A stretch of DNA of 58,843 bases. Origin: a virus (lineage: Duplodnaviria > Caudoviricetes). The stretch covers positions 1 through 58,843 of the IMG/VR virus record IMGVR_UViG_3300036793_000038. One strand, given 5' to 3'. This document shows positions 1-58,843 of the stretch, one piece after another (within the stretch, counting starts at the first letter, position 1; every line of letters begins with the position of its first letter). The notes under the pieces are model-generated. The model was given only the letters and a program-made list of their open reading frames with translations. It was not told the DNA's origin and made no database searches. The position numbers and the translations under genes were made by a program.

Positions 1-156
1 CGTCGGCGAGCTGAAGCGTGGCGGTGAGCTGGCCGACCGAGCGGATACCTCGGCTGTACTGCACGCCCGACAGCGGCAGCGGCGTCTGGCTGATCACGGT
101 CGGGTCGCCGTGGATGTAGTAGACGGGCCAGTAGCTGTACTCGACCTGCTGCGGCT
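1..156. repeat. Terminal direct repeat / circular overlap, left copy
   Basis: 1-156 matches 58688-58843 except at 127 (G vs A) and 138 (T vs A). Confidence 0.95.
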
Positions 157-232
157 GTCGCTGCGTCAGGTCCTGAAGCAGGGGGCGTCCCTGCGCCAGG
201 ATCGCGTTGAACGCCAGGCGGGGCAGCGTCAT
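1..232 (-). CDS. 5' part of minor tail protein spanning the circular junction (continues into 57123-58843)
   Basis: ATG at 232 overlaps upstream TGA (ATGA); reads MTLPRLAFNAILAQGRP...VISQTPLPLSGVQYSRG, in frame with the 57123..58784 ORF. Confidence 0.85.
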   Translation of the reverse strand, partial: MTLPRLAFNAILAQGRPLLQDLTQRQPQQVEYSYWPVYYIHGDPTVISQTPLPLSGVQYSRGIRSVGQLTATLQLAD

Positions 233-1344
233 GCCGGCATGATCTCCACGTCAAAGTGCCACGACAGGTCCGTCGACAGCGGGCCGATGACCAGCGTGCC
301 GGTCGCGGTACCCGAGGACACGATCAGGTTGACGGTGTGCGAGCCGGTCCACGACGTGAGGCTCACCTGCTGCGGCAGCATCATGTTGCCGAGCGTCCCG
401 TCATCCTTCAGCAGCACGAACCAGCCGTTGGCGATCAGGTTGGCCGACCCGGCCGACGGGGGCGTCGTGGTGTCCACAGCGATCGTGTTGGACGCCCGGA
501 ACTCCATCGTATGCAGGTCAGTGTTGCCCTTGTGCACGAGGAATCCAGAGCCGGCCACGATGTAGTACGGGAATCCGGGGTCCGGGATCGTGACCGAGGC
601 GATCACCTGCGAGGACGAGTCCGCGATGGTACCGGCCGACGTGTTGCCGAACGAGGGCGTCGGGCGAGGCAGACGGAACCGCTGCAAGCCGTGCCAGCTC
701 GCGTCGCTGCCGTAGCCGGACAGCAGGCTGCGTGGCAGGTTCCCGGACCCGGCAGTGTCCACCGTCCGGTAGGCGCCCACGAACGAACCCGCGTCGGACG
801 CCTGCGCGTCGATCATGGGGGCGATGCCACCGGCAGCTGGCACGATCTTGCGCAGGCCGGTCAGCGTCGCCGTGGTGGCCCCGGCAGCGATCGAGGCGGA
901 CAGCATCGGCAGGAACGTCGTCGGCGGCGTGGGCGGCGTGGGCGTGCCGGACGAGGGCGTGCCCTGCACGATGACCAGCTTGCCGTCATTGTTCGATCCC
1001 GAGTAGAACGCATCCTCGATCTCGACCCCGACGAGGTCGATCCGGGACTGCGTCGGCGAGCTGGCCGCGAACGTCAGCAGCTGATTGGCCGTGTTGAACA
1101 CCGGATAGTCGCCAGAGTCCGTGGCGAAACTGTTCTCCACGAACCCGGCGAACGGGCTCACCGTCAGGTTCAGCCCGGACAGCGACCACGACGGCGCGCG
1201 GCCCGGCGTGTAGCCCTCGGCCGCGCCCATGTGCGTGGGGTCGTTGAACGACCGCTGCATGACGGCCGTGCCGGTGTTCCGGCGCAGATCCGCTGCCGCG
1301 TACGTGGACGCCTGGAGGAATCCGGGCGGGCTGATCACCGTCAT
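229..1344 (-). CDS. Minor tail protein
   Basis: 371 aa, RIDLV...VQGTPSS.P.PP motif common in actinophage minor tail proteins; second gene after tape measure. Confidence 0.75.
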   Translation of the reverse strand: MTVISPPGFLQASTYAAADLRRNTGTAVMQRSFNDPTHMGAAEGYTPGRAPSWSLSGLNLTVSPFAGFVENSFATDSGDYPVFNTANQLLTFAASSPTQSRIDLVGVEIEDAFYSGSNNDGKLVIVQGTPSSGTPTPPTPPTTFLPMLSASIAAGATTATLTGLRKIVPAAGGIAPMIDAQASDAGSFVGAYRTVDTAGSGNLPRSLLSGYGSDASWHGLQRFRLPRPTPSFGNTSAGTIADSSSQVIASVTIPDPGFPYYIVAGSGFLVHKGNTDLHTMEFRASNTIAVDTTTPPSAGSANLIANGWFVLLKDDGTLGNMMLPQQVSLTSWTGSHTVNLIVSSGTATGTLVIGPLSTDLSWHFDVEIMPA

Positions 1345-1348
1345 GTTG

Positions 1349-2278
1349 TCATCCCATCGTGGAACGCCACTGGAGCACCAACGAGGCGGTCGCGTTGAAG
1401 CTCCCCGCAGCCGCTCGCCATCGTATCAAGTTGGCCCCCGGATCGAGGGCAAAGGGCGGCCCGGACAGCCGGAAGTTGCCGGGCGTCACGACCCCGGTCT
1501 GGTGATCGACCTGCACCGTGGTTCCGCTGGGGATGTCGTCCAGGAACGAGAACGACTGGAGGGTCGTGTCGTCACTGATGATCGGGGCCGCCACCGGGCC
1601 GGTCACCAGCGAGATCGGATAGGCAGGCTCGTCGCCGACGTTGTTGGCCACGCCCTGCCCGCCAGGGTTCGTGGTCGCCCCGAAGTTGAACGGGAACCCC
1701 AGCGGAAACGTGAACCCGGACACGGCGTCAACCGGCAGGTTGAGGAACAGCGACTCGGGCGACCCGCCACTGGCGACCTTCCACGGCGACCCGGCCTGAA
1801 GCGTGAACGACACGGTGCACGCCTCGCCGCCGATCGAGCGGCCGAACGGCGCCGTCGGGGCGAAGTCACCGGACGCGGTGCACTCCAGGGCCACCCGGAT
1901 ACCTCGGCTGTAGTCGAACTGCTCCCATACCACGGTCTTTCGGGGACCGAGCATGGAGCGCAGCCGCTGGATCTGGCCACGCAGCCCGGCAGGCGAGCTG
2001 CCGACGAGGATCGCGCCGCTGATTGCCAACATGCGGGCGGACACGGTCGACGGCCCGGACAGGCCACCGTCCCGGTTGCCGGCGCTGTCCAGCGGCGACA
2101 CGAACGTCAGCGAGTCCCAACCGTCCGGCTGCTCGGTGAACGCCAGGTTGCCGGAGTCGTCAGTGACGTTCCACCAGAAGTCGTTGATCGGGTCCGGCGT
2201 GAACGAGGCTCCCATGCGGTACTGCTCGTTCACGCCCATCGCCGGCAGCTGGACGTACGGGTTCACGGCGACGGTCAC
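1349..2278 (-). CDS. Distal tail (Dit-like) minor tail protein
   Basis: 309 aa, directly after TMP; GFTFPLGFPFNFG and N.GD.PAYP motifs, C-terminal L.PG.N. Confidence 0.8.
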   Translation of the reverse strand: MTVAVNPYVQLPAMGVNEQYRMGASFTPDPINDFWWNVTDDSGNLAFTEQPDGWDSLTFVSPLDSAGNRDGGLSGPSTVSARMLAISGAILVGSSPAGLRGQIQRLRSMLGPRKTVVWEQFDYSRGIRVALECTASGDFAPTAPFGRSIGGEACTVSFTLQAGSPWKVASGGSPESLFLNLPVDAVSGFTFPLGFPFNFGATTNPGGQGVANNVGDEPAYPISLVTGPVAAPIISDDTTLQSFSFLDDIPSGTTVQVDHQTGVVTPGNFRLSGPPFALDPGANLIRWRAAAGSFNATASLVLQWRSTMG

Positions 2279-5200
2279 GACAGGCTCCCGGTGGACAGCA
2301 GGTTGTTGGTCATACCCGACTGCGGGCTGATGGGGGCGGTGGCGATCACCGAGGCGCCGGACGCGAGCTGCCGGCCCATCGCCTGTGCGGCCTGCTGGGC
2401 GAACACCTGCGGGTTGGTGCCGGGCAGCATGTTGTTCGTCTGCTGGAGCAGTACGGCCGTACCGCTCGCGCCACCACCGTTCGCCGCCAGGGCCGACGCG
2501 GACAGGCCGATGTCCACGCCTGCCGATGCGCCGCTGAACGACCCGGCGATCGTGTCCGTCACGCCACCGAGGAACCGGGACAGCGGGTCAAGCTGGCTGG
2601 CCATGCCGTTGATCAGGCCCTGCATGATGAGCTGACCGGCACCGACCAGCAGGCCACGGTCGACCGGCTCGGGACCCTTGTGCGCCTGGATGTAGCCCGC
2701 GATGCCGCCGACGAAGTTCTTGACCGCGTCAAAGGCGGACTTCAGACCGTTGAGCAGCCCCTCGATGATCTGCTTGCCGGCGTTGAACAGCAGTGACCCG
2801 AGGTTGCCCAGCACTCGCACGATCGTGCCGGGAATGCCGCGCACGAACGACACGATGCCGCCGACGACAGTCCGCACCGCCGTGCTGGCCGCATTCCACG
2901 CCGACCGGAAGAACGAGGCGATCGGGTTGAAGATCGAGCGGGCGACCGAGACGATGCCGTTCCACACGCCCCGCAGGAATCCGCTGACACTGTTCCACAC
3001 GGACCGGGCGAAGCTGGACACGCTGTTCCACACGCCCGCGAAGAACGAGGCGACCGGCCCGAACACGGCCCGCAGGAACGAGACGATGCCGTTCCACACC
3101 GACCGCAGGAAGCTGGACACGCTGTTCCACACCGACCGGGCGAACGAGCTGACACTGTTCCACACGGCGGCCAGGAACGACGCCACCGGGTCAAACACGG
3201 TGTGAAAGGCGTTGACGATCGCATTCCACACGTTGGTCAGGAAGATCACGACGCTGTTCCACACGAACGTCGTGGCCGACACGATCGCATTCCACACTGT
3301 CGTCAGGAATGCGGCGATCGGATCGAACACCGCGTGGAACACGGTGACGATGCCGTTCCAAATGAACGTGAAGAACGCAGCGATCGCATTCCACGCCGTG
3401 ACGGCTGCCGAGCTGATTCCATTCCACGCGGCAATCAACAGGATCGCGATACCGTCCACGATGATGATGATGATCGAGCGGAGGATGGAGAAGATATCCT
3501 CAATGATGCCGACGATGGGTTCCCAGATCGGCCGCGTCGCGTTCACGACCGTCGTCCACGCCGTGACCAGCACCTTGGTGATCGTGTCCCACGCCGACTT
3601 GAACGCGCCGGACACGGAATCCCAGATGCCGCTGAAGAATGAAGTGACCGCGCCCCAGATCGACCTCGCCTTGCCGATGACGCTGTTCCACACGCCGGAC
3701 AGGAACGTCACGATCGCGCTCCACACCTTCGTGGTGACCGAGGTGATGCCGTCCCACACAGTGGCGAAGAACGAGGCGATCGCATTCCACACGGTCTTGG
3801 CCAGCGACTCGATGCCGCGCCACGTCGACCCGAGGAACGAGACGACCGTGGACCAGTTCTTGATCAGCAGGAACGCGGCCACGCCGACCGCCACGATCGC
3901 CGCCGTGATGATCACGACCGGCGAGGCGATCAGAGCGCCCAGGGCGATGATCGGCGACAGGGCGGCGTCCAGTCCGATCGTCACGGCCTCGGCGATCGTC
4001 TCCGCGCCCGCCATCAGCAACAGGGCCTCGCGCAGGTCCTTGAACGTCGTAACCAGTGTGGCGACCAGGGACAGCACCTTGAGCGCGCCGAACAGGCCGC
4101 CCAGCACGATCGCCAGGTGGGCTGCCACGTTCGCGTTGTTGCCCAGCCAGGTCGCGAACCCGACCAGCAGCGGCGTCAAAGTGTGGATCACGCCGACGAG
4201 GGCCGTGCCGAGCTGCTTCGCCAGTTCCTGCACGAACGGGCTGATCTGGACCAGGATCTGCGCGACACCCTGCAACAGGGCCAGGAACACCGGACCGGCA
4301 GCGTTGCCGATCGCCGCCATCGCATCGCCGATGGCCTTCAGGGCGGCCTGCCCCTGTGCCGACTTGAGGAACTGGCTCAGCTGGAAGGTCAGCTTGGACA
4401 GGGTGTCCAGGAACGTGCCGCCGGTCGAGTCCAGGCCCTTCAGCACCGTGAGGACGATCGAGCCGACGTTGCGGGCGATGTCGCCCAGTACGAACAGCTG
4501 CGAGACGCCCTGCTCGATCCACGAGAACAGCTGGCCGTTGCCGGCGACCTTCTGCACGAAGTTGTTGAACGCCGTGGCTACGCCACCGAAGTTGCTAGTC
4601 AGTCGGGCGACCGCCTGACTCGACACGGCCATGATCGTGAGGATGGCGGTGCCGAGCGGGCGGATCGCGTCGGCGAAGTTGTGGACCGAGGTGGCGGCCG
4701 ACCCGAACAGCGTGCCAAGGCTGTTGCGGGCGCTGGCGGACCCGAGGAACGACAGCAGCTGCTTGCCTGCCCCGCCCAGGGCCGTGGCCACCGAGCCGAG
4801 TCCGGTCCGCAGCACCGGCAGGTCGGCGGTCGCCACCGACTTGATCTGGCTGGCCAGTCCGGCGAACAGCTTCTGCTGCACGTCCAGTTGTAGGCCCTTG
4901 AACTGCGTCTTCAGCCCAGCCAGCACCGTCACGGCTTCACGTGCCGAGGGCGCCATTCCCGCCAGGGCTGTGTTGAACTGCTTCACCTTGGCCGGGTTGC
5001 CGGCGTCCGCCAGCGCTGTGCCGAATCCGTGCAGACCGAGGGCTAACGTGCCGATTGCGGCCCCGGCGATGCCGACGGCGCCCGGTATCAGGCCCAGCGT
5101 GCCCAGTAACGGGATCAGGGCGTTGGCGGCCTGCGGGGCGATCGACGCCAGCCCGGCGATCGCCCCGGCCTTGATGCCTTTCCAGATGCCGGTGAACAGC

Positions 5201-5379
5201 GAGGATGCGTCCTTGCCGAACTTGTCCAGGTCTTTCTTGACCTTGTTCAGACCGGGGTCCAGCTCGTTGCCCTTGATCGAGTCTTCAAGATCCTTCTTGA
5301 TGCCTCGACCAGCGGTCGTGGAGAACCCGGTGGTATCGGAAGTGACCTTGACCGACGCCGTGCCGATGATCTTGGCCAA
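2275..5379 (-). CDS. Tape measure protein
   Basis: 1034 aa Ala/Gly-rich helical, 11-aa W/F periodic repeats, C-terminal HKGP motif; TTG start with GGAGG RBS. Confidence 0.95.
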   Translation of the reverse strand: MAKIIGTASVKVTSDTTGFSTTAGRGIKKDLEDSIKGNELDPGLNKVKKDLDKFGKDASSLFTGIWKGIKAGAIAGLASIAPQAANALIPLLGTLGLIPGAVGIAGAAIGTLALGLHGFGTALADAGNPAKVKQFNTALAGMAPSAREAVTVLAGLKTQFKGLQLDVQQKLFAGLASQIKSVATADLPVLRTGLGSVATALGGAGKQLLSFLGSASARNSLGTLFGSAATSVHNFADAIRPLGTAILTIMAVSSQAVARLTSNFGGVATAFNNFVQKVAGNGQLFSWIEQGVSQLFVLGDIARNVGSIVLTVLKGLDSTGGTFLDTLSKLTFQLSQFLKSAQGQAALKAIGDAMAAIGNAAGPVFLALLQGVAQILVQISPFVQELAKQLGTALVGVIHTLTPLLVGFATWLGNNANVAAHLAIVLGGLFGALKVLSLVATLVTTFKDLREALLLMAGAETIAEAVTIGLDAALSPIIALGALIASPVVIITAAIVAVGVAAFLLIKNWSTVVSFLGSTWRGIESLAKTVWNAIASFFATVWDGITSVTTKVWSAIVTFLSGVWNSVIGKARSIWGAVTSFFSGIWDSVSGAFKSAWDTITKVLVTAWTTVVNATRPIWEPIVGIIEDIFSILRSIIIIIVDGIAILLIAAWNGISSAAVTAWNAIAAFFTFIWNGIVTVFHAVFDPIAAFLTTVWNAIVSATTFVWNSVVIFLTNVWNAIVNAFHTVFDPVASFLAAVWNSVSSFARSVWNSVSSFLRSVWNGIVSFLRAVFGPVASFFAGVWNSVSSFARSVWNSVSGFLRGVWNGIVSVARSIFNPIASFFRSAWNAASTAVRTVVGGIVSFVRGIPGTIVRVLGNLGSLLFNAGKQIIEGLLNGLKSAFDAVKNFVGGIAGYIQAHKGPEPVDRGLLVGAGQLIMQGLINGMASQLDPLSRFLGGVTDTIAGSFSGASAGVDIGLSASALAANGGGASGTAVLLQQTNNMLPGTNPQVFAQQAAQAMGRQLASGASVIATAPISPQSGMTNNLLSTGSLS

Positions 5380-5389
5380 GGTCCCCCTC

Positions 5390-5680
5390 CTACTTCGGCT
5401 TCATGTCCCCCGCGAGCATCTGGTGCTCGGGCAGTAGGCCCCACGTCTCCCGGTCCGGTGCGATCTTCGCACCCGCGATCGTGAGCTGCTTAGCCATCTC
5501 CTTCAGCACTTCATGCGGCGCGTCTGCCACGATCGCGTAGATGGCGTCCAGGTAGGTACTCGCGGGCGCCCGCGACTGCTCGTCCATCCCCGCCAGGGTC
5601 AACCGTCCACGGACGTACGAGCCGTACTCGGACCCGCGTTCCGTGAAGGTGATCAGTGCCCTGACGGTTCCGTAGGGCGG
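5390..5680 (-). CDS. C-terminal part of tail assembly chaperone (probable -1 frameshift product)
   Basis: -1 frame is open across the upstream stop (PPYGTVRALITF...DRETWGLLPEHQ); no good independent start; lies just before TMP. Confidence 0.6.
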   Translation of the reverse strand, partial: PPYGTVRALITFTERGSEYGSYVRGRLTLAGMDEQSRAPASTYLDAIYAIVADAPHEVLKEMAKQLTIAGAKIAPDRETWGLLPEHQMLAGDMKPK

Positions 5681-6249
5681 TTGGTCGCCAACCCGATCAG
5701 CCAGGTGCCGATCTCGGTGATGTCCTCCGCCTCCACCGTGGCGTCGTCATCCTCCTCGATCAGGTACACCCAGCGGCGACGCGAACTGCCGTTCTCGATC
5801 GCGGTGAAGCGCTTGATCGCGGCCTCGTCGCTCATCGGGTAGATGTGGCCGTCCGGCCCCCGGAATCCCGGTTCGAGGTCGGTGCGCTCCAGCGTGCCGC
5901 CCTCGGTCGGCCACGGCGTCACCGCGATGTCCGTGGCGTCCGCCAAGGTGGTGACCTGCACCGCCTGTTCGGCAGGCGAGTTGGACACCTCCATCTCCTC
6001 CAGCACCCACTGGGCCGGCACGCCGTCGTCGTTGACCAGGTTGCGGCGGATCATGCGGATGATGCCTCGGACGGCGCCCATCGTGTCGCCCGACTGGGCC
6101 GCCATCGCCGTCATCATCTCGCCGACCGAGATGCGGGGAATCGCGGTGAACTCGTGAGTCTCGTCCACGCCGTCCCGGTCCACGACCAGGCGGAACGGTT
6201 CGCGGGCTGCCTTCTTGGCGGGCCTGGTGTTCTTGCCGAACGTACGCAT
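5653..6249 (-). CDS. Tail assembly chaperone
   Basis: 198 aa, position upstream of TMP, ends ...NRPT like many actinophage chaperones. Confidence 0.7.
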   Translation of the reverse strand: MRTFGKNTRPAKKAAREPFRLVVDRDGVDETHEFTAIPRISVGEMMTAMAAQSGDTMGAVRGIIRMIRRNLVNDDGVPAQWVLEEMEVSNSPAEQAVQVTTLADATDIAVTPWPTEGGTLERTDLEPGFRGPDGHIYPMSDEAAIKRFTAIENGSSRRRWVYLIEEDDDATVEAEDITEIGTWLIGLATNRPTEPSGH

Positions 6250-6251
6250 GA

Positions 6252-6740
6252 TCAGTTACTGCCTTTCCCTCGGTGATAACGCCTGCGGTCACCCTCGCGA
6301 TCGCAGATGATGCAGTGGCGACGCTTGCCCTTTTGGCGCGTGTTTTGCTCGTCGTACGGATGATTCTGCGGACAATGCGTCTTACTGGCCTGCGGATGAG
6401 TGCCGTGCCGGATCGAGTCGCGTTGATTCTCTGACGGCGTGCCCCATTTCAGGTTGCCGAGCACGTTGTGTGCCGGTTTGCCGTCCAGGTGTCGGCTCAC
6501 GTAACCGTATGGCCTCGGGCCGACGAACGACTCCAGCATCAACGCGTGCACCTTGCGCGTTGATCTATCTCCATTGCACAGCGTTACGTGCAGGTGACCA
6601 CGCTCCTCGGGATGTTGCTTCAGTACGCGCTCCTTGCGCTGATAGCCACGCGTGTCGGTGCTTGCGACACGACGCACGCGCCCTTCCGAGCTGACCTCGT
6701 ACAGTCCGACGTACCCGACGACCGGCCGCCATTCCTCCAT
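6252..6740 (-). CDS. NUMOD4-HNH homing endonuclease
   Basis: EEWRPVVGYVGLYEVSSEGRVR (NUMOD4), VHALMLESF..RHLDG..HN.LGNLKWGTPSEN (HNH), THCPQNHPY zinc-finger tail. Confidence 0.92.
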   Translation of the reverse strand: MEEWRPVVGYVGLYEVSSEGRVRRVASTDTRGYQRKERVLKQHPEERGHLHVTLCNGDRSTRKVHALMLESFVGPRPYGYVSRHLDGKPAHNVLGNLKWGTPSENQRDSIRHGTHPQASKTHCPQNHPYDEQNTRQKGKRRHCIICDREGDRRRYHRGKGSN

Positions 6741-6751
6741 GGACGATCATC

Positions 6752-7249
6752 TTACTGGGCAAACCCCTCGATAAGACCCCTTGTAACGAAGTCATCCGGC
6801 GCGGTGCCGGGATGGTGCACGACGGTGGCAAACCGGATCTCCCCGTTGACCATGAACCGCAGGGCGCTGTTCTGCACGCGCCGCCGCTTCAGCCGGTGAC
6901 CCTTGCCGTTGAACGCCGGTCCCTCGGCCGCCTGCACGTAGTGCGCACCCCTCGGTCGAATCTCGTGCGGCGGCGTGCCGTCCAACACGAACCCGAGGTA
7001 GGGCGTCAACGCGGTCGACCCGATGTCGATCGTCACCGACGCCGTGTTGTGGGTGTCCCGGCTGAACATGGTGGGCCGCTTGCGCACGGTGGCGGCCAGC
7101 CGACCGGTATGCCTCGGTGCGTTGTGCTGGATCGAGGTCTGGACGTGCCCCGCGCGCCGCTCGATATCCTTCGCCAGGTCACCGAACGGATCCATGAAGT
7201 AGGCGTCCACCAGCAGGTCGTCAATGTGGACGTTGACACTGGTCGCCAT
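6752..7249 (-). CDS. Tail completion / HK97 gp10-like protein
   Basis: Start reassigned to ATG 7249 (TGATG coupling); AP.HTGRL, GT.PHEI.P, VHHPGT motifs. Confidence 0.75.
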   Translation of the reverse strand: MATSVNVHIDDLLVDAYFMDPFGDLAKDIERRAGHVQTSIQHNAPRHTGRLAATVRKRPTMFSRDTHNTASVTIDIGSTALTPYLGFVLDGTPPHEIRPRGAHYVQAAEGPAFNGKGHRLKRRRVQNSALRFMVNGEIRFATVVHHPGTAPDDFVTRGLIEGFAQ

Positions 7250-7791
7250 CAGCTCAGGTCGAACGACGAGACGTAGAACTGGCACACGGCCCCGACGAAC
7301 CCGCCGGACGGACCGGCCGGGTTGACGATGCCGGGCCGCACCACGGCGCCCTTGGATCGCAGCGTGTTGCCGAACGCCACGGTGGCCTGTGACAGCAGCC
7401 CCATGTCGCGCAGGATGCCCAGGCCCCAAGCGTTCAGCGTGTCCATGTCCGGCACGCCGTCACGGATCGTGGAGGTGTCCGGCGTGCAGCGCACCAGCTC
7501 AACGTCGTATACGACGTGCCGCTGCGCCAGGCCCCGACTGTTGTTGGCCTGCATCGTCACCGGGTAGGACTCCTCGGCCACGCCCCAGCCGATGCCCTGG
7601 ATCGTCACCGTGAGCTGTTCGCAGTCCCACGCCACGGCGGTCGGCTCGCCGCCGGACACGTACCGGCGTTCCGGTAGCGGCCGGTCGGATGCCGCGAAGT
7701 GGGCTACTACGGCGGATAGGAGATCGGCGGCCAGCAGGTCGACCCGCAGGCCCTGTCCGGCCGTGGCGAGATCCGGCACTACGTCTGTCAT
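7249..7791 (-). CDS. Tail terminator-like protein
   Basis: 180 aa, AWDCEQL, VELVRC, GPSGGFVG motifs; position in connector block. Confidence 0.65.
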   Translation of the reverse strand: MTDVVPDLATAGQGLRVDLLAADLLSAVVAHFAASDRPLPERRYVSGGEPTAVAWDCEQLTVTIQGIGWGVAEESYPVTMQANNSRGLAQRHVVYDVELVRCTPDTSTIRDGVPDMDTLNAWGLGILRDMGLLSQATVAFGNTLRSKGAVVRPGIVNPAGPSGGFVGAVCQFYVSSFDLS

Positions 7792-7988
7792 GGCTTCACC
7801 TGTGCCGCGTCCAGGGCAGCGAGAGCGGCAGCGAGGCGGTCGTCTGCGCCCTCGTCCGGGTCCGCCGGGGGATCGATACCGGGCGCCTCAGGTTCGGTGC
7901 TCTCCGGCGTGCTCGCGGGCTCGATCGTCGCGACCGGCTGTGCGTGGAGCGGCACGGCGGGCGTAAACGGATGGCTGGACGGCTGCAT
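7788..7988 (-). CDS. Small Pro/acidic hypothetical protein (probably leaderless)
   Basis: 66 aa; TAAGCT -10 six nt before ATG; ATGA overlap with next gene. Confidence 0.6.
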   Translation of the reverse strand: MQPSSHPFTPAVPLHAQPVATIEPASTPESTEPEAPGIDPPADPDEGADDRLAAALAALDAAQVKP

Positions 7989-7993
7989 ACGCC

Positions 7994-8023
7994 CAGCTTA
8001 GACCCCGCTACGGGGCGCCGTGA
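7994..8023 (-). promoter_or_regulatory. Palindrome-box promoter variant (no TAGACA -35)
   Basis: minus strand CGCCCCGTAGCGGGGTC-TAAGCT-N6-ATG(7988). Confidence 0.6.
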
Positions 8024-8811
8024 ATAGCACGCGGCAGGTCCGGGCTCCACACGGTCGCCCGCTTGGACCGGCCGCCCGGATTCACCGCCTGCAACCACAG
8101 GTCCACGCGGTACAGGCCGGTCTGGTTGCGCGGCAGGAACGTCATCGGGTCGATCGCCTGGAAGCTGATGCCCTGGCGAGTCACGCTCGTGACCCGCTGC
8201 GGCAGCTTGCACGGCAGGCCCACCGAGTCCTTCGCGAACTCCGTGGCCAGCGCCACCACAGCCTGCACGCCACCCTCGGGCGGCGGCTTGCCGAACGTGT
8301 AGCTGATCACCACGTCGTGGATGCCCAGCTCCCACGGCTGATGATCCAGTCGCTCCAGCCAGCCGGCGCCCGTCAGTCGGTAGAACTGTGGGTCGAGCAC
8401 GGTTCCGTCAACGGTGACCTCGGTGACGGCCGTGATCGAGTCGCGGGGCAGCTGGATCGCCATCGGTCGCAGGGTTGTCGCCGTGAACCAGTTCAGCGGC
8501 GGCATCGCCCACGTGTCCAACAGGCTCGTGAACGCCCACCAGCCCCAACGGCCCCACACCTGCTTGTACGGCCACGAGCCCTGTCCGGCGCCCGGTGGCC
8601 ACGCCCGCAGCATCGCCTGTTCGCTGCACGAACCCTCGCCCAGCCAGCGGCGGCCGGACAGCATGAACAGCAGCTCGGACGATGCCAGCAGGTGCCGCGC
8701 CCAGTCGGCCGGGGTGACCTCGGCCAGCTTCGCGACGACCGGCGGCGGAACGTCGTCCAGGGTCGCCCACGGCGCGCACAGCAAGGGGGAAGTCTGCGCT
8801 GGCGTGCTCAT
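8008..8811 (-). CDS. Head-to-tail adaptor
   Basis: Start at ATG 8811; ASSELLFMLSGR, C.LPQRVTSVTRQGIS, TGL..VDLWL.AVNP motifs. Confidence 0.85.
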   Translation of the reverse strand: MSTPAQTSPLLCAPWATLDDVPPPVVAKLAEVTPADWARHLLASSELLFMLSGRRWLGEGSCSEQAMLRAWPPGAGQGSWPYKQVWGRWGWWAFTSLLDTWAMPPLNWFTATTLRPMAIQLPRDSITAVTEVTVDGTVLDPQFYRLTGAGWLERLDHQPWELGIHDVVISYTFGKPPPEGGVQAVVALATEFAKDSVGLPCKLPQRVTSVTRQGISFQAIDPMTFLPRNQTGLYRVDLWLQAVNPGGRSKRATVWSPDLPRAIHGAP

Positions 8812-8827
8812 GGGCGACCCTTTCCGA

Positions 8828-9745
8828 TCAGGTGGCGGTCGTGACGACCTGCGACGTACCCGACGCCCCACCGTACTGCGCGGTGATCGTCGCGGTGCCG
8901 GCCGTGACGCCCTGCGCCAGGCCGTTCGCGCCCACGACGACCGTGCCGGGTGCCGAGCTGGTCCAGTCCGCCTGGCCGGTGACGTCCCGACTGGTGCCGT
9001 CGGTGAAGGCGGCGTCCGCCTCCAGCGTGGTTTCGCCGTCGATCGGCACCGACACCACGGCAGGCGTGATGGTGATGCCGGTCGGGGTAGGCGGCGCCGC
9101 TACCGGACGGTAGCCACGGGTCAGGTCCGGGATCTCCGCCACGCGCGCGTACTGCCACACGCGGTCGCTGCGCCACTGCCAGTTGCCGTCCGGGCCAGCG
9201 CCCCAGTTCGGGTTCTGCTGCGCGTCCGCCGTGAACTCGGGCAGCGCGGACGAGGCAGCCTCGAACTTGCTGTCCGCGCTCAGTTGGAAGCTCATGCAGC
9301 GCGGGAACACCCACCAGAAGTAGGGGTCCACGGCCGCGAACGAGCCGTCCGTGACCGCCCTGGTGAACAGCTCCAGCGACAGGCCGTTGGGGTTCGGCAC
9401 CGAGCCGATCTCGGGCGCGGCCCAGCCGACCTCGACATCCTGCTGGTTCATCAGCAGGTCGCCGCCCAGCAGGAACTTGAAGGCGATCGGGTCCGGCACA
9501 CAGAGCTGGAAGCTGGCGATGTGCGCGCCGGTCAGCGACGCGGGCGCCGCGTAGGACACGCACGTGATGCCGGCGCCGTTGGTCTGCGTCACCACGGACG
9601 GCTTGGTGTAGTCCAGGCCGGTCGAGATCGTGACCAGCGAGTCGGTCACGTAGCAGGTCTCGGTGCCCTGGACCGGGTTGCCGGCCTCGTCAAGCTGCGT
9701 CGTACGGAACCCCAGTGCGAACAGGGTTCCTGCACCGTCATACAT
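8828..9745 (-). CDS. Major tail protein with C-terminal Ig-like (Big_2) domain
   Basis: R.TQLDEAG, LCVPDP, PYFWWVFP, NPNWGAGP motifs; DGTSRDVT..WTSS..G.A.G..AGTATITAQYGG Ig-like tail. Confidence 0.85.
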   Translation of the reverse strand: MYDGAGTLFALGFRTTQLDEAGNPVQGTETCYVTDSLVTISTGLDYTKPSVVTQTNGAGITCVSYAAPASLTGAHIASFQLCVPDPIAFKFLLGGDLLMNQQDVEVGWAAPEIGSVPNPNGLSLELFTRAVTDGSFAAVDPYFWWVFPRCMSFQLSADSKFEAASSALPEFTADAQQNPNWGAGPDGNWQWRSDRVWQYARVAEIPDLTRGYRPVAAPPTPTGITITPAVVSVPIDGETTLEADAAFTDGTSRDVTGQADWTSSAPGTVVVGANGLAQGVTAGTATITAQYGGASGTSQVVTTAT

Positions 9746-9760
9746 CAGCGTTTCTCCTGT

Positions 9761-10648
9761 TCAGCCAAGGGCCGTGGTAGCAACCAGCGCGGCGAAGTGC
9801 ACGCAGGGGTCGAACGTGGCGGCGAAGTACCGCTGCGCCCAGATCGTGCGGATGTTGGTTGCCCGGTCGATCGTCTGCACCGGGTCGGTGATGACGTCGA
9901 TATCGGACAGCCGGACGTCCACGACGCCGGTCGCGTACATCCACGACGTGCCGGGCGCCGCTGCACTGCCGTCCGGCCCGCTGCCGTCGTAGCCGCTGGC
10001 CGCGACCACGATGTTGCCGCGCTCGGTGAACACCATGTCGCCGACGGTGTGAAAGTTGTACGGCGACATCTCGGCGACCAGGTAGTCACAGTGGATCATG
10101 ACCTGCTGGCCGCGACTGGCCTCCATCGCGGCCCGCTCGATCAGCCCCAACGCCTCGGCTGGCGACGGGATCGGCGTGCCGACGGTCGGCGTGACGTCGG
10201 TGGCGGACGAGTCGGCCAGCGCGAAGTTGACCACCTGATCGCCGGTCGGCGTCACGAACGGAACAGCGGCCGACTCCGTGCCGGTCCACAGCTCGTGCGA
10301 CACGGCGTAGTCGGTACCCGCGTCCGCCTGTCGCCGCACGATGTCAATGTCCACGTCACGGTAGGTGCGGATCGCGCACGACCGGTCGACCCGGAACGCG
10401 GTCGGCTGGTAGTACACGATGTCGTCACTGGCCTCGGCCGGCAGCGACTCAATGTCGTCGCACCGGTTGAAACCCTGGATCTCCAGGCATGTCTCGGGCC
10501 GCCACGCGAAGCCACCCGTCCAGTGCAGGTCGGGCGTCGGCGGACGGCGGGCGGATGCCAGCAGGCCCATCCTGCTCGTGGCCGCCTGCGGGCCGTAGAC
10601 GGGCAACCACTGGCCCGCCACGACGTTCGACGGCTGTGGTCCGGTCAT
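9761..10648 (-). CDS. Major capsid pentamer protein (Rosebush gp16-like)
   Basis: 295 aa after hexamer gene; ELWTG, GN.VVA.SGY, WMYATG, RATN...AQR motifs. Confidence 0.75.
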   Translation of the reverse strand: MTGPQPSNVVAGQWLPVYGPQAATSRMGLLASARRPPTPDLHWTGGFAWRPETCLEIQGFNRCDDIESLPAEASDDIVYYQPTAFRVDRSCAIRTYRDVDIDIVRRQADAGTDYAVSHELWTGTESAAVPFVTPTGDQVVNFALADSSATDVTPTVGTPIPSPAEALGLIERAAMEASRGQQVMIHCDYLVAEMSPYNFHTVGDMVFTERGNIVVAASGYDGSGPDGSAAAPGTSWMYATGVVDVRLSDIDVITDPVQTIDRATNIRTIWAQRYFAATFDPCVHFAALVATTALG

Positions 10649-10681
10649 GCTCGCCTCCCTTCATCGGCTCGTGGACCGGGA

Positions 10682-10714
10682 CCGGCCGTGCGCCTCGGGG
10701 CAGCGCACGGCCGG
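10682..10714 (-). terminator. 12-bp stem hairpin between capsid hexamer and pentamer genes
   Basis: CCGGCCGTGCGC-N9-GCGCACGGCCGG perfect inverted repeat. Confidence 0.65.
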
Positions 10715-10721
10715 GACCTGA

Positions 10722-12560
10722 TCACGAGTTGATGAACTGCGGGGAGATCGTGCCGACCGTGGCACCCGACGGCTTGCCCGTCACGATGCCCAGGCGCAGC
10801 GACTCGATGCCCCGGAACGCCAGGCCCTCGAACGACTCGGTGAAGGTCCGGTACCGGTTGCGGGCGTTCAGCACGCTATCCCGGACCAGGCCCAGGTCGA
10901 GCACGCCGCCGTCCAGGTACAGCCAGTCGCCCGTGGCAAACAGGGCGGTGTCCACGACCTGCGGGAACTCCGGGACCTGCGAACCGGCCGCCGCGTTGTC
11001 GTAGAACTGCTGCGGCATCACGTTGGCGGTGCCGCCGATCTGCGTCTGCGCCAAGCCGTCCAGGTGCCACACGGGGGTGACGCCTCGGGCCGCGAACCAG
11101 CCGTCGATCGTGGCGTTCGCGACCGCCATCTGCGCCATGTCCAGTGCGAAGCCACGGGTCATGTCGGCCCGGATCAGCTCGCGCACCCAGCGAGGCAGGA
11201 TGAAGGTCAGCGGCACGACGTCGTTGAGGCGGTGCCTGCTCCGGTAGTAGGCCACCGAGCGGTCCAGGGTCACCAGCATGTCGCGGGCGCTGGACACGGA
11301 CGGACCGGCCGCCGCGCCGGGAGCCACCCAGTTGAAGTTGGTGCCCGGCCCGATCAGCAGCTTGCTGCCGGGGTCACCGGTCTGCGTGCCGTCGGTGGAG
11401 CCGTTGAGCAGCCGAGTCAGCAGCTGGTTCTCCATGAACCGGGCCGCCGCGATCAGTGCCGCCTGCGTGGTGGCGTCCGCCCATTCCGGGTCGAACCGCG
11501 AGGTGAAGTTGGGGAACTCCATGCACAGGTACGTGCTGTAGACCGAGGCGGCCAGCAGGCCGGGGCAGTCCACGACCGCGCAGCCCTTGACGACCGAGTC
11601 GTCAGGGGGATTGGGAACCGAGGCGTCGTCGGCCGCCGTCCAGATGCCCAGGCCGCCCGTGTGACCGGACTCGCCCAGGACGTCACTGCCCAGCGCGTCG
11701 AACGGCGGCCGGTACTGGATGCCGCCGCGCTCCACCTGGAAGCGGTTGAGGGCGTTCATGACGGGCCGGTCGGTGACGCCGATCGTGTCGATGTCGTAGA
11801 TGATCTCCAGCGGGGCACAGAATCCACCGGCCGCCGTGATCGCCTGCGGGTCCTGACCGGCCTCGATCTTGCGCGTGTTGTCGGTCCAGGTGGCGTCCCT
11901 GCTCAGCACCCGATCCTCCGGGTAGGACAGGTTGAAGCTGACCACGTGGTGCTTCGCGCCGTCGGCCGATGCGCCGCCCCGGTCCGGGGTGAACACGTCG
12001 TTCATGCGCGTCGCCATCGCCGCTGCCATCTGCTCCCGACCGAGCTGCTGGCCCATGTTGAAGCCACGGACCTCGGCGGACAGCGTGCGGGTGGCGGTGA
12101 TCGTGCCGGCGTTGGCGGACGCGCCCTGGTCGCCTCGTGCGGCGGTCGCGGCACCCAGCGGGGCACCGGCGGCCGTGGTGGCGCCACCCTTCGCGCCGGT
12201 CGAGGACGGGGCGGTCTTCTGGCCCTTGGCCTCGGCCTTGTCCTGATCGGTGTCGCCGTCGATCGGGTCGCCCTTCGGGCCGCCGGTCGGCTTGGTCGCC
12301 AGGTCGCCGTCGGTCGCCTCGGTCTTGCCCTCGGGCAGGGCGGCCAGTGCGGCAGCCTTGTCGTCGGCGAGCGCGGTGCGCCGGTCCTGCTCGGCCTTGA
12401 CCTGCTTGGCCTGATCGGCGTAGCCCACCAGCTGGTCGACGTCCTCGCGGGACGTTGCCTCGCGCAGCGGCTTGGCCTGTTCGGCGATGAAGTCCAGCGC
12501 GCCCTGGAGGTCGGCGTCGGACGCCTCGGCCAGGCTCGCGAGGATCTGCGTGATGTCCAT
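10722..12560 (-). CDS. Major capsid hexamer protein with N-terminal scaffold region
   Basis: Start ATG 12560 (AGGAG RBS); AITAAGGFCAPLEIIYDI, RGGI, LDLGLVRDS.LN..N.Y..FTESFEG motifs. Confidence 0.9.
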   Translation of the reverse strand: MDITQILASLAEASDADLQGALDFIAEQAKPLREATSREDVDQLVGYADQAKQVKAEQDRRTALADDKAAALAALPEGKTEATDGDLATKPTGGPKGDPIDGDTDQDKAEAKGQKTAPSSTGAKGGATTAAGAPLGAATAARGDQGASANAGTITATRTLSAEVRGFNMGQQLGREQMAAAMATRMNDVFTPDRGGASADGAKHHVVSFNLSYPEDRVLSRDATWTDNTRKIEAGQDPQAITAAGGFCAPLEIIYDIDTIGVTDRPVMNALNRFQVERGGIQYRPPFDALGSDVLGESGHTGGLGIWTAADDASVPNPPDDSVVKGCAVVDCPGLLAASVYSTYLCMEFPNFTSRFDPEWADATTQAALIAAARFMENQLLTRLLNGSTDGTQTGDPGSKLLIGPGTNFNWVAPGAAAGPSVSSARDMLVTLDRSVAYYRSRHRLNDVVPLTFILPRWVRELIRADMTRGFALDMAQMAVANATIDGWFAARGVTPVWHLDGLAQTQIGGTANVMPQQFYDNAAAGSQVPEFPQVVDTALFATGDWLYLDGGVLDLGLVRDSVLNARNRYRTFTESFEGLAFRGIESLRLGIVTGKPSGATVGTISPQFINS

Positions 12561-12611
12561 CGGGACAGCTCTCCTCGTCATCGGATCACGTCTACTCGGT
12601 GGGCTCTTGGC

Positions 12612-12706
12612 CGCTAGGCGTGCCGTGACGGTGAGTCGCTAGGCGTGCTCTCCGTGCCCTCTGTCGATCAGAGTAGAGCACGGGAGCACGCCCTGGTCCG
12701 GGGTGT
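12612..12706 (-). promoter_or_regulatory. Capsid promoter/leader with direct repeat, hairpin and degenerate box
   Basis: CGCTAGGCGTGC at 12612 and 12637; inverted repeat 12643-12657/12678-12691; -10 TACTCT (12675-12670); box ACACCCC-GGACC-AGGGCGT. Confidence 0.5.
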
Positions 12707-12724
12707 TGCGTGTGTCGCGGGGAA

Positions 12725-13003
12725 TCACGCGTTGACGAACACGTCCTCGCGCTTGGGCTGCTCGCCCAGGGTCAGCCACTGCGTGCCGTCCCGCTCGGTG
12801 CGGTGCCGCCCGTGGCCCGCCTTGATCTCGTGCCGGCCGGTCGCCACGTTGTACTCCAGGGCCGTGTTCGGCACGGCGAACCGTCTGGAGTCCGGTACTG
12901 CGGTGCTGTGTGAGCCGTACACGTGCGACTCGCCCCGCAGCAGTCCACCGAACCACGCGGCCGGTACAGCGGCAGCGAGCGCAATCAGCAGCCAGATCGA
13001 CAT
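12725..13003 (-). CDS. Membrane-anchored hypothetical protein
   Basis: MSIWLLIALAAAVPAAWFGG hydrophobic N-terminus; TGATG coupling. Confidence 0.6.
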   Translation of the reverse strand: MSIWLLIALAAAVPAAWFGGLLRGESHVYGSHSTAVPDSRRFAVPNTALEYNVATGRHEIKAGHGRHRTERDGTQWLTLGEQPKREDVFVNA

Positions 13004-13551
13004 CAGTGCGTCTCCTCGTGTCCGTGGTCGTGCAGGCTCTCCGCGATCGTCGCCAGCACGTGTGCCCCCATCAGCAGGGCCTCGTTGTACGCCTCGTTCC
13101 TGTCCGTTGCCTCGGCTGCCACAGCATCCACGACCCGCAGGGCGCCGTCCAGGTCGCCACGAATGCTGCACTCCAGGAAGGTGTGGCGGGTCTGGAAGTG
13201 GAACATGGTGGCGTGTTCCTCGGGCGTGTGCCCGCACGCCAGCCGGTCGTGGTCCGCCTGCCCGTCATCGACCTCGATCGTGGTCTGCTCGCCTGTGATC
13301 GAGTCGATGAACGTGGCCAACTCCCACAGCACCGACCGGGCTGAATCCAGCGGGTCGTACACCGACGAGTGCCACATGAGGCTCCACAGCACCCGGCGGG
13401 CGTGATCCATGCTCCAGGCGTCCGGCGTCTCGGGCGTGGCCCCCGCGAACTCGTTCATCGTGCAGTGCACGAGCCCGATCGGGGCGACCGACGCCTTGAT
13501 CGCCGTGCGGATCATGAACGACTCCTCGTCGTTCACCAGCCACCGGTTCAT
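13003..13551 (-). CDS. Hypothetical protein
   Basis: 182-aa ORF coupled to neighbours. Confidence 0.65.
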   Translation of the reverse strand: MNRWLVNDEESFMIRTAIKASVAPIGLVHCTMNEFAGATPETPDAWSMDHARRVLWSLMWHSSVYDPLDSARSVLWELATFIDSITGEQTTIEVDDGQADHDRLACGHTPEEHATMFHFQTRHTFLECSIRGDLDGALRVVDAVAAEATDRNEAYNEALLMGAHVLATIAESLHDHGHEETH

Positions 13552-13802
13552 AGCTTCACTTCATGTGCAGCGGCCAGCAGCGGTTGCGCCTTGCCCAACA
13601 GGTCGCTCAGCTCGCTCGCCATCGTGGGAGCGAGGCTGCCGAACAGGGCCAGCGCCTCGGTCTGGTAGTCGGACGTCAGGTAGGCGCCCCCGCCGTCGGC
13701 CGCCGCGACCCGCAGGGCCAGCTTCGCGAGCTGGTTGCGGGCGCGCGGCGACAGCGTGGCGAACACGACGTCTGCCCGGTCGCGGCTCTCCTTGCGGCTC
13801 AA
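13548..13802 (-). CDS. Hypothetical protein
   Basis: 84 aa, 4-nt overlaps on both sides. Confidence 0.55.
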   Translation of the reverse strand: MSRKESRDRADVVFATLSPRARNQLAKLALRVAAADGGGAYLTSDYQTEALALFGSLAPTMASELSDLLGKAQPLLAAAHEVKL

Positions 13803-13921
13803 TGTGGCTGCACCTCCAGGGACAGGCAGTGACCGGTGTGGTCACCGCGCTTGGCCTTGCAGTCCACGCCGCCCGTGCACGGCTCGCTCTTGCGCTTGTC
13901 TTCCTTGCGGTGTTTCGCCAT
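13799..13921 (-). CDS. Small Cys/His hypothetical protein
   Basis: 40 aa MAKHRKEDKRKSEPC..., GAGGA RBS. Confidence 0.5.
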   Translation of the reverse strand: MAKHRKEDKRKSEPCTGGVDCKAKRGDHTGHCLSLEVQPH

Positions 13922-13922
13922 G

Positions 13923-14330
13923 TCAGTTCCTCTCGGACTTGCGGACGCCACGCTGGTCTTCCTTGCGGGCCGGTGCGTGGCCGGGATGGGCCTGCCGGAT
14001 CGGGTTGGAGCCGTTGGGCTGCCGCGAGGCGAACCCGGCACCCGTGGTGTTCGCCGACCAGCGGTGTGCGTGCGGACAGGTCAGGGCGTGCCGGCGGAAC
14101 AGCGGCACGCCCGCCTTGACCATCGCCTCGGCCGCGAGCTTCGTCGGTCGACCGATCACCAGCTTGCGGCCCTGCGCGGTCAGCGTCATGTTGCCGTCGG
14201 CCGACGGGGTCGCGTTGACCGGGATGCGCGACTCTTTCTTGCCCTTCGTCTCGACCACCCACACGATGTCGGCCTTGCAGTAGCCGCACTGCCGGACGAA
14301 CGGGAACACGGCGTCGGGTATCTCGCTCAC
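13923..14330 (-). CDS. Zinc-binding hypothetical protein
   Basis: CGYCKADIVW...IPVNATP..GN...H..TCP motif. Confidence 0.7.
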   Translation of the reverse strand: MSEIPDAVFPFVRQCGYCKADIVWVVETKGKKESRIPVNATPSADGNMTLTAQGRKLVIGRPTKLAAEAMVKAGVPLFRRHALTCPHAHRWSANTTGAGFASRQPNGSNPIRQAHPGHAPARKEDQRGVRKSERN

Positions 14331-14333
14331 CAG

Positions 14334-14570
14334 CTATCTCCTCGGTAGCGCGTTGAGTTGGGCGGCCTTGGCGTCGGCCGCCTGCTTGGTCTTGTACGGC
14401 GTCCCGGCCCACACGTCGTGGTCGCGGTCGCGGATACGCCACTGGTCGGTGCCGTAGCGGCGCACGTGGTAGCGGGCACGTGCCGGGTAGTGCTTGCGCA
14501 CCAGGCACGAGCACGAGCCACCCATGCACGCCTTGTGGTTGCCGCGCTTGCAGTTGCCGCAGTCGGCCAT
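14334..14570 (-). CDS. Cys-rich hypothetical protein
   Basis: MADCGNCKRGNHKACMGGSCSC; TGATG coupling. Confidence 0.6.
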   Translation of the reverse strand: MADCGNCKRGNHKACMGGSCSCLVRKHYPARARYHVRRYGTDQWRIRDRDHDVWAGTPYKTKQAADAKAAQLNALPRR

Positions 14571-14680
14571 CAGGGCCTCTTTCCGCGTACCGCGAGCCAC
14601 TGCCACCACAGCCAGTTGGCGAACAGGCGCCAACGATGCAGCAGCCAGGGCTCGTGCGGCATCTCCAGCACGATCGGCAT
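14570..14680 (-). CDS. Trp-rich small protein
   Basis: 36 aa MPIVLEMPHEPWLLHRWRLFANWLWWQW; GGAGG RBS, coupled on both sides. Confidence 0.5.
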   Translation of the reverse strand: MPIVLEMPHEPWLLHRWRLFANWLWWQWLAVRGKRP

Positions 14681-15042
14681 CAGACCTCCACCAGCATCTT
14701 GCGCAGGTACTCGATCGCCGCCGGGTAGTTGAGGTCCAGGATCGCGTCCGCCTTCAGGACAATGCCCGCCTGTGCGACCATGTCCGGCCCCTCGTCCGGG
14801 TTGGGCCGCCAGGCGAACGCCAGCACCACCTTGCGGCGGGCTGCGGTGAACTCGATGCCGCGACCGGTGCACGCCTCGGCCAGCGCGGAGTCGGCATAGC
14901 CGAGCACGGCGCCGTCGACCAGGGCGTCGGCGATCCTGAACGGGTCGTTGGTGAAGGTGACGACCTCCGGGTGCAGGTTGGCCTCCAGGACGCGCCGAAC
15001 GGGCGAGTCGTCCTGCGTGCCGGACACGATGAGCATGGGCAT
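14680..15042 (-). CDS. Hypothetical protein
   Basis: 120 aa from MPMLIVSG; TGATG coupling. Confidence 0.6.
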   Translation of the reverse strand: MPMLIVSGTQDDSPVRRVLEANLHPEVVTFTNDPFRIADALVDGAVLGYADSALAEACTGRGIEFTAARRKVVLAFAWRPNPDEGPDMVAQAGIVLKADAILDLNYPAAIEYLRKMLVEV

Positions 15043-15179
15043 CAGTGACTCACCGATGCCTTCACGGCGCTGCCGGTGTCGGTGAAGGCGTGCGCCAGGT
15101 CGGTGATGATCTGCGGGTGCGCGATCAGGATGAGCAGGACCGTGATGCCGCCGATCCACATCAGCAGGGTTCTGTGCAT
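15042..15179 (-). CDS. Small membrane protein
   Basis: 45 aa MHRTLLMWIGGITVLLILIAHP; GAGAGAG RBS. Confidence 0.55.
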   Translation of the reverse strand: MHRTLLMWIGGITVLLILIAHPQIITDLAHAFTDTGSAVKASVSH

Positions 15180-15205
15180 GGTGCGCTCTCTCTCGGAACG
15201 AGAAG

Positions 15206-15236
15206 GCCGGGCCGCTCCGGTGTGGAGCGGCCCGGC
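15206..15236 (-). terminator. Intergenic 13-bp hairpin
   Basis: GCCGGGCCGCTCC-N5-GGAGCGGCCCGGC. Confidence 0.6.
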
Positions 15237-15242
15237 GGGGGC

Positions 15243-15404
15243 TTACAGGGCGTTGACCTCCTTGATCTCGGCGTGGGGCCGACGGGACTTCAGCGCCTCG
15301 GTGACGGCCTCGGGTCCGTTGGCCTTGGCGGACCCGAGGTCCACGTAGGTCAGCTCGCCGCCGTTGATCTTCGCGTCGGTGAAGTGGATGCGGTAGGTCC
15401 TCAT
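15243..15404 (-). CDS. Small hypothetical protein
   Basis: 53 aa MRTYRIHFTDAKINGG; GAGGGAG RBS, directly downstream of box promoter. Confidence 0.6.
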   Translation of the reverse strand: MRTYRIHFTDAKINGGELTYVDLGSAKANGPEAVTEALKSRRPHAEIKEVNAL

Positions 15405-15431
15405 CGGGTGCTCCCTCGGTCGGTGTACCTG

Positions 15432-15461
15432 TAGCTTACACCCCTCGCGGGGGTGTGTCTA
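15432..15461 (-). promoter_or_regulatory. Box promoter
   Basis: TAGACA-CACCCCCGCGAGGGGTG-TAAGCT. Confidence 0.85.
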
Positions 15462-15590
15462 CCTCGGCTGCTCACCTCGTTTCTGCTTCGCGATCGACTC
15501 CTTGACCGCCTTGTCGATCTCGGCCTGATCGGCCTTGGCCTTGTCGATCTTGGCTTGCGCCTCCTTGCGCGCCTTCTCCTCGTCGGTCAC
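15459..15590 (-). CDS. Small Lys/Ala-rich protein
   Basis: 43 aa from GTG; GTGA overlap. Confidence 0.5.
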   Translation of the reverse strand: MTDEEKARKEAQAKIDKAKADQAEIDKAVKESIAKQKRGEQPR

Positions 15591-15802
15591 TTCGCACTCC
15601 TCTCCGCGCCACCCAGCCGGGCGACGAACAGCAGGACGAACAGCACGGCGGACAGGCTGGACACCATCGCCAGCACGGCGATACCCGGCCCGTAGCCGTT
15701 GCCGTAGTCCGGGTGGATCGCGCTCACGACCGCCAGCGAGGCGAGCGAGGTGGCGCACAGGCCGCCCATCGCGCAGGCGGCATCGGTCAGGAAGGTGTGC
15801 AC
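15587..15802 (-). CDS. Two-TM membrane protein
   Basis: 71 aa from GTG, AAGGAG RBS, two hydrophobic segments. Confidence 0.6.
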   Translation of the reverse strand: MHTFLTDAACAMGGLCATSLASLAVVSAIHPDYGNGYGPGIAVLAMVSSLSAVLFVLLFVARLGGAERSAK

Positions 15803-15837
15803 GGGTACTCCTTGGTCGGTGATTCGTGAATCGTGAA

Positions 15838-16071
15838 TCAGTACGCGGCGACCTGGCCGACCTCGATCAGCTCGCTGACGTGCACGGTGAACTCGCTGCC
15901 CGAGAACTCCTTGCAGTCCAGGTAGCCTGCCGCGTCCACGGCGAACACCTTGGCGTCGCGGTCCTCCTGGCCGTTGCCCTCGTCGTAGGACAGGAAGGCG
16001 GTGGCGGTGCGACCGGTGTCGGTGATGCGGCGCAGCTCGGCGACTCGGGCTTTGATCTCGCTCTTGGTCAT
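15838..16071 (-). CDS. Hypothetical protein (probably leaderless)
   Basis: 77 aa; ATG six nt after -10 of box promoter. Confidence 0.7.
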   Translation of the reverse strand: MTKSEIKARVAELRRITDTGRTATAFLSYDEGNGQEDRDAKVFAVDAAGYLDCKEFSGSEFTVHVSELIEVGQVAAY

Positions 16072-16076
16072 ACCGA

Positions 16077-16106
16077 TAGCTTACACCCCCGAGAGGGGTG
16101 TGTCTA
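16077..16106 (-). promoter_or_regulatory. Box promoter
   Basis: TAGACA-CACCCCTCTCGGGGGTG-TAAGCT-N6-ATG. Confidence 0.85.
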
Positions 16107-16844
16107 TGCCGCTTTGCCTCGATGATGCTGCTTGAACAGCGCCCTGCCCGCCGGGGTGGCCAGCATGATGTTCGTGGCCAGCCCATTCGACTGCCCCGCC
16201 GGCACGCCTTCCTTCAGCAGCGCGTCCCGCAATGTGGTCCAGGGATTGGCGCTCCCCATCCAACGCGCAGTTCCTTTCCCCTTTGTCCAGTAAAGCCAGA
16301 GTTTCGACCCCCGACCGATCTGCAAACGAGACAGGAACTGCGCCTCGGACAGGTCGGCCAGCTTGTCGCCGTCGTCGCCGCCGCCCAACCACTCGTGCAG
16401 GTCGGCCGCCGCGTCCGCCTCGTCCTCGTCCGCGTAGCCGCCGACGTCGACATACCCGCAGGTGCACGAGTAGGCCCAGCCGGTCGGCCGGTCCGTGCCC
16501 GCCACGTCCTCGGCAGTGAGTTGGTAGGTGAGCATGACGTGCTCGGGCTCACCGGACGCCTTCACGCCGCGACTGGCGATCTCGGCCAGCACCGCCTTGT
16601 GCGCCTTGGACTTGGCGCCCGGCTTGCCCAGCAGGCTCGCGCGACGGGCCAGTTCCTTGTCCAGGGCGTGCAGGTGGCCGGTGGACGTGGACTTCAGCGC
16701 GTCCCGAGGCTTGTCCTTGGACGCGAGGCTGTTGGCCGCGCTCTCCACGTTTGGGTGGCTCTTGTCGCCCACCTTGATCCAGCCGTGCACGTAGCCCTTC
16801 GGCCCGACGAACTCACCCGAGCCTGCCGGGCTCAGCCGAAAGGG
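16104..16844 (-). CDS. Head-morphogenesis-associated ORF, probably a -1 frameshift extension of the capsid protease
   Basis: Frame open from CCCTTTC (16844-16838): PFRLSPAGSGEFVGPKGYVHGWIKVG...KLWLYWTKGKG; in-frame GTG 16790 falls inside the GPKGYVHGW motif. Confidence 0.65.
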   Translation of the reverse strand, partial: PFRLSPAGSGEFVGPKGYVHGWIKVGDKSHPNVESAANSLASKDKPRDALKSTSTGHLHALDKELARRASLLGKPGAKSKAHKAVLAEIASRGVKASGEPEHVMLTYQLTAEDVAGTDRPTGWAYSCTCGYVDVGGYADEDEADAAADLHEWLGGGDDGDKLADLSEAQFLSRLQIGRGSKLWLYWTKGKGTARWMGSANPWTTLRDALLKEGVPAGQSNGLATNIMLATPAGRALFKQHHRGKAA

Positions 16845-19228
16845 AGTGCCGCCAGGGCGAGGTCACGCAGGGCTGCGTTGCGCCGGTCCTCGTCGGACAG
16901 GGCGCCGGTACCGGCCGCGTCGCCGCCCTCGGTCTCCTCGTCCGTCTGCGGCAACTGGATACCGGCCTGTCGCAGGTACTCGATCACCGACGCGCCGATC
17001 TGCGTGCCCACGTCGTCGTTCTTCGTGGCGCCCTTCGTGTTCGGGTGCACCTGCTGCACGGCCCCGGCCGCAACCAGCGCCATGACCTCGCCGGACGCGA
17101 CACGCGCCCTCGGCACCGGGAATCCGGGCACGTTCACGGCGAGCGCCGCCACCAGTTCGAGGCGACCACTGACGGGCCGCCAGTCGCCGGACAGGGCGTG
17201 TGCCCGCACCTGTGCCGCGTCGGCGTCCGGGCGCAGTCGACCGCTGAACCAGATGCCGTGCGCGTCGTCGCCGACCGCGATGTCGGCCGCCACCGTGCCG
17301 GTGTTGTCATAGTGAGCCGCAGCAGGCGCGGCAGCGAGGCTGGTGGAGGCGTGACCGGTGCCGAGGGTGATGTGCCCGACGGCGACACTGCGCAGCTCAC
17401 CGGCCTCGTCGCGGGCACGCACCGAGCCGGTGCCGAAGTAGGCATAGTCCGAATGGTTGCGGGGTGGCGTGACGCACTGTCCGGCGAACCCGATGTGACA
17501 GGTGCCCCACGTCGCGAGGTGGCCGAACACGCGGCCGTCGTCGTCCACGGTGAGCGCCGTCGGCTCGGACAGCTTCGGGTTGGCGAAGTCGCTCAACGCG
17601 GGGAACTCGGGCACGCCAGCGGCCGTGGTGGCCTTGACGCTGCCGTCGCTGCCCCAGTTGTCCGGGATCATCTTGGACAGGCCCAGCTTGCGGGCGACAC
17701 CGATGATGTACTTGCGGATCGCGTCGTGGTCGCCCTTGCCGCGACCGACCGCCCGGATCGCCTTGGTGAGGTCGCCAGCGTTCTCAATCGGGTAGCGCGC
17801 ATTGCCAGCCGGCTTGCCCTTCGCGGGTGGTAGCGCCTGCCCCTTCTTGAGGGCGCTGGCCCTCTTGTCGGCGTTGGGTGCTTCCTTCACCGCGTAGCCG
17901 TCGTCATCGAACTCCTCGCCGCTGGCCAGCAGCTCGCACAGCAGGCATCCCTCGTCGCCGACCTCGCTGGAGCGCCACGCGCTCGCCGCCAGCGCCACGT
18001 TGTCGGTCGCCGGGGACAGCTCCTGGCCGTCCAGCACGACGTACGCCTGTGCGAACGCAGGGATCGGCACGAGCGTGGTGGCGGCGATCTTGCCGCCGTG
18101 CACCACCAGCGACTCGGTGCCCTCGCCCAGCTCGTTCACGTCCTCCATCACGTACTCGGCGTCCATGTCCGACAGGTCGATGCTGTTGCCGGTGAGGTAG
18201 CCGCGCCGGGCCAGGTCGGTCGCCTCGGCGTCCGGGTGCAGCTCACCCTTGCCGGACCACACGAACGTGTTCTCAGGGAACGGCTGACCGGTTTCCTTGT
18301 CCACGACGTCCGGGCCGGGCACGCGCGTCATCTCCGCGATCTTGCCCACGACGGCCGCGCCGCTGTGGCCACCCTGGCCGCCGTTCGTGACCTGCGCCAG
18401 GACCGGGATCGGCAGCGCGCGGTGCGACAAGGCGCCCGGCTCAATGTAGCGGTGGTCGCTGGTGGCCAGACCTTCCACGGCCAGCACGGGGAACGTCACC
18501 GGCACGCCGTCGGTCACGGCCGCGTCCACGGCCTCGGGCGACAGGTCGCCAGGGTTGGCGTCGGCCACGATGCTGCTGGTCATGTCAGGTGCCTCCTCGG
18601 GCGCCACCATCGGGTAGTCGGTCACAGTGTCGCCGATCACGACCCGGACGCGGTCGAACGTCACGGGGCCTGCGTAGGACAGGGCCGTGATCGGCAGGTT
18701 GTAGCCCGCCGTGACGTGCGGGACGAACGGGGTGTGCTGCTGCGGGAACTCGATCGAGCCCAAGGCGTCCTTCGCCTTGTAACACACGATCTGCTGTAGC
18801 TCCTCCAACTGCATCCGACCGCCGCTGCCGTCGATCAGGTACACGGTCGCCGGTTCGTCCGGGCCGGCACCGTCCTCGGTGGCGTTCGGGTTGAACACGG
18901 CGTGCGCGAAGATGGCGCATTCGATCGGGCCGCGCTGTGCCGGGCCGAAGTAGGCACTGCTGAGGTCCGGCGGTGCCCACGGCACGCCGTCGGCCGCCGC
19001 CTGCGCCTGGCCCTGTGCGACGTCGTAGGACCAGTTGGTCAGGCAGTGCACGATGTTCTGGAGTGCCGCCACCGTGTCCGCATCCCAGTCGGTGACGTCG
19101 TCACCGAGGTAGGCGAGCGTCAGGTGCAGCTCGGTGACCGGGTCGCCGCCGGGCACGACGAGGTTCACCAGGCTGTCGTTGCTCGGCACGAGCGCGATCA
19201 TGCCGCCCGTGTGCAGTGGCTCGGTCAT
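16832..19228 (-). CDS. Capsid maturation protease fused to N-terminal 2H phosphoesterase (Acb1/2'-5' RNA ligase-like)
   Basis: HLTLAYLG and PHVTAGY (two HxT motifs); VEG..TSD.R.I..GAL, GRVFGHLATWGTCHIG, LSGDWR, LELVAALAVNVPGFPVPR of cluster-B-type proteases. Confidence 0.85.
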   Translation of the reverse strand: MTEPLHTGGMIALVPSNDSLVNLVVPGGDPVTELHLTLAYLGDDVTDWDADTVAALQNIVHCLTNWSYDVAQGQAQAAADGVPWAPPDLSSAYFGPAQRGPIECAIFAHAVFNPNATEDGAGPDEPATVYLIDGSGGRMQLEELQQIVCYKAKDALGSIEFPQQHTPFVPHVTAGYNLPITALSYAGPVTFDRVRVVIGDTVTDYPMVAPEEAPDMTSSIVADANPGDLSPEAVDAAVTDGVPVTFPVLAVEGLATSDHRYIEPGALSHRALPIPVLAQVTNGGQGGHSGAAVVGKIAEMTRVPGPDVVDKETGQPFPENTFVWSGKGELHPDAEATDLARRGYLTGNSIDLSDMDAEYVMEDVNELGEGTESLVVHGGKIAATTLVPIPAFAQAYVVLDGQELSPATDNVALAASAWRSSEVGDEGCLLCELLASGEEFDDDGYAVKEAPNADKRASALKKGQALPPAKGKPAGNARYPIENAGDLTKAIRAVGRGKGDHDAIRKYIIGVARKLGLSKMIPDNWGSDGSVKATTAAGVPEFPALSDFANPKLSEPTALTVDDDGRVFGHLATWGTCHIGFAGQCVTPPRNHSDYAYFGTGSVRARDEAGELRSVAVGHITLGTGHASTSLAAAPAAAHYDNTGTVAADIAVGDDAHGIWFSGRLRPDADAAQVRAHALSGDWRPVSGRLELVAALAVNVPGFPVPRARVASGEVMALVAAGAVQQVHPNTKGATKNDDVGTQIGASVIEYLRQAGIQLPQTDEETEGGDAAGTGALSDEDRRNAALRDLALAALPFG

Positions 19229-19512
19229 ACGATGTGCTCCGTTTCGGACAGGTTCAGAGCGATGGCTTCCTGCCCGTACTTCAGCCGTAGCCCGGACAGT
19301 GCGGCCCGCAGGTCGTCCTCGCGGGCCGGTTCGATCTCAAACGCCACGCAGGCGTTCTGGTAGACCGAGGTCGACATGCTGCTCCAGGTGCCGTGCAGGC
19401 GCACGCCGACGGCCAGCACAACCAGCTCCAGGTCGGTGACGAACGTCGACCAGCGCTCTTGTGTCAGCTTGTCGTCGCTGTTGCCGATCGCGACGTGCGC
19501 CGTGCGGTTCAC
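19225..19512 (-). CDS. Conserved actinophage hypothetical protein
   Basis: GTG start; IGNSDDKLTQ..W..F, YQNAC, KYGQEAIA motifs. Confidence 0.65.
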   Translation of the reverse strand: MNRTAHVAIGNSDDKLTQERWSTFVTDLELVVLAVGVRLHGTWSSMSTSVYQNACVAFEIEPAREDDLRAALSGLRLKYGQEAIALNLSETEHIV

Positions 19513-19604
19513 CGGAACGGCCTCCACGGGTGCACGATCAGGATCAGCAGCAGCAGGATCGCCACGATGATCAGGATGGTGTTGGTGGTCGAGACGCTGT
19601 CCAT
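19509..19604 (-). CDS. Single-TM micropeptide
   Basis: 31 aa MDSVSTTNTILIIVAILLLLILIVHPWRPFR; GGAGG RBS, coupled on both sides. Confidence 0.55.
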   Translation of the reverse strand: MDSVSTTNTILIIVAILLLLILIVHPWRPFR

Positions 19605-19822
19605 CAGTCCTCCACGGGCTCAAACGTGAGGGTGTAGCTGCCCTGCTCGAACCCCGACAGGACCTCGTCCTTCACGGTCATCGTGAGGGACAGGCCGGGC
19701 GTGTACTTCGCCCACTCTTTGTTGGCGCCGTCGGCGTAGTCGGCGGTGAAGTGCAGCGTGGTCTGTCCGTCGCCGGACGGCTGCCGGTCGTAGATCCTGA
19801 CCTTGGCGGTGGTGGCCATCAT
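19604..19822 (-). CDS. Small beta-rich phage protein of unknown function
   Basis: about 72 aa with ANKEWAKYTPG.SL.MTV...F..G.Y.LTF motif; coupled to acb2 stop. Confidence 0.7.
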   Translation of the reverse strand: MMATTAKVRIYDRQPSGDGQTTLHFTADYADGANKEWAKYTPGLSLTMTVKDEVLSGFEQGSYTLTFEPVED

Positions 19823-20061
19823 TCCTCCGGGTTGTTGAACGGGTCGGCTGGTTGGGCGATCGAGCGCACGAGCGCGCTGAAGCCCTCCTGGAAGTGGGTG
19901 CGGGCGATCGCCAGCCACCGGCCGTCGATCTCGTCCTCACCCGCGACCGCGCGCCACAGCGTCGCCACTTCGGCCTCAGTGGCCTTGACGGCGTTCATGG
20001 CGTCGATCTCTGCGGGCCTCAGGTCGCGGTAGCCCTTGATCGCTCGGTGCTGATTCTCCAT
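19819..20061 (-). CDS. acb2: Anti-CBASS protein Acb2 (cyclic oligonucleotide sponge)
   Basis: MENQHRAIKGYRDL..EIDAMNAVK...GRWLAIARTHFQEGFSALVRSIAQP closely matches recalled PaMx33 Acb2, with Y11 and K26 at the same positions. Confidence 0.88.
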   Translation of the reverse strand: MENQHRAIKGYRDLRPAEIDAMNAVKATEAEVATLWRAVAGEDEIDGRWLAIARTHFQEGFSALVRSIAQPADPFNNPEE

Positions 20062-20098
20062 CAGTTCGCCTGCTCTCGGCCCGTGGATATGGGCCATA

Positions 20099-20344
20099 CG
20101 TATACGGTCGAACAGTGGGCCTGACCAGCGACTACTTGCGTATACGCCTGACGGCCCTCTCGTCCACCTGCTGCGGGAAGTCGTCCTGCCTCGTCGCCCA
20201 GTTGAGAGCGACCCGCATGACCTCTGACCTGGTCGTTTGGTACTTCTCGGCCAGCCTGTCCATGTAGTCCACACCCTCGGCCGACAGTCGAACGGGTGTC
20301 ACAATGCGCGCTGTCATGCGTATACGGTAGCGCGCCGTATACGG
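20099..20344. promoter_or_regulatory. Four CGTATACG palindromes around the RHH gene (candidate operators)
   Basis: CGTATACG at 20099, 20139, 20319, 20336; the 20319 copy overlaps -10 TACCGT and the 6-nt gap to the ATG. Confidence 0.7.
20132..20317 (-). CDS. CopG-like ribbon-helix-helix DNA-binding protein
   Basis: 61 aa: VTPVRLS strand, GVDYMDRLAEKY helix, TRSEVMRVAL helix. Confidence 0.85.
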   Translation of the reverse strand: MTARIVTPVRLSAEGVDYMDRLAEKYQTTRSEVMRVALNWATRQDDFPQQVDERAVRRIRK

Positions 20345-20356
20345 TGCTCGCCGTCC

Positions 20357-23083
20357 TCATGCCGGGTTCCGATCCAGGAACCGCTGCTGCAACGCCACGA
20401 TGCGATCCCGCTCCGCGACGTTGCCCTGCGCCACCGTGCCACTGCGTCGGGCCGCCTCGTCCGTCGCCGCCAGGATGCGGTCGCCGCTGATCTGGCCGCT
20501 GTCGACCTGAAGGGCCTCTCGGGTGTCCCGGTACTCCGGGATCGCCCACACGGGCACGTAGTCGCACATGCAGCCGTCGTGATCGCCAGGATGGAAGAAC
20601 GGCCCCACCCATTCGTAGCCGGGCGACAGCCTCGTGTTCAGCTGCTCGTCCATCCATCCGCCGAACCGTGCGCCGTCCAGCTTCTCGTGCGGCTCGAACT
20701 CGCGAGGCGTCGGCGTGATGCCGTACACCCACTCATAGCCCAACTGCTGTCCGCCCTGGTCAGCGACGGTGGACATGACGGTTTCGCCGACCAGTCCACC
20801 GGCCGGCACGCCATCGTTCGCGGCACTGCCGCCCTTCTCGGTGGCGCCACCACTGCCCGGTAGCACGCCGCCGACCTCGGCCAGTGCGGCCCGGACGACG
20901 CCCGGCGGCACCAGTGCCGCCTTGGACTCGCCACGGCTCTCGCCGGACGGGTGGTACAGGCGCTGCTGTGCGACCTCGCGCAGCCTCGACTCCAGCCGGG
21001 ACCAGCCACGCTCCTGACGGGCCGCCAGCGCCTCGTTGACGTGGTCAGACACCTTGCGCGCCTCGTCGCCCTTCAGGCCCAGCAGCTTCGCCACGGCCCG
21101 CGACAACTGGAGGATGCTGTTCGACGTCCACGTCAGCCACTTCGCGTGCAGCGCCTCGAACGCACCCGTCAACAGCGCCGCGAGGTCCACGCCCCGCTTG
21201 GCCAGTTCGGCCTCGCCGATCAGCATGGCGAAGCTCGCGGCATCCGCATCCTTGAGACGTTCACGCAGCTCAGGGGTGCGCTGGACACTGGACCGGACAC
21301 GGGCGCCCGCCTTCTCCAGCGCCCGCTCAATCGCGTCCTCGGCGGCCACGATCAGCCGGTCCCGCAGTGCACGCTCGATCTCCACCAGGCGTGCCGAGTC
21401 CGCCTCGGTGGTGTGGTAGCCGCCTGCCGCCGTCAAGGCGTCCGCGATGCTGCTCAGCGTGTCTGTCCCCACGGCCGGGATGTCGTCGCGCGTCATCCCG
21501 ATCACGGCCAGCGCCCACTCGCGGCGACCGAGGTCGGACAGGCCGGGCGGCGGGGCAGGCGTGTTGCTCGGTGGCGCCTCGCCAGCCGTGTTGCCGCTGG
21601 TGGGCGTGCCCTGCCCGGTCTGCGGCGTGACCGGCTCCAGGCCCTTCGGTCCTTCGTGCTCCTCGATCGTGACCGTGGTGCGGGCCGGGGTGAGGACGTC
21701 CTGGCCGGGCGCGAACACGCGCTGAATGAGCTGCGCGGCCGTGATCGGGTCCATACCGGTCTTCATCAGCAGCTGCCGCAGTACCTGCTTGTCGTCCGGC
21801 GCGTCCTCCTCGCTGAAGCCCAGAGCGTCACGCAGCGCATCGTCGTTGATGACGACGCGGTCGTGTGCGTCCTTCGCATCCTGTGCTCGGTTGGGATTCT
21901 CTGTGAGGTTGCCGGCGTCGAACCACACCCGCACGAGGGCGATTTCTTGCAGGTCAAACTGCTTGCGGGCGATCAACCGGGGCCACAGATAGCCTTCGGT
22001 CAAACTGTCCACGATGTTTCGGACACGTGGGTCTATGTGGTAACGGTACGTGTTCAGGTCGATCTGCGCGCCGGTCCAGTGGTTCGTCTCGCCGATGCCG
22101 GACAGCACCTCGGGCGGCAGGTCCAGGCCGGTGCCGAGGCGCTGGAGCGCGTTGTCCAGGGCGGCCAGCAGGCTCGTGTTGTCGTCGCGGACCAGCTGGA
22201 GGTGTCGCACGCCGGCCAGGTCTTCCGTGTTGCCCTTGATGACCATGGGCACGACGGCGCCGGGTTCGCCTTCGTTGTTGATCGGGGCGAGCATGGCGGC
22301 GGTGAACTCGGCCATGAACCCGTCCTCGTCCGGGTCCTGTTCCTGGTCGGCTTGGGTGGCGGGCTGGAGGGACAGTCCGTCCGGGAGTAGCAGGATGCCG
22401 TTGGCGGCGGCACGGGAGCGGCGCACGGCGCGGCGTTCGCGGCCGTTGAGCACGATCTCGCCGCACAGGTCCTGCATGGCGCGCATGGGGGCGTCGGCGA
22501 AGTCGCTGTATCGCGGGTGGGGTAGCCACAGCCGCAGCATGTCTTCGGTGGACGGGTCGACCTGGTGGCGGATCTGGCCTTTGCCGTTGACGAGGAACAT
22601 GCCGCCGTCGGCCGCGATGCGGACCTCATCGACGGACAGGACTTCCCAGCGTTCCCTGCCCAGCGGGTCGGTGTAGCCGTGTAGCCAGCATTCGCCGGTC
22701 AGGTCGAAGTTCTCGGCGATCTTGCCTTGGAAGTCGGCACCGGAGTCGAGTGGCAGGCGGGCCAGCTCATCCTCCACGGCCTGCATCAGCTCGTCCGACA
22801 CACCGTCAGGCTTCTTGGCGAAGGGCACCGGGTCGTCGCTGTCCGTCGACGTGGCGGCACCGATGACCTTGACGCGGCCGATGGCGTTGGCGATGAACTT
22901 GCCGGCGAACCTCAGCTCGGGAATCAGGTCGCGGTACACCCACGAGTCGGTCTGCCAGACCTGCTTGGTGCCGACGAGCAGGCGCAGCGACTCGCGGTCG
23001 CGGGTGTCGATGAACGCACCCGAGGCGCGCAGCAGGGTCGGCTTGCGCTTCAGCGGGTGCGTGTTGGGCAGCGCCACGGTCAT
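20357..23083 (-). CDS. Portal protein with C-terminal MuF-like head morphogenesis domain
   Basis: WQ..SW..RD.IPELRF, RLW.PHPR, GLDLPPEVL.G....NHW portal motifs; C-terminal H..LDG...HPGDHDGCMC. Confidence 0.88.
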   Translation of the reverse strand: MTVALPNTHPLKRKPTLLRASGAFIDTRDRESLRLLVGTKQVWQTDSWVYRDLIPELRFAGKFIANAIGRVKVIGAATSTDSDDPVPFAKKPDGVSDELMQAVEDELARLPLDSGADFQGKIAENFDLTGECWLHGYTDPLGRERWEVLSVDEVRIAADGGMFLVNGKGQIRHQVDPSTEDMLRLWLPHPRYSDFADAPMRAMQDLCGEIVLNGRERRAVRRSRAAANGILLLPDGLSLQPATQADQEQDPDEDGFMAEFTAAMLAPINNEGEPGAVVPMVIKGNTEDLAGVRHLQLVRDDNTSLLAALDNALQRLGTGLDLPPEVLSGIGETNHWTGAQIDLNTYRYHIDPRVRNIVDSLTEGYLWPRLIARKQFDLQEIALVRVWFDAGNLTENPNRAQDAKDAHDRVVINDDALRDALGFSEEDAPDDKQVLRQLLMKTGMDPITAAQLIQRVFAPGQDVLTPARTTVTIEEHEGPKGLEPVTPQTGQGTPTSGNTAGEAPPSNTPAPPPGLSDLGRREWALAVIGMTRDDIPAVGTDTLSSIADALTAAGGYHTTEADSARLVEIERALRDRLIVAAEDAIERALEKAGARVRSSVQRTPELRERLKDADAASFAMLIGEAELAKRGVDLAALLTGAFEALHAKWLTWTSNSILQLSRAVAKLLGLKGDEARKVSDHVNEALAARQERGWSRLESRLREVAQQRLYHPSGESRGESKAALVPPGVVRAALAEVGGVLPGSGGATEKGGSAANDGVPAGGLVGETVMSTVADQGGQQLGYEWVYGITPTPREFEPHEKLDGARFGGWMDEQLNTRLSPGYEWVGPFFHPGDHDGCMCDYVPVWAIPEYRDTREALQVDSGQISGDRILAATDEAARRSGTVAQGNVAERDRIVALQQRFLDRNPA

Positions 23084-23086
23084 CGG

Positions 23087-23413
23087 CTACTCCACGTCCC
23101 GGCTGGCCAGCCAGCCCGTCACGGTACTGAAGGCGAGCGGCACGGCGACGATCGGCCAGACGTGCGGGATCACGCTCATGATCGCGACCACCCCCGCTCC
23201 GATCCAGAACCCGATGCACCAGGCGCAGTCCACCAGGGCGGTCGCCGGATGCTCGCTCTCGCGCCCCTCGTTCAGCTTGTCGATCACAGTCTGCCGCACG
23301 CGTGGTAGCGGGGGCAGGCTGTCGCGTGTCCACAGCCTCGTCAGCCGGCAGGCGGCCAGCGCGTTGACGATCAGCCACACCGGGTCGTGCAGCCAATCCA
23401 GGTGGGCGCTCAC
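23087..23413 (-). CDS. DUF1360-like membrane protein
   Basis: ALA..RLTRL...D, L.DC.WC.GFW motifs; precedes portal. Confidence 0.8.
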   Translation of the reverse strand: MSAHLDWLHDPVWLIVNALAACRLTRLWTRDSLPPLPRVRQTVIDKLNEGRESEHPATALVDCAWCIGFWIGAGVVAIMSVIPHVWPIVAVPLAFSTVTGWLASRDVE

Positions 23414-23655
23414 TCGATCCGGGCCACGGCGACCGCCTGCACGGCGTTCTGGTAGATCGCGGACAGGTCACCGGGGGCGACACCGGGCGCGGCGAGGTGC
23501 AGCGCGTACCAGATCACCTCGTGCTGTGCGGCGACCTCGGTGGCCGCGCCACAGACGCACGTCAGGTGCACGAAGTGCTCGCCCTCCACGACAGCGTCAA
23601 CGCGGCGGCCGGTGATCGCGTGCACCACGTCGCCTTCTCGCACCTGGATGTTCAT
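23410..23655 (-). CDS. Hypothetical protein
   Basis: 81 aa from MNIQVREG; ATGA/GTGA overlaps. Confidence 0.55.
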   Translation of the reverse strand: MNIQVREGDVVHAITGRRVDAVVEGEHFVHLTCVCGAATEVAAQHEVIWYALHLAAPGVAPGDLSAIYQNAVQAVAVARIE

Positions 23656-24008
23656 GCCGGCCACGGCAGCGTGTTGCGCGCCCACTCCGGTACCCAGTAC
23701 TTGAGCCGGGAGCCGCAGCCACAACCGCCACCGCCCGTGATCGTCACGGTGCCGCCCTCCACGGGCAGGTAGTAGCCCATCCGGGCGTCGTTGAGGGGTC
23801 GCGTGGCGGCGGCGAAGTCGATCGGGGCCGTGAAGGCAGGCTCCACGTCCGCGCTGGCCTTCACCGGGGCCTGCCGGTAGACGTACACGCCCTGCGGGGT
23901 GAGGAACACCTTGCAGCGGTGCAACACGGTCCGGTCCGGCAGCACCACGCTGGCGGGGTAGAACGAGGCATACGCGCCGGTCGGCGTGGTGATCACGGAC
24001 TCGGTCAT
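23652..24008 (-). CDS. Conserved actinophage protein with GCGCGS motif (probably leaderless)
   Basis: 118 aa, C-terminal GGCGCGSRLKYW.P; -10 TACGAT seven nt before ATG. Confidence 0.7.
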   Translation of the reverse strand: MTESVITTPTGAYASFYPASVVLPDRTVLHRCKVFLTPQGVYVYRQAPVKASADVEPAFTAPIDFAAATRPLNDARMGYYLPVEGGTVTITGGGGCGCGSRLKYWVPEWARNTLPWPA

Positions 24009-24015
24009 GGGGTTG

Positions 24016-24062
24016 ATCGTACAGCAGACACCCCCCGACGCGGGGGTGCGTCGGGGGGTGTC
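24016..24062 (-). promoter_or_regulatory. Portal-operon promoter with perfect 15-bp inverted repeat
   Basis: GACACCCCCCGACGC-N6-GCGTCGGGGGGTGTC (24027-24062); -10 TACGAT at 24021-24016. Confidence 0.7.
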
Positions 24063-24078
24063 GATGGGGGTGCTGCGG

Positions 24079-24315
24079 TCAGCCCTCCAGCTGGTTGCGG
24101 TGGTTGTCGCAGACGTTGACTCCGTGCGTGTTGTCGGTCCAGGCCGCCTCGCGCCGGCAGTAATGGCACTTCTGGCCGCCCCGGATACGGCGGGTGACGC
24201 GCTTGACGACCTTGCGCCGCTCGCGACGTTCGGTCGCCGCGTCCGCCGCCGCCTGCGTTCTCTCGTTCTTGGCCTGCTGCTTGGCGCTGGCGATCATCGC
24301 CTTGCGGTAGCTCAC
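24079..24315 (-). CDS. Small zinc-finger protein
   Basis: CHYC...VCDNH. Confidence 0.6.
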   Translation of the reverse strand: MSYRKAMIASAKQQAKNERTQAAADAATERRERRKVVKRVTRRIRGGQKCHYCRREAAWTDNTHGVNVCDNHRNQLEG

Positions 24316-24530
24316 CGGTTGTACTCCCCCTTCTCGGCCTTACGGATGAACCGTCGGTACGTCCTGACCGCGCTGGCCAGGGTCCTGTCGCCGGTCGAGA
24401 TGTCGACCTGCGTGCCACGACGGAACGCCTGGATCGTGTACTTGCGGGTCGCCGGGTCGGTGCCGTCCACCTCGTACAGGTCCACGCGCACGTCCTGCGG
24501 GAAGGTGGCCCGGTCACGTAGCTGCTTCAC
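24312..24530 (-). CDS. Hypothetical protein
   Basis: GTG start, GAGGAG RBS, GTGA overlaps. Confidence 0.55.
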   Translation of the reverse strand: MKQLRDRATFPQDVRVDLYEVDGTDPATRKYTIQAFRRGTQVDISTGDRTLASAVRTYRRFIRKAEKGEYNR

Positions 24531-24718
24531 TTCGGACTCCTCGCCGCGCCGATGATCGTGAGCACGACCGCGAGTGCGGCCACGACGTACAGCACCTTGA
24601 TCTGTCCCGTGACGCCCCATGCGGCGAGCGACAGCGGCAACAGGCAGATACCCGTGATCAGCAGCGGGTGGGTACGCGGGGGTGTCGGGTCACTCGGTGG
24701 CTTGCCCTGAAGCATCAC
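24527..24718 (-). CDS. Small membrane protein
   Basis: 63 aa, two hydrophobic segments. Confidence 0.55.
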   Translation of the reverse strand: MMLQGKPPSDPTPPRTHPLLITGICLLPLSLAAWGVTGQIKVLYVVAALAVVLTIIGAARSPK

Positions 24719-24977
24719 TCACCGCCTCATCCATCAGGCCCAGCGAGTACCTGCTGATCACGGCGTTGACCGCGCCGTTGAGGTTCTGCTGGAACGTCTG
24801 GAGGTCGGCCTGCTGCTGCATCGTGGCGAGCCGTCCGGCCAGCAGCGACATCGGCACGCCGACCGAGGCGATGTTGAAGTTCCGGCCGTCCGGTGTCGGC
24901 ATCATCATCGTCAACACGACGACCTCGGGCGCCTTGGGCGTTTTCCCCAGTAGGGGGACGCCGTTGGTGGGCTGCAT
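24690..24977 (-). CDS. Hypothetical protein
   Basis: MQPTNGVPLLGK; GAGGAG RBS. Confidence 0.6.
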   Translation of the reverse strand: MQPTNGVPLLGKTPKAPEVVVLTMMMPTPDGRNFNIASVGVPMSLLAGRLATMQQQADLQTFQQNLNGAVNAVISRYSLGLMDEAVSDASGQATE

Positions 24978-24985
24978 TGCTCTCC

Positions 24986-25408
24986 TCACATTCGGGTCGC
25001 GGACCAGGCCGCGCCCGTCTCGTCGCGCAACAGGATGCCGTTGCGCGTGGTGCCGATGACCTCCAGCAGCGAGCCGACGGCCGGGTTCGCGCTGCGCAGC
25101 GGCACGCCGTAGGCGTCCGTCTTGGGGGCGACCAGCTTGACCGGCGGCGCCTTGCGCGTGACCTTGGCGACCGGCTCGGCGACCGGTTGGACCTTCTGCG
25201 GCTTGCTCGACAGCCGCCACACCTTGCCCTGGTTGAGGCATTCCAGTCCGACGTCGCGCCGCACCAGCTCCAGCATCACGCGCTGGATCGAGCCGTCATT
25301 GACGCCGTCGGGCAGGTAGTCGCGCAGCTGTTCGAGGGTGATCAGCTCGCCCCGGTGTTCCTCCACGTACGTGGCGACGTCCGCCACGATCGCGATTCCA
25401 CGTGCCAT
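24986..25408 (-). CDS. Putative winged-helix DNA-binding protein
   Basis: 140 aa; ITLEQLRDYL...SIQRVMLEL...GKVWRL pattern. Confidence 0.55.
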   Translation of the reverse strand: MARGIAIVADVATYVEEHRGELITLEQLRDYLPDGVNDGSIQRVMLELVRRDVGLECLNQGKVWRLSSKPQKVQPVAEPVAKVTRKAPPVKLVAPKTDAYGVPLRSANPAVGSLLEVIGTTRNGILLRDETGAAWSATRM

Positions 25409-25461
25409 AATGTGATCCTCTCGGTGATCTGATCCACGCCATTTCAGGTGGCGTTCGGGTG

Positions 25462-25498
25462 ACGGCCGGACGGGCTCCTCTCGGTCCCGTCCGGCCGT
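25462..25498 (-). terminator. Intergenic 13-bp hairpin
   Basis: ACGGCCGGACGGG-N11-CCCGTCCGGCCGT. Confidence 0.6.
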
Positions 25499-25504
25499 TG
25501 CGGT

Positions 25505-25603
25505 CTACCTGCCCTTGCTGCCGTTGCGCCGCTCGCTGCGACTCTCCTGGCCCTTGTTCTTGCCGGTGCCCGACTTCTTGGAGTCGGTCCACTTGTCCGT
25601 CAC
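25505..25603 (-). CDS. Basic micropeptide
   Basis: 32 aa from GTG, GGGAG RBS, GTGA overlap. Confidence 0.4.
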   Translation of the reverse strand: MTDKWTDSKKSGTGKNKGQESRSERRNGSKGR

Positions 25604-25713
25604 CGCTTCACTCCCTTCACGCTGTAGCGCGCCTTGGTGCCCCTGCGCCGGTTGGTGCGGGACTGCCCGTTGGCCTTGGCTTTCGCCATGTTGCGGGACT
25701 TCTGCGTGGCCAT
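25600..25713 (-). CDS. Basic micropeptide
   Basis: 37 aa MATQKSRNMAKAKANG; first gene after box promoter, AAGAGG RBS. Confidence 0.5.
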   Translation of the reverse strand: MATQKSRNMAKAKANGQSRTNRRRGTKARYSVKGVKR

Positions 25714-25743
25714 CGATCTGCCCTCTTTCCGTGTGTTCGGTGT

Positions 25744-25974
25744 CTATCTTACACCCCTGACGGGGGTGTGTCTACGCGGGGCTGGTTCTCGGTCCGCCCA
25801 CTTCACGGTGTTGTGCCAGTAGCCACAGCCGTCCGGGTAGTCGCACTCGTATGGCCGTGAGCCACCCTGGTCACGGTGCCGGTCGGCCCGCCGGATACCG
25901 CCCCTGCGGGCACCGGCCTCGTCCAGATACTTGATCTTGTCGGGCGTCCGCTCGCACCGTGTCCGGCGCTCCAC
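25744..25974 (-). CDS. Small zinc-binding protein
   Basis: C...KIKY....A...RPYEC...CGYWHNT motif. Confidence 0.6.
   Translation of the reverse strand: MERRTRCERTPDKIKYLDEAGARRGGIRRADRHRDQGGSRPYECDYPDGCGYWHNTVKWADREPAPRRHTPVRGVR
25745..25774 (-). promoter_or_regulatory. Box promoter
   Basis: TAGACA-CACCCCCGTCAGGGGTG-TAAGAT. Confidence 0.85.
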
Positions 25975-25976
25975 GG

Positions 25977-26135
25977 TCAGCCGCCTGTCGCGACGTCGTG
26001 CGCCAAGCTCATCAGCGTCGACAGCTCGCTCTCCGTGCCGTCGAACACGGACCAGTCGGACTCGGCCGACGGCCGGGCGTACACGGTCCACGTGCGACTG
26101 TCCTCATCCCAGTCGACCTCGATCAGCACGCCCAT
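25977..26135 (-). CDS. Small hypothetical protein
   Basis: 52 aa MGVLIEVDWDEDSRTW; TGATG coupling. Confidence 0.5.
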   Translation of the reverse strand: MGVLIEVDWDEDSRTWTVYARPSAESDWSVFDGTESELSTLMSLAHDVATGG

Positions 26136-26398
26136 CACGCACGCTCCGGGCGGTGCAGGGCGCCGGTCGCGATCAACGGCAGCAGCAGCATCGCCCCGAT
26201 CACCAGGAACCACAGCAGGCACGGAACAGGCACCGCGCCGCTGATCTGGTTGTGCGCTCCCACGGCATCGACCGCCGTGTGCCGGGACGCCCAGGACGTC
26301 ACCGACGTGTTGAGGACGACGATCAGGGCGGCCGACACGAGCACCAGGCACAGCAGGCACCAGGCGACGAGGTGCAGGACTTCGCGCAGGCGCCTCAC
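26135..26398 (-). CDS. Two-TM membrane protein
   Basis: 87 aa from GTG, two hydrophobic segments. Confidence 0.55.
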   Translation of the reverse strand: MRRLREVLHLVAWCLLCLVLVSAALIVVLNTSVTSWASRHTAVDAVGAHNQISGAVPVPCLLWFLVIGAMLLLPLIATGALHRPERA

Positions 26399-26616
26399 TT
26401 CTCGCTCCTGCGCATCGCGCGGTCGTGGCGCAGGATGACCGGCCCGTCGGTGCGGTACAGCTCCACCAGCGTGGCCGGGCCGTTCTCGCCGTCGACCGTG
26501 CGGATCGAGATCAGGCCACCAGCGCCCGTTGCCGGGTCGCTCCACTCCACGATGCGTTCCTCGCGGGCCTGGTAGTTGCTGGCCACACAGTCGATCTTGA
26601 CGCTCGGCCTGCTCAT
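26395..26616 (-). CDS. Hypothetical protein
   Basis: 73 aa, GAGAGG RBS. Confidence 0.6.
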   Translation of the reverse strand: MSRPSVKIDCVASNYQAREERIVEWSDPATGAGGLISIRTVDGENGPATLVELYRTDGPVILRHDRAMRRSEK

Positions 26617-26667
26617 GGTGTTCCTCTCGGTGAGGCGGCCGGACCGAGGTGGCCCGGCCGCAGTGGA

Positions 26668-26967
26668 TCAGCAGCCCGGAATGCCCGCGAACGGGTCGTC
26701 CGGGATCTTCGGGCCGTCGGTCGGCGCCTCGGTGATCTGGCCCAGCAGGGTCCGACCGGTGCCGGTCAGTTCCGTGATGCGCCAGTACAGGGCGACGTCC
26801 CGACCGGCGGCACGCTTCTCGCCCTCGGTGGCCTGCCGCTCGCTGATGAGCCGCTTGCGCAGCAGGGCGTGCTCGGTGGAAACGGCCGGCATCTTGCCGG
26901 TGCGGACCCCGTCCTGCGCGTAGTACCGCAGCGCGGTCATCTGGCTCTCCGTCAGGCTCGTCATCAT
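26668..26967 (-). CDS. Putative winged-helix protein (probably leaderless)
   Basis: LTESQMTALR...ALLRKRLI...LTGTGRTLL; ATG six nt after -10. Confidence 0.6.
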   Translation of the reverse strand: MMTSLTESQMTALRYYAQDGVRTGKMPAVSTEHALLRKRLISERQATEGEKRAAGRDVALYWRITELTGTGRTLLGQITEAPTDGPKIPDDPFAGIPGC

Positions 26968-26972
26968 GTGTG

Positions 26973-27002
26973 TAGCTTACACCCCCGTTCGGGGTGCGTC
27001 TA
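26973..27002 (-). promoter_or_regulatory. Box promoter
   Basis: TAGACG-CACCCCGAACGGGGGTG-TAAGCT-N6-ATG. Confidence 0.85.
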
Positions 27003-27288
27003 CCCGCCTGCCCAGTCGGATCGCCGCGCCTGCCCGGCCGCCCTCCGCGTAGTTGCACGGCCCGCAGGCTGGCCTGATGTTTCCTCGCGCGTATGTGCCA
27101 CCCTGCCGGCCCGGAACGATGCGATCCACCGTGATGGTCGACAGGGTCACGACGCCCTCGCAGCGTGGCGAGCAAGCCAGCGAGCAGGGCGCACTGGTGC
27201 CGTCGCCGAACGTCTCCAACAGCCAGAGGCGGCGGCGCAAACGCTCTGCGCTGCCGCCTCTCGCATTGCGGTTGGTTGTCGATCTCAT
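26977..27288 (-). CDS. HNH endonuclease
   Basis: Start ATG 27288; FGDG..APC...C...TVDRIVPG.QGGTY.RGNIRPAC.PCN. Confidence 0.85.
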   Translation of the reverse strand: MRSTTNRNARGGSAERLRRRLWLLETFGDGTSAPCSLACSPRCEGVVTLSTITVDRIVPGRQGGTYARGNIRPACGPCNYAEGGRAGAAIRLGRRVDAPRTGV

Positions 27289-27485
27289 CCCTTGCGGTCC
27301 CACCGGGACAGCTTGGTGGTGCCCTTGCCGTATCCGGCGATCCGGCTCGGGCGAGGCGGCTGCCGCTCGTACCGGACGTTGAGCGCGTCGTGCACGCCCT
27401 TCAGGGCATCCCGCACGTTCTCGGTCTGCTTGATCTCCTTCAGCCGCGCCTTGCGCTGTGCCTTGGTCTCGGGCTTGGCCATCAC
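27285..27485 (-). CDS. Small basic protein
   Basis: 66 aa, coupled overlaps. Confidence 0.5.
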   Translation of the reverse strand: MMAKPETKAQRKARLKEIKQTENVRDALKGVHDALNVRYERQPPRPSRIAGYGKGTTKLSRWDRKG

Positions 27486-27901
27486 GCCACCTGCTCAGCG
27501 GCGACGATATCGATCGGACGGTTGTCCGACGGTTTGCAGGCCCGGATCGCCAGAGCTGCACCCGTTGGCCACTCCTGCGGCGATGCGTCGATCGACCGCA
27601 GGCTGTAGTCCTCGTTCATCCGCACTGACCGGCCCGGCGTGCCGTCCGCCTTGATCTTCAGGCCGGACAGATTGGCCTTGGAGAATTGCCAACCCATCCC
27701 CACCGACCAGGCGTACTTCGCGACCAGGTCGGTCGGCAGAAACAGGTTGCGCGCGTCGCCGAACCGGTAGTGCACCAATGGCCCCTTCTCGATCTTGAAG
27801 CTGACGTACAGACTCTGACTGGTGATGGCCGACCACGTTCGGTCGGCCCCCTCGACCAGAAACGCCTCACTCTCGATGCGGCGCATGGTCACCTCGTACA
27901 T
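27482..27901 (-). CDS. Hypothetical protein
   Basis: 139 aa, GAGAGG RBS. Confidence 0.6.
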   Translation of the reverse strand: MYEVTMRRIESEAFLVEGADRTWSAITSQSLYVSFKIEKGPLVHYRFGDARNLFLPTDLVAKYAWSVGMGWQFSKANLSGLKIKADGTPGRSVRMNEDYSLRSIDASPQEWPTGAALAIRACKPSDNRPIDIVAAEQVA

Positions 27902-28095
27902 CAGTGCTTGCCCCTCTCGGTTGGGTTGTCATGGCGGATCGCGTACCGAACGCCGATAACGATGCGGCGGACGGCGAGCACGAGGACAGCGGCGGCCAGG
28001 ACCAGCGCGACGATCTCCGCGACGTACATCAGCACGCCGACGAAGATCACCGCGCAGAAGCTGACGAACAGCAGGTAGACGCAACCGTGCCTCAT
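27901..28095 (-). CDS. Small membrane protein
   Basis: 64 aa, long hydrophobic stretch. Confidence 0.55.
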   Translation of the reverse strand: MRHGCVYLLFVSFCAVIFVGVLMYVAEIVALVLAAAVLVLAVRRIVIGVRYAIRHDNPTERGKH

Positions 28096-28316
28096 CGGCG
28101 CACCACCGGGACCTCAACCTGCTCCACCGTGACCTCGACCAGCGAGCAGCGGAACCGGCGCGGCCGGACGCTGACGTGCAGGGCCAGGGCGCCGTTGATG
28201 CCCTCCACGATGGTGTCGATGGTCATTTCGGCCTGTCGCTTGGTGGCCTCGGCGGCGGCCCGCAGGCCCCTGATCGCCAGGGCGACGTCCTCGTCGGTCA
28301 GGATCTTCGCGCTCAT
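28092..28316 (-). CDS. Hypothetical protein
   Basis: 74 aa, GGAGAG RBS after box promoter. Confidence 0.55.
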   Translation of the reverse strand: MSAKILTDEDVALAIRGLRAAAEATKRQAEMTIDTIVEGINGALALHVSVRPRRFRCSLVEVTVEQVEVPVVRR

Positions 28317-28349
28317 GTCGCTCTCCGCTCTCTCGTTGCTGACAAAGAG

Positions 28350-28379
28350 AACCCTACACCCCTGTTCGGGGTGTGTCTA
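28350..28379 (-). promoter_or_regulatory. Box promoter
   Basis: TAGACA-CACCCCGAACAGGGGTG-TAGGGT. Confidence 0.85.
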
Positions 28380-28808
28380 CTCGGACTTTGCCCGCAGCAG
28401 AGAGCTGGCGTTCGGCGTCCGCGTCACGAACATCACGTGCACATCGTGCTGCCGCAGCCAGACCTCGGTGAACGACATCTGCTGGCAATACCGCTCCAGC
28501 GGTGCCCAGTCGTTGCCGACCACGATCACGCTCGGTGCCGCCCGGACGATCGCCTCCTTGCTGTCCTCGTCGCCGTAGTTGACGATCACGTGATCCACGT
28601 AGCGGATAGCCGAGACGACCTCGAACCGCTCCTCCAGTGACTGGACCGGCCGCCTGCCCTTGTACCGCTCGATGAACTCGTCCCGGTTGAGCGCCACCCA
28701 CACCCGGCCCGCCGGACCGGCAACCTGTCGCGCCACCCGCAGCAACGTGATGTGGCCCGGATGCAGCAGGTCGAACGTCGCCCCGACGTACACGCGCTGG
28801 CCCGTCAT
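28377..28808 (-). CDS. Cytidylyltransferase-like nucleotidyltransferase (TagD/RfaE-II family)
   Basis: GATFDLLHPGH (HxGH), YKGRRPV.SLEER, RYVD.VI, VVGNDW, RTP..SS. Confidence 0.9.
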   Translation of the reverse strand: MTGQRVYVGATFDLLHPGHITLLRVARQVAGPAGRVWVALNRDEFIERYKGRRPVQSLEERFEVVSAIRYVDHVIVNYGDEDSKEAIVRAAPSVIVVGNDWAPLERYCQQMSFTEVWLRQHDVHVMFVTRTPNASSLLRAKSE

Positions 28809-29599
28809 CGCCACCCCTTCAGCAGGTCAATGTCCGTCTCGATCCGGGACAGTTCCCGATACGCCGGGCCGCCGTCGATCAGCTCGCGCCGGTACGGCTG
28901 CTGGCAGTACTCCACCCAGGTCTGCTGGTCCACGCCCGGCCGCTGTGCCCGGTACGTGTCGTCGTCCTCGGCTTTGCCCACCAGCGGGTGCAGGTGCTCC
29001 AGGATGACGTCCGGCCGGTAGGTGAGCCGGTCAACGCCCTGGCCCCACGCCTTCCACGTGTTGTCCACGTACAGGTGTCCGAGTACGGGGGGCGCGATGT
29101 AGCGCAGCGCGCCGTAGACCGAGGTCGACATCATCACGGCCGTGGGCAGGCCCTCGCCGTGCACCCGGTCGTCGCCGTAGGCGAACGAGGGTGCGCCGAC
29201 GAGGCGACCGAACAGGGTGGTATCCCAGTCCTGCGTCCTCGGCCGGTGGTCGTCCCCCAGCACCGTGTACGCCAGTGCGTCCTCGGCCGACCCGGCGATC
29301 AGGTTGAGCGGGTGCACGAACCCCTTGTGGCCGCCGTACGGGGTACGGAACAGGCGCATCGTCCACGGCACCCGGTCAGTCGTGCGGTGCGCCAGCTTGA
29401 CGTAGTCGTCCAGCCTCGGGTCGTCCAGGCACACCGCGAAGATCAGACCAGTGCGCTCGATCGGATCCAGCCGTGCCGTCGTGTCGTTGAGGCAGTCGAT
29501 CAGCTCGGCCGCCTTCTCGGGTCGGCCCCGCGTCGGCGTGAGCACCACGTTCATCCGGTTGCGTGTGCTGAACACGCCGTTGGGCTGTGCCTCGTACAT
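28805..29599 (-). CDS. Glycosyltransferase (GT-A/GT2-like)
   Basis: Start ATG 29599; PTRGRP, GDDH.P.T..WD, HLYVDN, ILEHLHP..GKA..D..Y. Confidence 0.8.
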   Translation of the reverse strand: MYEAQPNGVFSTRNRMNVVLTPTRGRPEKAAELIDCLNDTTARLDPIERTGLIFAVCLDDPRLDDYVKLAHRTTDRVPWTMRLFRTPYGGHKGFVHPLNLIAGSAEDALAYTVLGDDHRPRTQDWDTTLFGRLVGAPSFAYGDDRVHGEGLPTAVMMSTSVYGALRYIAPPVLGHLYVDNTWKAWGQGVDRLTYRPDVILEHLHPLVGKAEDDDTYRAQRPGVDQQTWVEYCQQPYRRELIDGGPAYRELSRIETDIDLLKGWR

Positions 29600-30024
29600 C
29601 AGCAGGTCACCACGACGTCGGCGCCCCGCGACGTGTGCGTGGAGATCACCTTGCCGTCGTCCTTCACCTGGCAGGTGATCGAGCCGGTGCCCTTCGCCTG
29701 CGCGATGACAGACGGCGACCAGGACTGCATCGGGATCGAGTGGCTGGCCCACGGCAGCGTGACGTCCTGCTGCTCCTGGTTGCCCGACGAGTCAGCCGTG
29801 TAGTCCACGCTCGCCCCCGGCACCGAACCGGTCACGTCGTACACGATCGAGTGCGTCTCGGACAGGTCGGACACCGCCTTGGCGCCCGCCGCGCAGGTGG
29901 CGGCGGCGATGGCGATCACGACGGCGGTCAGGCCCAGCAGGATCCAACGCAGCACGTGCCGCTTGCGCTTGGGTGGTGGCGCGGCGGGGGGAGTGTAGAA
30001 GTTCCAATAGTCGTTGGCGGTCAT
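29599..30024 (-). CDS. MmpS-like membrane protein
   Basis: Start ATG 30024; TM then IVYDVTG, VTLPW, ITCQV..DG....VVTC. Confidence 0.7.
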   Translation of the reverse strand: MTANDYWNFYTPPAAPPPKRKRHVLRWILLGLTAVVIAIAAATCAAGAKAVSDLSETHSIVYDVTGSVPGASVDYTADSSGNQEQQDVTLPWASHSIPMQSWSPSVIAQAKGTGSITCQVKDDGKVISTHTSRGADVVVTC

Positions 30025-30109
30025 GGCCTCTCTCGTTTCTGGTCGGTGGGTACTCGCTATATACAAAGGGGGTACCGGGGCGGCCGACACGCGACCGCCC
30101 CGGCGTTGA

Positions 30110-30946
30110 TCAGTTGCTGCTGGACTCGGTGAACGTGGTGTCGAACGGGATCGTCAAGCCGGGCACGCACAGCGCGTACAGGGTGACGAACTTGGGCGCC
30201 GCGCCCGTCTCGGTACCGAACTGGAAGATCCAGCCGTCCGAGCGGCCCTCGATCGGCGTGTTGGTCGCCCAGTCCATCCGACCGGGGAACGAGCTGCTGA
30301 CCGGGACGTTGTTGGTCAGGCCGTTGGTGCCGGCCGCGAGGGTCCGCACGCCACCGGAGATCGCGGTGTCGGTCGGCAGCTTGCAGGCCACCGTGGCGAC
30401 AGCGCCACCGTTGGTGTCACCGACGTCGTACTTGGCGACCGAGTAGTACGAGCCTGCGAGCGGCGCAGCGGGCGGGTCGGTCGGCAGGGTGTAGCTCGTG
30501 ACCTCCAGCAGGAAACTGCCGGCACCGGTCAGCAGGTGCACCGACACGGCGCCGTTGCGCAGGGCCGTGGTGTAGCTGTTCGACGGACCCGAGCGGGCCG
30601 GGGTCGTCGGGCCGGTCGTGACGGTCGCGTCACCGGGGCTGCCCTTGACGCCATCCCAGATCACCAGGGACTCGCCACCAGCGGCCTGGTAGGCCACCAG
30701 CCGGCCTGCGATACCCGTGGCGTTCGCAGGGATGCCGTCCACGCCCGCCACCTTGATGACGGCGGTCGGGTTGGTCTCGGACAGCGAGTGGCCCGGCGTG
30801 TTGACCAGCCGGGTCACCGGGATCTGGACCGTGTTGCTGGCCGCCGACTCGCCGGTCACGGCGGCCGACGAGGTCGCGGTCAGGCCGATCAGGGCCAGGA
30901 TCGCGGCGATGGCGACCGCGACGGCCGCCTTCAGGTAACGCTTCAT
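30110..30946 (-). CDS. Secreted/surface protein
   Basis: Signal peptide MKRYLKAAVAVAIAAILALIGL; P.TRLVNT...VAGVDGIPANAT actinobacterial surface domain; C-terminal ATVAC...AISGG. Confidence 0.65.
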   Translation of the reverse strand: MKRYLKAAVAVAIAAILALIGLTATSSAAVTGESAASNTVQIPVTRLVNTPGHSLSETNPTAVIKVAGVDGIPANATGIAGRLVAYQAAGGESLVIWDGVKGSPGDATVTTGPTTPARSGPSNSYTTALRNGAVSVHLLTGAGSFLLEVTSYTLPTDPPAAPLAGSYYSVAKYDVGDTNGGAVATVACKLPTDTAISGGVRTLAAGTNGLTNNVPVSSSFPGRMDWATNTPIEGRSDGWIFQFGTETGAAPKFVTLYALCVPGLTIPFDTTFTESSSN

Positions 30947-30987
30947 GTCTGTCGTCTCTCTCGGTCAGTGGTGCGATGGGTGTGGAT

Positions 30988-31593
30988 CTACCAGGCTTCA
31001 GGGAGCCCGGAAGTGTTGGCGGCGTGGTGGCGCCACAGCCAGGTCCGCATCGGCACGTGCACGATCTTCGCGCCCGCCTCGACACAGTCCAGGGTGAAGG
31101 CCCAGTCCTCGCCGCTGTTGAGCCGCTTGCCGTCCGATCCGGCCGGCACGTCGGTCGTGGCGTCATGGAACGGGTAGAGCTTGGCCAGCTCGGTGCGCAC
31201 CAGGATCGTGATCGTGGTCTGCGTCGGGTTGACCGGGTCGAACACGCGCCCGAAGTGGCCCAGCGGGTCATTCTCCGGGTGCAGGCCACCCCGGTCGTCC
31301 ATCACCGTGTAGTAGCTGAACACGTAGTCGGCGCCGGTCAGGTGCTGTGCGGCGGCCAGCGCCTCCAGGTGCCACGGCAGCATCATGTCGTCGTCGTCCA
31401 GGAACGCCGTCCAGTCCGACTCGACCTGCTCGACACCCTTCGCTCGGGTGGCCGCCGCGCCGTCGTGGTACTGGTCGCGGGATACCAGCAGGTTGACCGG
31501 CAACAGGCGTTGCCGCTGCACCGACGTGATGGCCTGCTCCAGCAGCTTGGATCGGGGCGCGATCGTCGGGATGACCACGGTGATGTCCAGCAT
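30988..31593 (-). CDS. Glycosyltransferase family 2
   Basis: Start ATG 31593; ITVVIPT, GAAATR, WTAFLDDDD, GEDW motifs. Confidence 0.9.
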   Translation of the reverse strand: MLDITVVIPTIAPRSKLLEQAITSVQRQRLLPVNLLVSRDQYHDGAAATRAKGVEQVESDWTAFLDDDDMMLPWHLEALAAAQHLTGADYVFSYYTVMDDRGGLHPENDPLGHFGRVFDPVNPTQTTITILVRTELAKLYPFHDATTDVPAGSDGKRLNSGEDWAFTLDCVEAGAKIVHVPMRTWLWRHHAANTSGLPEAW

Positions 31594-31766
31594 CAGTGCC
31601 TCCTGGACGGCTCGCCCGGATACGCCGGACCAGCCTTGACGTCGGCCCGGTGGATGCGCTCGTCGCACGCCCTCCGGCTGGTGCACACGTAGACGCCGTC
31701 CAGTGTGTGCCGGAACAGCCGCGTGCCGACCCGGCCGCAGCGCTTGCATACGCGGTGCGCCTTCAC
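31593..31766 (-). CDS. Small zinc-finger protein
   Basis: CKRCGR...VCTSRRAC from GTG. Confidence 0.55.
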   Translation of the reverse strand: MKAHRVCKRCGRVGTRLFRHTLDGVYVCTSRRACDERIHRADVKAGPAYPGEPSRRH

Positions 31767-31787
31767 GTTCCCTCGCTCTCTCGGTAG

Positions 31788-31825
31788 ACGGCCCGGCCGG
31801 GGGTTTGTCCGCCCGGCCGGGCCGT
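31788..31825 (-). terminator. Intergenic hairpin
   Basis: ACGGCCCGGCCGG...CCGGCCGGGCCGT. Confidence 0.6.
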
Positions 31826-31831
31826 AGCTCG

Positions 31832-32131
31832 TCAGGCCCAGGACACCTCGGCCGCGTCGATCTTCACGCCCCGCTCCGCGAGGTCCCGCAGCTGACACAG
31901 TCGCTCCACGGTGTAGACGGACTGCGTCATGCTGCACCGGATCGCGTTGCGCACGCGGCCCAGGAACTCGTCGGGGGTCGCCCCGCCGCACAGCTCCGGG
32001 TCGCTGTCCTCGGGCTCCACCATGCCCAGCAGCCGCAGCAGGTGCCCCGCGTTGGCGTTGGCGACGTTCATCTCCAGGTCCTCGGCCAGGAACTCGTCGG
32101 ACTGGCTAAGTAGTACGAAGGTGACGCTCAT
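31832..32131 (-). CDS. Hypothetical protein
   Basis: 99 aa, GGGAGGG RBS after box promoter; N.ANANA..LL..LG motif. Confidence 0.65.
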   Translation of the reverse strand: MSVTFVLLSQSDEFLAEDLEMNVANANAGHLLRLLGMVEPEDSDPELCGGATPDEFLGRVRNAIRCSMTQSVYTVERLCQLRDLAERGVKIDAAEVSWA

Positions 32132-32164
32132 GGTGGCCCTCCCGGTCGGTGTGGATGTAGGGAC

Positions 32165-32194
32165 GACCTTACACCCCGTCGGGGGGCGTGTCTA
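32165..32194 (-). promoter_or_regulatory. Box promoter
   Basis: TAGACA-CGCCCCCCGACGGGGTG-TAAGGT. Confidence 0.8.
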
Positions 32195-32537
32195 GCGCGA
32201 TGTTCATGCCGAGGCGTTGCCGCAGGTCTGCCGCATTCTTGCTCAGGCCATTCAGCACCTCGGCACGGATCGCCCGGTCCAGGTCCTGCGCCGACTCCAG
32301 CTGCCGTACGAACTGGTCCGCCATGCCCACCACGAACCGGTCCCGGAGGGCGAACGGCTCGCCCCAGGACTCGAACATCGCGTCCGCCGTCAGCACGGTC
32401 CGCACGAACAGCTCAATCTGGTGCCGGGTTGCCGCGTCCTGGTGAAACAGCCGCTGCCCCAGGGGTTCGCTCAGGATCGCCTTCAGTAGCACGTTCCGCA
32501 CGATCTCGGTGCGCAGCGGGTCACTCGTCGTCATCAT
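32169..32537 (-). CDS. Hypothetical protein
   Basis: 122-aa helical ORF. Confidence 0.55.
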   Translation of the reverse strand: MMTTSDPLRTEIVRNVLLKAILSEPLGQRLFHQDAATRHQIELFVRTVLTADAMFESWGEPFALRDRFVVGMADQFVRQLESAQDLDRAIRAEVLNGLSKNAADLRQRLGMNIALDTPPDGV

Positions 32538-33090
32538 GCGCCCGCTGAGGGTTGCTGTACTGGCGGGCCGCCTTCAGGTAGCCCTCGGGCCAGCTCGCCT
32601 GCCGGATCAACTGGACGAACGCCAGGGCGACCTCGAACCGATCGTGCGCCAGGTCGTTGCTAGCGCTGCCGTCGGCGGACGTCTCGGCGCCGTTGACGTA
32701 CCCGAGGGCGTCCAGCAGCAGGTCGTTGAGCAGTGCGCTCCGCTGCGTCGCCGTCATGTCCTCGACCGGCGGTACGTCGCCCGGCACCTCAACCAGCTTG
32801 ATCAGCTCCTGGGGTTCCGGCTCGGCCATCAGGCGTGCCGCCATCCGGTCCTCCACCCTGCGGACAGCCACGGTGATGACATGCGCGGCCGACAGCAGGC
32901 CGAACGCCTGTGCGACTCCGGTGGCGCGGCCGACGGCATCCATCTCGGTCCGGTTGAGCGCGGCGTCCCGTATGACGTTCGCCGCCTCGGCCCGCAACCT
33001 GTTCAGCTCGTCGTACAGCGGTTGCAGCAGCAGCGAGCGCTCGTCGGCGATCGCCTTCAGTAGCTGCTGTGCGTCCGGGCTCAGTTCCAT
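32521..33090 (-). CDS. Hypothetical protein
   Basis: 189 aa, AGGAGG RBS. Confidence 0.65.
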   Translation of the reverse strand: MELSPDAQQLLKAIADERSLLLQPLYDELNRLRAEAANVIRDAALNRTEMDAVGRATGVAQAFGLLSAAHVITVAVRRVEDRMAARLMAEPEPQELIKLVEVPGDVPPVEDMTATQRSALLNDLLLDALGYVNGAETSADGSASNDLAHDRFEVALAFVQLIRQASWPEGYLKAARQYSNPQRAHDDDE

Positions 33091-33108
33091 CCGTCCTCCT
33101 GACGGTCG

Positions 33109-33139
33109 GACGCCCGGCCGGGGGTTCCGGCCGGGCGTC
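33109..33139 (-). terminator. Intergenic 13-bp hairpin
   Basis: GACGCCCGGCCGG-N5-CCGGCCGGGCGTC. Confidence 0.6.
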
Positions 33140-33142
33140 GGG

Positions 33143-33277
33143 TCACTTCTTGCGGTTGGGGTTCTTTTTGCAGCGGTCCATGTGCTGTGCGACCAGCCTG
33201 CCCAGGCCGCCGTTCGTGTCGGCGCTCAGCTTGGTTCCGCAGCCGTACGGGCACATCTGCCAGAGTTGCTTCGCCAT
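33143..33277 (-). CDS. Small C2HC zinc-finger protein
   Basis: 44 aa CPYGCG...HMDRCKKNP. Confidence 0.55.
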   Translation of the reverse strand: MAKQLWQMCPYGCGTKLSADTNGGLGRLVAQHMDRCKKNPNRKK

Positions 33278-33603
33278 CAGGCCATCGCCTCGGTCCGGAC
33301 GCGCAGGGCCACGGCCCACTCCTCGGTGAGCTGCTCGAACTTCGCCTCGACATCGCCGTAGCTGAAACCGTCGCCGACGTTCAGGCCCAGTTCGGCGCAG
33401 CGCTCCTCGTCCCAGCCCAGCTCCTGAGCGTGCAGGTAGAACGCGCTCATGCTGTGGTGTCCCGGACCCGTGTAGAGCTGACCCAGGATGCAACGGTCGC
33501 CGTCGCCGACGTTCAGCGCGGCCAGGTCGATCTTGGTGTGGAAGTCGTCGCCGAGCCGGTCCTCCAGCTCGATCATTCCGGCGGCTATCTGCTCCTCGTA
33601 CAT
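33277..33603 (-). CDS. Hypothetical protein
   Basis: 108 aa, IDL..L......CILGQLY, LTEEW motifs. Confidence 0.65.
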   Translation of the reverse strand: MYEEQIAAGMIELEDRLGDDFHTKIDLAALNVGDGDRCILGQLYTGPGHHSMSAFYLHAQELGWDEERCAELGLNVGDGFSYGDVEAKFEQLTEEWAVALRVRTEAMA

Positions 33604-33629
33604 CGTGTCGCCTCTCTCTCGGTAGAGAC

Positions 33630-33659
33630 CATCTTACGCCCCCGTCCGGGGTGCGTCTA
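33630..33659 (-). promoter_or_regulatory. Box promoter
   Basis: TAGACG-CACCCCGGACGGGGGCG-TAAGAT. Confidence 0.8.
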
Positions 33660-33749
33660 GTGGGTGGCCGGGATTCGAACCCGGAACCTCGGTTCATACC
33701 GGTCGCTGCCGGTGGCGCCTGCCGCGCTCTGCCTTTGAGCTACCACCCT
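33658..33749 (-). ncRNA. tRNA-like RNA with non-canonical anticodon arm
   Basis: Acceptor GGGTGG/CCACCC, D arm TA-GCTC-AAAGGCA-GAGC, T arm CCGGG-TTCGAAT-CCCGG; anticodon region about 35 nt instead of 17; 3' ACTA rather than ACCA. Confidence 0.75.
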
Positions 33750-33787
33750 CGGGCGGCCGGACCGTGTGGCCCGGCCGCCGGTACCGC

Positions 33788-33970
33788 CTACCTCTTGGCC
33801 AGCAGCCAACCGGCCGTGATCGCCATCGAGTCCAGGGCGTCGGCCCGCTCAAAGTCGGCCACCGTCTGCGAGTACGAGGTGATCGCGTTGACCACGCCCG
33901 CCGCCGACATCTGCCGCCCCTGAAGGAAGTGCGCGAAGATGCCCTCGCGCTCGGTGTCGGTGAACTGCAT
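33788..33970 (-). CDS. C-terminal fragment of DUF932-family protein
   Basis: FT..ER.GI..HF..G.QMSA.GV.NAITS..Q resembles the C-terminus of actinobacterial DUF932 proteins. Confidence 0.55.
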   Translation of the reverse strand: MQFTDTEREGIFAHFLQGRQMSAAGVVNAITSYSQTVADFERADALDSMAITAGWLLAKR

Positions 33971-33971
33971 C

Positions 33972-34934
33972 TCACTCAGTGACGGCGTCCTTCGCCTGGC
34001 TGGTGATCAGGTCGCGCGCCTTGGCCAGCGTCTCGCGGCTCCAGCGCACCGTGCCCTCGCCCAGCTTCGCGCCCAGGTGCACCTTGGACACCGCGAACGC
34101 CGGCAGGGTGAGACCGTTGCGGCACACCTTGATCATGAGCTTGGGCTGGAGGTAGAACTTGCCCGAACCGACCTCGCTGTTGCCGAACTGGAAACCGGCG
34201 AACACGATCGGCTCCTCACCGGCCAGGTAGTCCATCCCCTCGCCCGCCGCCGTCTGCCACCAGGACTGGATCGACTGGCGGGCCTCCTCCAGCTTCGGGT
34301 TGGCGAACGGGTTGCGGTAGCCCTCCAGGAACTTCGGGGCCAGCGCGTTGACCTGCGGGGACAGGACCGAGACGGACATGTTGGAGTCGTTGAGGTTGCA
34401 CGAGTGGAACTCGACCTCGGCGCCCGCCGACCGGATGCCCTCCAGCACGGCCGTGGTGACGTCCAGGTGGTCGATGATGCCGAACTTGTCGGACAGCACC
34501 GCGCGGACCAGGCCCGCCTGCTCGTCGTGCGCCCGGAACAGCCGCAGCAGGAAGTTGCGTCCGTCGGCCGGGTGGATCTCGTCCTTGGTGCCGTCGGCCC
34601 GCCGGATCGACTTGCCGCCGAACAGACCGTTGACGTTGGCGTCGGCCAGGTCGGTACGGGTGTCGACCAGCTTGCGCAGGTACTTGACCGGGATACCGGC
34701 CCGCTCGGCAACCTGTGCGATCGCGATGTCGGACATGCGGTAGGCGCCGTTGATGTCGGTGACGCCGTTCTCGTCCATGTGCAGGTCCTGCCCGGCGACG
34801 ATGACCTGCGCGTCGCGGGTGCGGAGCTTGGCGGCCGGGACAACCAGGTCCAGCTTGGTGGCCTGCTGCGCGGTCAGCTTCTCGACCATCTGACGCAGGT
34901 CGCCGGACCGGACGCCGTCAATCGTGCTGTTCAT
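33972..34934 (-). CDS. DUF932-family protein (possibly truncated)
   Basis: KLDLVVP, RAVLSDKF..IDHLDV, GF...NSEVG.G......VC.NG motifs. Confidence 0.75.
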   Translation of the reverse strand: MNSTIDGVRSGDLRQMVEKLTAQQATKLDLVVPAAKLRTRDAQVIVAGQDLHMDENGVTDINGAYRMSDIAIAQVAERAGIPVKYLRKLVDTRTDLADANVNGLFGGKSIRRADGTKDEIHPADGRNFLLRLFRAHDEQAGLVRAVLSDKFGIIDHLDVTTAVLEGIRSAGAEVEFHSCNLNDSNMSVSVLSPQVNALAPKFLEGYRNPFANPKLEEARQSIQSWWQTAAGEGMDYLAGEEPIVFAGFQFGNSEVGSGKFYLQPKLMIKVCRNGLTLPAFAVSKVHLGAKLGEGTVRWSRETLAKARDLITSQAKDAVTE

Positions 34935-34963
34935 GTGCTTCCCTCTCGGGTCGGTGGATCGGG

Positions 34964-35131
34964 CAAGTTCAGAGCGGGCGAGACCAGGGTTCCGTTGCTA
35001 ACTGGCGAACAAGCTCCCCTTGGTGATAACCCGTCCCGGCTCCCGGCTCGCGGGGGGAGGGGTGAGGCGCAGCGGGTCCGGGTCGAATGATCCGACGCTG
35101 CCCGCCTGGTGTGGCCCGCTCTGAACTTGTA
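34964..35131 (-). ncRNA. Candidate ~170-nt structured RNA / 5' leader
   Basis: Perfect 16-bp inverted repeat 34964-34979/35114-35129 beginning at the predicted +1; inner stems ACCAGG/CCTGGT, GCAGCG/CGCTGC, CTCCCC/GGGGAG. Confidence 0.6.
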
Positions 35132-35136
35132 AGGGC

Positions 35137-35166
35137 TACTCTACACCCCGGTTCGGGGTGTGTCTA
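35137..35166 (-). promoter_or_regulatory. Box promoter
   Basis: TAGACA-CACCCCGAACCGGGGTG-TAGAGT; 30 bp identical to 49994-50023. Confidence 0.85.
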
Positions 35167-35180
35167 TAGCCGCCGACCTG

Positions 35181-35675
35181 CTACTCCACCGGCAGGCCCA
35201 GTCGCCGCCGCGCCGCCAACACCTTCGTCACCACCGGGTTCGTCGGCTGATAATGCCGGCCGCCGGGCGAGCGCCACCGGCCGTCCTCGCACCGCACCCA
35301 GTCCGCAGGGGAGTAGGTGTCCGGCCGCTGCTGCCCCGCCTTCCAGCCGACACCCGGTGCGCCCGGTGTGCGCCTGCTGCGTCGCTCCCGTGGCGGCGCC
35401 ATCGGGTCGCCCTCGACAGCATCGGTCAGCGCGGCGAGGTCGTACTCAGCGCCCCGCCACCGGGCGTGAGCGGCCACCTGTGCCTCGTTGAAGGCGGCCG
35501 TGATGGCTCGGGTCAGCTCGTGCGGGTTGCGGGCGACAGCGGCCCAGCCGCGTGCCGAGGGCGTGGACACCCGCAGCCCGATACCGGGCAGCGCCTCCAC
35601 GTGGAGGTCGAGGGCCTGGACCTGATGACGGGTGGGCGCCGGACCGAACTGCGTAGGGCGGTTGATCTGCGCCAT
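35181..35675 (-). CDS. Hypothetical protein downstream of terminase
   Basis: Start ATG 35675; C-terminal W...DGRWRSPGGR.Y motif. Confidence 0.65.
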   Translation of the reverse strand: MAQINRPTQFGPAPTRHQVQALDLHVEALPGIGLRVSTPSARGWAAVARNPHELTRAITAAFNEAQVAAHARWRGAEYDLAALTDAVEGDPMAPPRERRSRRTPGAPGVGWKAGQQRPDTYSPADWVRCEDGRWRSPGGRHYQPTNPVVTKVLAARRRLGLPVE

Positions 35676-35679
35676 GGCT

Positions 35680-37509
35680 CTATCCGCCCGGCCGGGTCGA
35701 GATGCGTGCCCCCATCGGTGCCCGCCGCACGGTGCGGTGTGCGGACGTCTCGATCGCCGTGCCGGTGCTCGCGCCCGTGCTCGTCGTCGCACGGGGCGCT
35801 GGCGTGAAGCTGCCCTTGCCCGAGCGGGACAGCTCCGTGATCAGGTGCACCCACGCGTCCATCCGGTCCGGGCTGTCCTGGCTCGGCAGCCACGTGCAGG
35901 CTTGGTGCTCCAGGGTCATGAAGTGGCCGACGTGGTGCACCAACAGTTCCTCGACCAGCGGTGACATGATCTCGGCCCGCAGGCGCTTGTTCACGATCGG
36001 GTTGACGATGCGGATCGGGAACCCTGTTTCGCGCGGCAGGGACAGGATCGTGGGCACCCACGGCCACATCTCGCGCAGCTGCTCGTCGCGGGCCAGCTTC
36101 TCGCTCGCGCTGTCCTCCTCGTCCACGAGCGCGCCCGCCACGGCCTCCACGACGGCCGCGACCGGGCGAACCGGCCACGGGTCGTCGGCCGCCGCGATGT
36201 GCGCCCACGCGCCGTCCAGCAGGCGGGCCTGCTTGCGCACCGCCTTCCACGTCTCCCGGTAGGTGCGCCGCAGGCCGGACAGCGAGCGCTCCCAGCCGAT
36301 CCAGCCCGACCCGCGCCGGCACGCCGCGTAGATCGCCTTGCGCATCCACTGGCCCGCCGTGTAGTGGCCCGAGTCGTCGGCCAGCAGGTAGTACTGACTG
36401 TCCGAGCCGATGCCGCCGGTCATGATGCCGGCCTCGTCGCCGGTCCCGGTGTTGTCGGCCGGGTCGACCATCGTGCCGATCGCCGCCATTTCGGGTGCCG
36501 CACTCACCCGTGCCGAGTCGAACCAGGCGCGCTTGAACGTGCCGCCCTCGGGCGCGGACGGGCTGCCCTGGTACAGGGCCTGCCACCAGCGGCTGCCGAT
36601 CTGCCGTGGCTTGGCTTCCCACTCCCTGATCGTGCGGGCTCGTGCGCTGATCAGCCACTCGCCCGGCGCTCGGCCCAGCGGGTCATTCTCCAGGGCCTGT
36701 GCCGGGATGTTGATCCGGCCGTACTCCGGTGACGGGGCCAGGTCATCCTCTTTGATCAGCCAGCCCGCCAGGTCATCCTCGTGCCAGCGGGTCTGGATGA
36801 TGATCACGATGGCGCGGCCGGACAGGCGTGCCGAGGCGACCGCCTGAAACCAGTCCTTGACACGCTGCCGGTACAGCGGCGAGTCGGCCTGCTTCGCGTC
36901 CTTCAACGGGTCGTCCACGATCAACACATCGGCAGGGCGGCCAGTGAAGGCGGACCCGACACCCACCGAGATCATGCCGCCGGCCCCACGCCGGCCAGGG
37001 ATGTCGGCCAGCACCCAGTTGGTGTTCATGGCCCGGTCAGGGTCGAGGGTGAGCCCCAGGACGTCGACCCGGTCCGGGTCCGGGCGTTGTCCTTTGTAGC
37101 CGCGTCCGTGCTGCTCGATCGCCTGCCGGACGGCCAGCGTGGACTGCGTGGCAATGCCCTGCTCGTACGAGGCGACCGCGATCCGCAGGCTCGGGTCGCG
37201 GATCAGCAGCCACAGCATCGCCACCTGGCTGATACGGGTCGTCTTGCCCTCCTGCGGGGGCGTGTTGATGATCCAGCGGCGCTGGAGACCCATCCACGCC
37301 TGCGCGACCGCCTCATCGAGCTTGTCCAGCAGCGGTGTCTGCACGGTGCCCCGGTTGAGGAACTGCGCGAGGTGGCCGGGCGTGGGGAACCGGTTGATCG
37401 CCTCGCGCCGCTTCAGCAGGGCGTCCACGCGCGGCTGGGCCATCTTGCGTTCGGCCGGGGTGAGTTCGGCCAGGACGGCGGCGACCTGTTCGCCGACGGT
37501 GCCGGTCAT
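35680..37509 (-). CDS. terL: Terminase large subunit
   Basis: PPQEGKT Walker A, LIVDDP Walker B, QTRWHEDDL, DPA/GDEAGI nuclease, SPDRMDA. Confidence 0.95.
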   Translation of the reverse strand: MTGTVGEQVAAVLAELTPAERKMAQPRVDALLKRREAINRFPTPGHLAQFLNRGTVQTPLLDKLDEAVAQAWMGLQRRWIINTPPQEGKTTRISQVAMLWLLIRDPSLRIAVASYEQGIATQSTLAVRQAIEQHGRGYKGQRPDPDRVDVLGLTLDPDRAMNTNWVLADIPGRRGAGGMISVGVGSAFTGRPADVLIVDDPLKDAKQADSPLYRQRVKDWFQAVASARLSGRAIVIIIQTRWHEDDLAGWLIKEDDLAPSPEYGRINIPAQALENDPLGRAPGEWLISARARTIREWEAKPRQIGSRWWQALYQGSPSAPEGGTFKRAWFDSARVSAAPEMAAIGTMVDPADNTGTGDEAGIMTGGIGSDSQYYLLADDSGHYTAGQWMRKAIYAACRRGSGWIGWERSLSGLRRTYRETWKAVRKQARLLDGAWAHIAAADDPWPVRPVAAVVEAVAGALVDEEDSASEKLARDEQLREMWPWVPTILSLPRETGFPIRIVNPIVNKRLRAEIMSPLVEELLVHHVGHFMTLEHQACTWLPSQDSPDRMDAWVHLITELSRSGKGSFTPAPRATTSTGASTGTAIETSAHRTVRRAPMGARISTRPGG

Positions 37510-38000
37510 TCACCGGCCGCCGGGTTGAACCGCAGGTCAACTTCCTGCGAGGGGATCTCGGTATACCGGCGCAGCGGCTCCAGCTTGGCGACGTCGGCAC
37601 CATCCACGATGTCCACCAGCTTGTCCATGGTCTCCTCGACCTTCTGCGCGCTCACCTCGACCTTCAGCGCCTCGGTCATGCCCAACTGGGACCGATACTC
37701 CTTGCCCACGGCGAGTGCGACTTCCACGGCTCGCGGGATGCCCTTCAGTGCGCCGGGCATGATCGCGGCCCGCAGCAGGCGCGTGTTCTCCAGCTCCTGT
37801 GCGTAGACCGCCTCGCGGATGTCGGCGTGCGAGGTCAACACCCGCTGCATCTCGCGTTGGAATAGCTTCTTGGCCTTGGCCTCAGTGATCTTCAGGGCAC
37901 GGGCGATCTTCGGGAGCGTGCCCCCGCTGGCCGACATCTCCATGATCTGGGACGCCAGCAGCTCGTTCGCCGCCCGTGCCGCTGCCGACTCCCTCGCCAT
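37506..38000 (-). CDS. terS: Terminase small subunit (HTH)
   Basis: G.TLPKIARALKIT HTH; overlaps terL start; -10 TACCAT six nt before ATG. Confidence 0.7.
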   Translation of the reverse strand: MARESAAARAANELLASQIMEMSASGGTLPKIARALKITEAKAKKLFQREMQRVLTSHADIREAVYAQELENTRLLRAAIMPGALKGIPRAVEVALAVGKEYRSQLGMTEALKVEVSAQKVEETMDKLVDIVDGADVAKLEPLRRYTEIPSQEVDLRFNPAAGE

Positions 38001-38005
38001 ACAGC

Positions 38006-38035
38006 CATGGTAACACCCCGTTACGGGGTGTCCAG
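38006..38035 (-). promoter_or_regulatory. Box promoter variant for terminase
   Basis: Perfect ACACCCCGT-A-ACGGGGTGT then TACCAT-N6-ATG; lacks TAGACA -35. Confidence 0.75.
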
Positions 38036-38036
38036 A

Positions 38037-38633
38037 TCACAGACCGGTCAGCTCACGCAGGTACTTCACGCCGTGCTGGAGATCGACGTCGTTGGCCAGG
38101 ACGTGCGCCTTGGCCTCGCCGTAGCCCATCGTCGCCACGTAGTCGTGGATCCGGGTGGCCCGCGTGAAGGCGCCCTTCACCCACTCGGGTTTCTGCGTGC
38201 TGCCCCGGTTCGTGCGCCGCCGCTCCGCCGACTCCGCAATCACCAGCACCAGATCGAGCCGGATGCCGGCGTCCAGGACGGCGTTGACGAACCGGCGCAC
38301 ACCCAACCGTGCGCCCTCGCCCAGGATCAGTGGGGTTTCCTCGCCCGCGTCACCGGACAGCAGCCACTGCTCGGCGGACACGATCGTGGACATGCTCATC
38401 GCGTCAGTGCCGGGGAACCCGATCGGGTGGCGGCCGACGCGGGCGCCCAGCTCCACGGCCACCGGGGTCGTCGTGCGCCAGCCCGGCGTGTCCATCGCGC
38501 CGGTCGGATACAGCTGCTCACGGCGCGGCTGGTCGCCCAGCAGTGCCCGGTCGTAGCCCAACGTCAGCGCGTCCATCAGGGCCGACTTGCCGACGCCGGG
38601 ACCGCCGACGAGGTACACACAACGGGTTCTCAT
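38037..38633 (-). CDS. P-loop kinase (predicted 5-hmdU DNA kinase role)
   Basis: Start ATG 38633; GGPGVGKS Walker A, FPGTDAMSM, GEGARL, RGSTQ...W motifs of modification-associated kinases. Confidence 0.78.
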   Translation of the reverse strand: MRTRCVYLVGGPGVGKSALMDALTLGYDRALLGDQPRREQLYPTGAMDTPGWRTTTPVAVELGARVGRHPIGFPGTDAMSMSTIVSAEQWLLSGDAGEETPLILGEGARLGVRRFVNAVLDAGIRLDLVLVIAESAERRRTNRGSTQKPEWVKGAFTRATRIHDYVATMGYGEAKAHVLANDVDLQHGVKYLRELTGL

Positions 38634-39436
38634 AGGTGCCTGCCCAGTCTCTCGGTGATGAACTGTTCCGCCAGTGCCGGCACCAGGGCGTACCCGGTGC
38701 GGTGGAACCCGGCGAACACGTGGTGAATGCCCTCGCTCGCGGAGTAGCTGCCCTTGCAGCGCTGGCCGGTGACGGCCCGCCAACCCGAGCGGGTCGTGAT
38801 CAGGTTGCGGTCGGCCGCGATGTCCAGCAGCTTCTGGGCCTGCTCGTTGGCCACGATGTCGGAGATGGCCGACGAGGACCCCAGCCGCACGCCCCGGCCG
38901 GTCGGCATCGGTGCGACCGCCAGTGTCTTGTACGGGGCGACGTGGTGCACGCGGGTACAGCGGCTACTGGCGGCGGCCACGGAGTCGTGGATCCAGGTCG
39001 TGCCGTAGGTGATGTGCTGGCCGTTGAGTGCGGCGCCCCCGGCCCACAGCACGGCGTCCGCCTTGACCGACTCGCCCTCGACCCACACGCCCTCCGGGAT
39101 GCGGGCGGCTATCGCGAAGCGCTGCGGGGAGCGCAGGGGCGAGAACGGGTCGATGACACCCCAGTCCTCGTCCCAGCGGCGATCCTTGGTCGGCGTGCGG
39201 TAGTTGGTGACGTAAGCGCCGGTTTGCACCCGCACACCCCACTGCCGGTACAGGTCCAGGCTGCGGTCGAACAGTCGCAGCTCGTCGCCCTTGTGGTAAG
39301 CGCGGCGCAGCAATGCCAGGGCGGCCATGGATTCGGCCCAGGCCGTGCCGATGTGCACGGGCGTCACGCCGCGCATCTCCAGGGCGTTCACCAGGCTCGA
39401 TCCGGCGATGCCACTGCCGACCACGATGATCTTCAT
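38630..39436 (-). CDS. FAD-dependent oxidoreductase (DAO/glycine-oxidase-like)
   Basis: Start ATG 39436; KIIVVGSGIAG Rossmann motif, G.R, GFHRTGYALVPALA C-terminal motif. Confidence 0.85.
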   Translation of the reverse strand: MKIIVVGSGIAGSSLVNALEMRGVTPVHIGTAWAESMAALALLRRAYHKGDELRLFDRSLDLYRQWGVRVQTGAYVTNYRTPTKDRRWDEDWGVIDPFSPLRSPQRFAIAARIPEGVWVEGESVKADAVLWAGGAALNGQHITYGTTWIHDSVAAASSRCTRVHHVAPYKTLAVAPMPTGRGVRLGSSSAISDIVANEQAQKLLDIAADRNLITTRSGWRAVTGQRCKGSYSASEGIHHVFAGFHRTGYALVPALAEQFITERLGRHL

Positions 39437-40338
39437 GACCGCTCCGCGATGATGCCCTTGTCGGCGTACCAGGACTTGCGGGGTTTCTGCACGCCCGTCC
39501 AGCCGTTCAGCTCGCCCAGGTACTCGTGCGGCAGGCACGCCTCGCGCGCCTCGAACGCCAGCGAAGTCAGGTCGCTCGTCAGGCCGCTGTCAACGGTCCG
39601 CAACTGGTCCTGCATCTGGTCAATGTCGTGCCCGAGGTAGTAGTGACCGTCCACGAGGCTGTGGAAGTCGCACAACGTGGTCTCCACGTAGCCGATGTCC
39701 GACTCACCGAGATAGCCCGCCAGGTCGCTCGTGACCTGATCGAGCAGGACGATCGTGGCCGGGTCGTTGCCCAGCGGCACCGGCCCCAGCACGTCGGCCA
39801 GGCCCTTGCGCGGGCCGGACGAGTGGGCGTGCGCCGCGTCGGCCACCGCGATGTCCAGCCCCAGCACCTTCTGCGCCATCTCGGCACTCTTGTACGCGGC
39901 CCAGCGCCCGTTGCCGGTGATCCGCATCAGCCGTTCATTGAGGTCGGCCCACGGCGTCTCGCTGTGGTCCGGGAGATTGGTCAGCAGTCTCCACGGGCCA
40001 CCGGCCCGCAGTGCCTCGCCGATCACGCTGTCGAGGTGTCGGCGCAGCTTGCCCGACCCCCGGTGGCCGCGTCGCTCGGTGGCGCACGGCAGCGACAGCA
40101 GCTCGCCCTCAAGCTCCGGCTCCTCGGCCGCCTTGTCCCACGGCAGTAGCTCGCTGGCCCGCAGGGCCGACCCCAGGTGGTAGTAGGCGACGTGCAGCAG
40201 CACCAGCCAGGCGAGGTCGTCGCACTCCATCGTCGTGCCCAGCTCCCACAACACCGGATAGACCGGGTCGACGTCCTGCGTGGTCACCTGCAACCGGTGC
40301 CAGCGGCGGTATTCCTCAGCCCTCGCCGTGTCCCTCAT
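39433..40338 (-). CDS. Amino acid:DNA transferase (aGPT-Pplase2/AADT family)
   Basis: DVDPVY, TERRGHR, GNGRWAAYK.AE, SSGPRKGL, ETTLCDFHS..G.YY.GHDID. Confidence 0.85.
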   Translation of the reverse strand: MRDTARAEEYRRWHRLQVTTQDVDPVYPVLWELGTTMECDDLAWLVLLHVAYYHLGSALRASELLPWDKAAEEPELEGELLSLPCATERRGHRGSGKLRRHLDSVIGEALRAGGPWRLLTNLPDHSETPWADLNERLMRITGNGRWAAYKSAEMAQKVLGLDIAVADAAHAHSSGPRKGLADVLGPVPLGNDPATIVLLDQVTSDLAGYLGESDIGYVETTLCDFHSLVDGHYYLGHDIDQMQDQLRTVDSGLTSDLTSLAFEAREACLPHEYLGELNGWTGVQKPRKSWYADKGIIAERS

Positions 40339-41179
40339 CAGTGCCTCTCTCGGTCAGTTCGCGGGCGTGTGCCCGTTCTCTCTCGGTCCGCATTTCCTTG
40401 GCGTACTGCTGTTCCATCGCGGTCGTGGCGCAGTCCCGCATCCCCCGCAGGGCGTAGAACACCACCGAGTACCGGTAGCCGTCCGGCGAGCTGCGGGTGA
40501 TGGGTGTGACGCCGTGGACGAGGCGGAACCCAGGGAACCAGGCACACCAGCCGTCCCGGCACTCCAGCACCACGTCGTACTCCGGGACGTGCAGGTAGCC
40601 GCCGCGCGTGCCCCGCCGCACCACGGGCATTGCCGACCACACGTCGTAGTTGCTGCTGTCCGTGTGGTAGGGCATCGACACGGTCTGGTTGATCACCCCG
40701 GACGTCCAGAACGTGTCCGGCGTCAGCCGCCAGTCCGGCTTGATCGCGGCCGACTCGTCGGCGCTCGCCGTCACCATCTCCGGTAGCCACTCCCCCAACA
40801 TGGCCTGGCAGCGGTCGGCGTAGGACTCCAACACGGAGTGCTGCTCCGGGAAGTCGCGCTTGACGGCCGTGGAGGCGCAGCCCTCGCGCTGGAAGACAGG
40901 CTTGCGGGGCGCGGTGCCGAACGTCGCCGACTTGGTGCGGTAGCCGCTGCCGGCCCGGTTGACGCCGTTGAACTGCGTGACGCCTCGGACGGCGCGGCGC
41001 AGATCGGCCACGCCCTCCGGTAGCGGGGCGTAGATGCAGATCGGTTCGTCGGTGTCGGCGTCCCGGACGAGGGTCGGCGTGACGACGTTCGCGCCCAGCT
41101 CCTGCACCCGCTCGCCGACGAACTTGGCCCGTGCCACCTCCCGGTCCATCTGCCTGCCCAGGAACAGCTCCTCGACCAC
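40316..41179 (-). CDS. TET/JBP-family 2OG-Fe(II) dioxygenase (predicted thymine hydroxylase)
   Basis: TFG..PR, WTSGVIN, YHTD (HxD), HGVTPI (distal H), YRYSVVFY (R). Confidence 0.85.
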   Translation of the reverse strand: MVEELFLGRQMDREVARAKFVGERVQELGANVVTPTLVRDADTDEPICIYAPLPEGVADLRRAVRGVTQFNGVNRAGSGYRTKSATFGTAPRKPVFQREGCASTAVKRDFPEQHSVLESYADRCQAMLGEWLPEMVTASADESAAIKPDWRLTPDTFWTSGVINQTVSMPYHTDSSNYDVWSAMPVVRRGTRGGYLHVPEYDVVLECRDGWCAWFPGFRLVHGVTPITRSSPDGYRYSVVFYALRGMRDCATTAMEQQYAKEMRTERERAHARELTERGTDEGHGEG

Positions 41180-41180
41180 G

Positions 41181-41855
41181 TCAGTCCCCCAATCCGTGCT
41201 CGTCGCAGTACGCCTGCGCCAGTGCGGCCACCGTGTCGGAGTAGTTGCTGGTCTCCAGGTGTTCCTGGATCCGGTCCAGCCTGCCGATCAGGTGCACGTA
41301 GCCCTGCCCGGACAGCATGAGCATGATCGAGCGGGTGTCGCTGGCGGCGTAGTCGCGGTGCTGCTCGTCCAGAGTGCGGGCCGGGATGTCCTCGGACACG
41401 GCGGTCATGGACGGCGGGATCGCCGGGTCGGTGTCCAGTTCCTCCAGGGCGGCCCGCAGGTCGTCCAGGTCGTTGCCGGTGTATCCCGCCATCGACAGGC
41501 TGCCGGCGCGCTCCAGGTCGGTGAGCAGCGACAGCAGCGATCCCTCGTCGTAGCCCAGGGACAGGTCGCGGGCGCGGTTGTCCCACGCCAGGATCTCCAG
41601 GGCGCGCTGGTCGGTGCAGTTGACCAGTTCGGCCCGGATGTGAGTCCAGCCCAGCTTGTCCCGAGCGGCCCGGTACACGGTGTTGCCGGCCAGGATGTGA
41701 CCGGTGGGCTGGTGCACGACGATCGTGCGGTACTGGCCCATCTCGCGCAGGCGTTGGGCGATCTCGTCGGCGTTGCCCCGGTTGGCGTTCGCCGGGTGCG
41801 GCGCGATCTCGCCAACCGGGACGTCGCGCGTCTCGATCACGGTGACGTGTTCCAT
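41181..41855 (-). CDS. ParB/Srx-like N-terminal domain protein
   Basis: PHPANANRG, GQYRTIVV, ILAGN..YRAA, DNR motif; heads the modification operon. Confidence 0.85.
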   Translation of the reverse strand: MEHVTVIETRDVPVGEIAPHPANANRGNADEIAQRLREMGQYRTIVVHQPTGHILAGNTVYRAARDKLGWTHIRAELVNCTDQRALEILAWDNRARDLSLGYDEGSLLSLLTDLERAGSLSMAGYTGNDLDDLRAALEELDTDPAIPPSMTAVSEDIPARTLDEQHRDYAASDTRSIMLMLSGQGYVHLIGRLDRIQEHLETSNYSDTVAALAQAYCDEHGLGD

Positions 41856-42205
41856 CAGGCCTGAGACGACCCGTCAGGGCAGTGGGCAGTGACGAGGCGG
41901 TTGGCCGGCACGATCAGGACCGTGTTGCCCTTCGCGTTGTACCACTCCCACACCGCGTGTTCGGGTGACCCGGACTGCATGTAGTCGTAGCTGGCCGCCT
42001 GCACCTCGAACTCGTTCCAGGTCGACTCCTCCAGCAGCACGGTCACGGACCAGGTGACGTCCCGGTCGTCGGCAGGCGCACCGGCCGGGTCGTCCACGAT
42101 CTGCTGCGACATCGGCATCCCGACCGTGTCGGATGTGCGGGCGTGCGGGTCGTGCGGCCTGGTCAGGTCGCCGTAGCCGAGTGGGCGTCCCACGGGTAGC
42201 TCCAT
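41855..42205 (-). CDS. Hypothetical protein
   Basis: Start ATG 42205; TGATG coupling on both sides. Confidence 0.55.
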   Translation of the reverse strand: MELPVGRPLGYGDLTRPHDPHARTSDTVGMPMSQQIVDDPAGAPADDRDVTWSVTVLLEESTWNEFEVQAASYDYMQSGSPEHAVWEWYNAKGNTVLIVPANRLVTAHCPDGSSQA

Positions 42206-42846
42206 CAGTCCAGCCTCTCTCGAATGATCAGGACCAGTCGAGGACTCGACCGGTTGTAGGCATCCTCGCTCTTGATCACGCAGCGCTGCTGCGTGGACAG
42301 CACGTACTTCCCGGAGTCGTCGGTGAACACGCCCTCTTTCACCAGGGCGTCCAGGGCGCACGACAGGGTGGGGGCGATGCCGTCGGCGTCCTGCCGGCGG
42401 TTGCTGCCCGGATACCACACCAGCTCGATCTCGCCCCGCTCCAGGTGTGGGATCTTTGCTGACCGGGCCAGCAGTCGCGTGTTCTGCACGATCTCCTCGC
42501 CCAGCTTGTACTGCACCATGTGGTGCATGGAGCGGATGCCGTTCTTGGTCAGCGGCACCCGCTGGTAGGGCAGGACGATCTCGAACTCCCGGCCGATCTT
42601 CGGGGCGCGCAGCGACTGGAGCAGCAGCATCTTTTCGGCCTCGACCTTGTCCAGGTCAATGTCCAGCCACATGGCGAGCAGCTGCTCGGGCGGGATCGAG
42701 GCGGGCGCGAACTGGTCGACGTCCTCGTGGTAGCGGCACAGGATCAGGCCGTTGTCCCGCAGGAAGTCGATGAAGTCAGCGCCCATGCGGGCCTGGTCCA
42801 TCACGGCGGATCGCTTGTCCAGCTCTGGGGTCGGTGGTGTGCTCAT
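42205..42846 (-). CDS. rusA: RusA-like Holliday junction resolvase with N-terminal extension
   Basis: PLTKN, RRQDADG.....ALDALV..GV..DDS. Confidence 0.75.
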   Translation of the reverse strand: MSTPPTPELDKRSAVMDQARMGADFIDFLRDNGLILCRYHEDVDQFAPASIPPEQLLAMWLDIDLDKVEAEKMLLLQSLRAPKIGREFEIVLPYQRVPLTKNGIRSMHHMVQYKLGEEIVQNTRLLARSAKIPHLERGEIELVWYPGSNRRQDADGIAPTLSCALDALVKEGVFTDDSGKYVLSTQQRCVIKSEDAYNRSSPRLVLIIRERLD

Positions 42847-42853
42847 GATGTCC

Positions 42854-42883
42854 GAGCTTACGCCCCTGTCCGGGGCGAGACAA
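42854..42883 (-). promoter_or_regulatory. Box promoter for resolvase/DNA-modification operon
   Basis: TTGTCT-CGCCCCGGACAGGGGCG-TAAGCT-N8-ATG. Confidence 0.75.
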
Positions 42884-42930
42884 GCAGCCGCCCCGCTACG
42901 TGCGCGCGCAGCGGGGCGGTGCGTCTGTGA

Positions 42931-43359
42931 TCAGGCGGTCGGCGCCTCGTCGCCCGTCGGCTGGGCAGGCACCTGCGACGCGGGCGCCTGGTCCGGGGTG
43001 GACGGCGTCTGCGCGGCAGTCGTCTCGGCCGGGTTGGCCGGGACGGTCGCCGCGTTCTGCGGGTTGTCGACCGTCTGCGCGGCGGCAGGCTGGCCCGCCG
43101 GGGTGCCGGTCGGCACGCCGTTGGGCGGGTTCTCTGCCAGATCCTTCACGTCGCCCGCGACAGTGCTGGCGTCAGTCTTGGCGTCCGCCTCGGCCTCGGC
43201 CACCAGCTCCGTCACCTGCTCCTTGCCCTGCTCGACCAGCTTGGAGACGTCCGCCTTGGCGGCGTCGATGGTGTCCTGTGCGACGTGCGTGCCCAGCACG
43301 CCGTGGAGGTCACCCTCCAGCCCGTCGAAGAATGCCTTGACCTTGTCCACGATGGACAT
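42931..43359 (-). CDS. Hypothetical protein with Pro/Ala/Thr-rich tail
   Basis: 142 aa ORF. Confidence 0.65.
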   Translation of the reverse strand: MSIVDKVKAFFDGLEGDLHGVLGTHVAQDTIDAAKADVSKLVEQGKEQVTELVAEAEADAKTDASTVAGDVKDLAENPPNGVPTGTPAGQPAAAQTVDNPQNAATVPANPAETTAAQTPSTPDQAPASQVPAQPTGDEAPTA

Positions 43360-43403
43360 TTGCTGTGCTCGCTTTCCCTTGTGTGGTGGGTCCGGATGGA
43401 CCC

Positions 43404-44474
43404 TCAGACCACCGTGGTTGGTGTTCCGAGGTTCTTCATGGACATGCGGAACGGGTAGTCCACCTCGGCATAGAACGTGCCGGTAGCGCCCTTCACGATG
43501 ATCGCCACCGTGACGTTGCCGCCCTCCAGGTCACCCGACTCCACGATGAACTCGGGTGGCGCCGGGTGGTACTTGTACTCGCTGCTGTTCGGGTACCAGC
43601 CCGGATCGCCCTCGACCGGTGGCGTACCCAGCATGTTCGACAGCACGCGCTCGATCGCGCCGTTGACGATGATGCCCAGGTCCAGGTGTGTCGTGGAATC
43701 CAGGGCGTGGAACATCGTGTTCGCGTTGACCGAGATCAGGTTGCCGGCGATCGCGGGTAGCGTCCGGCTGAACAGGCTCGTGCCGTCCGACTGCAACAAC
43801 GGCGCCCAGGTGCTCGCGCTGGACGGGGTGACCGACCCGGACGTGAACACGTCGGCCGTGAACGCCTGCACGGCCGCGCCACCCCCGCCGCCACCGACGG
43901 CCGCGTACGCCAGCCCGGTGTCCGAAGCGGAGTCGACCACCAGGGCGTTGCCGTCCGTGCCGCCGACCGGCTGCCGGACGACCGTACCGGCGCCGGTCGC
44001 GACGATCAGGTCACCCTTGGCGGTGACGGTGCTCGCCGGGATGCCGCCACCGGTCGCGGGGAGCTGGTTGGGCGGCATCACGCCGTCCGCGTCCAGCGGG
44101 CCGCCGGGGCCGCCCGGCTGGCCTACCGAGGTCTTCACCACGAATTCAGCCCACGGCGAACCCTGCGGGGGCGAGCGGAACGCTGTCGACAGGTCCAGCG
44201 TCGGGCCGTCCGGGGTGACCGCGTACGGCGCCGGGTTGTCCGCGCCGTCGACCTGCTCGGTGATCTTCCACTGCGTAGCGCCCGGAATGTAGGTGAGGCT
44301 GGCTATCCCGGTGCCGTTCGCGTCCAACGTCACCGGGACGTCCGTCACCGGGACCATCACGCCGGTACCCAGCGCCTCGTACGTCGGCGTCACCAGGTAG
44401 CGACCGGCCGCCTTGGTGCCGTCCGTCTCGGGCCACGTACCGGTGACCGTGCACTGCGCAGTGGGCTGGCTCAT
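43404..44474 (-). CDS. Minor tail / fibre-like structural protein
   Basis: VTGTW..DG, VTLDANG, W.ITE N-terminus; TAKGDLIVATG repeat; Gly-rich linker. Confidence 0.65.
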   Translation of the reverse strand: MSQPTAQCTVTGTWPETDGTKAAGRYLVTPTYEALGTGVMVPVTDVPVTLDANGTGIASLTYIPGATQWKITEQVDGADNPAPYAVTPDGPTLDLSTAFRSPPQGSPWAEFVVKTSVGQPGGPGGPLDADGVMPPNQLPATGGGIPASTVTAKGDLIVATGAGTVVRQPVGGTDGNALVVDSASDTGLAYAAVGGGGGGAAVQAFTADVFTSGSVTPSSASTWAPLLQSDGTSLFSRTLPAIAGNLISVNANTMFHALDSTTHLDLGIIVNGAIERVLSNMLGTPPVEGDPGWYPNSSEYKYHPAPPEFIVESGDLEGGNVTVAIIVKGATGTFYAEVDYPFRMSMKNLGTPTTVV

Positions 44475-45400
44475 GCGGCCGGGACGATCGTGACCGTCAG
44501 CTTGCCGCCGGACGCCTTGGCGAGATCGGTGGCGATCTGCTGGCCCAGTGCGGTCAGGTCGACGTTCGGGGCAGTGATCTGGCCGATGGCGACGGTCAGC
44601 GCGGCGAGGCTGGATACCTGAGTGGTGTCCAGCTTCAGGTCGCTGGCCGCAGCAGCTGCCGCGTTGTCCAGGGCCTGGTGCATGTCCGCGACGTCACCTG
44701 CCGCCGTGTTCTTGTACGACCACACGATCTGACCCAGGTTCGACTTGAACCACGCCTGGTCCTCGGCCGTCAGGGTGAGCGCCACGATTCCTCCATCAGG
44801 TGTGCGGGGCAGCGGGATCTTGACGATGTCCTGATCGTCCGCACTGCCACCGACCAGGATCGTAGTGTTGTTGTTCTGCCAGATGTTGACGTACGCGGGC
44901 TGGCTGGACTGCGACCCGGCACCGAAGTAGAAGTCAGCGATACCGGCCGCGTGATACGCCTCCAGCACCTCCGGGAACCCGTAACCGCCAATCGGCCCCG
45001 TCCACCCGGCCGCCTTCAGGGTCGCCCGGAATCCGGCCTGGTATGCCACGGCGGTCGCGATCGCCACAGCCGTCAGGTGTTCGTCCACAGCCGCCAAGGC
45101 CGGCTCAGTGAAGGCGATGCGCTTGGCCCGGCAGTCGGCCAAGAACTCGTTCGCATGGTTCACGCCCGACGCCCGGCCGCCGATGATGTCGGTGGTGGTG
45201 TGCTCATAGCACAGCAACGTCCACAGCCCGTGGGCCTTGAAGTCGGCGTACTGCGCGGCCGTGACGTCCTTCGTGCTGCTCGGCGTGCCGCAGTACAGCA
45301 GGCCGCCGATCAGCTTGTCGGCGAGCAGCGTGGCGGCGTCCGGGTGGTTGATGCCGTCGAACAGCACGTCACCCTTGGTCATCGCTAGCTGTGCGACCAC
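44471..45400 (-). CDS. Endolysin (DUF1906/GH25-like glycoside hydrolase)
   Basis: LLYCG..S.KDVT, YE......G...G...A, AVD, IGGYG, WQ...D.D; C-terminal VWSYKN domain. Confidence 0.75.
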   Translation of the reverse strand: MVAQLAMTKGDVLFDGINHPDAATLLADKLIGGLLYCGTPSSTKDVTAAQYADFKAHGLWTLLCYEHTTTDIIGGRASGVNHANEFLADCRAKRIAFTEPALAAVDEHLTAVAIATAVAYQAGFRATLKAAGWTGPIGGYGFPEVLEAYHAAGIADFYFGAGSQSSQPAYVNIWQNNNTTILVGGSADDQDIVKIPLPRTPDGGIVALTLTAEDQAWFKSNLGQIVWSYKNTAAGDVADMHQALDNAAAAAASDLKLDTTQVSSLAALTVAIGQITAPNVDLTALGQQIATDLAKASGGKLTVTIVPAA

Positions 45401-45734
45401 TGCCTGTCTCCTCGGTTCGGGACATCAGTTCGGCGGCCAGTTCGGCCGTGCCGTCCAGGCGAGCCTGACACAAGGGCAACGTACGGTGACCGTCGATCGC
45501 GTGACTGTCTGGGCAGCTCTCGCCCGGTTCGACGTCGTGCTCCTCGCAGTACGAGGCGAGAGCGACCCGGCTGGAGTGCACGCCGTTGATGAACGAGTAG
45601 CCGCCTCGTCCGCGCGAGGGTCGCTGGCAACGCTGGCCGGGCGCCGTCCGGCAGCCGGGACAGGGCTGCCGGACGGCGCACCGACGAACGGCGCTCCATC
45701 CCTGCTGTTCGTAAACGGCGTCCAGGCCGTTCAC
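45369..45734 (-). CDS. Zinc-ribbon protein
   Basis: CPGC.TAPGQRC...H..R plus second C..H...PGE.C unit. Confidence 0.65.
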   Translation of the reverse strand: MNGLDAVYEQQGWSAVRRCAVRQPCPGCRTAPGQRCQRPSRGRGGYSFINGVHSSRVALASYCEEHDVEPGESCPDSHAIDGHRTLPLCQARLDGTAELAAELMSRTEETGSGRTASDDQG

Positions 45735-46465
45735 AGCAGATACTCCTGCGGCGTGGCGGGCCGGTGCTCATTGCGCTTGATCACCAGCAGCTCAGAACCC
45801 TCCGTGATCCGCCGGAACAGTCGCGCCTCATACCGCTCGCGGATCTCGCGGGGTGCCAGGTTGGACGTGAAGATGGTCGGCAGCCTGTGCCCCATCCGGT
45901 AGTCCATCACGGCCCGCAGGCGCTCCTCGGCGAACTCGGTCAGACGCTCCGCGCCCAGGTCGTCGGCGAGCAGGACCGGCGCAACCTTGAACTGGCCCTC
46001 GTCCATCGCGCCGTCGCCGTTCGGCTTCATCGTCTCGATCATTGCGGCCACGGACGTGACCAGGACCGGAACGAAGTCGTCGGCCAGAAGCTGGCGGGCG
46101 ATGGCGTTGGCTTCCCAGGTCTTGCCGGCACCGGTTGGACCCGCGATAACCAGGTTTCCAGGCGGCATTGGAGCGCCCTCGCCCGGAGCACGGGACGCCC
46201 GGTAGCGCTCCAGCCAGGACTGACTGACCGCATGACGGGGTACGGCGTTGCGGTACAGCGGGTCCATTCGCTTGAGCATGATGGAGGCGCGCTGGGCACG
46301 CTGCTCCGCCAGGATCTTCTCGTTCTCGATCTCGGACCAGTTGTCGGGCAGGGCAGCGGCGCGCTCGGCGATACGCCGGGCGCGTTCCGCGTCGAATCCA
46401 GCGGCAGCCTGCATCCTGTCCATCACCTCTTGGGCGCGGATGCTCAGGCGGTTGCTGTCAGCCAT
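45731..46465 (-). CDS. DnaC/IstB-like AAA+ helicase loader
   Basis: GPTGAGKT, LLADDLGAE, R....LPTIFTSNL; start likely ATG 46465 (six nt after TATGCT) or 46513. Confidence 0.88.
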   Translation of the reverse strand: MADSNRLSIRAQEVMDRMQAAAGFDAERARRIAERAAALPDNWSEIENEKILAEQRAQRASIMLKRMDPLYRNAVPRHAVSQSWLERYRASRAPGEGAPMPPGNLVIAGPTGAGKTWEANAIARQLLADDFVPVLVTSVAAMIETMKPNGDGAMDEGQFKVAPVLLADDLGAERLTEFAEERLRAVMDYRMGHRLPTIFTSNLAPREIRERYEARLFRRITEGSELLVIKRNEHRPATPQEYLL

Positions 46466-46470
46466 GCTCC

Positions 46471-46499
46471 AAGCATACCCCGCATCGGGGTGATTGATA
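46471..46499 (-). promoter_or_regulatory. Box promoter variant
   Basis: CACCCCGATGCGGGG-TATGCT-N6-ATG. Confidence 0.55.
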
Positions 46500-46509
46500 C
46501 CTACGGTGG

Positions 46510-47442
46510 TCATAGCGTGCCCTCGGTTGCTCTCGCGTGGGGAAACTCGGCCCACTTCTCGTCCTCGTCCACGGCTCGGTGGTATTGACCTGCACCGTTG
46601 GGCAGGCTGAAGTCGTCCTCCCATCTGCGTCCGGTCAGCCAGTTGACCGCCTGTGCGATCTTCTGGTCGGTCGCTCGTACGTACTTGGCGTAGCGGGCCG
46701 CTGCGTCGATGATCGCCTGCGGGGACGCCCGGCGTATCGCGGTACTCCAGGCGTCCAGGGCGTCCTTCTTGCGCTCCTTGCGCGGGTACGCGGACCAGAA
46801 CGCATCGAACTGATCGTCAGCCCTGGCGTGACCGAGGCTGGCCCTCGCCGTTCGCTCCATCATCGTCGGGGGCGCCGGGATTGCAAGGTCCAAGACGGCC
46901 GCCTCGCCGACAAGGTCGGCGTTGTGTGACCTTGGTTCTCTTTGATTTTCCTTAGAGGAATTGGTGTCCTTATGTACCGGCGAATCCCCGGTTTGGGTTT
47001 GCCCGGTTTGGGTTTCATCGGCCTGGGCTCGATCCCCAACCCGGTTTTTTCCGGTTAGGGTTTCGCGTTCCGATTCCGTGAACGCAACGTCCGAGATCAG
47101 CAACTCTGTGCCGACCCGGTGCCCCCGCTCATTGCGGACCTCGTTGCGGATCAGGAATCCCAACCGCTCCAGCTCGCGCAGCGAGTCGCCCACGGTGTCC
47201 TCGTGATAGCCGAGCACTTTGCCGATCGAGTGGTTGGTCATCTCGAACGATGCCGAATGGGACAGCAGGTAACAGCCCACGTGGAAGGTGGTCGCCGTGC
47301 GGTAGCTGCGACGGATGAACTCGTCTCGCACCTGCGTGTAGTTCTGGGGCCGGTTGTACCGGCGCACCCTAATCGCCACTGGTATGCTCTCCTCGTCACG
47401 AGCTGGTATGGGCGAGAGCCTGGCGGGGCGTCGGTCAGTCAC
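46510..47442 (-). CDS. Replication initiator (N-terminal wHTH, C-terminal YPRK domain)
   Basis: YLLSH, L.ELE..GFL.R, FDAFWSAYPRK..K..A..AW, WL...RWED; adjacent to helicase loader. Confidence 0.85.
   Translation of the reverse strand: MTDRRPARLSPIPARDEESIPVAIRVRRYNRPQNYTQVRDEFIRRSYRTATTFHVGCYLLSHSASFEMTNHSIGKVLGYHEDTVGDSLRELERLGFLIRNEVRNERGHRVGTELLISDVAFTESERETLTGKNRVGDRAQADETQTGQTQTGDSPVHKDTNSSKENQREPRSHNADLVGEAAVLDLAIPAPPTMMERTARASLGHARADDQFDAFWSAYPRKERKKDALDAWSTAIRRASPQAIIDAAARYAKYVRATDQKIAQAVNWLTGRRWEDDFSLPNGAGQYHRAVDEDEKWAEFPHARATEGTL
46931..47064. repeat. Iteron-like repeats and AT-rich tract, candidate origin
   Basis: CCGGTTTGGGTTT at 46988 and 47003, CCGGTTTTTT at 47041, CCGGTTAGGGTTT at 47051; AT-rich 46931-46975. 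Confidence 0.6.
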
Positions 47443-47480
47443 AACCGGCGCCCCGCTCTCGCGTCTACGGACATTCTCCC

Positions 47481-47795
47481 CTACGCGGGGTCCGCGAACA
47501 GCGAGGGGTCACCCTGCGTGTCCGGTGCGACCAGCACACCCGGCGGTATCTCGGGCGCGACCACCCTGCGCCACTCCTCGGGCAGCGGCCCGACCCGGTC
47601 CAGGATCTCGTCCAGCTCGCCCTTCACGCCCGCGAGCGTGCGCGACAGGGCCGATTCTGACCGGTCCACGTCCAGGTTGGCGAGCGCCTGTCGCGCACGC
47701 AGCGCGGCCCGGCCGATCCGGTCAAGCCGGTCGGCCGCCTGCTGGTATTCGGCCTCTTGCTCGTCCAGCGTGGGGGTCAGCGCGAACGCCCTCAT
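47481..47795 (-). CDS. Hypothetical protein
   Basis: Start ATG 47795, ATGA overlap. Confidence 0.55.
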   Translation of the reverse strand: MRAFALTPTLDEQEAEYQQAADRLDRIGRAALRARQALANLDVDRSESALSRTLAGVKGELDEILDRVGPLPEEWRRVVAPEIPPGVLVAPDTQGDPSLFADPA

Positions 47796-48337
47796 GACGG
47801 GCCGATCTGTCCGGCCAGCCGGTGCGGGCTGTGCCCGGTCAGCGCGGCGGCAGCCTGGAGCTTGTTCGCCTCGATGCCGGCGGCGTGCTGCTGGTTCACC
47901 TGCACGCTGATCGCCATGGCGTGGTCGCACGGCCAGACGGCACCGCAGCCGCCACACACCGCCTCGCGCCCGTGTGCCGCAGCGTCAGCCATGATGCGCT
48001 TGAAGTGGTTGACGCCATCCGGGGTGACGTTGATCGGCCGCTGCCCGGTGTCGACCTCGACCTGGCCCGGCACGTTGAACGTCACCGAGCCGTCCGGCTG
48101 CTCCACGCCGTTGTCGACCGCCTCGACCCACGGCTTGGGCTGGTTGGGCTGCCGACCCTCGACCATGGCCCGCACGTCGGCGTTGGTCCACGGCAGGGCG
48201 CCGGGCACCGGGTCCGGGATGGACGTCTCGTACGGCTCGCCCGTCTCGTGGTTGAGGTACCGGCCGTCGGCGTGCCGGGCCGCCGCGTCGTCAGGGCCGG
48301 GCGGTGCGACCTCGGTCGGCACCTGTGCTTCGCTCAT
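47792..48337 (-). CDS. Hypothetical protein with CxxC..WPC motif
   Basis: 181 aa. Confidence 0.6.
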   Translation of the reverse strand: MSEAQVPTEVAPPGPDDAAARHADGRYLNHETGEPYETSIPDPVPGALPWTNADVRAMVEGRQPNQPKPWVEAVDNGVEQPDGSVTFNVPGQVEVDTGQRPINVTPDGVNHFKRIMADAAAHGREAVCGGCGAVWPCDHAMAISVQVNQQHAAGIEANKLQAAAALTGHSPHRLAGQIGPS

Positions 48338-49020
48338 CGCTTGTCCCTCTCCATCGTGACGCCCTTCAGCTTGCGTCGCTCGTCAATGGCACCACGAACC
48401 TGTGCCGACAGGCCATCCTTGCCGTCCCGCGCAAGCTGGCTGATCAGCTTGCGGACGTCGGTCACCCTCGGCTTGTACTGCGCCAGGCCGGTCGCGTCGG
48501 TCATGGCCTGAATCAGCAGCTCGGCCATCCACCCTTCGTAGCTCTCCAGGTATGCCTCGTCACTCTCGCCGGGCTGCTGCTCCGGTTCGGTGCCGCGCGT
48601 GTCCTGAATGATCATGGCGGCGAGCGAGGCGAACAGCGTGCCCAGGTCGAACTCGCGTTCGGTCTTGACCTCTGCCCGGATCTTGATGTCGCCGTCCGCG
48701 TCCGGGATCTTCAGCGTGGTCTCGTTCGGCACGCCGTCCTGCTCGCCGACGGCCAGCAGCAGCACGTCCTCGCTGTACTGCCGCACGGTCGCGGCACCCG
48801 AGGCGAACGCCCGTGCGTAGTCGTCCAGCCGTTCGGCCGTGGACTGCATCCACCGTGCCGTCGGATACAGGTCTTCCCGCTGTCCGGTCTGCGGCCGTTC
48901 CCGCTCCAACCGGGCGATCGTGGCGTTGACGCCGTCCCGCAGGGCCTGTGCCAGCTCGTGGTGCGTCGGGAACCGGTGGGTGATCGTCTCCAGTTCGGCG
49001 GGCAGCTCGGGCTCAGTCAT
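48334..49020 (-). CDS. Hypothetical protein
   Basis: 228 aa, coupled. Confidence 0.65.
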   Translation of the reverse strand: MTEPELPAELETITHRFPTHHELAQALRDGVNATIARLERERPQTGQREDLYPTARWMQSTAERLDDYARAFASGAATVRQYSEDVLLLAVGEQDGVPNETTLKIPDADGDIKIRAEVKTEREFDLGTLFASLAAMIIQDTRGTEPEQQPGESDEAYLESYEGWMAELLIQAMTDATGLAQYKPRVTDVRKLISQLARDGKDGLSAQVRGAIDERRKLKGVTMERDKR

Positions 49021-49273
49021 GGCCGACCACGACCCGGATCGCCTCGGCCAGCGCCCTGCCGTTCGTCGGCGTGACGATCGAGCGCTCCAGGTTGCCCGCC
49101 ATCTCCAACATCATGTGCCGGCGCAACGTCGGCTCGGCGGCCGTCAGGATCGCCGTGGACAGCCGCATCGCCTCGTGCTCGCTGATCATGACAGCCGACG
49201 CCTGGCTGGCCGCCGCTGCGCCCCGCTTGATCGCCTCGGTCAACAGCGGGTGTGGTTCCTTGCTCTCGGTCAT
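49013..49273 (-). CDS. Hypothetical protein
   Basis: 86 aa. Confidence 0.55.
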   Translation of the reverse strand: MTESKEPHPLLTEAIKRGAAAASQASAVMISEHEAMRLSTAILTAAEPTLRRHMMLEMAGNLERSIVTPTNGRALAEAIRVVVGHD

Positions 49274-49515
49274 CTCTTGCCTCTCGGTGCGTCAGACAGC
49301 CGCTCGCGGGCCGCGTGCAGCGCCTCGGTGAACTCGTCGGTACGGATCACCAGCCGCACGGTTGCGCTGCCGACGCCCCGTCGCTTGCGGTTGTCCCGGC
49401 GACGGAACCAGGCGGCCACGGCCAGCGCGGCGAGGAATACCACCAGGTAGCCCAGCAGTGCCCACGCCACGACGGACCCGTCAATGCGCGACGGGTCCGT
49501 CAGGTCCAAGGTCAT
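49270..49515 (-). CDS. Membrane protein
   Basis: 81 aa, one TM. Confidence 0.55.
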   Translation of the reverse strand: MTLDLTDPSRIDGSVVAWALLGYLVVFLAALAVAAWFRRRDNRKRRGVGSATVRLVIRTDEFTEALHAARERLSDAPRGKR

Positions 49516-49736
49516 ACGTCAGCCCTCTCTTGTACGTAGTCGGTCAGGGTTTCGTAGTAGCCGAACAAGGTCTGGTAGGTGCACTCGGACACGGCGATGT
49601 CCGGGTCACGGTCGCAGTGCGACAGCAGCGTGCCGACCGCCCGCAGCTCGTCGGCCGGGTCAGCGGATCGGCTGTCCAGTACGGCGTTGGCGCAGTACTG
49701 GCCCAGCAGTCGGGCCGACTCCTGGTCGGGGCTCAC
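49512..49736 (-). CDS. Hypothetical protein
   Basis: 74 aa, coupled. Confidence 0.55.
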   Translation of the reverse strand: MSPDQESARLLGQYCANAVLDSRSADPADELRAVGTLLSHCDRDPDIAVSECTYQTLFGYYETLTDYVQERADV

Positions 49737-49987
49737 CGGTCACCGGCCGCGTCGTACATGGCGTCCGGGTCGCACCAGTTTTCCGGGTCGTGCGGGTCGT
49801 AGTCGGCTGGCTCGCCGTTGGCGAACCCCTCGGCCATCTCCGCGTCACACTCGGCGCAATCGGCCCCGACCATCGGCACGCCGTGGTCGCACTCGTCGGC
49901 CTGCTGCGGCAGTGCCGTCAGGTCGGCCACCAGGCTGGGGTCGACGCCGTACTTGATCGCCTCTCGGGCGTCCATCTCGGTGATCAT
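49733..49987 (-). CDS. Acidic Cys-containing protein
   Basis: 84 aa CDHG....C..C; ATG seven nt after -10. Confidence 0.6.
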   Translation of the reverse strand: MITEMDAREAIKYGVDPSLVADLTALPQQADECDHGVPMVGADCAECDAEMAEGFANGEPADYDPHDPENWCDPDAMYDAAGDR

Positions 49988-49993
49988 GTCACC

Positions 49994-50023
49994 TACTCTA
50001 CACCCCGGTTCGGGGTGTGTCTA
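49994..50023 (-). promoter_or_regulatory. Box promoter
   Basis: TAGACA-CACCCCGAACCGGGGTG-TAGAGT-N7-ATG. Confidence 0.85.
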
Positions 50024-50044
50024 GCGATTGGTCGGTACGACAGA

Positions 50045-50079
50045 ACCCCCGGCCGAAACTCACCCGAGCGGCCGGGGGT
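50045..50079 (-). terminator. Hairpin downstream of ssb
   Basis: ACCCCCGGCCG...CGGCCGGGGGT. Confidence 0.6.
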
Positions 50080-50102
50080 CCTGTGCGTGACCAGCGTAGT
50101 GG

Positions 50103-50525
50103 CTAGAACGGCGGTGCGTCGTCCGACCCGGCCCACGCGCCCGCCGACTGGTCACTGGCCTCGCGCTGCAACCGCACCACCTTCGCGGTCGCCCACCGCA
50201 GCTCCGGGCCGACGGCGCTCACCTGCATCTCCAGCGACTTGCCCTTGCCGCCGTCCTTCAGGTCGAACTCGCGCATCCGCAGTCGGCCCTGCACAATCAC
50301 CCGCGACCCCTGCACCAGGGACTCCGTCACGTTCTCGGCCATCTGGTCCCACGCGGTGCAGCGGTACCAGGTGGTGCCGTCGTCCTCCCATCCGCCGCTC
50401 TGCGACTTCTTGCGGCTGGACACCGCGACCGAGAAGGACGCAACCGCCTTACCGCCCGGCGTGAAGCGCAATTCAGGATCGCGCCCCAATGAGCCCACGA
50501 TGGTGATTTCCGGTTCGCCTGCCAT
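50103..50525 (-). CDS. ssb: Single-stranded DNA-binding protein
   Basis: DPELRFTP.G.AVA.F.VA, AENV.ESL..G.RVIVQGRL, C-terminal DDAPPF. Confidence 0.97.
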   Translation of the reverse strand: MAGEPEITIVGSLGRDPELRFTPGGKAVASFSVAVSSRKKSQSGGWEDDGTTWYRCTAWDQMAENVTESLVQGSRVIVQGRLRMREFDLKDGGKGKSLEMQVSAVGPELRWATAKVVRLQREASDQSAGAWAGSDDAPPF

Positions 50526-50541
50526 TACCTCTGGCCTTTCT

Positions 50542-51528
50542 TCACAGGGTGAGCGCCAATTCCCAGAGGCGCCACGTTTGGTCGATGGTGAAATGCCTAC
50601 GCGCGTAGTCGCGGGCCGCCTTGCCCATCTCCACGCGCAGTCCCTCGTCCTGCACGAGCTGCTGAATCCGCCAGGCCATCTCGTCCGGCCCGCTGACCAG
50701 GAACCCGGTCACGCCGTGATACACGACATCCCGATAGGCGGGGCAGTTCTGTGCCACGACCGGAATGCCCAGCGCGGCCATCTCCATTGCCTTGATGCCC
50801 GACTTGCTGTCGTTGAACACGTGCTGCGCCAACGGGATCGCGCAGATGTCGAAATCGATCTGTGACAGATACGAGTCCACGCCGGACACCCACGGCGTGT
50901 GCCGCAGCAGCGCGTCGGCGGGCTTGTGCTCCAGCCACCAGTCCGCCTGCCCACCGATCACGTGCACTTCGGTGTCGTGCCACCACCACGCGCCGTACTC
51001 CGCGATGTCACCGACGTGCGTATCGGACCCGGCCCAGCCGACCACCACCTGATCACGGCGCGGCCGGTCGTGCTCCAGCAGCCACGTCGGCACGGCGTTG
51101 GGGATGACGTACACGTTGTCATTCCACTGTCGCATCAGGTCGGCAAGCGGCTGAGTCGACACCGTGACCCGGTCGGCCAGGGCGATGCCCGTCATGATCG
51201 TCTCGCGGACGTCGGCCTGCTGGTACTTCTCGTACGCTGGTGACCAGTCCGGGACGCTGAGCAGGTCATCGTCCAGGTCCGCCACCAGCTTCGGGCCGAA
51301 CCCGGACGTGCGCCGGGACGCCCACGCCGACCAGTACAGCCGCACCTGCGGGTCCGCGATCCGCTGGCCGTACAGTACGTCCGCCATCTGCACGTCCGCC
51401 TCCTGGATGCGGTGCCGCCATGCGACGTCCACGCCCTCGTCGCGCAGCCGGGCCAGCGGCACCTGCACCCGGTAGTAGGCGCACCCGTCCGTGAGCGGGT
51501 CGGCAGCTGGCCAACCGAACAGCCTCAC
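50542..51528 (-). CDS. GT-B fold glycosyltransferase (GT4-like)
   Basis: GC.YYR..P, DLDDDL, AD.VTVST..L, VIPN, GWAGS.TH, FN.SKS.IK..E..A.GIPVVA, GVTGFL. Confidence 0.9.
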   Translation of the reverse strand: MRLFGWPAADPLTDGCAYYRVQVPLARLRDEGVDVAWRHRIQEADVQMADVLYGQRIADPQVRLYWSAWASRRTSGFGPKLVADLDDDLLSVPDWSPAYEKYQQADVRETIMTGIALADRVTVSTQPLADLMRQWNDNVYVIPNAVPTWLLEHDRPRRDQVVVGWAGSDTHVGDIAEYGAWWWHDTEVHVIGGQADWWLEHKPADALLRHTPWVSGVDSYLSQIDFDICAIPLAQHVFNDSKSGIKAMEMAALGIPVVAQNCPAYRDVVYHGVTGFLVSGPDEMAWRIQQLVQDEGLRVEMGKAARDYARRHFTIDQTWRLWELALTL

Positions 51529-51740
51529 AGGGAACCCTCCGGCATCAGGAACAGCGCCGCGAGGTGCTGACGATCCCGCAGAGGCATGGGCGGTTCGGTA
51601 GCGAGGGCGTCTCGTATTTGCTGCTCAAGGCGTGCAGTGCGAAACTCCTGCCGTCTACCCTCGACATCTCGATTGAGCCGGATCGCGGTAGCAAGGTTCG
51701 CCCTGGCCTTGGCCACCTTGGGGTCTACGGGTCGGGCCAT
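51525..51740 (-). CDS. Small helical protein (phiRv1-type prophage protein-like)
   Basis: 71 aa; RLEQQI...LA..PP....R..LAAL pattern. Confidence 0.55.
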   Translation of the reverse strand: MARPVDPKVAKARANLATAIRLNRDVEGRRQEFRTARLEQQIRDALATEPPMPLRDRQHLAALFLMPEGSL

Positions 51741-52465
51741 CAGAAGTAACCTCCAGCCTTGTTGTTCTGCGCCCGGCTGACCTGTTCGGCCGCGCCGTAG
51801 TTCGCCGCCACCGACTTGGCTACCGACTGGTAGGACGAGAGCACCGACCGCAGGCTGTGCAGCGTCGCCTTCATCGCGTCACGGGCCATCGTCGCCCGCA
51901 TCATCGCCTCGTACTGCGGTTCGACCTCGCCAATAGCACGCGCCTTGCGCCACTCCGCGTCGCCGCCGGACTGCCGGGCCAGGGCACGGCTGAACGCCAT
52001 CGTGTAGACCATCGTGGCCTCGTGCGTGGAGGCGATCAGGGCGGCCTCGAACACGATGCCCCGCTCCAGCCGGGCGGTCGCGTCCAGAATGTGCTGCTCG
52101 ACCTCCTTGGGGCCGTACGGCAGCGTCGGGTCGATCAGGTCGACGCGGGCCACGATCGGGTTGACCTCGCGCTGCACCAGCTCGCGACCAGCCTTGACCA
52201 GGCGTGACTCCTGCTCCTCGTCCGGTGCCGCGATCTGCAAGGCCCCGGCCTGTGCGCCCTCGGCGACCGCCTCGGCCGCGTCCACGGCGGTCGCCGGGTT
52301 GCCCAGCTCCTCGTCCAGGTCCTCGAACCGCACACCGAACTTGTGCCCGCAGGCGCACACCACCCCGTCCTCCGGGTCGTAGTAGGGCATCTCGTGGTGG
52401 GCGTGCTGCCCGTCCCCGCGCTTGGCGACGGAACGGAGACGGGCAGCGAGGTCGTCCAGGCTCAC
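51740..52465 (-). CDS. Hypothetical coiled-coil protein
   Basis: GTG 52465 overlaps ERF stop; long helical C-terminus. Confidence 0.6.
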   Translation of the reverse strand: MSLDDLAARLRSVAKRGDGQHAHHEMPYYDPEDGVVCACGHKFGVRFEDLDEELGNPATAVDAAEAVAEGAQAGALQIAAPDEEQESRLVKAGRELVQREVNPIVARVDLIDPTLPYGPKEVEQHILDATARLERGIVFEAALIASTHEATMVYTMAFSRALARQSGGDAEWRKARAIGEVEPQYEAMMRATMARDAMKATLHSLRSVLSSYQSVAKSVAANYGAAEQVSRAQNNKAGGYF

Positions 52466-54210
52466 GTGGTGCTGGCCAGCGTCCGGCCCGTGGCGATCAG
52501 CCACGAGCGCAGCGGTTTCTGCTGGTCCTTGATCTGCAACTCCACCGTCATCAGGCCCTCTTTGTTGGCCTGCTCGATGATGCCGTTGAGCTTCTCCAGG
52601 GTGACGCCGGGCGCGCTGGCTGCCTGGTACGCCCGCACGGCCCGCTCCGCCTTCTTGCGACTGTCCTCATTCTCGTCCGAGGCGGCCAGGGCTGCGTTCT
52701 GCTGTCCCGCCAGGGTCGTCTCGGACGAAGTCGGCAGTGGGCGAGTCCACGGGTCATCGGTCGGCACTGCGCCCTCGGCCATTTGGACGTCGTCGGGCAC
52801 GTCACCGGCTGGTGCCGTCCACGGTGGCGTGTCCTCGACCGGACGGGCGCCCAGGCCATCGGACAGCGACTGCTGCGCCTGTGCCAGCGGGTCGCCTGCC
52901 GGGGCGGGAGCGGCCGACTGAGCCACCGGAGGGACCGTCTCGGCAGCGGTGTCCTGTTCGGCCCGGCGACGTTCCGCCTGCCTCGCCTCGAATGCCTCAC
53001 GGGCCTGCCGGGCTGCCGGCGTCTCGTTGCCGGACACCCGCACCGTCGGCTCCGGGGCCGCGTCACCCTGACCGGGTCGGTCGCTGTCCGGGTCCGGCTC
53101 CCCGTTGCCCAGCAGGAACGCCTGGTCCAGGGCAGCCTTCAGGGCCATCGTCATCGCCTTGCGGGTGGCCTTGTCGGTCATGTCCCGGCCCTCACCCTGC
53201 GCCTCGAACACCACCGTGGAGCCGTCGGCCAGCGAGGTGAACTGGTACCGCACCGTCAGGTACGCGGAGGTCCACTCCTGCTTGCCGTCGTTGATCTCCC
53301 GGTGGTGGTACTGCCGGTCGGTGACCTGCGACTGGATCATGATGCCGTGCCGGCGGAACGCGGCCCCCAGGTCCTCGGCCTGGTCGTCGTACGTGCGGTA
53401 GCTGTACTGCTGGTCGGCTGTCCGGCCCTTCATCTCGCCGTGCTTGCCGATGCCCTCGACCTCGCGCATCACCTGCCAGATCGCCGGCAGGATGGCCTGC
53501 GCGTACCCAGTCGGCCCGTACAGCTGACCGGACGGTGCCGGCATCGTCGCCGTGTGGGCGGCCAGCTCGTCATTGAGCACGGCGGACGCCTCCTCCATCT
53601 CGATGACCAGACGCTCGGTGGTGCGTTCCATCTCCACGGCCGACTCCTCGACCGCGTGCAGGCGGTCCAGGATCGAGATATCGTCCATGCCGCCCGCCTC
53701 GTCGCGCGCCGTGTTCAGCCGGGCGACGTCCTCGGCCACGGCGTCCAGCCGGGCAATCAGGTCGGTGACCGCGAGGTCGGCCGATGTGTCCGCACCGCCG
53801 ATCTCGGCCAGCAGGCCAGCCTGTGCGGCCAGCTTCTCGTTGACGTCCTTCGCGATCGAGTCGACACGGGCGCGGATGCGGCCCTCGGCGACCTCGATCA
53901 TGGCCCGGAACGCGGCAGCCTTGGGGCCGTCATCGACCTGCACGGCCGGGGGGATCGGCTCGCCCGCGAGGAACGCGCTCAACTGCGGGGTGTCCGCCTT
54001 GTCGACCGTGATGCGGGGCACGCCATTGGCGTCGACGCGGGTCTGGAACTTCAGGTCCGGCAGTGCCTCGACCAGGTTCTTGCTGAAGCGCTCCAGCCAG
54101 CCCTGGTCAACGGTGATGCCCTCGGGCACCGGAATGGGGATGATCAGGCCGTCCGGGAACCGGTCGGCGTCCGGGTTGGTGTCGTCGCTCTTACGCGTGC
54201 GAGGGGGCAT
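52462..54210 (-). CDS. ERF-family ssDNA-annealing recombinase with long N-terminal coiled coil
   Basis: Start ATG 54210; VM.EV.GIGK, Y.YR..DD, GEG.D..DKA..KAMT.A.K.AL...FL, DPD. Confidence 0.85.
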   Translation of the reverse strand: MPPRTRKSDDTNPDADRFPDGLIIPIPVPEGITVDQGWLERFSKNLVEALPDLKFQTRVDANGVPRITVDKADTPQLSAFLAGEPIPPAVQVDDGPKAAAFRAMIEVAEGRIRARVDSIAKDVNEKLAAQAGLLAEIGGADTSADLAVTDLIARLDAVAEDVARLNTARDEAGGMDDISILDRLHAVEESAVEMERTTERLVIEMEEASAVLNDELAAHTATMPAPSGQLYGPTGYAQAILPAIWQVMREVEGIGKHGEMKGRTADQQYSYRTYDDQAEDLGAAFRRHGIMIQSQVTDRQYHHREINDGKQEWTSAYLTVRYQFTSLADGSTVVFEAQGEGRDMTDKATRKAMTMALKAALDQAFLLGNGEPDPDSDRPGQGDAAPEPTVRVSGNETPAARQAREAFEARQAERRRAEQDTAAETVPPVAQSAAPAPAGDPLAQAQQSLSDGLGARPVEDTPPWTAPAGDVPDDVQMAEGAVPTDDPWTRPLPTSSETTLAGQQNAALAASDENEDSRKKAERAVRAYQAASAPGVTLEKLNGIIEQANKEGLMTVELQIKDQQKPLRSWLIATGRTLASTT

Positions 54211-54676
54211 GGTCGGTGGTCTTCCTGTTCTTGGTCGTGGCCCTGGCCTTACGCCGGGCCTGCGGGTCGTGTTCAAGGCGTCGGAGACGGTTCTTGTCCC
54301 GGATCTCCTGGTTGGGGTACAGCGCGCCGGTCCGGGCGTACGCCTCCAGGCCATCTTCCAGCGCGTAGCTGGGGAAACTACCGGCCGCCTTGATGCGGCC
54401 ACAGGCAGAGGCGTAGTCGGCTCGCGGGGCGGTGAAGCGGACCCGCTTCACGTCACCACGCTGCGTGAGGTAGTTGCGGGGCAGCTCCATGTCCTCGGGC
54501 GGCTGTTCCGAGGACTGTCGGGCCGCTTCCCACAGCACCATACGGGCGACCGCAGACAGCGGTTGGCCCATGCGTCGTGCACGTTCGGTGGCGGCGTCCG
54601 CGACTTCAGACATCACGTACAGCTCAACTGTCCGCGATCCGGCGCCCCCTTCCGGTGTGCGTGTGTTCTGCTCCAT
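54191..54676 (-). CDS. Tandem ribbon-helix-helix DNA-binding protein (candidate regulator)
   Basis: TVELYV-SEVADAATERARRMG-PLSAVARMVL and KRVRFT-RADYASACGRIKAAG-PSYALEDGLEAY. Confidence 0.65.
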   Translation of the reverse strand: MEQNTRTPEGGAGSRTVELYVMSEVADAATERARRMGQPLSAVARMVLWEAARQSSEQPPEDMELPRNYLTQRGDVKRVRFTAPRADYASACGRIKAAGSFPSYALEDGLEAYARTGALYPNQEIRDKNRLRRLEHDPQARRKARATTKNRKTTDHAPSHA

Positions 54677-54683
54677 GATGTGG

Positions 54684-54712
54684 AGTCTACCCCCGAAACG
54701 GGGTGTAGTCTA
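54684..54712. promoter_or_regulatory. Bidirectional box promoter
   Basis: minus: TAGACT-ACACCCCGTTTCGGGGG-TAGACT-N7-ATG(54676); plus: box then TAGTCT-N6-GTG(54718). Confidence 0.75.
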
Positions 54713-54717
54713 GCGAG

Positions 54718-55080
54718 GTGAATCAGAACACCGCTCGCGCCGTCGTCTACGAACGATCACAGGGCTGGTGCGAGGTCGCGCTGCGTGGACACTGCCTCGG
54801 CAGGGCGACGAACTGGCATCATCGCCGGTCGGCCGGCAGGGTCTGGACGCCCGCGAACGGTCTGCACCTGTGCGGGTCCGGGACGATCGGTTGCCATGGC
54901 TGGGTCACCGAGCATCCGCGTCTGGCGATGGCGCGAGGCTGGATCGTGTCCAACTACGTCGCGGCCGACGTCGTCCACCTGGTGCCGGTCGATCTGCGGG
55001 GCGAGCGTGAGGTGCTGCTGCACCCGGTCAAGCCGCTCTACCTCGGTGTGGCGCCCGGCCTGCGAGCAGCCGCTCACTGA
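54718..55080 (+). CDS. HNH endonuclease-like protein (only plus-strand gene)
   Basis: V.ERS.G.CE, HHRR, N.LHLCGSGT.GCHGWV. Confidence 0.85.
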   Translation: MNQNTARAVVYERSQGWCEVALRGHCLGRATNWHHRRSAGRVWTPANGLHLCGSGTIGCHGWVTEHPRLAMARGWIVSNYVAADVVHLVPVDLRGEREVLLHPVKPLYLGVAPGLRAAAH

Positions 55081-55112
55081 CCGGGCGCCGTACACCACCG
55101 ACCAAGGTGTGC

Positions 55113-55409
55113 TCACACAGGGTAACGCGGAGCGGTATTGGAACCCAACACGAGACGGGTTGCCCACGGTGGGAGCTTCGCCTCAATCGCGTGCCAGGCC
55201 GCATACCAGCCCGCCGACGTCGCCACCATCAGCCCCCACTGGATGCCGGTCACGACGAGGTCCGGCAGGTGCAGGCCATGCGTCCCGGCCCAGGCGACCG
55301 CGCCACCCCACGCGCTCGGCACGGCCAGCCGCAGCAGGCCCACACCCCACTCGAACACGCGGTCACGCGAGGGCGCCTCGTCGGCCGCCTCGACTGCCCG
55401 GTGGGTCAC
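55113..55409 (-). CDS. Holin
   Basis: GTG 55409; R.AVP.AWG..VAW, WY..W...E...P.W...LG...P.Y actinophage holin pattern. Confidence 0.7.
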   Translation of the reverse strand: MTHRAVEAADEAPSRDRVFEWGVGLLRLAVPSAWGGAVAWAGTHGLHLPDLVVTGIQWGLMVATSAGWYAAWHAIEAKLPPWATRLVLGSNTAPRYPV

Positions 55410-55729
55410 ACCTGCCGCCGGGCCACGATGCGCCGCCGACGGCGCTCCGCCGCACCCGAGGCGATCCACAGGCCACCGGCCGCCAGCACCCAGAACACGG
55501 CCGCGAACAGACCGTAGAAGATCGCCGACGTGGTGGTCATGTTGCGGATCGGACCGAAGAACACCTTGCTGTACCAGGCCAGCGCGACGAGGCACACCAA
55601 CACCTGGCCGATGCCGAACACCGACCGGTACCACTCGCCGCGCGCCACCACCAAGTACGTGACCAGGTACACCAGCAGAGCAACGGCCGCAGCGGCGAAC
55701 TCCGCGAACAACACGTCCACGCTGACCAT
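55406..55729 (-). CDS. Three-TM membrane protein (holin-associated)
   Basis: Start ATG 55729; W.RS.FG motif, three hydrophobic helices. Confidence 0.65.
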   Translation of the reverse strand: MVSVDVLFAEFAAAAVALLVYLVTYLVVARGEWYRSVFGIGQVLVCLVALAWYSKVFFGPIRNMTTTSAIFYGLFAAVFWVLAAGGLWIASGAAERRRRRIVARRQV

Positions 55730-55923
55730 CAGTGCGCCCTCCCGGCCCGCGACAGCACCCACGCTGCCTCCTCGAATACCGCGTTGGTGCGGTGTCGCTG
55801 CTCCTGGTAACTCAGCTTCGGGTCCAGTCGTTCCCGGATCTCCTTGGCCTCGGCGAGTCGCTGGTCACCCTCGTTGCGCAGGTCGGCGATGTCGTTGCGC
55901 TTACGCTTCCACGGCAGTCGCAT
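55729..55923 (-). CDS. Small lysis-cassette protein
   Basis: 64 aa MRLPWKR..., typical position among lysis membrane genes. Confidence 0.6.
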   Translation of the reverse strand: MRLPWKRKRNDIADLRNEGDQRLAEAKEIRERLDPKLSYQEQRHRTNAVFEEAAWVLSRAGRAH

Positions 55924-55926
55924 GGC

Positions 55927-56223
55927 TCACCCCGGATGGACTGTGGTCGGTGGCAGTGGCGGGGGCGTCGTACCGGCGGCAACAGCGTGATTGGCGCGCA
56001 ACACGGCGCCCAGGAGATCGCTCTCAATGTCGAACTTCTGGACGGGGATCTTGAGTGTGTCGTAAGCCTCTCTGAGCACTGCTGCTGCCGCCTCTGCCTT
56101 GTCCGCTCTGCTGCCAGGAACGATAGCGCCACTGATCCAGGCGATGCCCAAGCTGATCAAGACCGAAACCAGTGCGCCGATGGAAATGCCGAACAGGGTC
56201 CAGGCCAGTGTCGCGTCGCCCAC
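55927..56223 (-). CDS. Membrane protein (lysis cassette)
   Basis: GTG with GAGGGGAG RBS; TM then G.IVP and coiled coil. Confidence 0.6.
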   Translation of the reverse strand: MGDATLAWTLFGISIGALVSVLISLGIAWISGAIVPGSRADKAEAAAAVLREAYDTLKIPVQKFDIESDLLGAVLRANHAVAAGTTPPPLPPTTVHPG

Positions 56224-56299
56224 TACAACTCCCCTCGGCACCGGATGGTTACGCCCAGTATCCCATTTGCTGCTGACCTTTCGCGTTGTCCCACGTAGA

Positions 56300-57130
56300 T
56301 CAGAAACCCTCGATTGTCCGGTCTGTGAACAATGTGACGCTGTGGAACTGAATCGGTTCGCACCACAGCATCACGCCAGCCGCCTGCGACATCCACGCGT
56401 GCACGTCCACCAGCATGAAGTCGCTACCGAGGTCCTGCCAGTTCACGCCGAAGTCCAGTGTCCCCTGCACGAACCCCTCGCCGGTCGTGTGCGCCGTGGA
56501 GATCGTGTTGGAGCCGATGGCGACCGAGACATACCACGTCGTGGTGTGAGCCGGCGCACCCTGGAACGGTGCCGGAACCGTGGTCCCGCTGATCACTGCC
56601 GTGCCGAGCGAGCGCAGGTTGAACAGGAAGTCCAGGTGTCGGCCGACCAGTTGCGAGCGCCCGGACGCCATGACCTGATCCACGGTGCTGTTGCTGTAGC
56701 CGATGTGCCCCATCGGGACCGGGAATCGCGGCCAGCCCCAGCCGCCCTTCTCGCCCTCGTTGAACATGTTGTAGCCGTCGGCGTCGTGCATCTGGATCTT
56801 CTGACGAAGCGGGCCGCCCTGGTACGGGTTGTAGTCGTACAGCTCGTACGCGTAGTTCTGCTTGCTGTCGTCGCGCCGGACTACGAACCCGTTCTGCGGG
56901 CCTGAGCTGCCGTCGGCCCGCTTGAAGTTCGGGTCGCCGGGGAAGAACTCGCCGATCCACAGGAAGTACTGGCCGTAGTGGCCGATCCACTGCATCAGGC
57001 CGGACGTGGTGATCGCGTTCTGCAACGGGTTGCTCACCAGTAGGCCGCCCAGGACGCGCTTCAGGGTGGAGACGTCGCCCACGATGTCGACCGGCTGCGG
57101 CGTGTAGGCCGGTCCCCCGATGTCAGCCAC
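56300..57130 (-). CDS. Minor tail protein
   Basis: 276 aa following the large minor tail gene. Confidence 0.65.
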   Translation of the reverse strand: MADIGGPAYTPQPVDIVGDVSTLKRVLGGLLVSNPLQNAITTSGLMQWIGHYGQYFLWIGEFFPGDPNFKRADGSSGPQNGFVVRRDDSKQNYAYELYDYNPYQGGPLRQKIQMHDADGYNMFNEGEKGGWGWPRFPVPMGHIGYSNSTVDQVMASGRSQLVGRHLDFLFNLRSLGTAVISGTTVPAPFQGAPAHTTTWYVSVAIGSNTISTAHTTGEGFVQGTLDFGVNWQDLGSDFMLVDVHAWMSQAAGVMLWCEPIQFHSVTLFTDRTIEGF

Positions 57131-58843
57131 TCAGTGCCCCCAGGTCGCCGCCGGACATCAGGACCTGCACTTGCTCGCTCTTGTTGCCCTCCGGTGGCGT
57201 CACCACGTACCCGAGGATGCGGGTCAGGAACGAGGCGGCCGGGTTGCCGTTCGCGTCGTCCGGCCAGATCCAGTCGTCGGCGTAGAACAGCGCATCGTCG
57301 CCCAGGTCCCACGTGTCCAAGGTCGGCGGCAGGTCGCCCCGCACGATCAGGCTGGTGACGTACTGCTCGTTCGCGAGGTCCAGCGTGATCTGCGCGTTGG
57401 TGTACGCCTGAAGCGTCCCCTGGTCGCTGATCGTCGTGTTCTGGTACTGGCGTTCGGTCTGGAGGAACCCGACATCCCACTGGCCGCTGTCGACCGCGAG
57501 CGCCTGCACCGCGCTGGACTGGAAACCCGAACCCTGGCCCCACACGATGTTGGCGACCGCGCTGCCGTCATACGCCTGCTTGTACGAGACCACGTTGCCG
57601 GTGCCGTCCTGGCGGGACGTGAACGTGGGTACGGCGTCCCCGTTGGCCACCTGCCGGCCCGTACGCGGGTAGCCCAGGACGAACCCCACCCGGTAGGCGT
57701 TCGCGGCTCCTGCGTCGACCCCGTCCAGCACGCGGACCTCGGTGAACCACTCGTACCCGTTGTCCAGGTTCGAGCGATCCTGGTGGGCCTGCAACAGGGA
57801 CGTCTGCGCGTTGAGCTGGTAGTCGAATGCGCTGATGATCACGTGGGTGGGCACGGTCGGCGGGTCGATTGTGATCCAGCCGGGGAAGTTGCCGTCGTTG
57901 ACCGGCACCTGTGACCACTTCGCCGGGTTGAGCAGGTCGGCCGCGATCTGCTGCTGGTCGACGTTCTGCCAGGCGACCGGCGAGGACACCACGGCGTTGT
58001 TGGTGATCGACTGCGCGACGATGATGCCGGTGGAATCGCTGGTCGAGGTCGACACCAGGCCGACGAACGACAGGTTGCCGGAACCGCCAGCCGCGTTGGC
58101 GACCATCGTCGTCTCGTTCAGCGCCGTCCAGCCGTCCAGGTTGCCGCCGATGACCAGGGCGTTGCCAATGAAGTTGGCTCCCCCGGCCTCGCCGAAAAAG
58201 AACTGCTGGAGATTGAAACCGCTGCCAATCGAAAGTGGGTTGATGAAGATCGAGGGCTGTACCGCATTCGCCCCGGCCGGTGCCGTGTGTGTCGAGGTCA
58301 GGGTGTGGGTGCCGGTACCGGGAGAGAGCACGACCTGCGTCTTGGACAGGAACGTGCCGCCGTTGAACCAGTCGCACTCCATCACCACCGAGAAGGACGC
58401 CCCGGTGAAGTAGACCGCCGACCAGGTGTAGCTCTTGCCGGGCGTGATCGTGGAGCGGATCGCGACCGTGCCGGTGATCATGCGGCGAGCCCACGCCGAC
58501 TCGACCGTGTTGGCCGTGATCGTCATCCGGCCGGTCGCCGGGTCGGCCGGGGCGGACCACACGATGAAGTGGTCCATGACCTTCGGGGTGCGGGCGCCGG
58601 TCGTCGGGTCGGTCGCGGTGCGCACCACCACGATGCCTGTCTTACGGGGGATCACGGTCGCCCACGGGTTGACCGAGCGCACCACGGCGTCGGCGAGCTG
58701 AAGCGTGGCGGTGAGCTGGCCGACCGAGCGGATACCTCGGCTGTACTGCACGCCCGACAGCGGCAGCGGCGTCTGGCTGATCACGGTCGGGTCGCCGTGG
58801 ATGTAGTAGACGGACCAGTAGCTGAACTCGACCTGCTGCGGCT
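57123..58843 (-). CDS. Minor tail (hub/Tal-like, ReqiPepy6 gp37-like) protein with inserted carbohydrate-binding-like domain; starts at 232 across the junction
   Basis: LPLSGV, NG.EW, LGYPR.G, G.G.G, GD, RI.G..V.P motifs. Confidence 0.85.
   Translation of the reverse strand, partial: PQQVEFSYWSVYYIHGDPTVISQTPLPLSGVQYSRGIRSVGQLTATLQLADAVVRSVNPWATVIPRKTGIVVVRTATDPTTGARTPKVMDHFIVWSAPADPATGRMTITANTVESAWARRMITGTVAIRSTITPGKSYTWSAVYFTGASFSVVMECDWFNGGTFLSKTQVVLSPGTGTHTLTSTHTAPAGANAVQPSIFINPLSIGSGFNLQQFFFGEAGGANFIGNALVIGGNLDGWTALNETTMVANAAGGSGNLSFVGLVSTSTSDSTGIIVAQSITNNAVVSSPVAWQNVDQQQIAADLLNPAKWSQVPVNDGNFPGWITIDPPTVPTHVIISAFDYQLNAQTSLLQAHQDRSNLDNGYEWFTEVRVLDGVDAGAANAYRVGFVLGYPRTGRQVANGDAVPTFTSRQDGTGNVVSYKQAYDGSAVANIVWGQGSGFQSSAVQALAVDSGQWDVGFLQTERQYQNTTISDQGTLQAYTNAQITLDLANEQYVTSLIVRGDLPPTLDTWDLGDDALFYADDWIWPDDANGNPAASFLTRILGYVVTPPEGNKSEQVQVLMSGGDLGALSG
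58688..58843. repeat. Terminal direct repeat / circular overlap, right copy
   Basis: Matches 1-156 with 2 mismatches. Confidence 0.95.

Follow-up and report, generated by a model that had tools for sequence, protein, structure and literature searches.

A predicted short-form Acb2 sponge gene between the portal and head protease genes of an uncultivated actinophage-like virus

Introduction

The genes between the portal and the head maturation protease of a complete, linear virus record of 58,843 bp (the whole stretch of DNA analysed, hereafter the window) raise the question of what a short open reading frame (ORF) lodged among head genes encodes, which ligands its product would bind, and whether its expression is tied to that of its neighbours. 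The original prediction, made from the letters of the sequence, was that the ORF encodes Acb2 (anti-CBASS 2), a sponge for cyclic nucleotides, in the head operon of an actinophage, and that its position ties it to late gene expression. The analysis described here leads to the conclusion, held with a probability of roughly 85%, that a canonical Acb2 of the short form is the product of the minus-strand ORF 20061..19819 and works as an Acb2-type sponge.

The virus record and its likely host

The GC content of the window ranges from 65 to 71% (68% overall), and the minus strand carries nearly all of its genes. A tblastn search with the portal protein matched 877 phage records, with identity of at most 33% among the matches listed; the ten commonest genus names are all those of actinobacterial hosts, and one listed match is to a cyanophage. 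The N-terminal domain of the protease fusion described below (241 aa) matched 351 phage records, all of them actinophages, and megablast of positions 19000-21000 against the phage records returned no match. Calling the virus an actinophage is reasonable, given a complete 58.8-kb record with high GC content and portal matches whose ten commonest genus names are those of actinobacterial hosts.

The acb2 gene and its start

The gene under study is located as follows.

19819..20061, minus strand: acb2, with an ATG at 20061 and a TGA stop at 19821-19819; 80-aa short-form Acb2, predicted cyclic-oligonucleotide sponge

Translation of the reverse strand of 19819-20061 gives 80 amino acids followed by a TGA stop, and the product carries ENQHRAIKGYRDL..EIDAMNAVK and GRWLAIARTHFQEGFSALVRSIAQP. 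The motifs on which the original prediction was built (NQH..IKGYRDL, EID.MN.VK and GRWLAI) are present in this minus-strand translation exactly as they were quoted. The 80-aa protein was also correctly described as lying within a longer called ORF, which is a mechanical 151-aa ORF (19819..20274) with a GTG start that encloses acb2.

The two possible starts differ in their codon composition. The 80-aa part has GC contents of 0.69/0.45/0.89 at the three codon positions, similar to the 0.71/0.47/0.88 of the portal gene, whereas the upstream extension of the 151-aa ORF gives 0.49/0.77/0.58 and overlaps, in another frame, a small gene for a putative ribbon-helix-helix (RHH) DNA-binding protein. On the basis of the extension's composition, the 151-aa ORF was rejected as a high-GC artefact. 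Homologues including the Acb2 of phage PaMx33 share the start M-[ED]-N-Q-H, and the exact 80-aa product is already recorded in a protein collection, where it has a precomputed PF24729 label. The portal-like codon GC, the start shared with homologues and the product on record together indicate that the 80-aa form is the real gene.

Family membership and fold

The original prediction was open to a profile and structure search against Acb2 and Tad1, and the outcome of that search favours Acb2. The protein matches the Pfam family PF24729 (Acb2/Tad1 hairpin) over profile positions 1-58 of 58 with 64.3 bits and an E-value of 1.2e-17, against a gathering score of 27 bits. When all PDB chains are searched with phmmer, the best matches include 8h2j (E 1.1e-13) and 8ixz (E 4.3e-13), and the significant matches (9 listed) consist only of the 'p26' chains of 8H2J/8H2X/8H39 and 8IXZ-8IY2/8J8O. 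In the Foldseek listing the titles of 8H2J and 8H2X name Acb2, and 8IXZ, 8IY0-8IY2 and 8J8O are described in PMC10312549 as Acb2-ligand complexes. An AlphaFold2 model built with 63 homologues has a mean pLDDT of 87.9, with an unstructured N-terminal segment of 15 residues and predicted helices at 16-40 and 47-69. A Foldseek search of the PDB with this model places Acb2 (8h2j, 8h2x; TMq 0.70-0.72) and the T4 protein Vs.4 (7uq2) at ranks 1-9, all with a probability of 1.00; beyond rank 9 the E-values leap to about 1, and Rop- and EsxB-like proteins appear further down. The Acb2 signature claimed from the sequence is therefore borne out, and membership of the Acb2 family is supported by three independent tests that agree: the profile, the matches to solved structures, and the predicted fold.

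Tad1 shares the PF24729 hairpin domain and likewise soaks up immune nucleotides. It carries an additional domain, whereas the window protein consists only of the hairpin and an Acb2-type N-terminal segment, and Tad1 chains are absent from the 9 phmmer matches listed and from the listed Foldseek matches. The closest Acb2 homologues in the protein collection are 70-81% identical to the window protein. Among phage records, tblastn found matches in 226 of 50,697, all below 60% identity, and the ten commonest of twenty genus names all refer to hosts outside Actinobacteria.

Neighbouring genes and the coupled chain

The genes around acb2, and the landmarks that define the head module, are the following.

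20357..23083, minus strand: portal, 908 aa, with a C-terminal extension (match to phrog_776 spanning residues 6-617, E 1.4e-94; tblastn matches to portal genes of actinophages)
20132..20317, minus strand: putative RHH DNA-binding protein, 61 aa, candidate regulator of the cassette (sub-threshold profiles, AF2 fold search)
19604..19822, minus strand: 72-aa protein whose ATG overlaps the acb2 stop (ATGA); phrog_6978, E 1e-9, function not assigned
19509..19604, minus strand: ORF for a 31-aa hydrophobic peptide, with a TGATG overlap with the 72-aa gene; GC3 1.0
19225..19512, minus strand: 95-aa protein, with a GTGA overlap upstream and an ATGA overlap with the protease gene; function not assigned
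16832..19228, minus strand: 798-aa fusion of an N-terminal LigT/2H-phosphoesterase-like domain and a head maturation protease (phrog_18402, E 9.5e-86; phrog_2659, E 5.2e-27)
35683-37509, minus strand: terminase (PHROG profile)
10725-12581, minus strand: major head protein (PHROG profile), with tail genes beyond

The position originally assigned to acb2, between portal and protease, holds: the portal gene (phrog_776) lies upstream and the protease fusion (phrog_18402) downstream, all on the minus strand. From the portal stop to the protease start there is an expanded gap of 1,128 nt that accommodates five small genes (the RHH-like gene, acb2, and the 72-aa, 31-aa and 95-aa ORFs). The acb2 gene heads a five-gene chain of stop/start overlaps (ATGA, TGATG, GTGA, ATGA) that ends in the head protease gene. 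A terminator scan of 15500-24500 found no terminator-like site on the minus strand, the only sites being on the plus strand and at chance frequency. With every junction from acb2 onward overlapping and no minus-strand terminator-like site in this interval, acb2 appears to lie physically within a transcription and translation unit of head genes.

The 72-aa and 95-aa proteins were considered as further anti-defence proteins and set aside, as they match only viral families with no assigned function and the 72-aa protein occurs in head modules of relatives with no Acb2 beside it. In 6 of 15 related loci a homologue of the 72-aa protein (48-56% identity) is encoded downstream of the protease with no adjacent Acb2, and the matches of the 95-aa protein in the Atlas are clusters of viral hypothetical proteins only. 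The Atlas model of the 72-aa protein has some likeness to a small beta-barrel, which can be taken as a lead only. The N-terminal domain of the protease fusion has a weak match to Pfam 2_5_RNA_ligase2 (E 0.0043), and a sequence search of the PDB with this 2H-like domain gave no match. The domain, set aside as a candidate Acb1-like nuclease, is widespread in actinophages, where it is annotated as an RNA ligase or as a capsid maturation protease.

Expression and the upstream RHH gene

Because acb2 heads an overlap chain that runs into the protease gene within the portal-protease gap, late expression of the sponge gene, as expected from its position and its coupling to head genes, is plausible. 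Expression of acb1 and acb2 in phage T4 is reported in PMC13478754 to be mostly middle to late, and mutations that let phages escape CBASS are reported to fall in the genes for prohead protease, capsid and tail fibre (bioRxiv 10.1101/2023.05.21.541620).

The control of the gene may, however, not be simply late. The 8-bp palindrome CGTATACG occurs 5 times in the window where 0.19 copies are expected, a count that is reached in 0 of 100 shuffles, and four of the five copies are found within 245 bp around the 61-aa RHH gene.

20336..20343, no strand: CGTATACG copy A, between the portal stop and the RHH start
20319..20326, no strand: CGTATACG copy B, which stops a single base short of the RHH ATG
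20139..20146, no strand: CGTATACG copy C, within the final codons of the RHH gene
20099..20106, no strand: CGTATACG copy D, in the 70-nt spacer between the RHH gene and acb2

Copies A and B fill the 39-nt spacer between the portal and RHH genes, and the RHH ATG has no Shine-Dalgarno sequence. The fifth copy is inside a distant ORF.

The 61-aa protein has matches of the RHH type in three profile libraries, all below the curated cut-offs: to Pfam RHH_1 (E 0.0024, 18.2 bits, below the cut-off of 20.5), to transcriptional regulators in PHROG (E 2e-4 to 3e-3, below threshold), and to NCBIfam aCcr1 (E 3.4e-4, 20.4 bits, below the cut-off of 60). In its AF2 model (pLDDT 71) an extended N-terminus leads into helices, and the best Foldseek matches are to the RHH proteins CopG, TacA, Arc and ParG, all with E-values of at least 1.1. 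The protein has no sequence match in the PDB and no homologue in word-based searches, and an exhaustive search of 1.84 billion representatives found one distant relative.

The canonical position of an aca gene is downstream of the acr gene. The RHH protein Aca14 is reported in bioRxiv 10.64898/2026.07.27.740549 to repress anti-defence operons by way of AT-rich inverted repeats that overlap the -10 element. Going by the description in that preprint, the 61-aa protein is similar to Aca14 in being small and putatively of the RHH type, in being encoded beside an anti-defence gene, and in having AT-rich inverted repeats at the start of the operon together with a nearby second site; it differs in that the RHH genes there occupy canonical aca positions, whereas the RHH gene of the window precedes the anti-defence gene. 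The clustered palindromes, the RHH-like protein and the Aca14 precedent thus suggest that the cassette may have its own control. If so, the RHH protein would be an Aca14-like autorepressor, and its binding to CGTATACG would either activate or restrain transcription of the RHH gene and acb2 from a promoter of their own, independently of the head operon. Four of the five palindromes cluster at the RHH gene, one of them a base away from its ATG, RHH-type matches come from three profile libraries, and RHH proteins head the Foldseek list; against this stand the sub-threshold profile scores, Foldseek E-values of at least 1.1, the fifth palindrome within a distant ORF, and a sigma-70 pattern scan of 15500-24500 that found no promoter-like site and so neither supports nor locates a promoter. 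Furthermore, no RHH homologue lies beside Acb2 in related loci, which, with the single distant relative overall, means that there is no comparative support for pairing of the RHH gene with acb2. The spacer between the two genes has a predicted RNA structure that is not unusual (z -0.43), and a search of 18500-21000 against Rfam gave no match save one at chance level. Independent control is thus a tentative alternative, with the odds running against it.

A broader version of the arrangement is a self-regulated anti-defence cassette, in which the RHH protein would act on the four CGTATACG copies to control the sponge gene, and possibly the three coupled ORFs, with timing matched to the head assembly that triggers CBASS. 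This proposal is speculative and rather improbable, but if it were correct an anti-CBASS gene of an actinophage-like virus would be under an Aca-type regulatory circuit, for which the literature consulted has no description. The RHH gene and its palindromes in any case constitute a small and directly testable case of regulated anti-CBASS expression.

Placement of Acb2 among related loci

A scan of viral contigs with the single portal protein found no close relatives. With an alignment-based portal scan, 15 related loci were obtained and their fetched flanks examined. In 9 of the 15 loci no more than 111 nt separate the portal match from the protease match. Of all 15 loci, two (L064 and L066) have Acb2 in the portal-protease gap, another two (L059 and L061) have it upstream of a DUF1360-like gene and the portal, and in the remaining 11 it is absent from the fetched flanks. 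In other high-GC loci (L005 and L006, the latter from the same contig as L024), the position of Acb2 is downstream of the major head gene, ahead of a head-tail adaptor gene; in L028 it is also downstream of the major head gene, and in L027 it is found directly after SSB in a replication module. Given that its placement varies among relatives, Acb2 behaves like a mobile accessory gene, found often, but not always, in the virion module. Its repeated landing in the virion module fits reports of CBASS firing during late assembly.

The presence of Acb2 implies that defences with cGAS-like signalling exist in the host or in relatives of the host. In a collection of species genomes, close relatives of the window Acb2 were found at two loci only, one of them in an Actinophytocola metagenome-assembled genome (MAG). 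When 401 genomes of the phylum of that MAG (the likely host phylum) were sampled, a single one had PF24729 above cut-off, namely the Actinophytocola MAG itself, and 30 had the CD-NTase domain SMODS above cut-off (28 of 399 when two unpublished genomes, G149 and G227, are left out). As SMODS also matched 3 of 14 well-known genomes used as a control, the count of 30 in 401 gives an upper estimate for how often CBASS occurs.

Ligand-contact residues and expected ligands

In the structural account of Acb2 in PMC10312549, the dinucleotide pocket has Y11 stacking on the bases and K26 forming salt bridges, and the cyclic-trinucleotide pocket uses R67 and T74 to bind the phosphates and R67, A70 and I71 for hydrophobic contacts; L14 and P90 are described in PMC12393519 as further hydrophobic contacts. 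When the window protein is aligned with PaMx33 Acb2, all of these residues are identical: Y11, L14 and K26 have the same numbers in both proteins, and P90, R67, A70, I71 and T74 correspond to P71, R48, A51, I52 and T55. The conservation originally suggested for Y11, K26 and the Arg and Thr that bind trinucleotides can thus be seen in the alignment. With 17 homologues added, no variation occurs at G10, Y11, L14, N23, K26, R48, R66, A69 and P71, and conservation of T55 is at least 90%; across 63 homologues the invariant positions are G10, Y11, R48, R66 and P71, and conservation reaches at least 90% at K26, L14 and T55.

Short forms of Acb2 have been characterised. The JBD67 Acb2 is reported to bind cGAMP and cA3 (PMC10312549), and, according to Table S2 of PMC12393519, the 74-aa Acb2_26 inhibited both CBASS systems in which it was tested and left Thoeris of types I and II uninhibited. 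The N- and C-terminal motifs of Acb2_26 are the same as those of the window protein. As the contact residues are kept and the tested short forms are functional, the window Acb2 would, by a well-supported analogy, sequester cyclic dinucleotides.

Binding of cyclic trinucleotides is predicted from the aligned residues as likely but is less secure, since the geometry of the pocket counts besides its residues. The helix of the PaMx33 pocket is kinked at E64, and this kink is said in PMC10312549 to decide binding of cA3; the T4 Acb2 keeps the Thr, yet according to the same account it does not bind cA3 even as a D61R variant, because the helix at the pocket is unkinked. R48, A51, I52 and T55 of the window protein align with the trinucleotide pocket, and its Asp46-Gly47 aligns with Pro65-Gly66 of PaMx33 Acb2, but the model is of a monomer only, from which the kink is not readable. 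The cyclic-trinucleotide pocket varies within the Acb2 family.

The specificity of the family can also shift to other messengers, as indicated by the 10 of 46 tested homologues that inhibited type I Thoeris (PMC12393519). Such a shift would make the window protein an Acb2-fold sponge that chiefly captures not a CBASS signal but the Thoeris signal 3'cADPR, or another nucleotide messenger of actinobacterial defence. The precedent is Acb2_43, which is reported to bind 3'cADPR with no CBASS inhibition (PMC12393519). However, Acb2_43 uses extra N- and C-terminal beta-strands together with H5, L6, V7, K19 and K55 (PMC12393519), whereas the window protein has a PaMx33-type N-terminus with Y11, L14, K26 and P71 and a model with no strands; Acb2_26, a short form with the same motifs, also acts on CBASS and not on Thoeris. 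A main target outside CBASS is accordingly improbable.

Least probable is that the ORF survives only as a degenerating or co-opted remnant, such as a helical-hairpin accessory for head assembly or scaffolding with no sponge activity, for although acb2 is placed among head assembly genes and helical hairpins are common folds, as the Rop- and EsxB-like proteins lower in the Foldseek list illustrate, the frame is intact with a coding-type GC3 (0.89), it is precisely the residues contacting the ligand that vary little or not at all in 63 homologues, and the four genome positions in related phages fit a mobile accessory better than a fixed structural gene.

Proposed action of the sponge

The preferred reading, that the ORF encodes a functional Acb2-type sponge, suggests a mode of action that is modelled on characterised homologues. 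The protein would assemble as an interlocked hexamer of helical hairpins and would sequester, rather than degrade, the products of host CD-NTases. Paired protomers would contribute their N-terminal segments to the pockets for cyclic dinucleotides, where Tyr11 would stack and Lys26 would provide a salt bridge, and cyclic trinucleotides may occupy three-fold pockets lined by Arg48, Ala51, Ile52 and Thr55 (PaMx33 Arg67, Ala70, Ile71 and Thr74). The CBASS effector would then never be triggered, allowing the phage cycle to be completed. Judging from the position of the gene, Acb2 would be made alongside the proteins of head assembly, which is when CBASS is reported to become active, and the RHH protein encoded upstream, with four CGTATACG palindromes around its gene, may also repress or time the cassette.

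Comparison with known systems

The best fold match of the window protein is the PaMx33 Acb2 (PDB 8H2J, 8H2X, 8IXZ-8IY2), to which it is 42.6% identical (tblastn) and with which it has in common the motifs M-[ED]-NQH..IKGYRDL and GRWLAI..T..Q.G....R.IAQP. The two proteins differ in length (93 aa in PaMx33 and 80 aa in the window, which lacks an inter-helix insert of about 19 residues), in their C-termini (DSF in PaMx33 and ADPFNNPEE in the window) and in gene context, as the PaMx33 gene ends a replication operon whereas the window gene is in a head module. The short forms, which include the JBD67 Acb2, a homologue in Pseudomonas phage 5400 and Acb2_26, belong to a class of 74-76 aa with the same motifs; the phage 5400 homologue (76 aa) is 51% identical to the window protein and scores 67.2 bits against PF24729. 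These short forms come from phages of Gram-negative hosts or from unassigned metagenomic viruses, whereas the window has 68% GC and actinophage-like structural genes. In the B3-like Pseudomonas phage PM105, an Acb2 homologue is located in a late structural operon, right after the capsid gene.

Vs.4 (the T4 Acb2; 7UQ2) is a sponge for cyclic dinucleotides with the same fold as the window protein (Foldseek probability 1.00, TMq 0.66-0.71), but structural alignment gives only 21-24% identity, and Vs.4 is reported not to bind cA3 (PMC10312549), whereas the window protein has both the Arg and the Thr of the cA3 pocket.

The Acb2 family is already recognised in actinophages, as gp101 of Mycobacterium phage Xandras and gp57 of Microbacterium phage Statler are annotated as cyclic-oligonucleotide sponges in the papers that describe them. 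Xandras gp101 is a member of PF24729 (59.1 bits). It differs from the window protein in its length of 65 aa, in lacking the NQH..GYRDL N-terminus, in scoring no better than an E-value of 0.24 against a profile of the window subfamily, and in its location in a right-arm early region beside SSB and ClpP-like genes. Xandras gp101, the member from a cultured actinophage that was examined, therefore represents a more distant subgroup, and the window extends the canonical Acb2 of the PaMx33 type to a lineage of uncultivated, high-GC viruses that resemble actinophages.

The window Acb2 is a typical and ordinary addition to a well-studied family of which thousands of homologues have been catalogued, and knowledge of how Acb2 works is unchanged by it. 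What is new here is the start of the gene, the coupled chain, the arrangement of the RHH gene and palindromes, and the mobile placement of Acb2 among related loci. The catalogue in PMC12393519 comprises 4,204 non-redundant Acb2 homologues from IMG/VR v3; the first 40 residues of the window protein have no occurrence in its Table S1, and the same table lists the Acb2 proteins of the high-GC loci L005 and L006.

Organization of the head module

The acb2 gene, which encodes the Acb2 cyclic-oligonucleotide sponge, lies between the portal and head maturation protease genes, and the order of the genes around it differs from that in some related loci. The 72-aa gene that is coupled to acb2 (19604-19822, minus strand) is located upstream of the protease gene in the window, whereas in 6 of the 15 related loci recovered by the alignment-based portal scan (L053, L055, L056, L062, L063 and L066) the gene for the 72-aa protein follows the protease gene at a distance of ~450 nt. 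Because of this difference in position, the head module of the window virus is rearranged, and not just enlarged by insertion. Each of the two flanking head genes has an additional part:

16832-19228, minus strand: head maturation protease gene, with a LigT/2H-phosphoesterase-like domain in its N-terminal ~210 aa
20357-23083, minus strand: portal gene (908 aa), with a C-terminal part (residues ~618-908) that lies outside the portal profile

The protease gene with its 2H-like domain is directly 3′ of the acb2 gene chain. The domain has two H-x-T motifs, HLTL and HVTA, and gave weak matches in Pfam (2_5_RNA_ligase2, E 0.0043); it is matched by 351 actinophage records, in which the annotations are RNA ligase or capsid maturation protease. 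On the portal side, the portal profile spans residues 6-617 only, and a Pfam search of the C-terminal part found no match. This part is kept in relatives, includes an invariant PGDH.GCMC.Y motif and resembles head morphogenesis domains of the MuF/SPP1 gp7 type.

Possible spread of the Acb2 subfamily

A 1,218-bp metagenome contig (L023) encodes a 61%-identical Acb2 at positions 911-1141. Its tail, ARTHFQEGFSAL...DPF, is the same as in the high-GC clade, yet the contig has a GC content of 46%. The occurrence of such a homologue on a low-GC contig suggests that the subfamily passes between phages of widely differing hosts.

Additional sites and genes

Four copies of the 8-bp palindrome CGTATACG bracket the RHH-like gene just upstream of acb2, and the fifth is found in the tail/connector region, ~12.6 kb away, as the core of a longer site:

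7502-7517: 16-bp perfect palindrome ACGTCGTATACGACGT

This site is flanked by mechanically called ORFs at 6752-7429 and 7788-7988, and a 5′ extension of the former may include the palindrome.

Elsewhere in the genome, a queuine tRNA-ribosyltransferase-like gene adjoins a ParB-like gene:

40319-41179, minus strand: queuine tRNA-ribosyltransferase-like (phrog_6059, E 5e-83)
41184-41855, minus strand: ParB-like (phrog_723, E 6.5e-29)

The queuine tRNA-ribosyltransferase-like product may be a DpdA-like enzyme; enzymes of this kind insert 7-deazaguanine bases into phage DNA, providing protection from restriction. Three glycosyltransferase-like genes, for which Pfam GT2 and GT1 matches were also found, are dispersed across the genome:

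28808-29752, minus strand: glycosyltransferase-like (PHROG, E 1e-35)
30991-31749, minus strand: glycosyltransferase-like (PHROG, E 7e-38)
50545-51528, minus strand: glycosyltransferase-like (PHROG, E 4e-48)

What the first reader, a model, noticed from the sequence alone, without database searches (positions are those of the whole stretch)
38037..41855. Post-replicative thymidine hypermodification operon: ParB, TET/JBP, AADT, FAD oxidoreductase, kinase
Seen: five tightly packed genes directly upstream of terminase; I found no dUMP hydroxymethylase, DNA polymerase, cytosine methylase, PLP enzyme, radical SAM enzyme or GNAT. Established: TET/JBP dioxygenases oxidise T to 5-hmU in DNA; in Pseudomonas/Salmonella phages (M6, ViI, PaMx11) a kinase phosphorylates hmU, AADT installs Gly or Ser, and in PaMx11 a flavin enzyme yields 5-aminomethyl-U that is then acetylated. 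Those phages obtain hmU from the nucleotide pool. Inference: here the whole route acts on host-replicated DNA (T to hmU to phospho-hmU to aminoacyl-T to free 5-aminomethyl-dU or a new base). TET+AADT+kinase clusters were predicted in actinophages, but I know of no characterised product for this FAD-containing version.
Basis: partly seen in the sequence, partly recalled or inferred. Interest (0 to 1): 0.85.

Follow-up and report, generated by a model that had tools for sequence, protein, structure and literature searches.

The report
Post-replicative thymine hypermodification operon in actinophage
An uncultured soil phage carries five coupled genes that most likely convert thymine in already-copied DNA into 5-aminomethyluracil; every enzyme type has been described before and cultured phages carry the same gene layout, so this is a new example and not a new system.

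Summary
On the minus strand, 41855-38037 encodes five coupled genes directly upstream of the terminase genes. They are a ParB-like protein, a TET/JBP-type dioxygenase (5mYOX), an amino acid:DNA transferase (AADT), a short flavoenzyme and a P-loop kinase.

The window is a complete 58.8-kb virus record. Six-frame searches found no thymidylate-synthase-like enzyme, C5-methylase, GNAT, radical SAM enzyme, PALP-type PLP enzyme, or DNA polymerase A, B or IIIα.

The flavoenzyme is a full-length homologue of PaMx11 gp47 (NGTO), which turns Nα-glycinyl-thymidine into 5-aminomethyl-dU:
- hhalign probability is 96.7%.
- It is the best PDB hit by sequence profile and by fold.
- The wedge Tyr and the carboxylate-binding Arg are invariant.

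The AADT keeps the catalytic Cys, the metal ligands and the glycine-binding residues of PaMx11 gp46. The dioxygenase keeps HxD...H...R.

Predicted route: T → 5hmU → 5-phosphomethyl-dU → Nα-GlyT → 5-NmdU. No acetyltransferase is present, so the free amine is the likely end product.

It is not new in kind. ParB-dependent phage T-dioxygenases were published in 2026. The same five-gene layout occurs in Mycobacterium phages Reprobate and Phelemich, in Microbacterium phages, and in IMG/VR contigs. This scan has also reported such clusters on other DNA.

The parts
41181..41855 (-). ParB-like protein (224 aa), the predicted activator of the neighbouring thymine dioxygenase. It has an N-terminal ParB/Srx (CTPase-fold) domain, a disordered linker at about residues 145-158, and a helical C-terminal domain at 162-219. 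No HTH DNA-binding domain was detected.
   Evidence: phrog_723 E 6.5e-29. The profile of A3 hits Noc/ParB/Spo0J N-domains at E 1.5e-8 over positions 1-105 only. The AF2 model has mean pLDDT 84.7, with pLDDT <50 at 145-158. Top Foldseek hits are the pNOB8 ParB-N domain, Noc and CcParB/MxParB, aligned over about 130-150 columns.
40316..41179 (-). TET/JBP-family Fe(II)/2OG 5-methylpyrimidine dioxygenase (5mYOX, 287 aa, GTG start). Its predicted reaction is thymine to 5-hydroxymethyluracil in DNA.
   Evidence: PF12851 E 1.5e-3, 18.2 bits, below the cut-off. phrog_6059 E 5.3e-83. In alignment A2, H172, D174, H222 and R236 are invariant in 19 of 19 sequences. At E<=1 the A2 profile hits only TET2 (1.4e-5) and a Tet-like dioxygenase in the PDB. 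Relatives in the same alignment pass the Pfam cut-off: L026 at 102 bits and L018 at 63 bits.
39433..40338 (-). Amino acid:DNA transferase (AADT / aGPT-Pplase2, 301 aa), glycine type by its residues. Its predicted reaction is 5-phosphomethyl-dU plus glycine to Nα-glycinyl-thymidine.
   Evidence: PF18724 E 2.8e-19, 70.2 bits. Residues D24, W146, K150, E219, T220 and C223 match PaMx11 gp46 D24, W146, K150, E243, T244 and C247 (residue roles from PMC11472151, sections 14 and 22).
38630..39436 (-). Short FAD-dependent oxidase/lyase (268 aa), a homologue of PaMx11 gp47 (NGTO). Its predicted reaction is Nα-GlyT to 5-aminomethyl-dU plus glyoxylate.
   Evidence: hhalign of A1 against gp47 gives probability 96.7%, E 4.7e-10, over 246 columns. 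The best PDB profile hits are 8z2o/8z79 at E 4e-9, against 1.5e-5 for the next hit. The AF2 model has pLDDT 94.3. The top three Foldseek hits are gp47/NGTO, TMq 0.72-0.74. GxGxxG, Y169 and R226 are kept.
38037..38633 (-). P-loop kinase (198 aa; Walker A GGPGVGKS). Its predicted reaction is ATP-dependent phosphorylation of 5hmU in DNA.
   Evidence: PF18751 Ploopntkinase3, E 1.4e-25, 90.4 bits. hhalign of A4 against PaMx11 gp49 gives 93.9%, E 1.6e-7, over 110 columns. Against M6 gp54 it gives only 41.7%. The gene sits last in its cluster, as PaMx11 gp49 does.
41855..42205 (-). 116-aa ORF of unknown function. Its start overlaps the RusA stop and its stop overlaps the ParB start, each as TGATG. 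It belongs to the same coupled gene chain, but a role in modification is not shown.
   Evidence: Sequence read. Pfam gave no hit for the C-terminal 86 aa. tblastn gave no hit in the 30 related loci.
42205..42846 (-). RusA-like Holliday junction resolvase, the first gene of the coupled chain. A near-copy of the genome's palindromic box with a -10-like TAAGCT lies just upstream.
   Evidence: phrog_34 E 1.1e-12. Sequence read.
38007..38034 (-). Promoter-like site (TGGACA, 16 nt, TACCAT, with extended TG) that encloses the palindrome CACCCCGTAACGGGGTG at 38014-38030. It lies between the kinase stop and the TerS start and marks the downstream end of the modification operon.
   Evidence: The palindrome pattern occurs 12 times in the window, against 0.65 expected.
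35680..38000 (-). Terminase small subunit (37506-38000) and large subunit (35680-37509), immediately downstream.
   Evidence: TerL: phrog_38 E 5.7e-71. For TerS the position is the evidence; its only match is phrog_645, E 1.9e-10.

Best explanation
The five genes form a post-replicative thymidine hypermodification pathway. It acts on phage DNA that the host polymerase copied with ordinary T.

1. The TET/JBP-type dioxygenase, probably activated by its ParB-like neighbour, hydroxylates the methyl group of a subset of thymines to give 5-hydroxymethyluracil.
2. The P-loop kinase phosphorylates that hydroxyl to give 5-phosphomethyl-dU.
3. The AADT attacks C6 with Cys223, expels phosphate and adds the amine of glycine, giving Nα-glycinyl-thymidine.
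4. The NGTO-like flavoenzyme oxidises the glycine C-N bond. Hydrolysis of the imine releases glyoxylate and leaves 5-aminomethyl-2'-deoxyuridine (5-NmdU).

The genome has no acetyltransferase, so the free amine is the most likely final base.

What is shown here: gene identities, conserved catalytic residues, operon coupling, conserved synteny, and the absence of pool-level hmU synthesis and of a phage polymerase.

What is inferred: every chemical step, ParB dependence, glycine as the donor, the fraction and sequence context of modified T, and the biological role (most plausibly protection from restriction).
For: Gene calls and coupling.

5mYOX:
- HxD...H...R is invariant in 19 of 19 sequences.
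- TET2 is the only significant PDB family.
- No C5-methylase is found in the genome.

ParB:
- It has the NBD, linker and CTD architecture described for 5mYOX-associated ParBs (PMC13229309, section 9).
- The published ParB-dependent subclass is linked with P-loop kinases and AADTs (same paper, section 5).

AADT:
- The Pfam score is above the cut-off.
- D24, W146, K150, E219, T220 and C223 are identical to the two characterised glycine transferases, PaMx11 gp46 and M6 gp51, in 26 of 27 aligned rows. The exception is the serine transferase ViI gp247.

Flavoenzyme:
- It is a full-length profile match to PaMx11 gp47.
- It is the best PDB hit by profile and by fold.
- The wedge Tyr (gp47 Y180) and the carboxylate-binding Arg (gp47 R242) are kept in 28 of 28 rows. 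K268 becomes R. W51 stays aromatic (roles from PMC11472151, section 20).

Kinase: PF18751 and 93.9% hhalign probability to PaMx11 gp49.

Gene order: AADT-FAD-kinase matches PaMx11 gp46-gp47-(gp48)-gp49.

Absences: no ThyA-like enzyme, GNAT, gp48 homologue or polymerase.

Comparative control: 11 of 30 related loci carry a GNAT between AADT and FAD, and all 11 are low-GC. None of the 19 high-GC loci does, and neither does the window. The missing acetyltransferase is therefore a lineage trait and not an assembly gap.
Against: - Nothing was measured. No nucleoside data exist for this phage, and five literature searches found none for any actinophage with this cluster.
- The window's own 5mYOX and ParB fall below the Pfam cut-offs.
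- The kinase is in neither Pfam family that holds a characterised 5-hmdU kinase (PF18748, PF18747), and it resembles M6 gp54 only weakly.
- gp47 residues Q182, K202 and R210 are not conserved.
- The alignment with ViI gp247 is uncertain (its catalytic Cys does not align), so the glycine-versus-serine argument is weak.
- A complete relative (60,437 bp with terminal repeats) keeps ParB, FAD and kinase but has neither 5mYOX nor AADT. The cassette can therefore decay, or those three genes may do something else.
- Three glycosyltransferase genes elsewhere in the genome could act on 5hmU or on the amine.
Confidence: 0.65

Rival explanations
1. The pathway starts the same way but ends with a different base. 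Either the AADT uses another amine donor, or 5-NmdU (or 5hmU) is further tailored by unlinked phage or host enzymes. Candidates are one of the three glycosyltransferases and the coupled 116-aa ORF.
For: - AADTs are known to use glycine, serine and putrescine (Lee 2021, Table 1 passage).
- Related loci insert other enzymes between AADT and FAD: a GNAT in some, and an LMW-phosphatase-like protein plus an unknown 291-aa protein in others.
- GTs are the domains that most often co-occur with phage 5mYOXs, at 31% (PMC13229309, section 12).
- The window has GT genes at 50542-51528, 30988-31749 and 28805-29752.
Against: - The glycine-binding residues of gp46 and the carboxylate-binding Arg of gp47 are conserved.
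- Any Nα-linked amino acid oxidised at Cα-N would still yield 5-NmdU.
- The GTs lie 6-9 kb or more from the operon. Two of them sit among head-morphogenesis-side genes.
- The 116-aa ORF is not conserved in the 30 related loci.
Confidence: 0.2
2. The cassette marks only a few thymines at specific sites as an epigenetic-like signal, or it is partly decayed and inactive in this phage. In either case it would not provide bulk anti-restriction protection.
For: - Published ParB-dependent enzymes modify 1-35% of T in E. coli, with sequence preferences. The authors raise epigenetic-like roles (PMC13229309, sections 6 and 13).
- A complete relative lacks 5mYOX and AADT but keeps the other three genes.
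Against: - All five window genes are intact, with catalytic residues conserved.
- The junctions are tightly coupled.
- Known thymidine hypermodifications block restriction enzymes (abstract of PMC8989533).
Confidence: 0.08
3. The dioxygenase oxidises 5-methylcytosine, installed by a host methylase, and not thymine. The downstream enzymes would then work on 5hmC.
For: - Phage 5mYOX clades A and B are 5mC dioxygenases (PMC8256090 abstract).
- The characterised T-dioxygenases also oxidise 5mC in vitro (PMC13229309 abstract).
Against: - No C5-methylase is present in the genome.
- ParB association, an AADT, a kinase and an NGTO homologue are all thymidine-pathway features (PMC13229309, section 5).
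- In the solved complexes, gp46 and gp47 recognise a thymine-type base (PMC11472151, sections 14 and 20).
Confidence: 0.03
4. The ParB-like gene is an ordinary partition or nuclease protein that merely sits beside the modification genes.
For: - Depositors of the GenBank records annotate such genes as 'ParB-like nuclease domain' or 'partition protein'.
- The canonical GERRxRA arginine box (motif recalled, from no call) reads GN...AA in this family.
Against: - It lacks the HTH DNA-binding domain.
- Its stop lies 1 nt from the 5mYOX start.
- ParB accompanies the cassette in 24 of 30 loci. One of the 6 misses (L016, Reprobate) has an annotated ParB-like gene that fell below the tblastn threshold.
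- Experimental ParB dependence is published for this subclass (PMC13229309, section 6).
Confidence: 0.04

Closest known systems
Pseudomonas phage PaMx11 gp46-gp49 pathway, which makes 5-acetylaminomethyl-dU (Lee et al. 2021, PMC8989533; structures of gp46/PUGT and gp47/NGTO in Wen et al. 2024, PMC11472151)
   Same: - Same gene order: AADT, flavin lyase, kinase.
- The AADT shares the catalytic Cys, the Glu/Thr metal site and the glycine-binding Asp/Trp/Lys.
- The flavoenzyme is a full-length homologue with the wedge Tyr and the carboxylate Arg.
- The kinase is distantly similar to gp49.
   Different: - PaMx11 makes 5hmU at the nucleotide pool with a thymidylate-synthase-like enzyme and has its own DNA polymerase. 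The window has neither and instead has ParB plus 5mYOX.
- PaMx11 acetylates 5-NmdU with gp48. The window has no GNAT and no gp48 homologue.
- Pairwise identity is low, about 20-31% over the aligned parts.
ParB-dependent phage thymine dioxygenases, 5mYOX clade C1, such as 5mYOX176/ParB176 (O'Toole et al., PNAS 2026, PMC13229309)
   Same: - A 5mYOX is adjacent to a ParB homologue that has an NBD and a CTD but no DNA-binding domain.
- The cluster carries a P-loop kinase and an AADT and has no C5-methylase.
- The 5mYOX extends 37 residues beyond its last conserved Cys (C250), like the C-terminal extension described for this subclass.
   Different: - The sequences of the characterised enzymes are in supplements I could not open, so direct identity to 5mYOX176 is unknown.
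- The main text of that paper never mentions a flavoenzyme: 0 occurrences of FAD, flavin or oxidoreductase.
- The paper studies only the oxidation step, not the final base.
Gene clusters of cultured actinophages: Mycobacterium phages Reprobate and Phelemich genes 1-5, and Microbacterium phages MO526 and Kozie
   Same: - Reprobate has the same order next to the terminase: ParB, 5mYOX, AADT, FAD enzyme, kinase.
- MO526 has 5mYOX, AADT, FAD enzyme and a gene in the kinase position, which I did not test, next to its terminase; the gene upstream of its 5mYOX was not tested either.
- Identities to Reprobate: FAD enzyme 42.5%, AADT 47.3%.
- The MO526 FAD enzyme matches profile A1 at 96.5% probability.
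   Different: - These are different phage lineages. The window's TerL is at most 35.5% identical to that of any cultured phage.
- No megablast match was found for window bases 1-25000.
- Their products are also unmeasured, as far as my searches show.
Gordonia phages of the Wooper type and Rhodococcus phage Tonitrus, the 'five-gene THM system' (PMC11955845)
   Same: ParB, Tet-like protein, aGPT-Pplase2 and 5-hmU DNA kinase lie at the genome end beside the terminase. The AADT is about 50% identical.
   Different: The fifth gene follows the kinase. It is a 290-aa Rossmann-like protein that does not match the NGTO-like family: hhalign probability 5.9%. The end product is therefore probably different.
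tRNA wobble-uridine pathway cmnm5U to nm5U by the FAD domain of MnmC (recalled; Lee 2021's discussion, passage seen, draws the parallel between Nα-GlyT and cmnm5U)
   Same: The chemical logic is the same: a glycine-derived carboxymethylaminomethyl group on C5 of uracil is trimmed by a flavoenzyme to aminomethyl.
   Different: The substrate is RNA, not DNA. No homology beyond the DAO/GR2 fold was tested here.

Membership tests
TET/JBP 5-methylpyrimidine dioxygenase (5mYOX; Pfam PF12851) | Homology to the TET/JBP oxygenase domain | tested here: met
   The window protein alone is below the Pfam cut-off: 18.2 bits against 34.9, and 19.5 bits in the six-frame search. The family profile A2 hits TET2 at E 1.4e-5 as the only significant PDB family. 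Aligned relatives pass the cut-off at 102 and 63 bits. phrog_6059 scores E 5.3e-83.
TET/JBP 5-methylpyrimidine dioxygenase (5mYOX; Pfam PF12851) | Fe(II) triad HxD...H and the 2-oxoglutarate-binding Arg | tested here: met
   H172, D174, H222 and R236 are invariant in 19 of 19 sequences of A2. A2 holds 18 of the 24 loci that have a 5mYOX. Left out: L007 (partial), L014 (a stop inside my coordinates), and L024, L027, L031 and L033 (near-duplicates).
ParB-dependent T-dioxygenase subclass (clade C1, PMC13229309) | Adjacent ParB homologue with a nucleotide-binding domain and a C-terminal domain but no DNA-binding domain | tested here: met
   The ParB stop lies 1 nt from the 5mYOX start. The profile hits only N-domains of Noc/ParB/Spo0J. 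The AF2 model shows NBD, disordered linker (145-158) and helical CTD. Foldseek aligns only about 130-150 columns to ParB-N structures.
ParB-dependent T-dioxygenase subclass (clade C1, PMC13229309) | C-terminal extension beyond the last Cys conserved across subclasses | tested here: inconclusive
   Thirty-seven residues follow the invariant C250. That C250 corresponds to C280 of 5mYOX176 is my inference, because the reference sequences are in closed supplements.
ParB-dependent T-dioxygenase subclass (clade C1, PMC13229309) | Oxidises T (not only 5mC), and activity on dsDNA depends on ParB | not testable with these tools
   This needs expression and nucleoside analysis. Indirect support: no C5-methylase is found in the genome.
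Amino acid:DNA transferase (AADT / aGPT-Pplase clade 2; PF18724) | Profile match above the curated cut-off | tested here: met
   70.2 bits against a cut-off of 26.2, E 2.8e-19, covering profile positions 2-228 of 232.
Amino acid:DNA transferase (AADT / aGPT-Pplase clade 2; PF18724) | Catalytic Cys (gp46 C247), metal ligands (E243, T244) and glycine-binding residues (D24, W146, K150) | tested here: met
   The window has C223, E219, T220, D24, W146 and K150. These are identical in 26 of 27 aligned rows; ViI gp247 differs. That alignment holds 21 of the 24 loci with an AADT; L027, L031 and L032 were left out as near-duplicates.
Amino acid:DNA transferase (AADT / aGPT-Pplase clade 2; PF18724) | Glycine as the donor substrate | not testable with these tools
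   Inferred from the residues above and from the NGTO-like partner. The alignment with the serine enzyme ViI gp247 is uncertain.
Nα-GlyT oxidase / flavin-dependent lyase (PaMx11 gp47, NGTO; PDB 8z2o, 8z79) | Full-length homology and the same compact two-domain fold (about 270-290 aa, against about 370 aa for glycine oxidases) | tested here: met
   hhalign gives 96.7% over 246 columns. The PDB profile search gives E 4e-9 over positions 2-197. Foldseek ranks 1-3 are gp47, with TMq 0.72-0.74 and TMt 0.68-0.70. Glycine and sarcosine oxidases follow with TMt of about 0.5.
Nα-GlyT oxidase / flavin-dependent lyase (PaMx11 gp47, NGTO; PDB 8z2o, 8z79) | FAD-binding GxGxxG, wedge Tyr180, carboxylate-binding Arg242, base-cage Trp51 and Lys268 | tested here: met
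   The window has G7, G9 and G12. Y169 and R226 are kept in 28 of 28 rows. R246 replaces K268. Y47 replaces W51 and is aromatic in all rows. That alignment holds 25 of the 30 loci; L027, L031 and L032 (near-duplicates) and L030 and L035 (fragments) were left out.
Nα-GlyT oxidase / flavin-dependent lyase (PaMx11 gp47, NGTO; PDB 8z2o, 8z79) | Base-recognising Gln182 and DNA-backbone residues Lys202 and Arg210 | tested here: not met
   The window has T171, S192 and A200 at these positions. These are DNA-contact residues, not catalytic ones. I therefore call the protein an NGTO-like homologue and do not claim the same DNA-binding mode.
Characterised 5-hmdU DNA kinases (PF18748 HMUDK_HMUD1, e.g. 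M6 gp54; PF18747 HMUD2, e.g. ViI gp243) | Membership of one of those Pfam families | tested here: not met
   The window kinase matches PF18751 Ploopntkinase3 and matches neither PF18748 nor PF18747. hhalign to M6 gp54 gives 41.7% and to PaMx11 gp49 93.9%. It probably works like a 5-hmdU DNA kinase, but it is not filed in those families.
PaMx11-type 5-AcNmdU pathway | Acetyltransferase (gp48) and dUMP hydroxymethylase | tested here: not met
   No match at E<=10 for PF00583, PaMx11 gp48 or PF00303 anywhere in the genome.

The most novel reading that the evidence does not exclude
The virion DNA of this phage, and of cultured relatives with the same acetyltransferase-free cassette, carries free 5-aminomethyl-2'-deoxyuridine as its final base. 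In the papers my searches found, this primary amine is described only as an intermediate of the PaMx11 pathway. Here it would be made entirely after replication from ordinary thymine, at sites chosen by a ParB-guided dioxygenase. That would be the first natural genome ending at 5-NmdU. It would also be a complete thymine-to-amine route that needs no phage polymerase and no change to the nucleotide pool.
Probability: 0.45. Interest if true: 0.5.

Novelty: new member of a known kind. Interest (0 to 1): 0.35.

Why it matters
This is a clean, complete-genome example of a thymine hypermodification route that needs only five proteins and ordinary DNA as its substrate.

Comparison of 30 related loci gives a simple and testable rule. 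Cassettes with a GNAT between the transferase and the flavoenzyme (all low-GC) should end at acetylaminomethyl-dU. Those without one (all high-GC, actinophage-like, including this window) should end at the free amine.

Cultured phages on laboratory hosts carry the same cassette: Reprobate and Phelemich on Mycobacterium smegmatis, and the Microbacterium phage Kozie. One nucleoside mass-spectrometry experiment could therefore settle the product.

A compact, polymerase-independent way to install a primary amine on thymine in DNA would also be useful as an enzymatic labelling tool.

The finding does not reveal a new kind of system.

Tried and rejected
- Complex prediction of 5mYOX (A2) with ParB (A3) returned 'no answer' (scores 0.51, 0.02, 0.02). 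It is neither support nor evidence against binding.
- The look-up of sequencing runs listed one DNA holder, a soil metagenome kept as contigs that may be the source sample. No RNA holder was listed. Contigs cannot show base modification.
- Megablast of window 1-25000 against phages found no match.
- tblastn of the flavoenzyme against phages found only 4 records, which are 2 phages. PaMx11 gp47 was reached only by profile and fold comparison.
- BLASTP of window proteins against PaMx11 gp46, gp47 and gp49 gave only weak local matches.
- Gordonia phage Wooper gp5 was tested as a possible divergent NGTO and rejected at 5.9% probability.
- ORF 28805-29752 has a PHROG match labelled 'DNA methyltransferase', so I tested the idea that it methylates the amine. 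Atlas features and structure put it with GT-A glycosyltransferases, so I dropped the idea.
- Iyer et al. 2013 (NAR 41:7635) could not be read. I cite it only as recalled and as seen in reference lists.
- Supplements of PMC13229309 are closed. They hold the 5mYOX and ParB sequences and the gene-neighbourhood datasets, and they may already show this FAD-containing layout.
- The search of earlier findings by sequence found nothing.

Full report
WHAT IS THERE. The window is a whole IMG/VR virus record of 58,843 bp that CheckV rates 100% complete. Its G+C is about 68%, and almost all genes lie on the minus strand.
- a ParB-like protein, 41181-41855, 224 aa
- a TET/JBP-type dioxygenase, 40316-41179, 287 aa, GTG start
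- an amino acid:DNA transferase, 39433-40338, 301 aa
- a short flavoenzyme, 38630-39436, 268 aa
- a P-loop kinase, 38037-38633, 198 aa

For the last two genes the true starts are internal ATGs of the longer listed ORFs. Each forms an ATGA overlap with the stop of the preceding gene.

Pfam is decisive for the transferase (PF18724, 70.2 bits) and the kinase (PF18751, 90.4 bits). It is sub-threshold for ParB_N (16.6 bits), Tet_JBP (18.2 bits) and DAO (20.4 bits, N-terminus only). PHROGs matches all five strongly. Two of its family labels are misleading: 'queuine tRNA-ribosyltransferase' for the dioxygenase and 'terminase small subunit' for the kinase.

OPERON. The stop of a RusA-like resolvase (42205-42846) overlaps the start of a 116-aa ORF (41855-42205) as TGATG. 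The stop of that ORF overlaps the ParB start in the same way. Just upstream of RusA lies a near-copy of a palindromic box with a -10-like TAAGCT. Between the kinase stop and the TerS start lies a promoter-like site (TGGACA, 16 nt, TACCAT) that encloses a perfect copy of the box, CACCCC-N5-GGGGTG. No other sigma-70-like site was found on the minus strand within 38037-42846. The five genes therefore look like the distal part of one transcription unit that ends just before the separately controlled terminase genes.

WHAT THE GENOME LACKS. Six-frame searches of the whole record gave no match at E<=10 for:
- thymidylate synthase / dUMP hydroxymethylase (PF00303)
- C5 DNA methylase (PF00145)
- GNAT (PF00583)
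- the PaMx11 acetyltransferase gp48
- radical SAM (PF04055)
- PALP-type PLP enzymes (PF00291)
- DNA polymerase A, B and IIIα

In each family search the control genomes gave matches. The gp48 protein search has no such control. PHROG and Pfam scans of 30 other large ORFs found an Erf-like annealing protein, SSB, a replication initiator, a DnaC-like loader, RusA, structural genes and three glycosyltransferases. They found no polymerase and no nucleotide-metabolism enzyme. The phage must therefore be copied by the host polymerase with ordinary dTTP, and any thymine modification must be made on the polymer.

THE FLAVOENZYME IS AN NGTO HOMOLOGUE. A database search found 49 relatives besides the protein itself, all 231-292 aa. 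Their alignment (A1) matches PaMx11 gp47 over essentially its full length: hhalign probability 96.7%, E 4.7e-10, 246 columns. Searched against all PDB sequences, the A1 profile ranks the two gp47 entries (8z2o, 8z79, 'flavin-dependent lyase') first at E 4e-9 over positions 2-197. The next hits, at 1.5e-5, match only the Rossmann N-terminus.

An AlphaFold model (pLDDT 94.3, pTM 0.91) has gp47/NGTO as its top three Foldseek hits out of 1,845, with TMq 0.72-0.74 and TMt 0.68-0.70. The longer glycine and sarcosine oxidases follow with TMt of about 0.5.

Wen et al. 2024 (PMC11472151; sections 14, 17, 20 and 22 read) assign roles to gp47 residues. In a 28-row alignment:
- The wedge Tyr180 is Tyr in all rows (window Y169).
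- Arg242, proposed to hold the glycine carboxylate, is Arg in all rows (R226).
- Lys268 is Arg in the 27 other rows (R246).
- Trp51 is Trp or Tyr in all rows (Y47).
- Gln182, Lys202 and Arg210 are not conserved.

I therefore call it an NGTO-like Nα-glycinyl-thymidine oxidase/lyase whose DNA contacts may differ.

THE OTHER FOUR PROTEINS.
- Transferase. Aligned with the two characterised glycine transferases (PaMx11 gp46, M6 gp51), the serine transferase ViI gp247 and 23 relatives, the window protein keeps the nucleophile Cys (C223), the metal ligands (E219, T220) and the three glycine-contacting residues (D24, W146, K150). So does every row except ViI gp247. The ViI alignment is unreliable, because its Cys does not align.
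- Dioxygenase. H172, D174, H222 and R236 are invariant in 19 of 19 sequences. The family profile finds only TET2 (1.4e-5) and a Tet-like dioxygenase in the PDB. Relatives in the same alignment pass the Pfam cut-off. Thirty-seven residues follow the last invariant Cys.
- ParB-like protein. The profile matches only the N-terminal domains of Noc, ParB and Spo0J. The model shows that domain, a disordered linker (145-158) and a helical C-terminal domain. Foldseek aligns only about 130-150 columns to ParB-N structures. This is the architecture O'Toole et al. 2026 describe for ParBs that activate their neighbouring T-dioxygenase (PMC13229309, section 9).
- Kinase. It belongs to PF18751. M6 gp54 is PF18748, ViI gp243 is PF18747, and PaMx11 gp49 matches only generic P-loop families. 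The window family resembles gp49 at 93.9% hhalign probability and M6 gp54 at 41.7%. Its assignment as a 5hmU DNA kinase rests mainly on context.

MECHANISM. Taken with the published biochemistry, the gene set predicts this route:
T -> 5hmU (ParB + 5mYOX) -> 5-phosphomethyl-dU (kinase) -> Nα-glycinyl-thymidine (AADT) -> 5-aminomethyl-dU + glyoxylate (flavoenzyme).
The published work I drew on is Lee 2021, passages; Wen 2024, reaction scheme; and O'Toole 2026, sections 5, 6 and 13. All chemistry here is inferred.

The prediction of 5-NmdU holds up even if the donor is not glycine, because oxidising the Cα-N bond of any Nα-linked amino acid leaves the same amine. It is not robust to further tailoring by unlinked genes.

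COMPARATIVE EVIDENCE. A scan of IMG/VR with A1 returned 30 loci. By tblastn with window, relative and PaMx11 proteins:
- AADT in 24 of 30, 5mYOX in 24, ParB in 24, kinase in 27. Most misses lie at contig ends.
- A PaMx11-type thymidylate-synthase-like gene or gp48 in 0 of 30.

Three layouts appear:
(i) High-GC loci (0.67-0.70) with the window's order followed by terminase: L006-L009, L011, L012 and L016, which is phage Reprobate. L015 and L021 have the kinase before the FAD enzyme.
(ii) Loci with ParB-AADT-...-FAD-kinase-5mYOX. Four of them insert an unknown 291-aa protein and an LMW-phosphatase-like protein (PF01451, E 8e-6) between AADT and FAD.
(iii) Eleven low-GC loci (0.32-0.36) with a GNAT (PF00583, E 3e-11) between AADT and FAD.

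GNAT presence is 11 of 30, all in the low-GC group. The acetyltransferase-free state of the window is therefore a property of its lineage.

Among cultured phages, Reprobate and Phelemich carry the same five genes, and Microbacterium MO526 and Kozie carry at least the 5mYOX-AADT-FAD core. Gordonia phages and Rhodococcus phage Tonitrus carry a different fifth gene (PMC11955845, passages).

EVIDENCE THAT CUTS THE OTHER WAY. A complete relative (60,437 bp with terminal repeats; flavoenzyme 46% and TerL 51% identical) has ParB directly followed by the flavoenzyme and the kinase. It has no AADT or 5mYOX anywhere in its genome, and L013 shows the same layout. Either the cassette decays in some lineages, or these three genes have a use without the other two. 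The window's own 5mYOX and ParB scores are below the Pfam thresholds, the kinase family is uncharacterised, and nothing has been measured.

NOVELTY. All five enzyme types and their linkage are in print:
- TET_JBP-linked AADT/kinase contigs (Lee 2021, passage)
- ParB-dependent T-dioxygenases linked with kinases and AADTs (O'Toole 2026)
- the flavin lyase and its structure (Lee 2021; Wen 2024)

The exact five-gene layout sits in GenBank phages deposited years ago. This scan has also already reported such clusters on other DNA, one of them with the same five components.

What I did not find in print is a measured product for any TET-started, FAD-containing, acetyltransferase-free cassette, or 5-NmdU as a final base. 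That statement rests on five searches and on passages. Closed supplements may hold more.

I rate the finding a new member of a known kind, with moderate-to-low interest and a sharp, cheap experimental test.

Noticed in passing
L010 (5366-7364) and L013 (1874-3872); whole record G001: A complete 60,437-bp relative with terminal repeats has ParB directly followed by the NGTO-like flavoenzyme and the kinase. It has no AADT and no 5mYOX anywhere in its genome. This is either a natural deletion variant or a sign that these three genes have another use.
   Followed up: partly
L023-L029 and L031-L034 (for example L026:3939-8279): Eleven low-GC (0.32-0.36) viral contigs carry ParB-AADT-GNAT-FAD-kinase-5mYOX. 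This is a TET-started counterpart of the PaMx11 acetylaminomethyl-dU pathway. The GNAT is absent from all 19 high-GC loci.
   Followed up: partly
L018:4728-6004 (also L019, L020, L022): Four loci insert an unknown 291-aa protein and a low-molecular-weight phosphatase-like protein (PF01451, E 8e-6) between AADT and the flavoenzyme. They also have a long 5mYOX of 400-500 aa with a low-complexity tail. This may be a different end product.
   Followed up: no
L001:4380-5252 (Gordonia phage Wooper gene 5): In Gordonia phages the fifth gene of the cassette follows the kinase. It is a 290-aa protein with a Rossmann-like N-terminus that does not match the NGTO-like family (hhalign probability 5.9%). 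Its function and the resulting base are unknown.
   Followed up: partly
window 50542-51528, 30988-31749, 28805-29752 (all minus strand): There are three glycosyltransferase genes. One is a GT-B (Glycos_transf_1) beside SSB in the replication region, with nearest relatives in Streptomyces phages at 34% identity. The other two are GT-A-like genes between the terminase and portal genes. The target is unknown: virion proteins, cell wall or DNA.
   Followed up: partly
window 41855-42205 (minus strand): A 116-aa ORF is translationally coupled to both RusA and ParB through TGATG overlaps. It has no Pfam match, and it has no homologue in the 30 related loci.
   Followed up: partly
window, 12 sites (for example 15439, 16084, 25752, 26980, 28357, 35144, 38014, 50001): The palindrome CACCCC-N5-GGGGTG occurs 12 times with up to 1 mismatch, against 0.65 expected. 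Several copies lie between genes, and one sits inside a promoter-like site just before TerS.
   Followed up: partly
window 33659-33750 (minus strand): ARAGORN calls a 92-nt tRNA-Gly (anticodon gcc), which is unusually long.
   Followed up: no
L005:14218-14787 (PaMx11 gp49), L036:6739-7302 (M6 gp54), L002:4617-5156 (Reprobate gp5): Public records annotate the characterised or predicted 5-hmdU DNA kinases as 'terminase small subunit'. RefSeq labels the actinophage 5mYOX 'queuine tRNA-ribosyltransferase'. PHROGs has inherited both of these misleading labels.
   Followed up: yes
window 16832-19228 (minus strand): A 798-aa protein combines head-maturation-protease or portal-like PHROG matches in its C-terminal part with an N-terminal stretch (residues 98-207) that matches an 'RNA ligase' PHROG. 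Earlier notes on this genome propose a 2H phosphoesterase fusion there.
   Followed up: no
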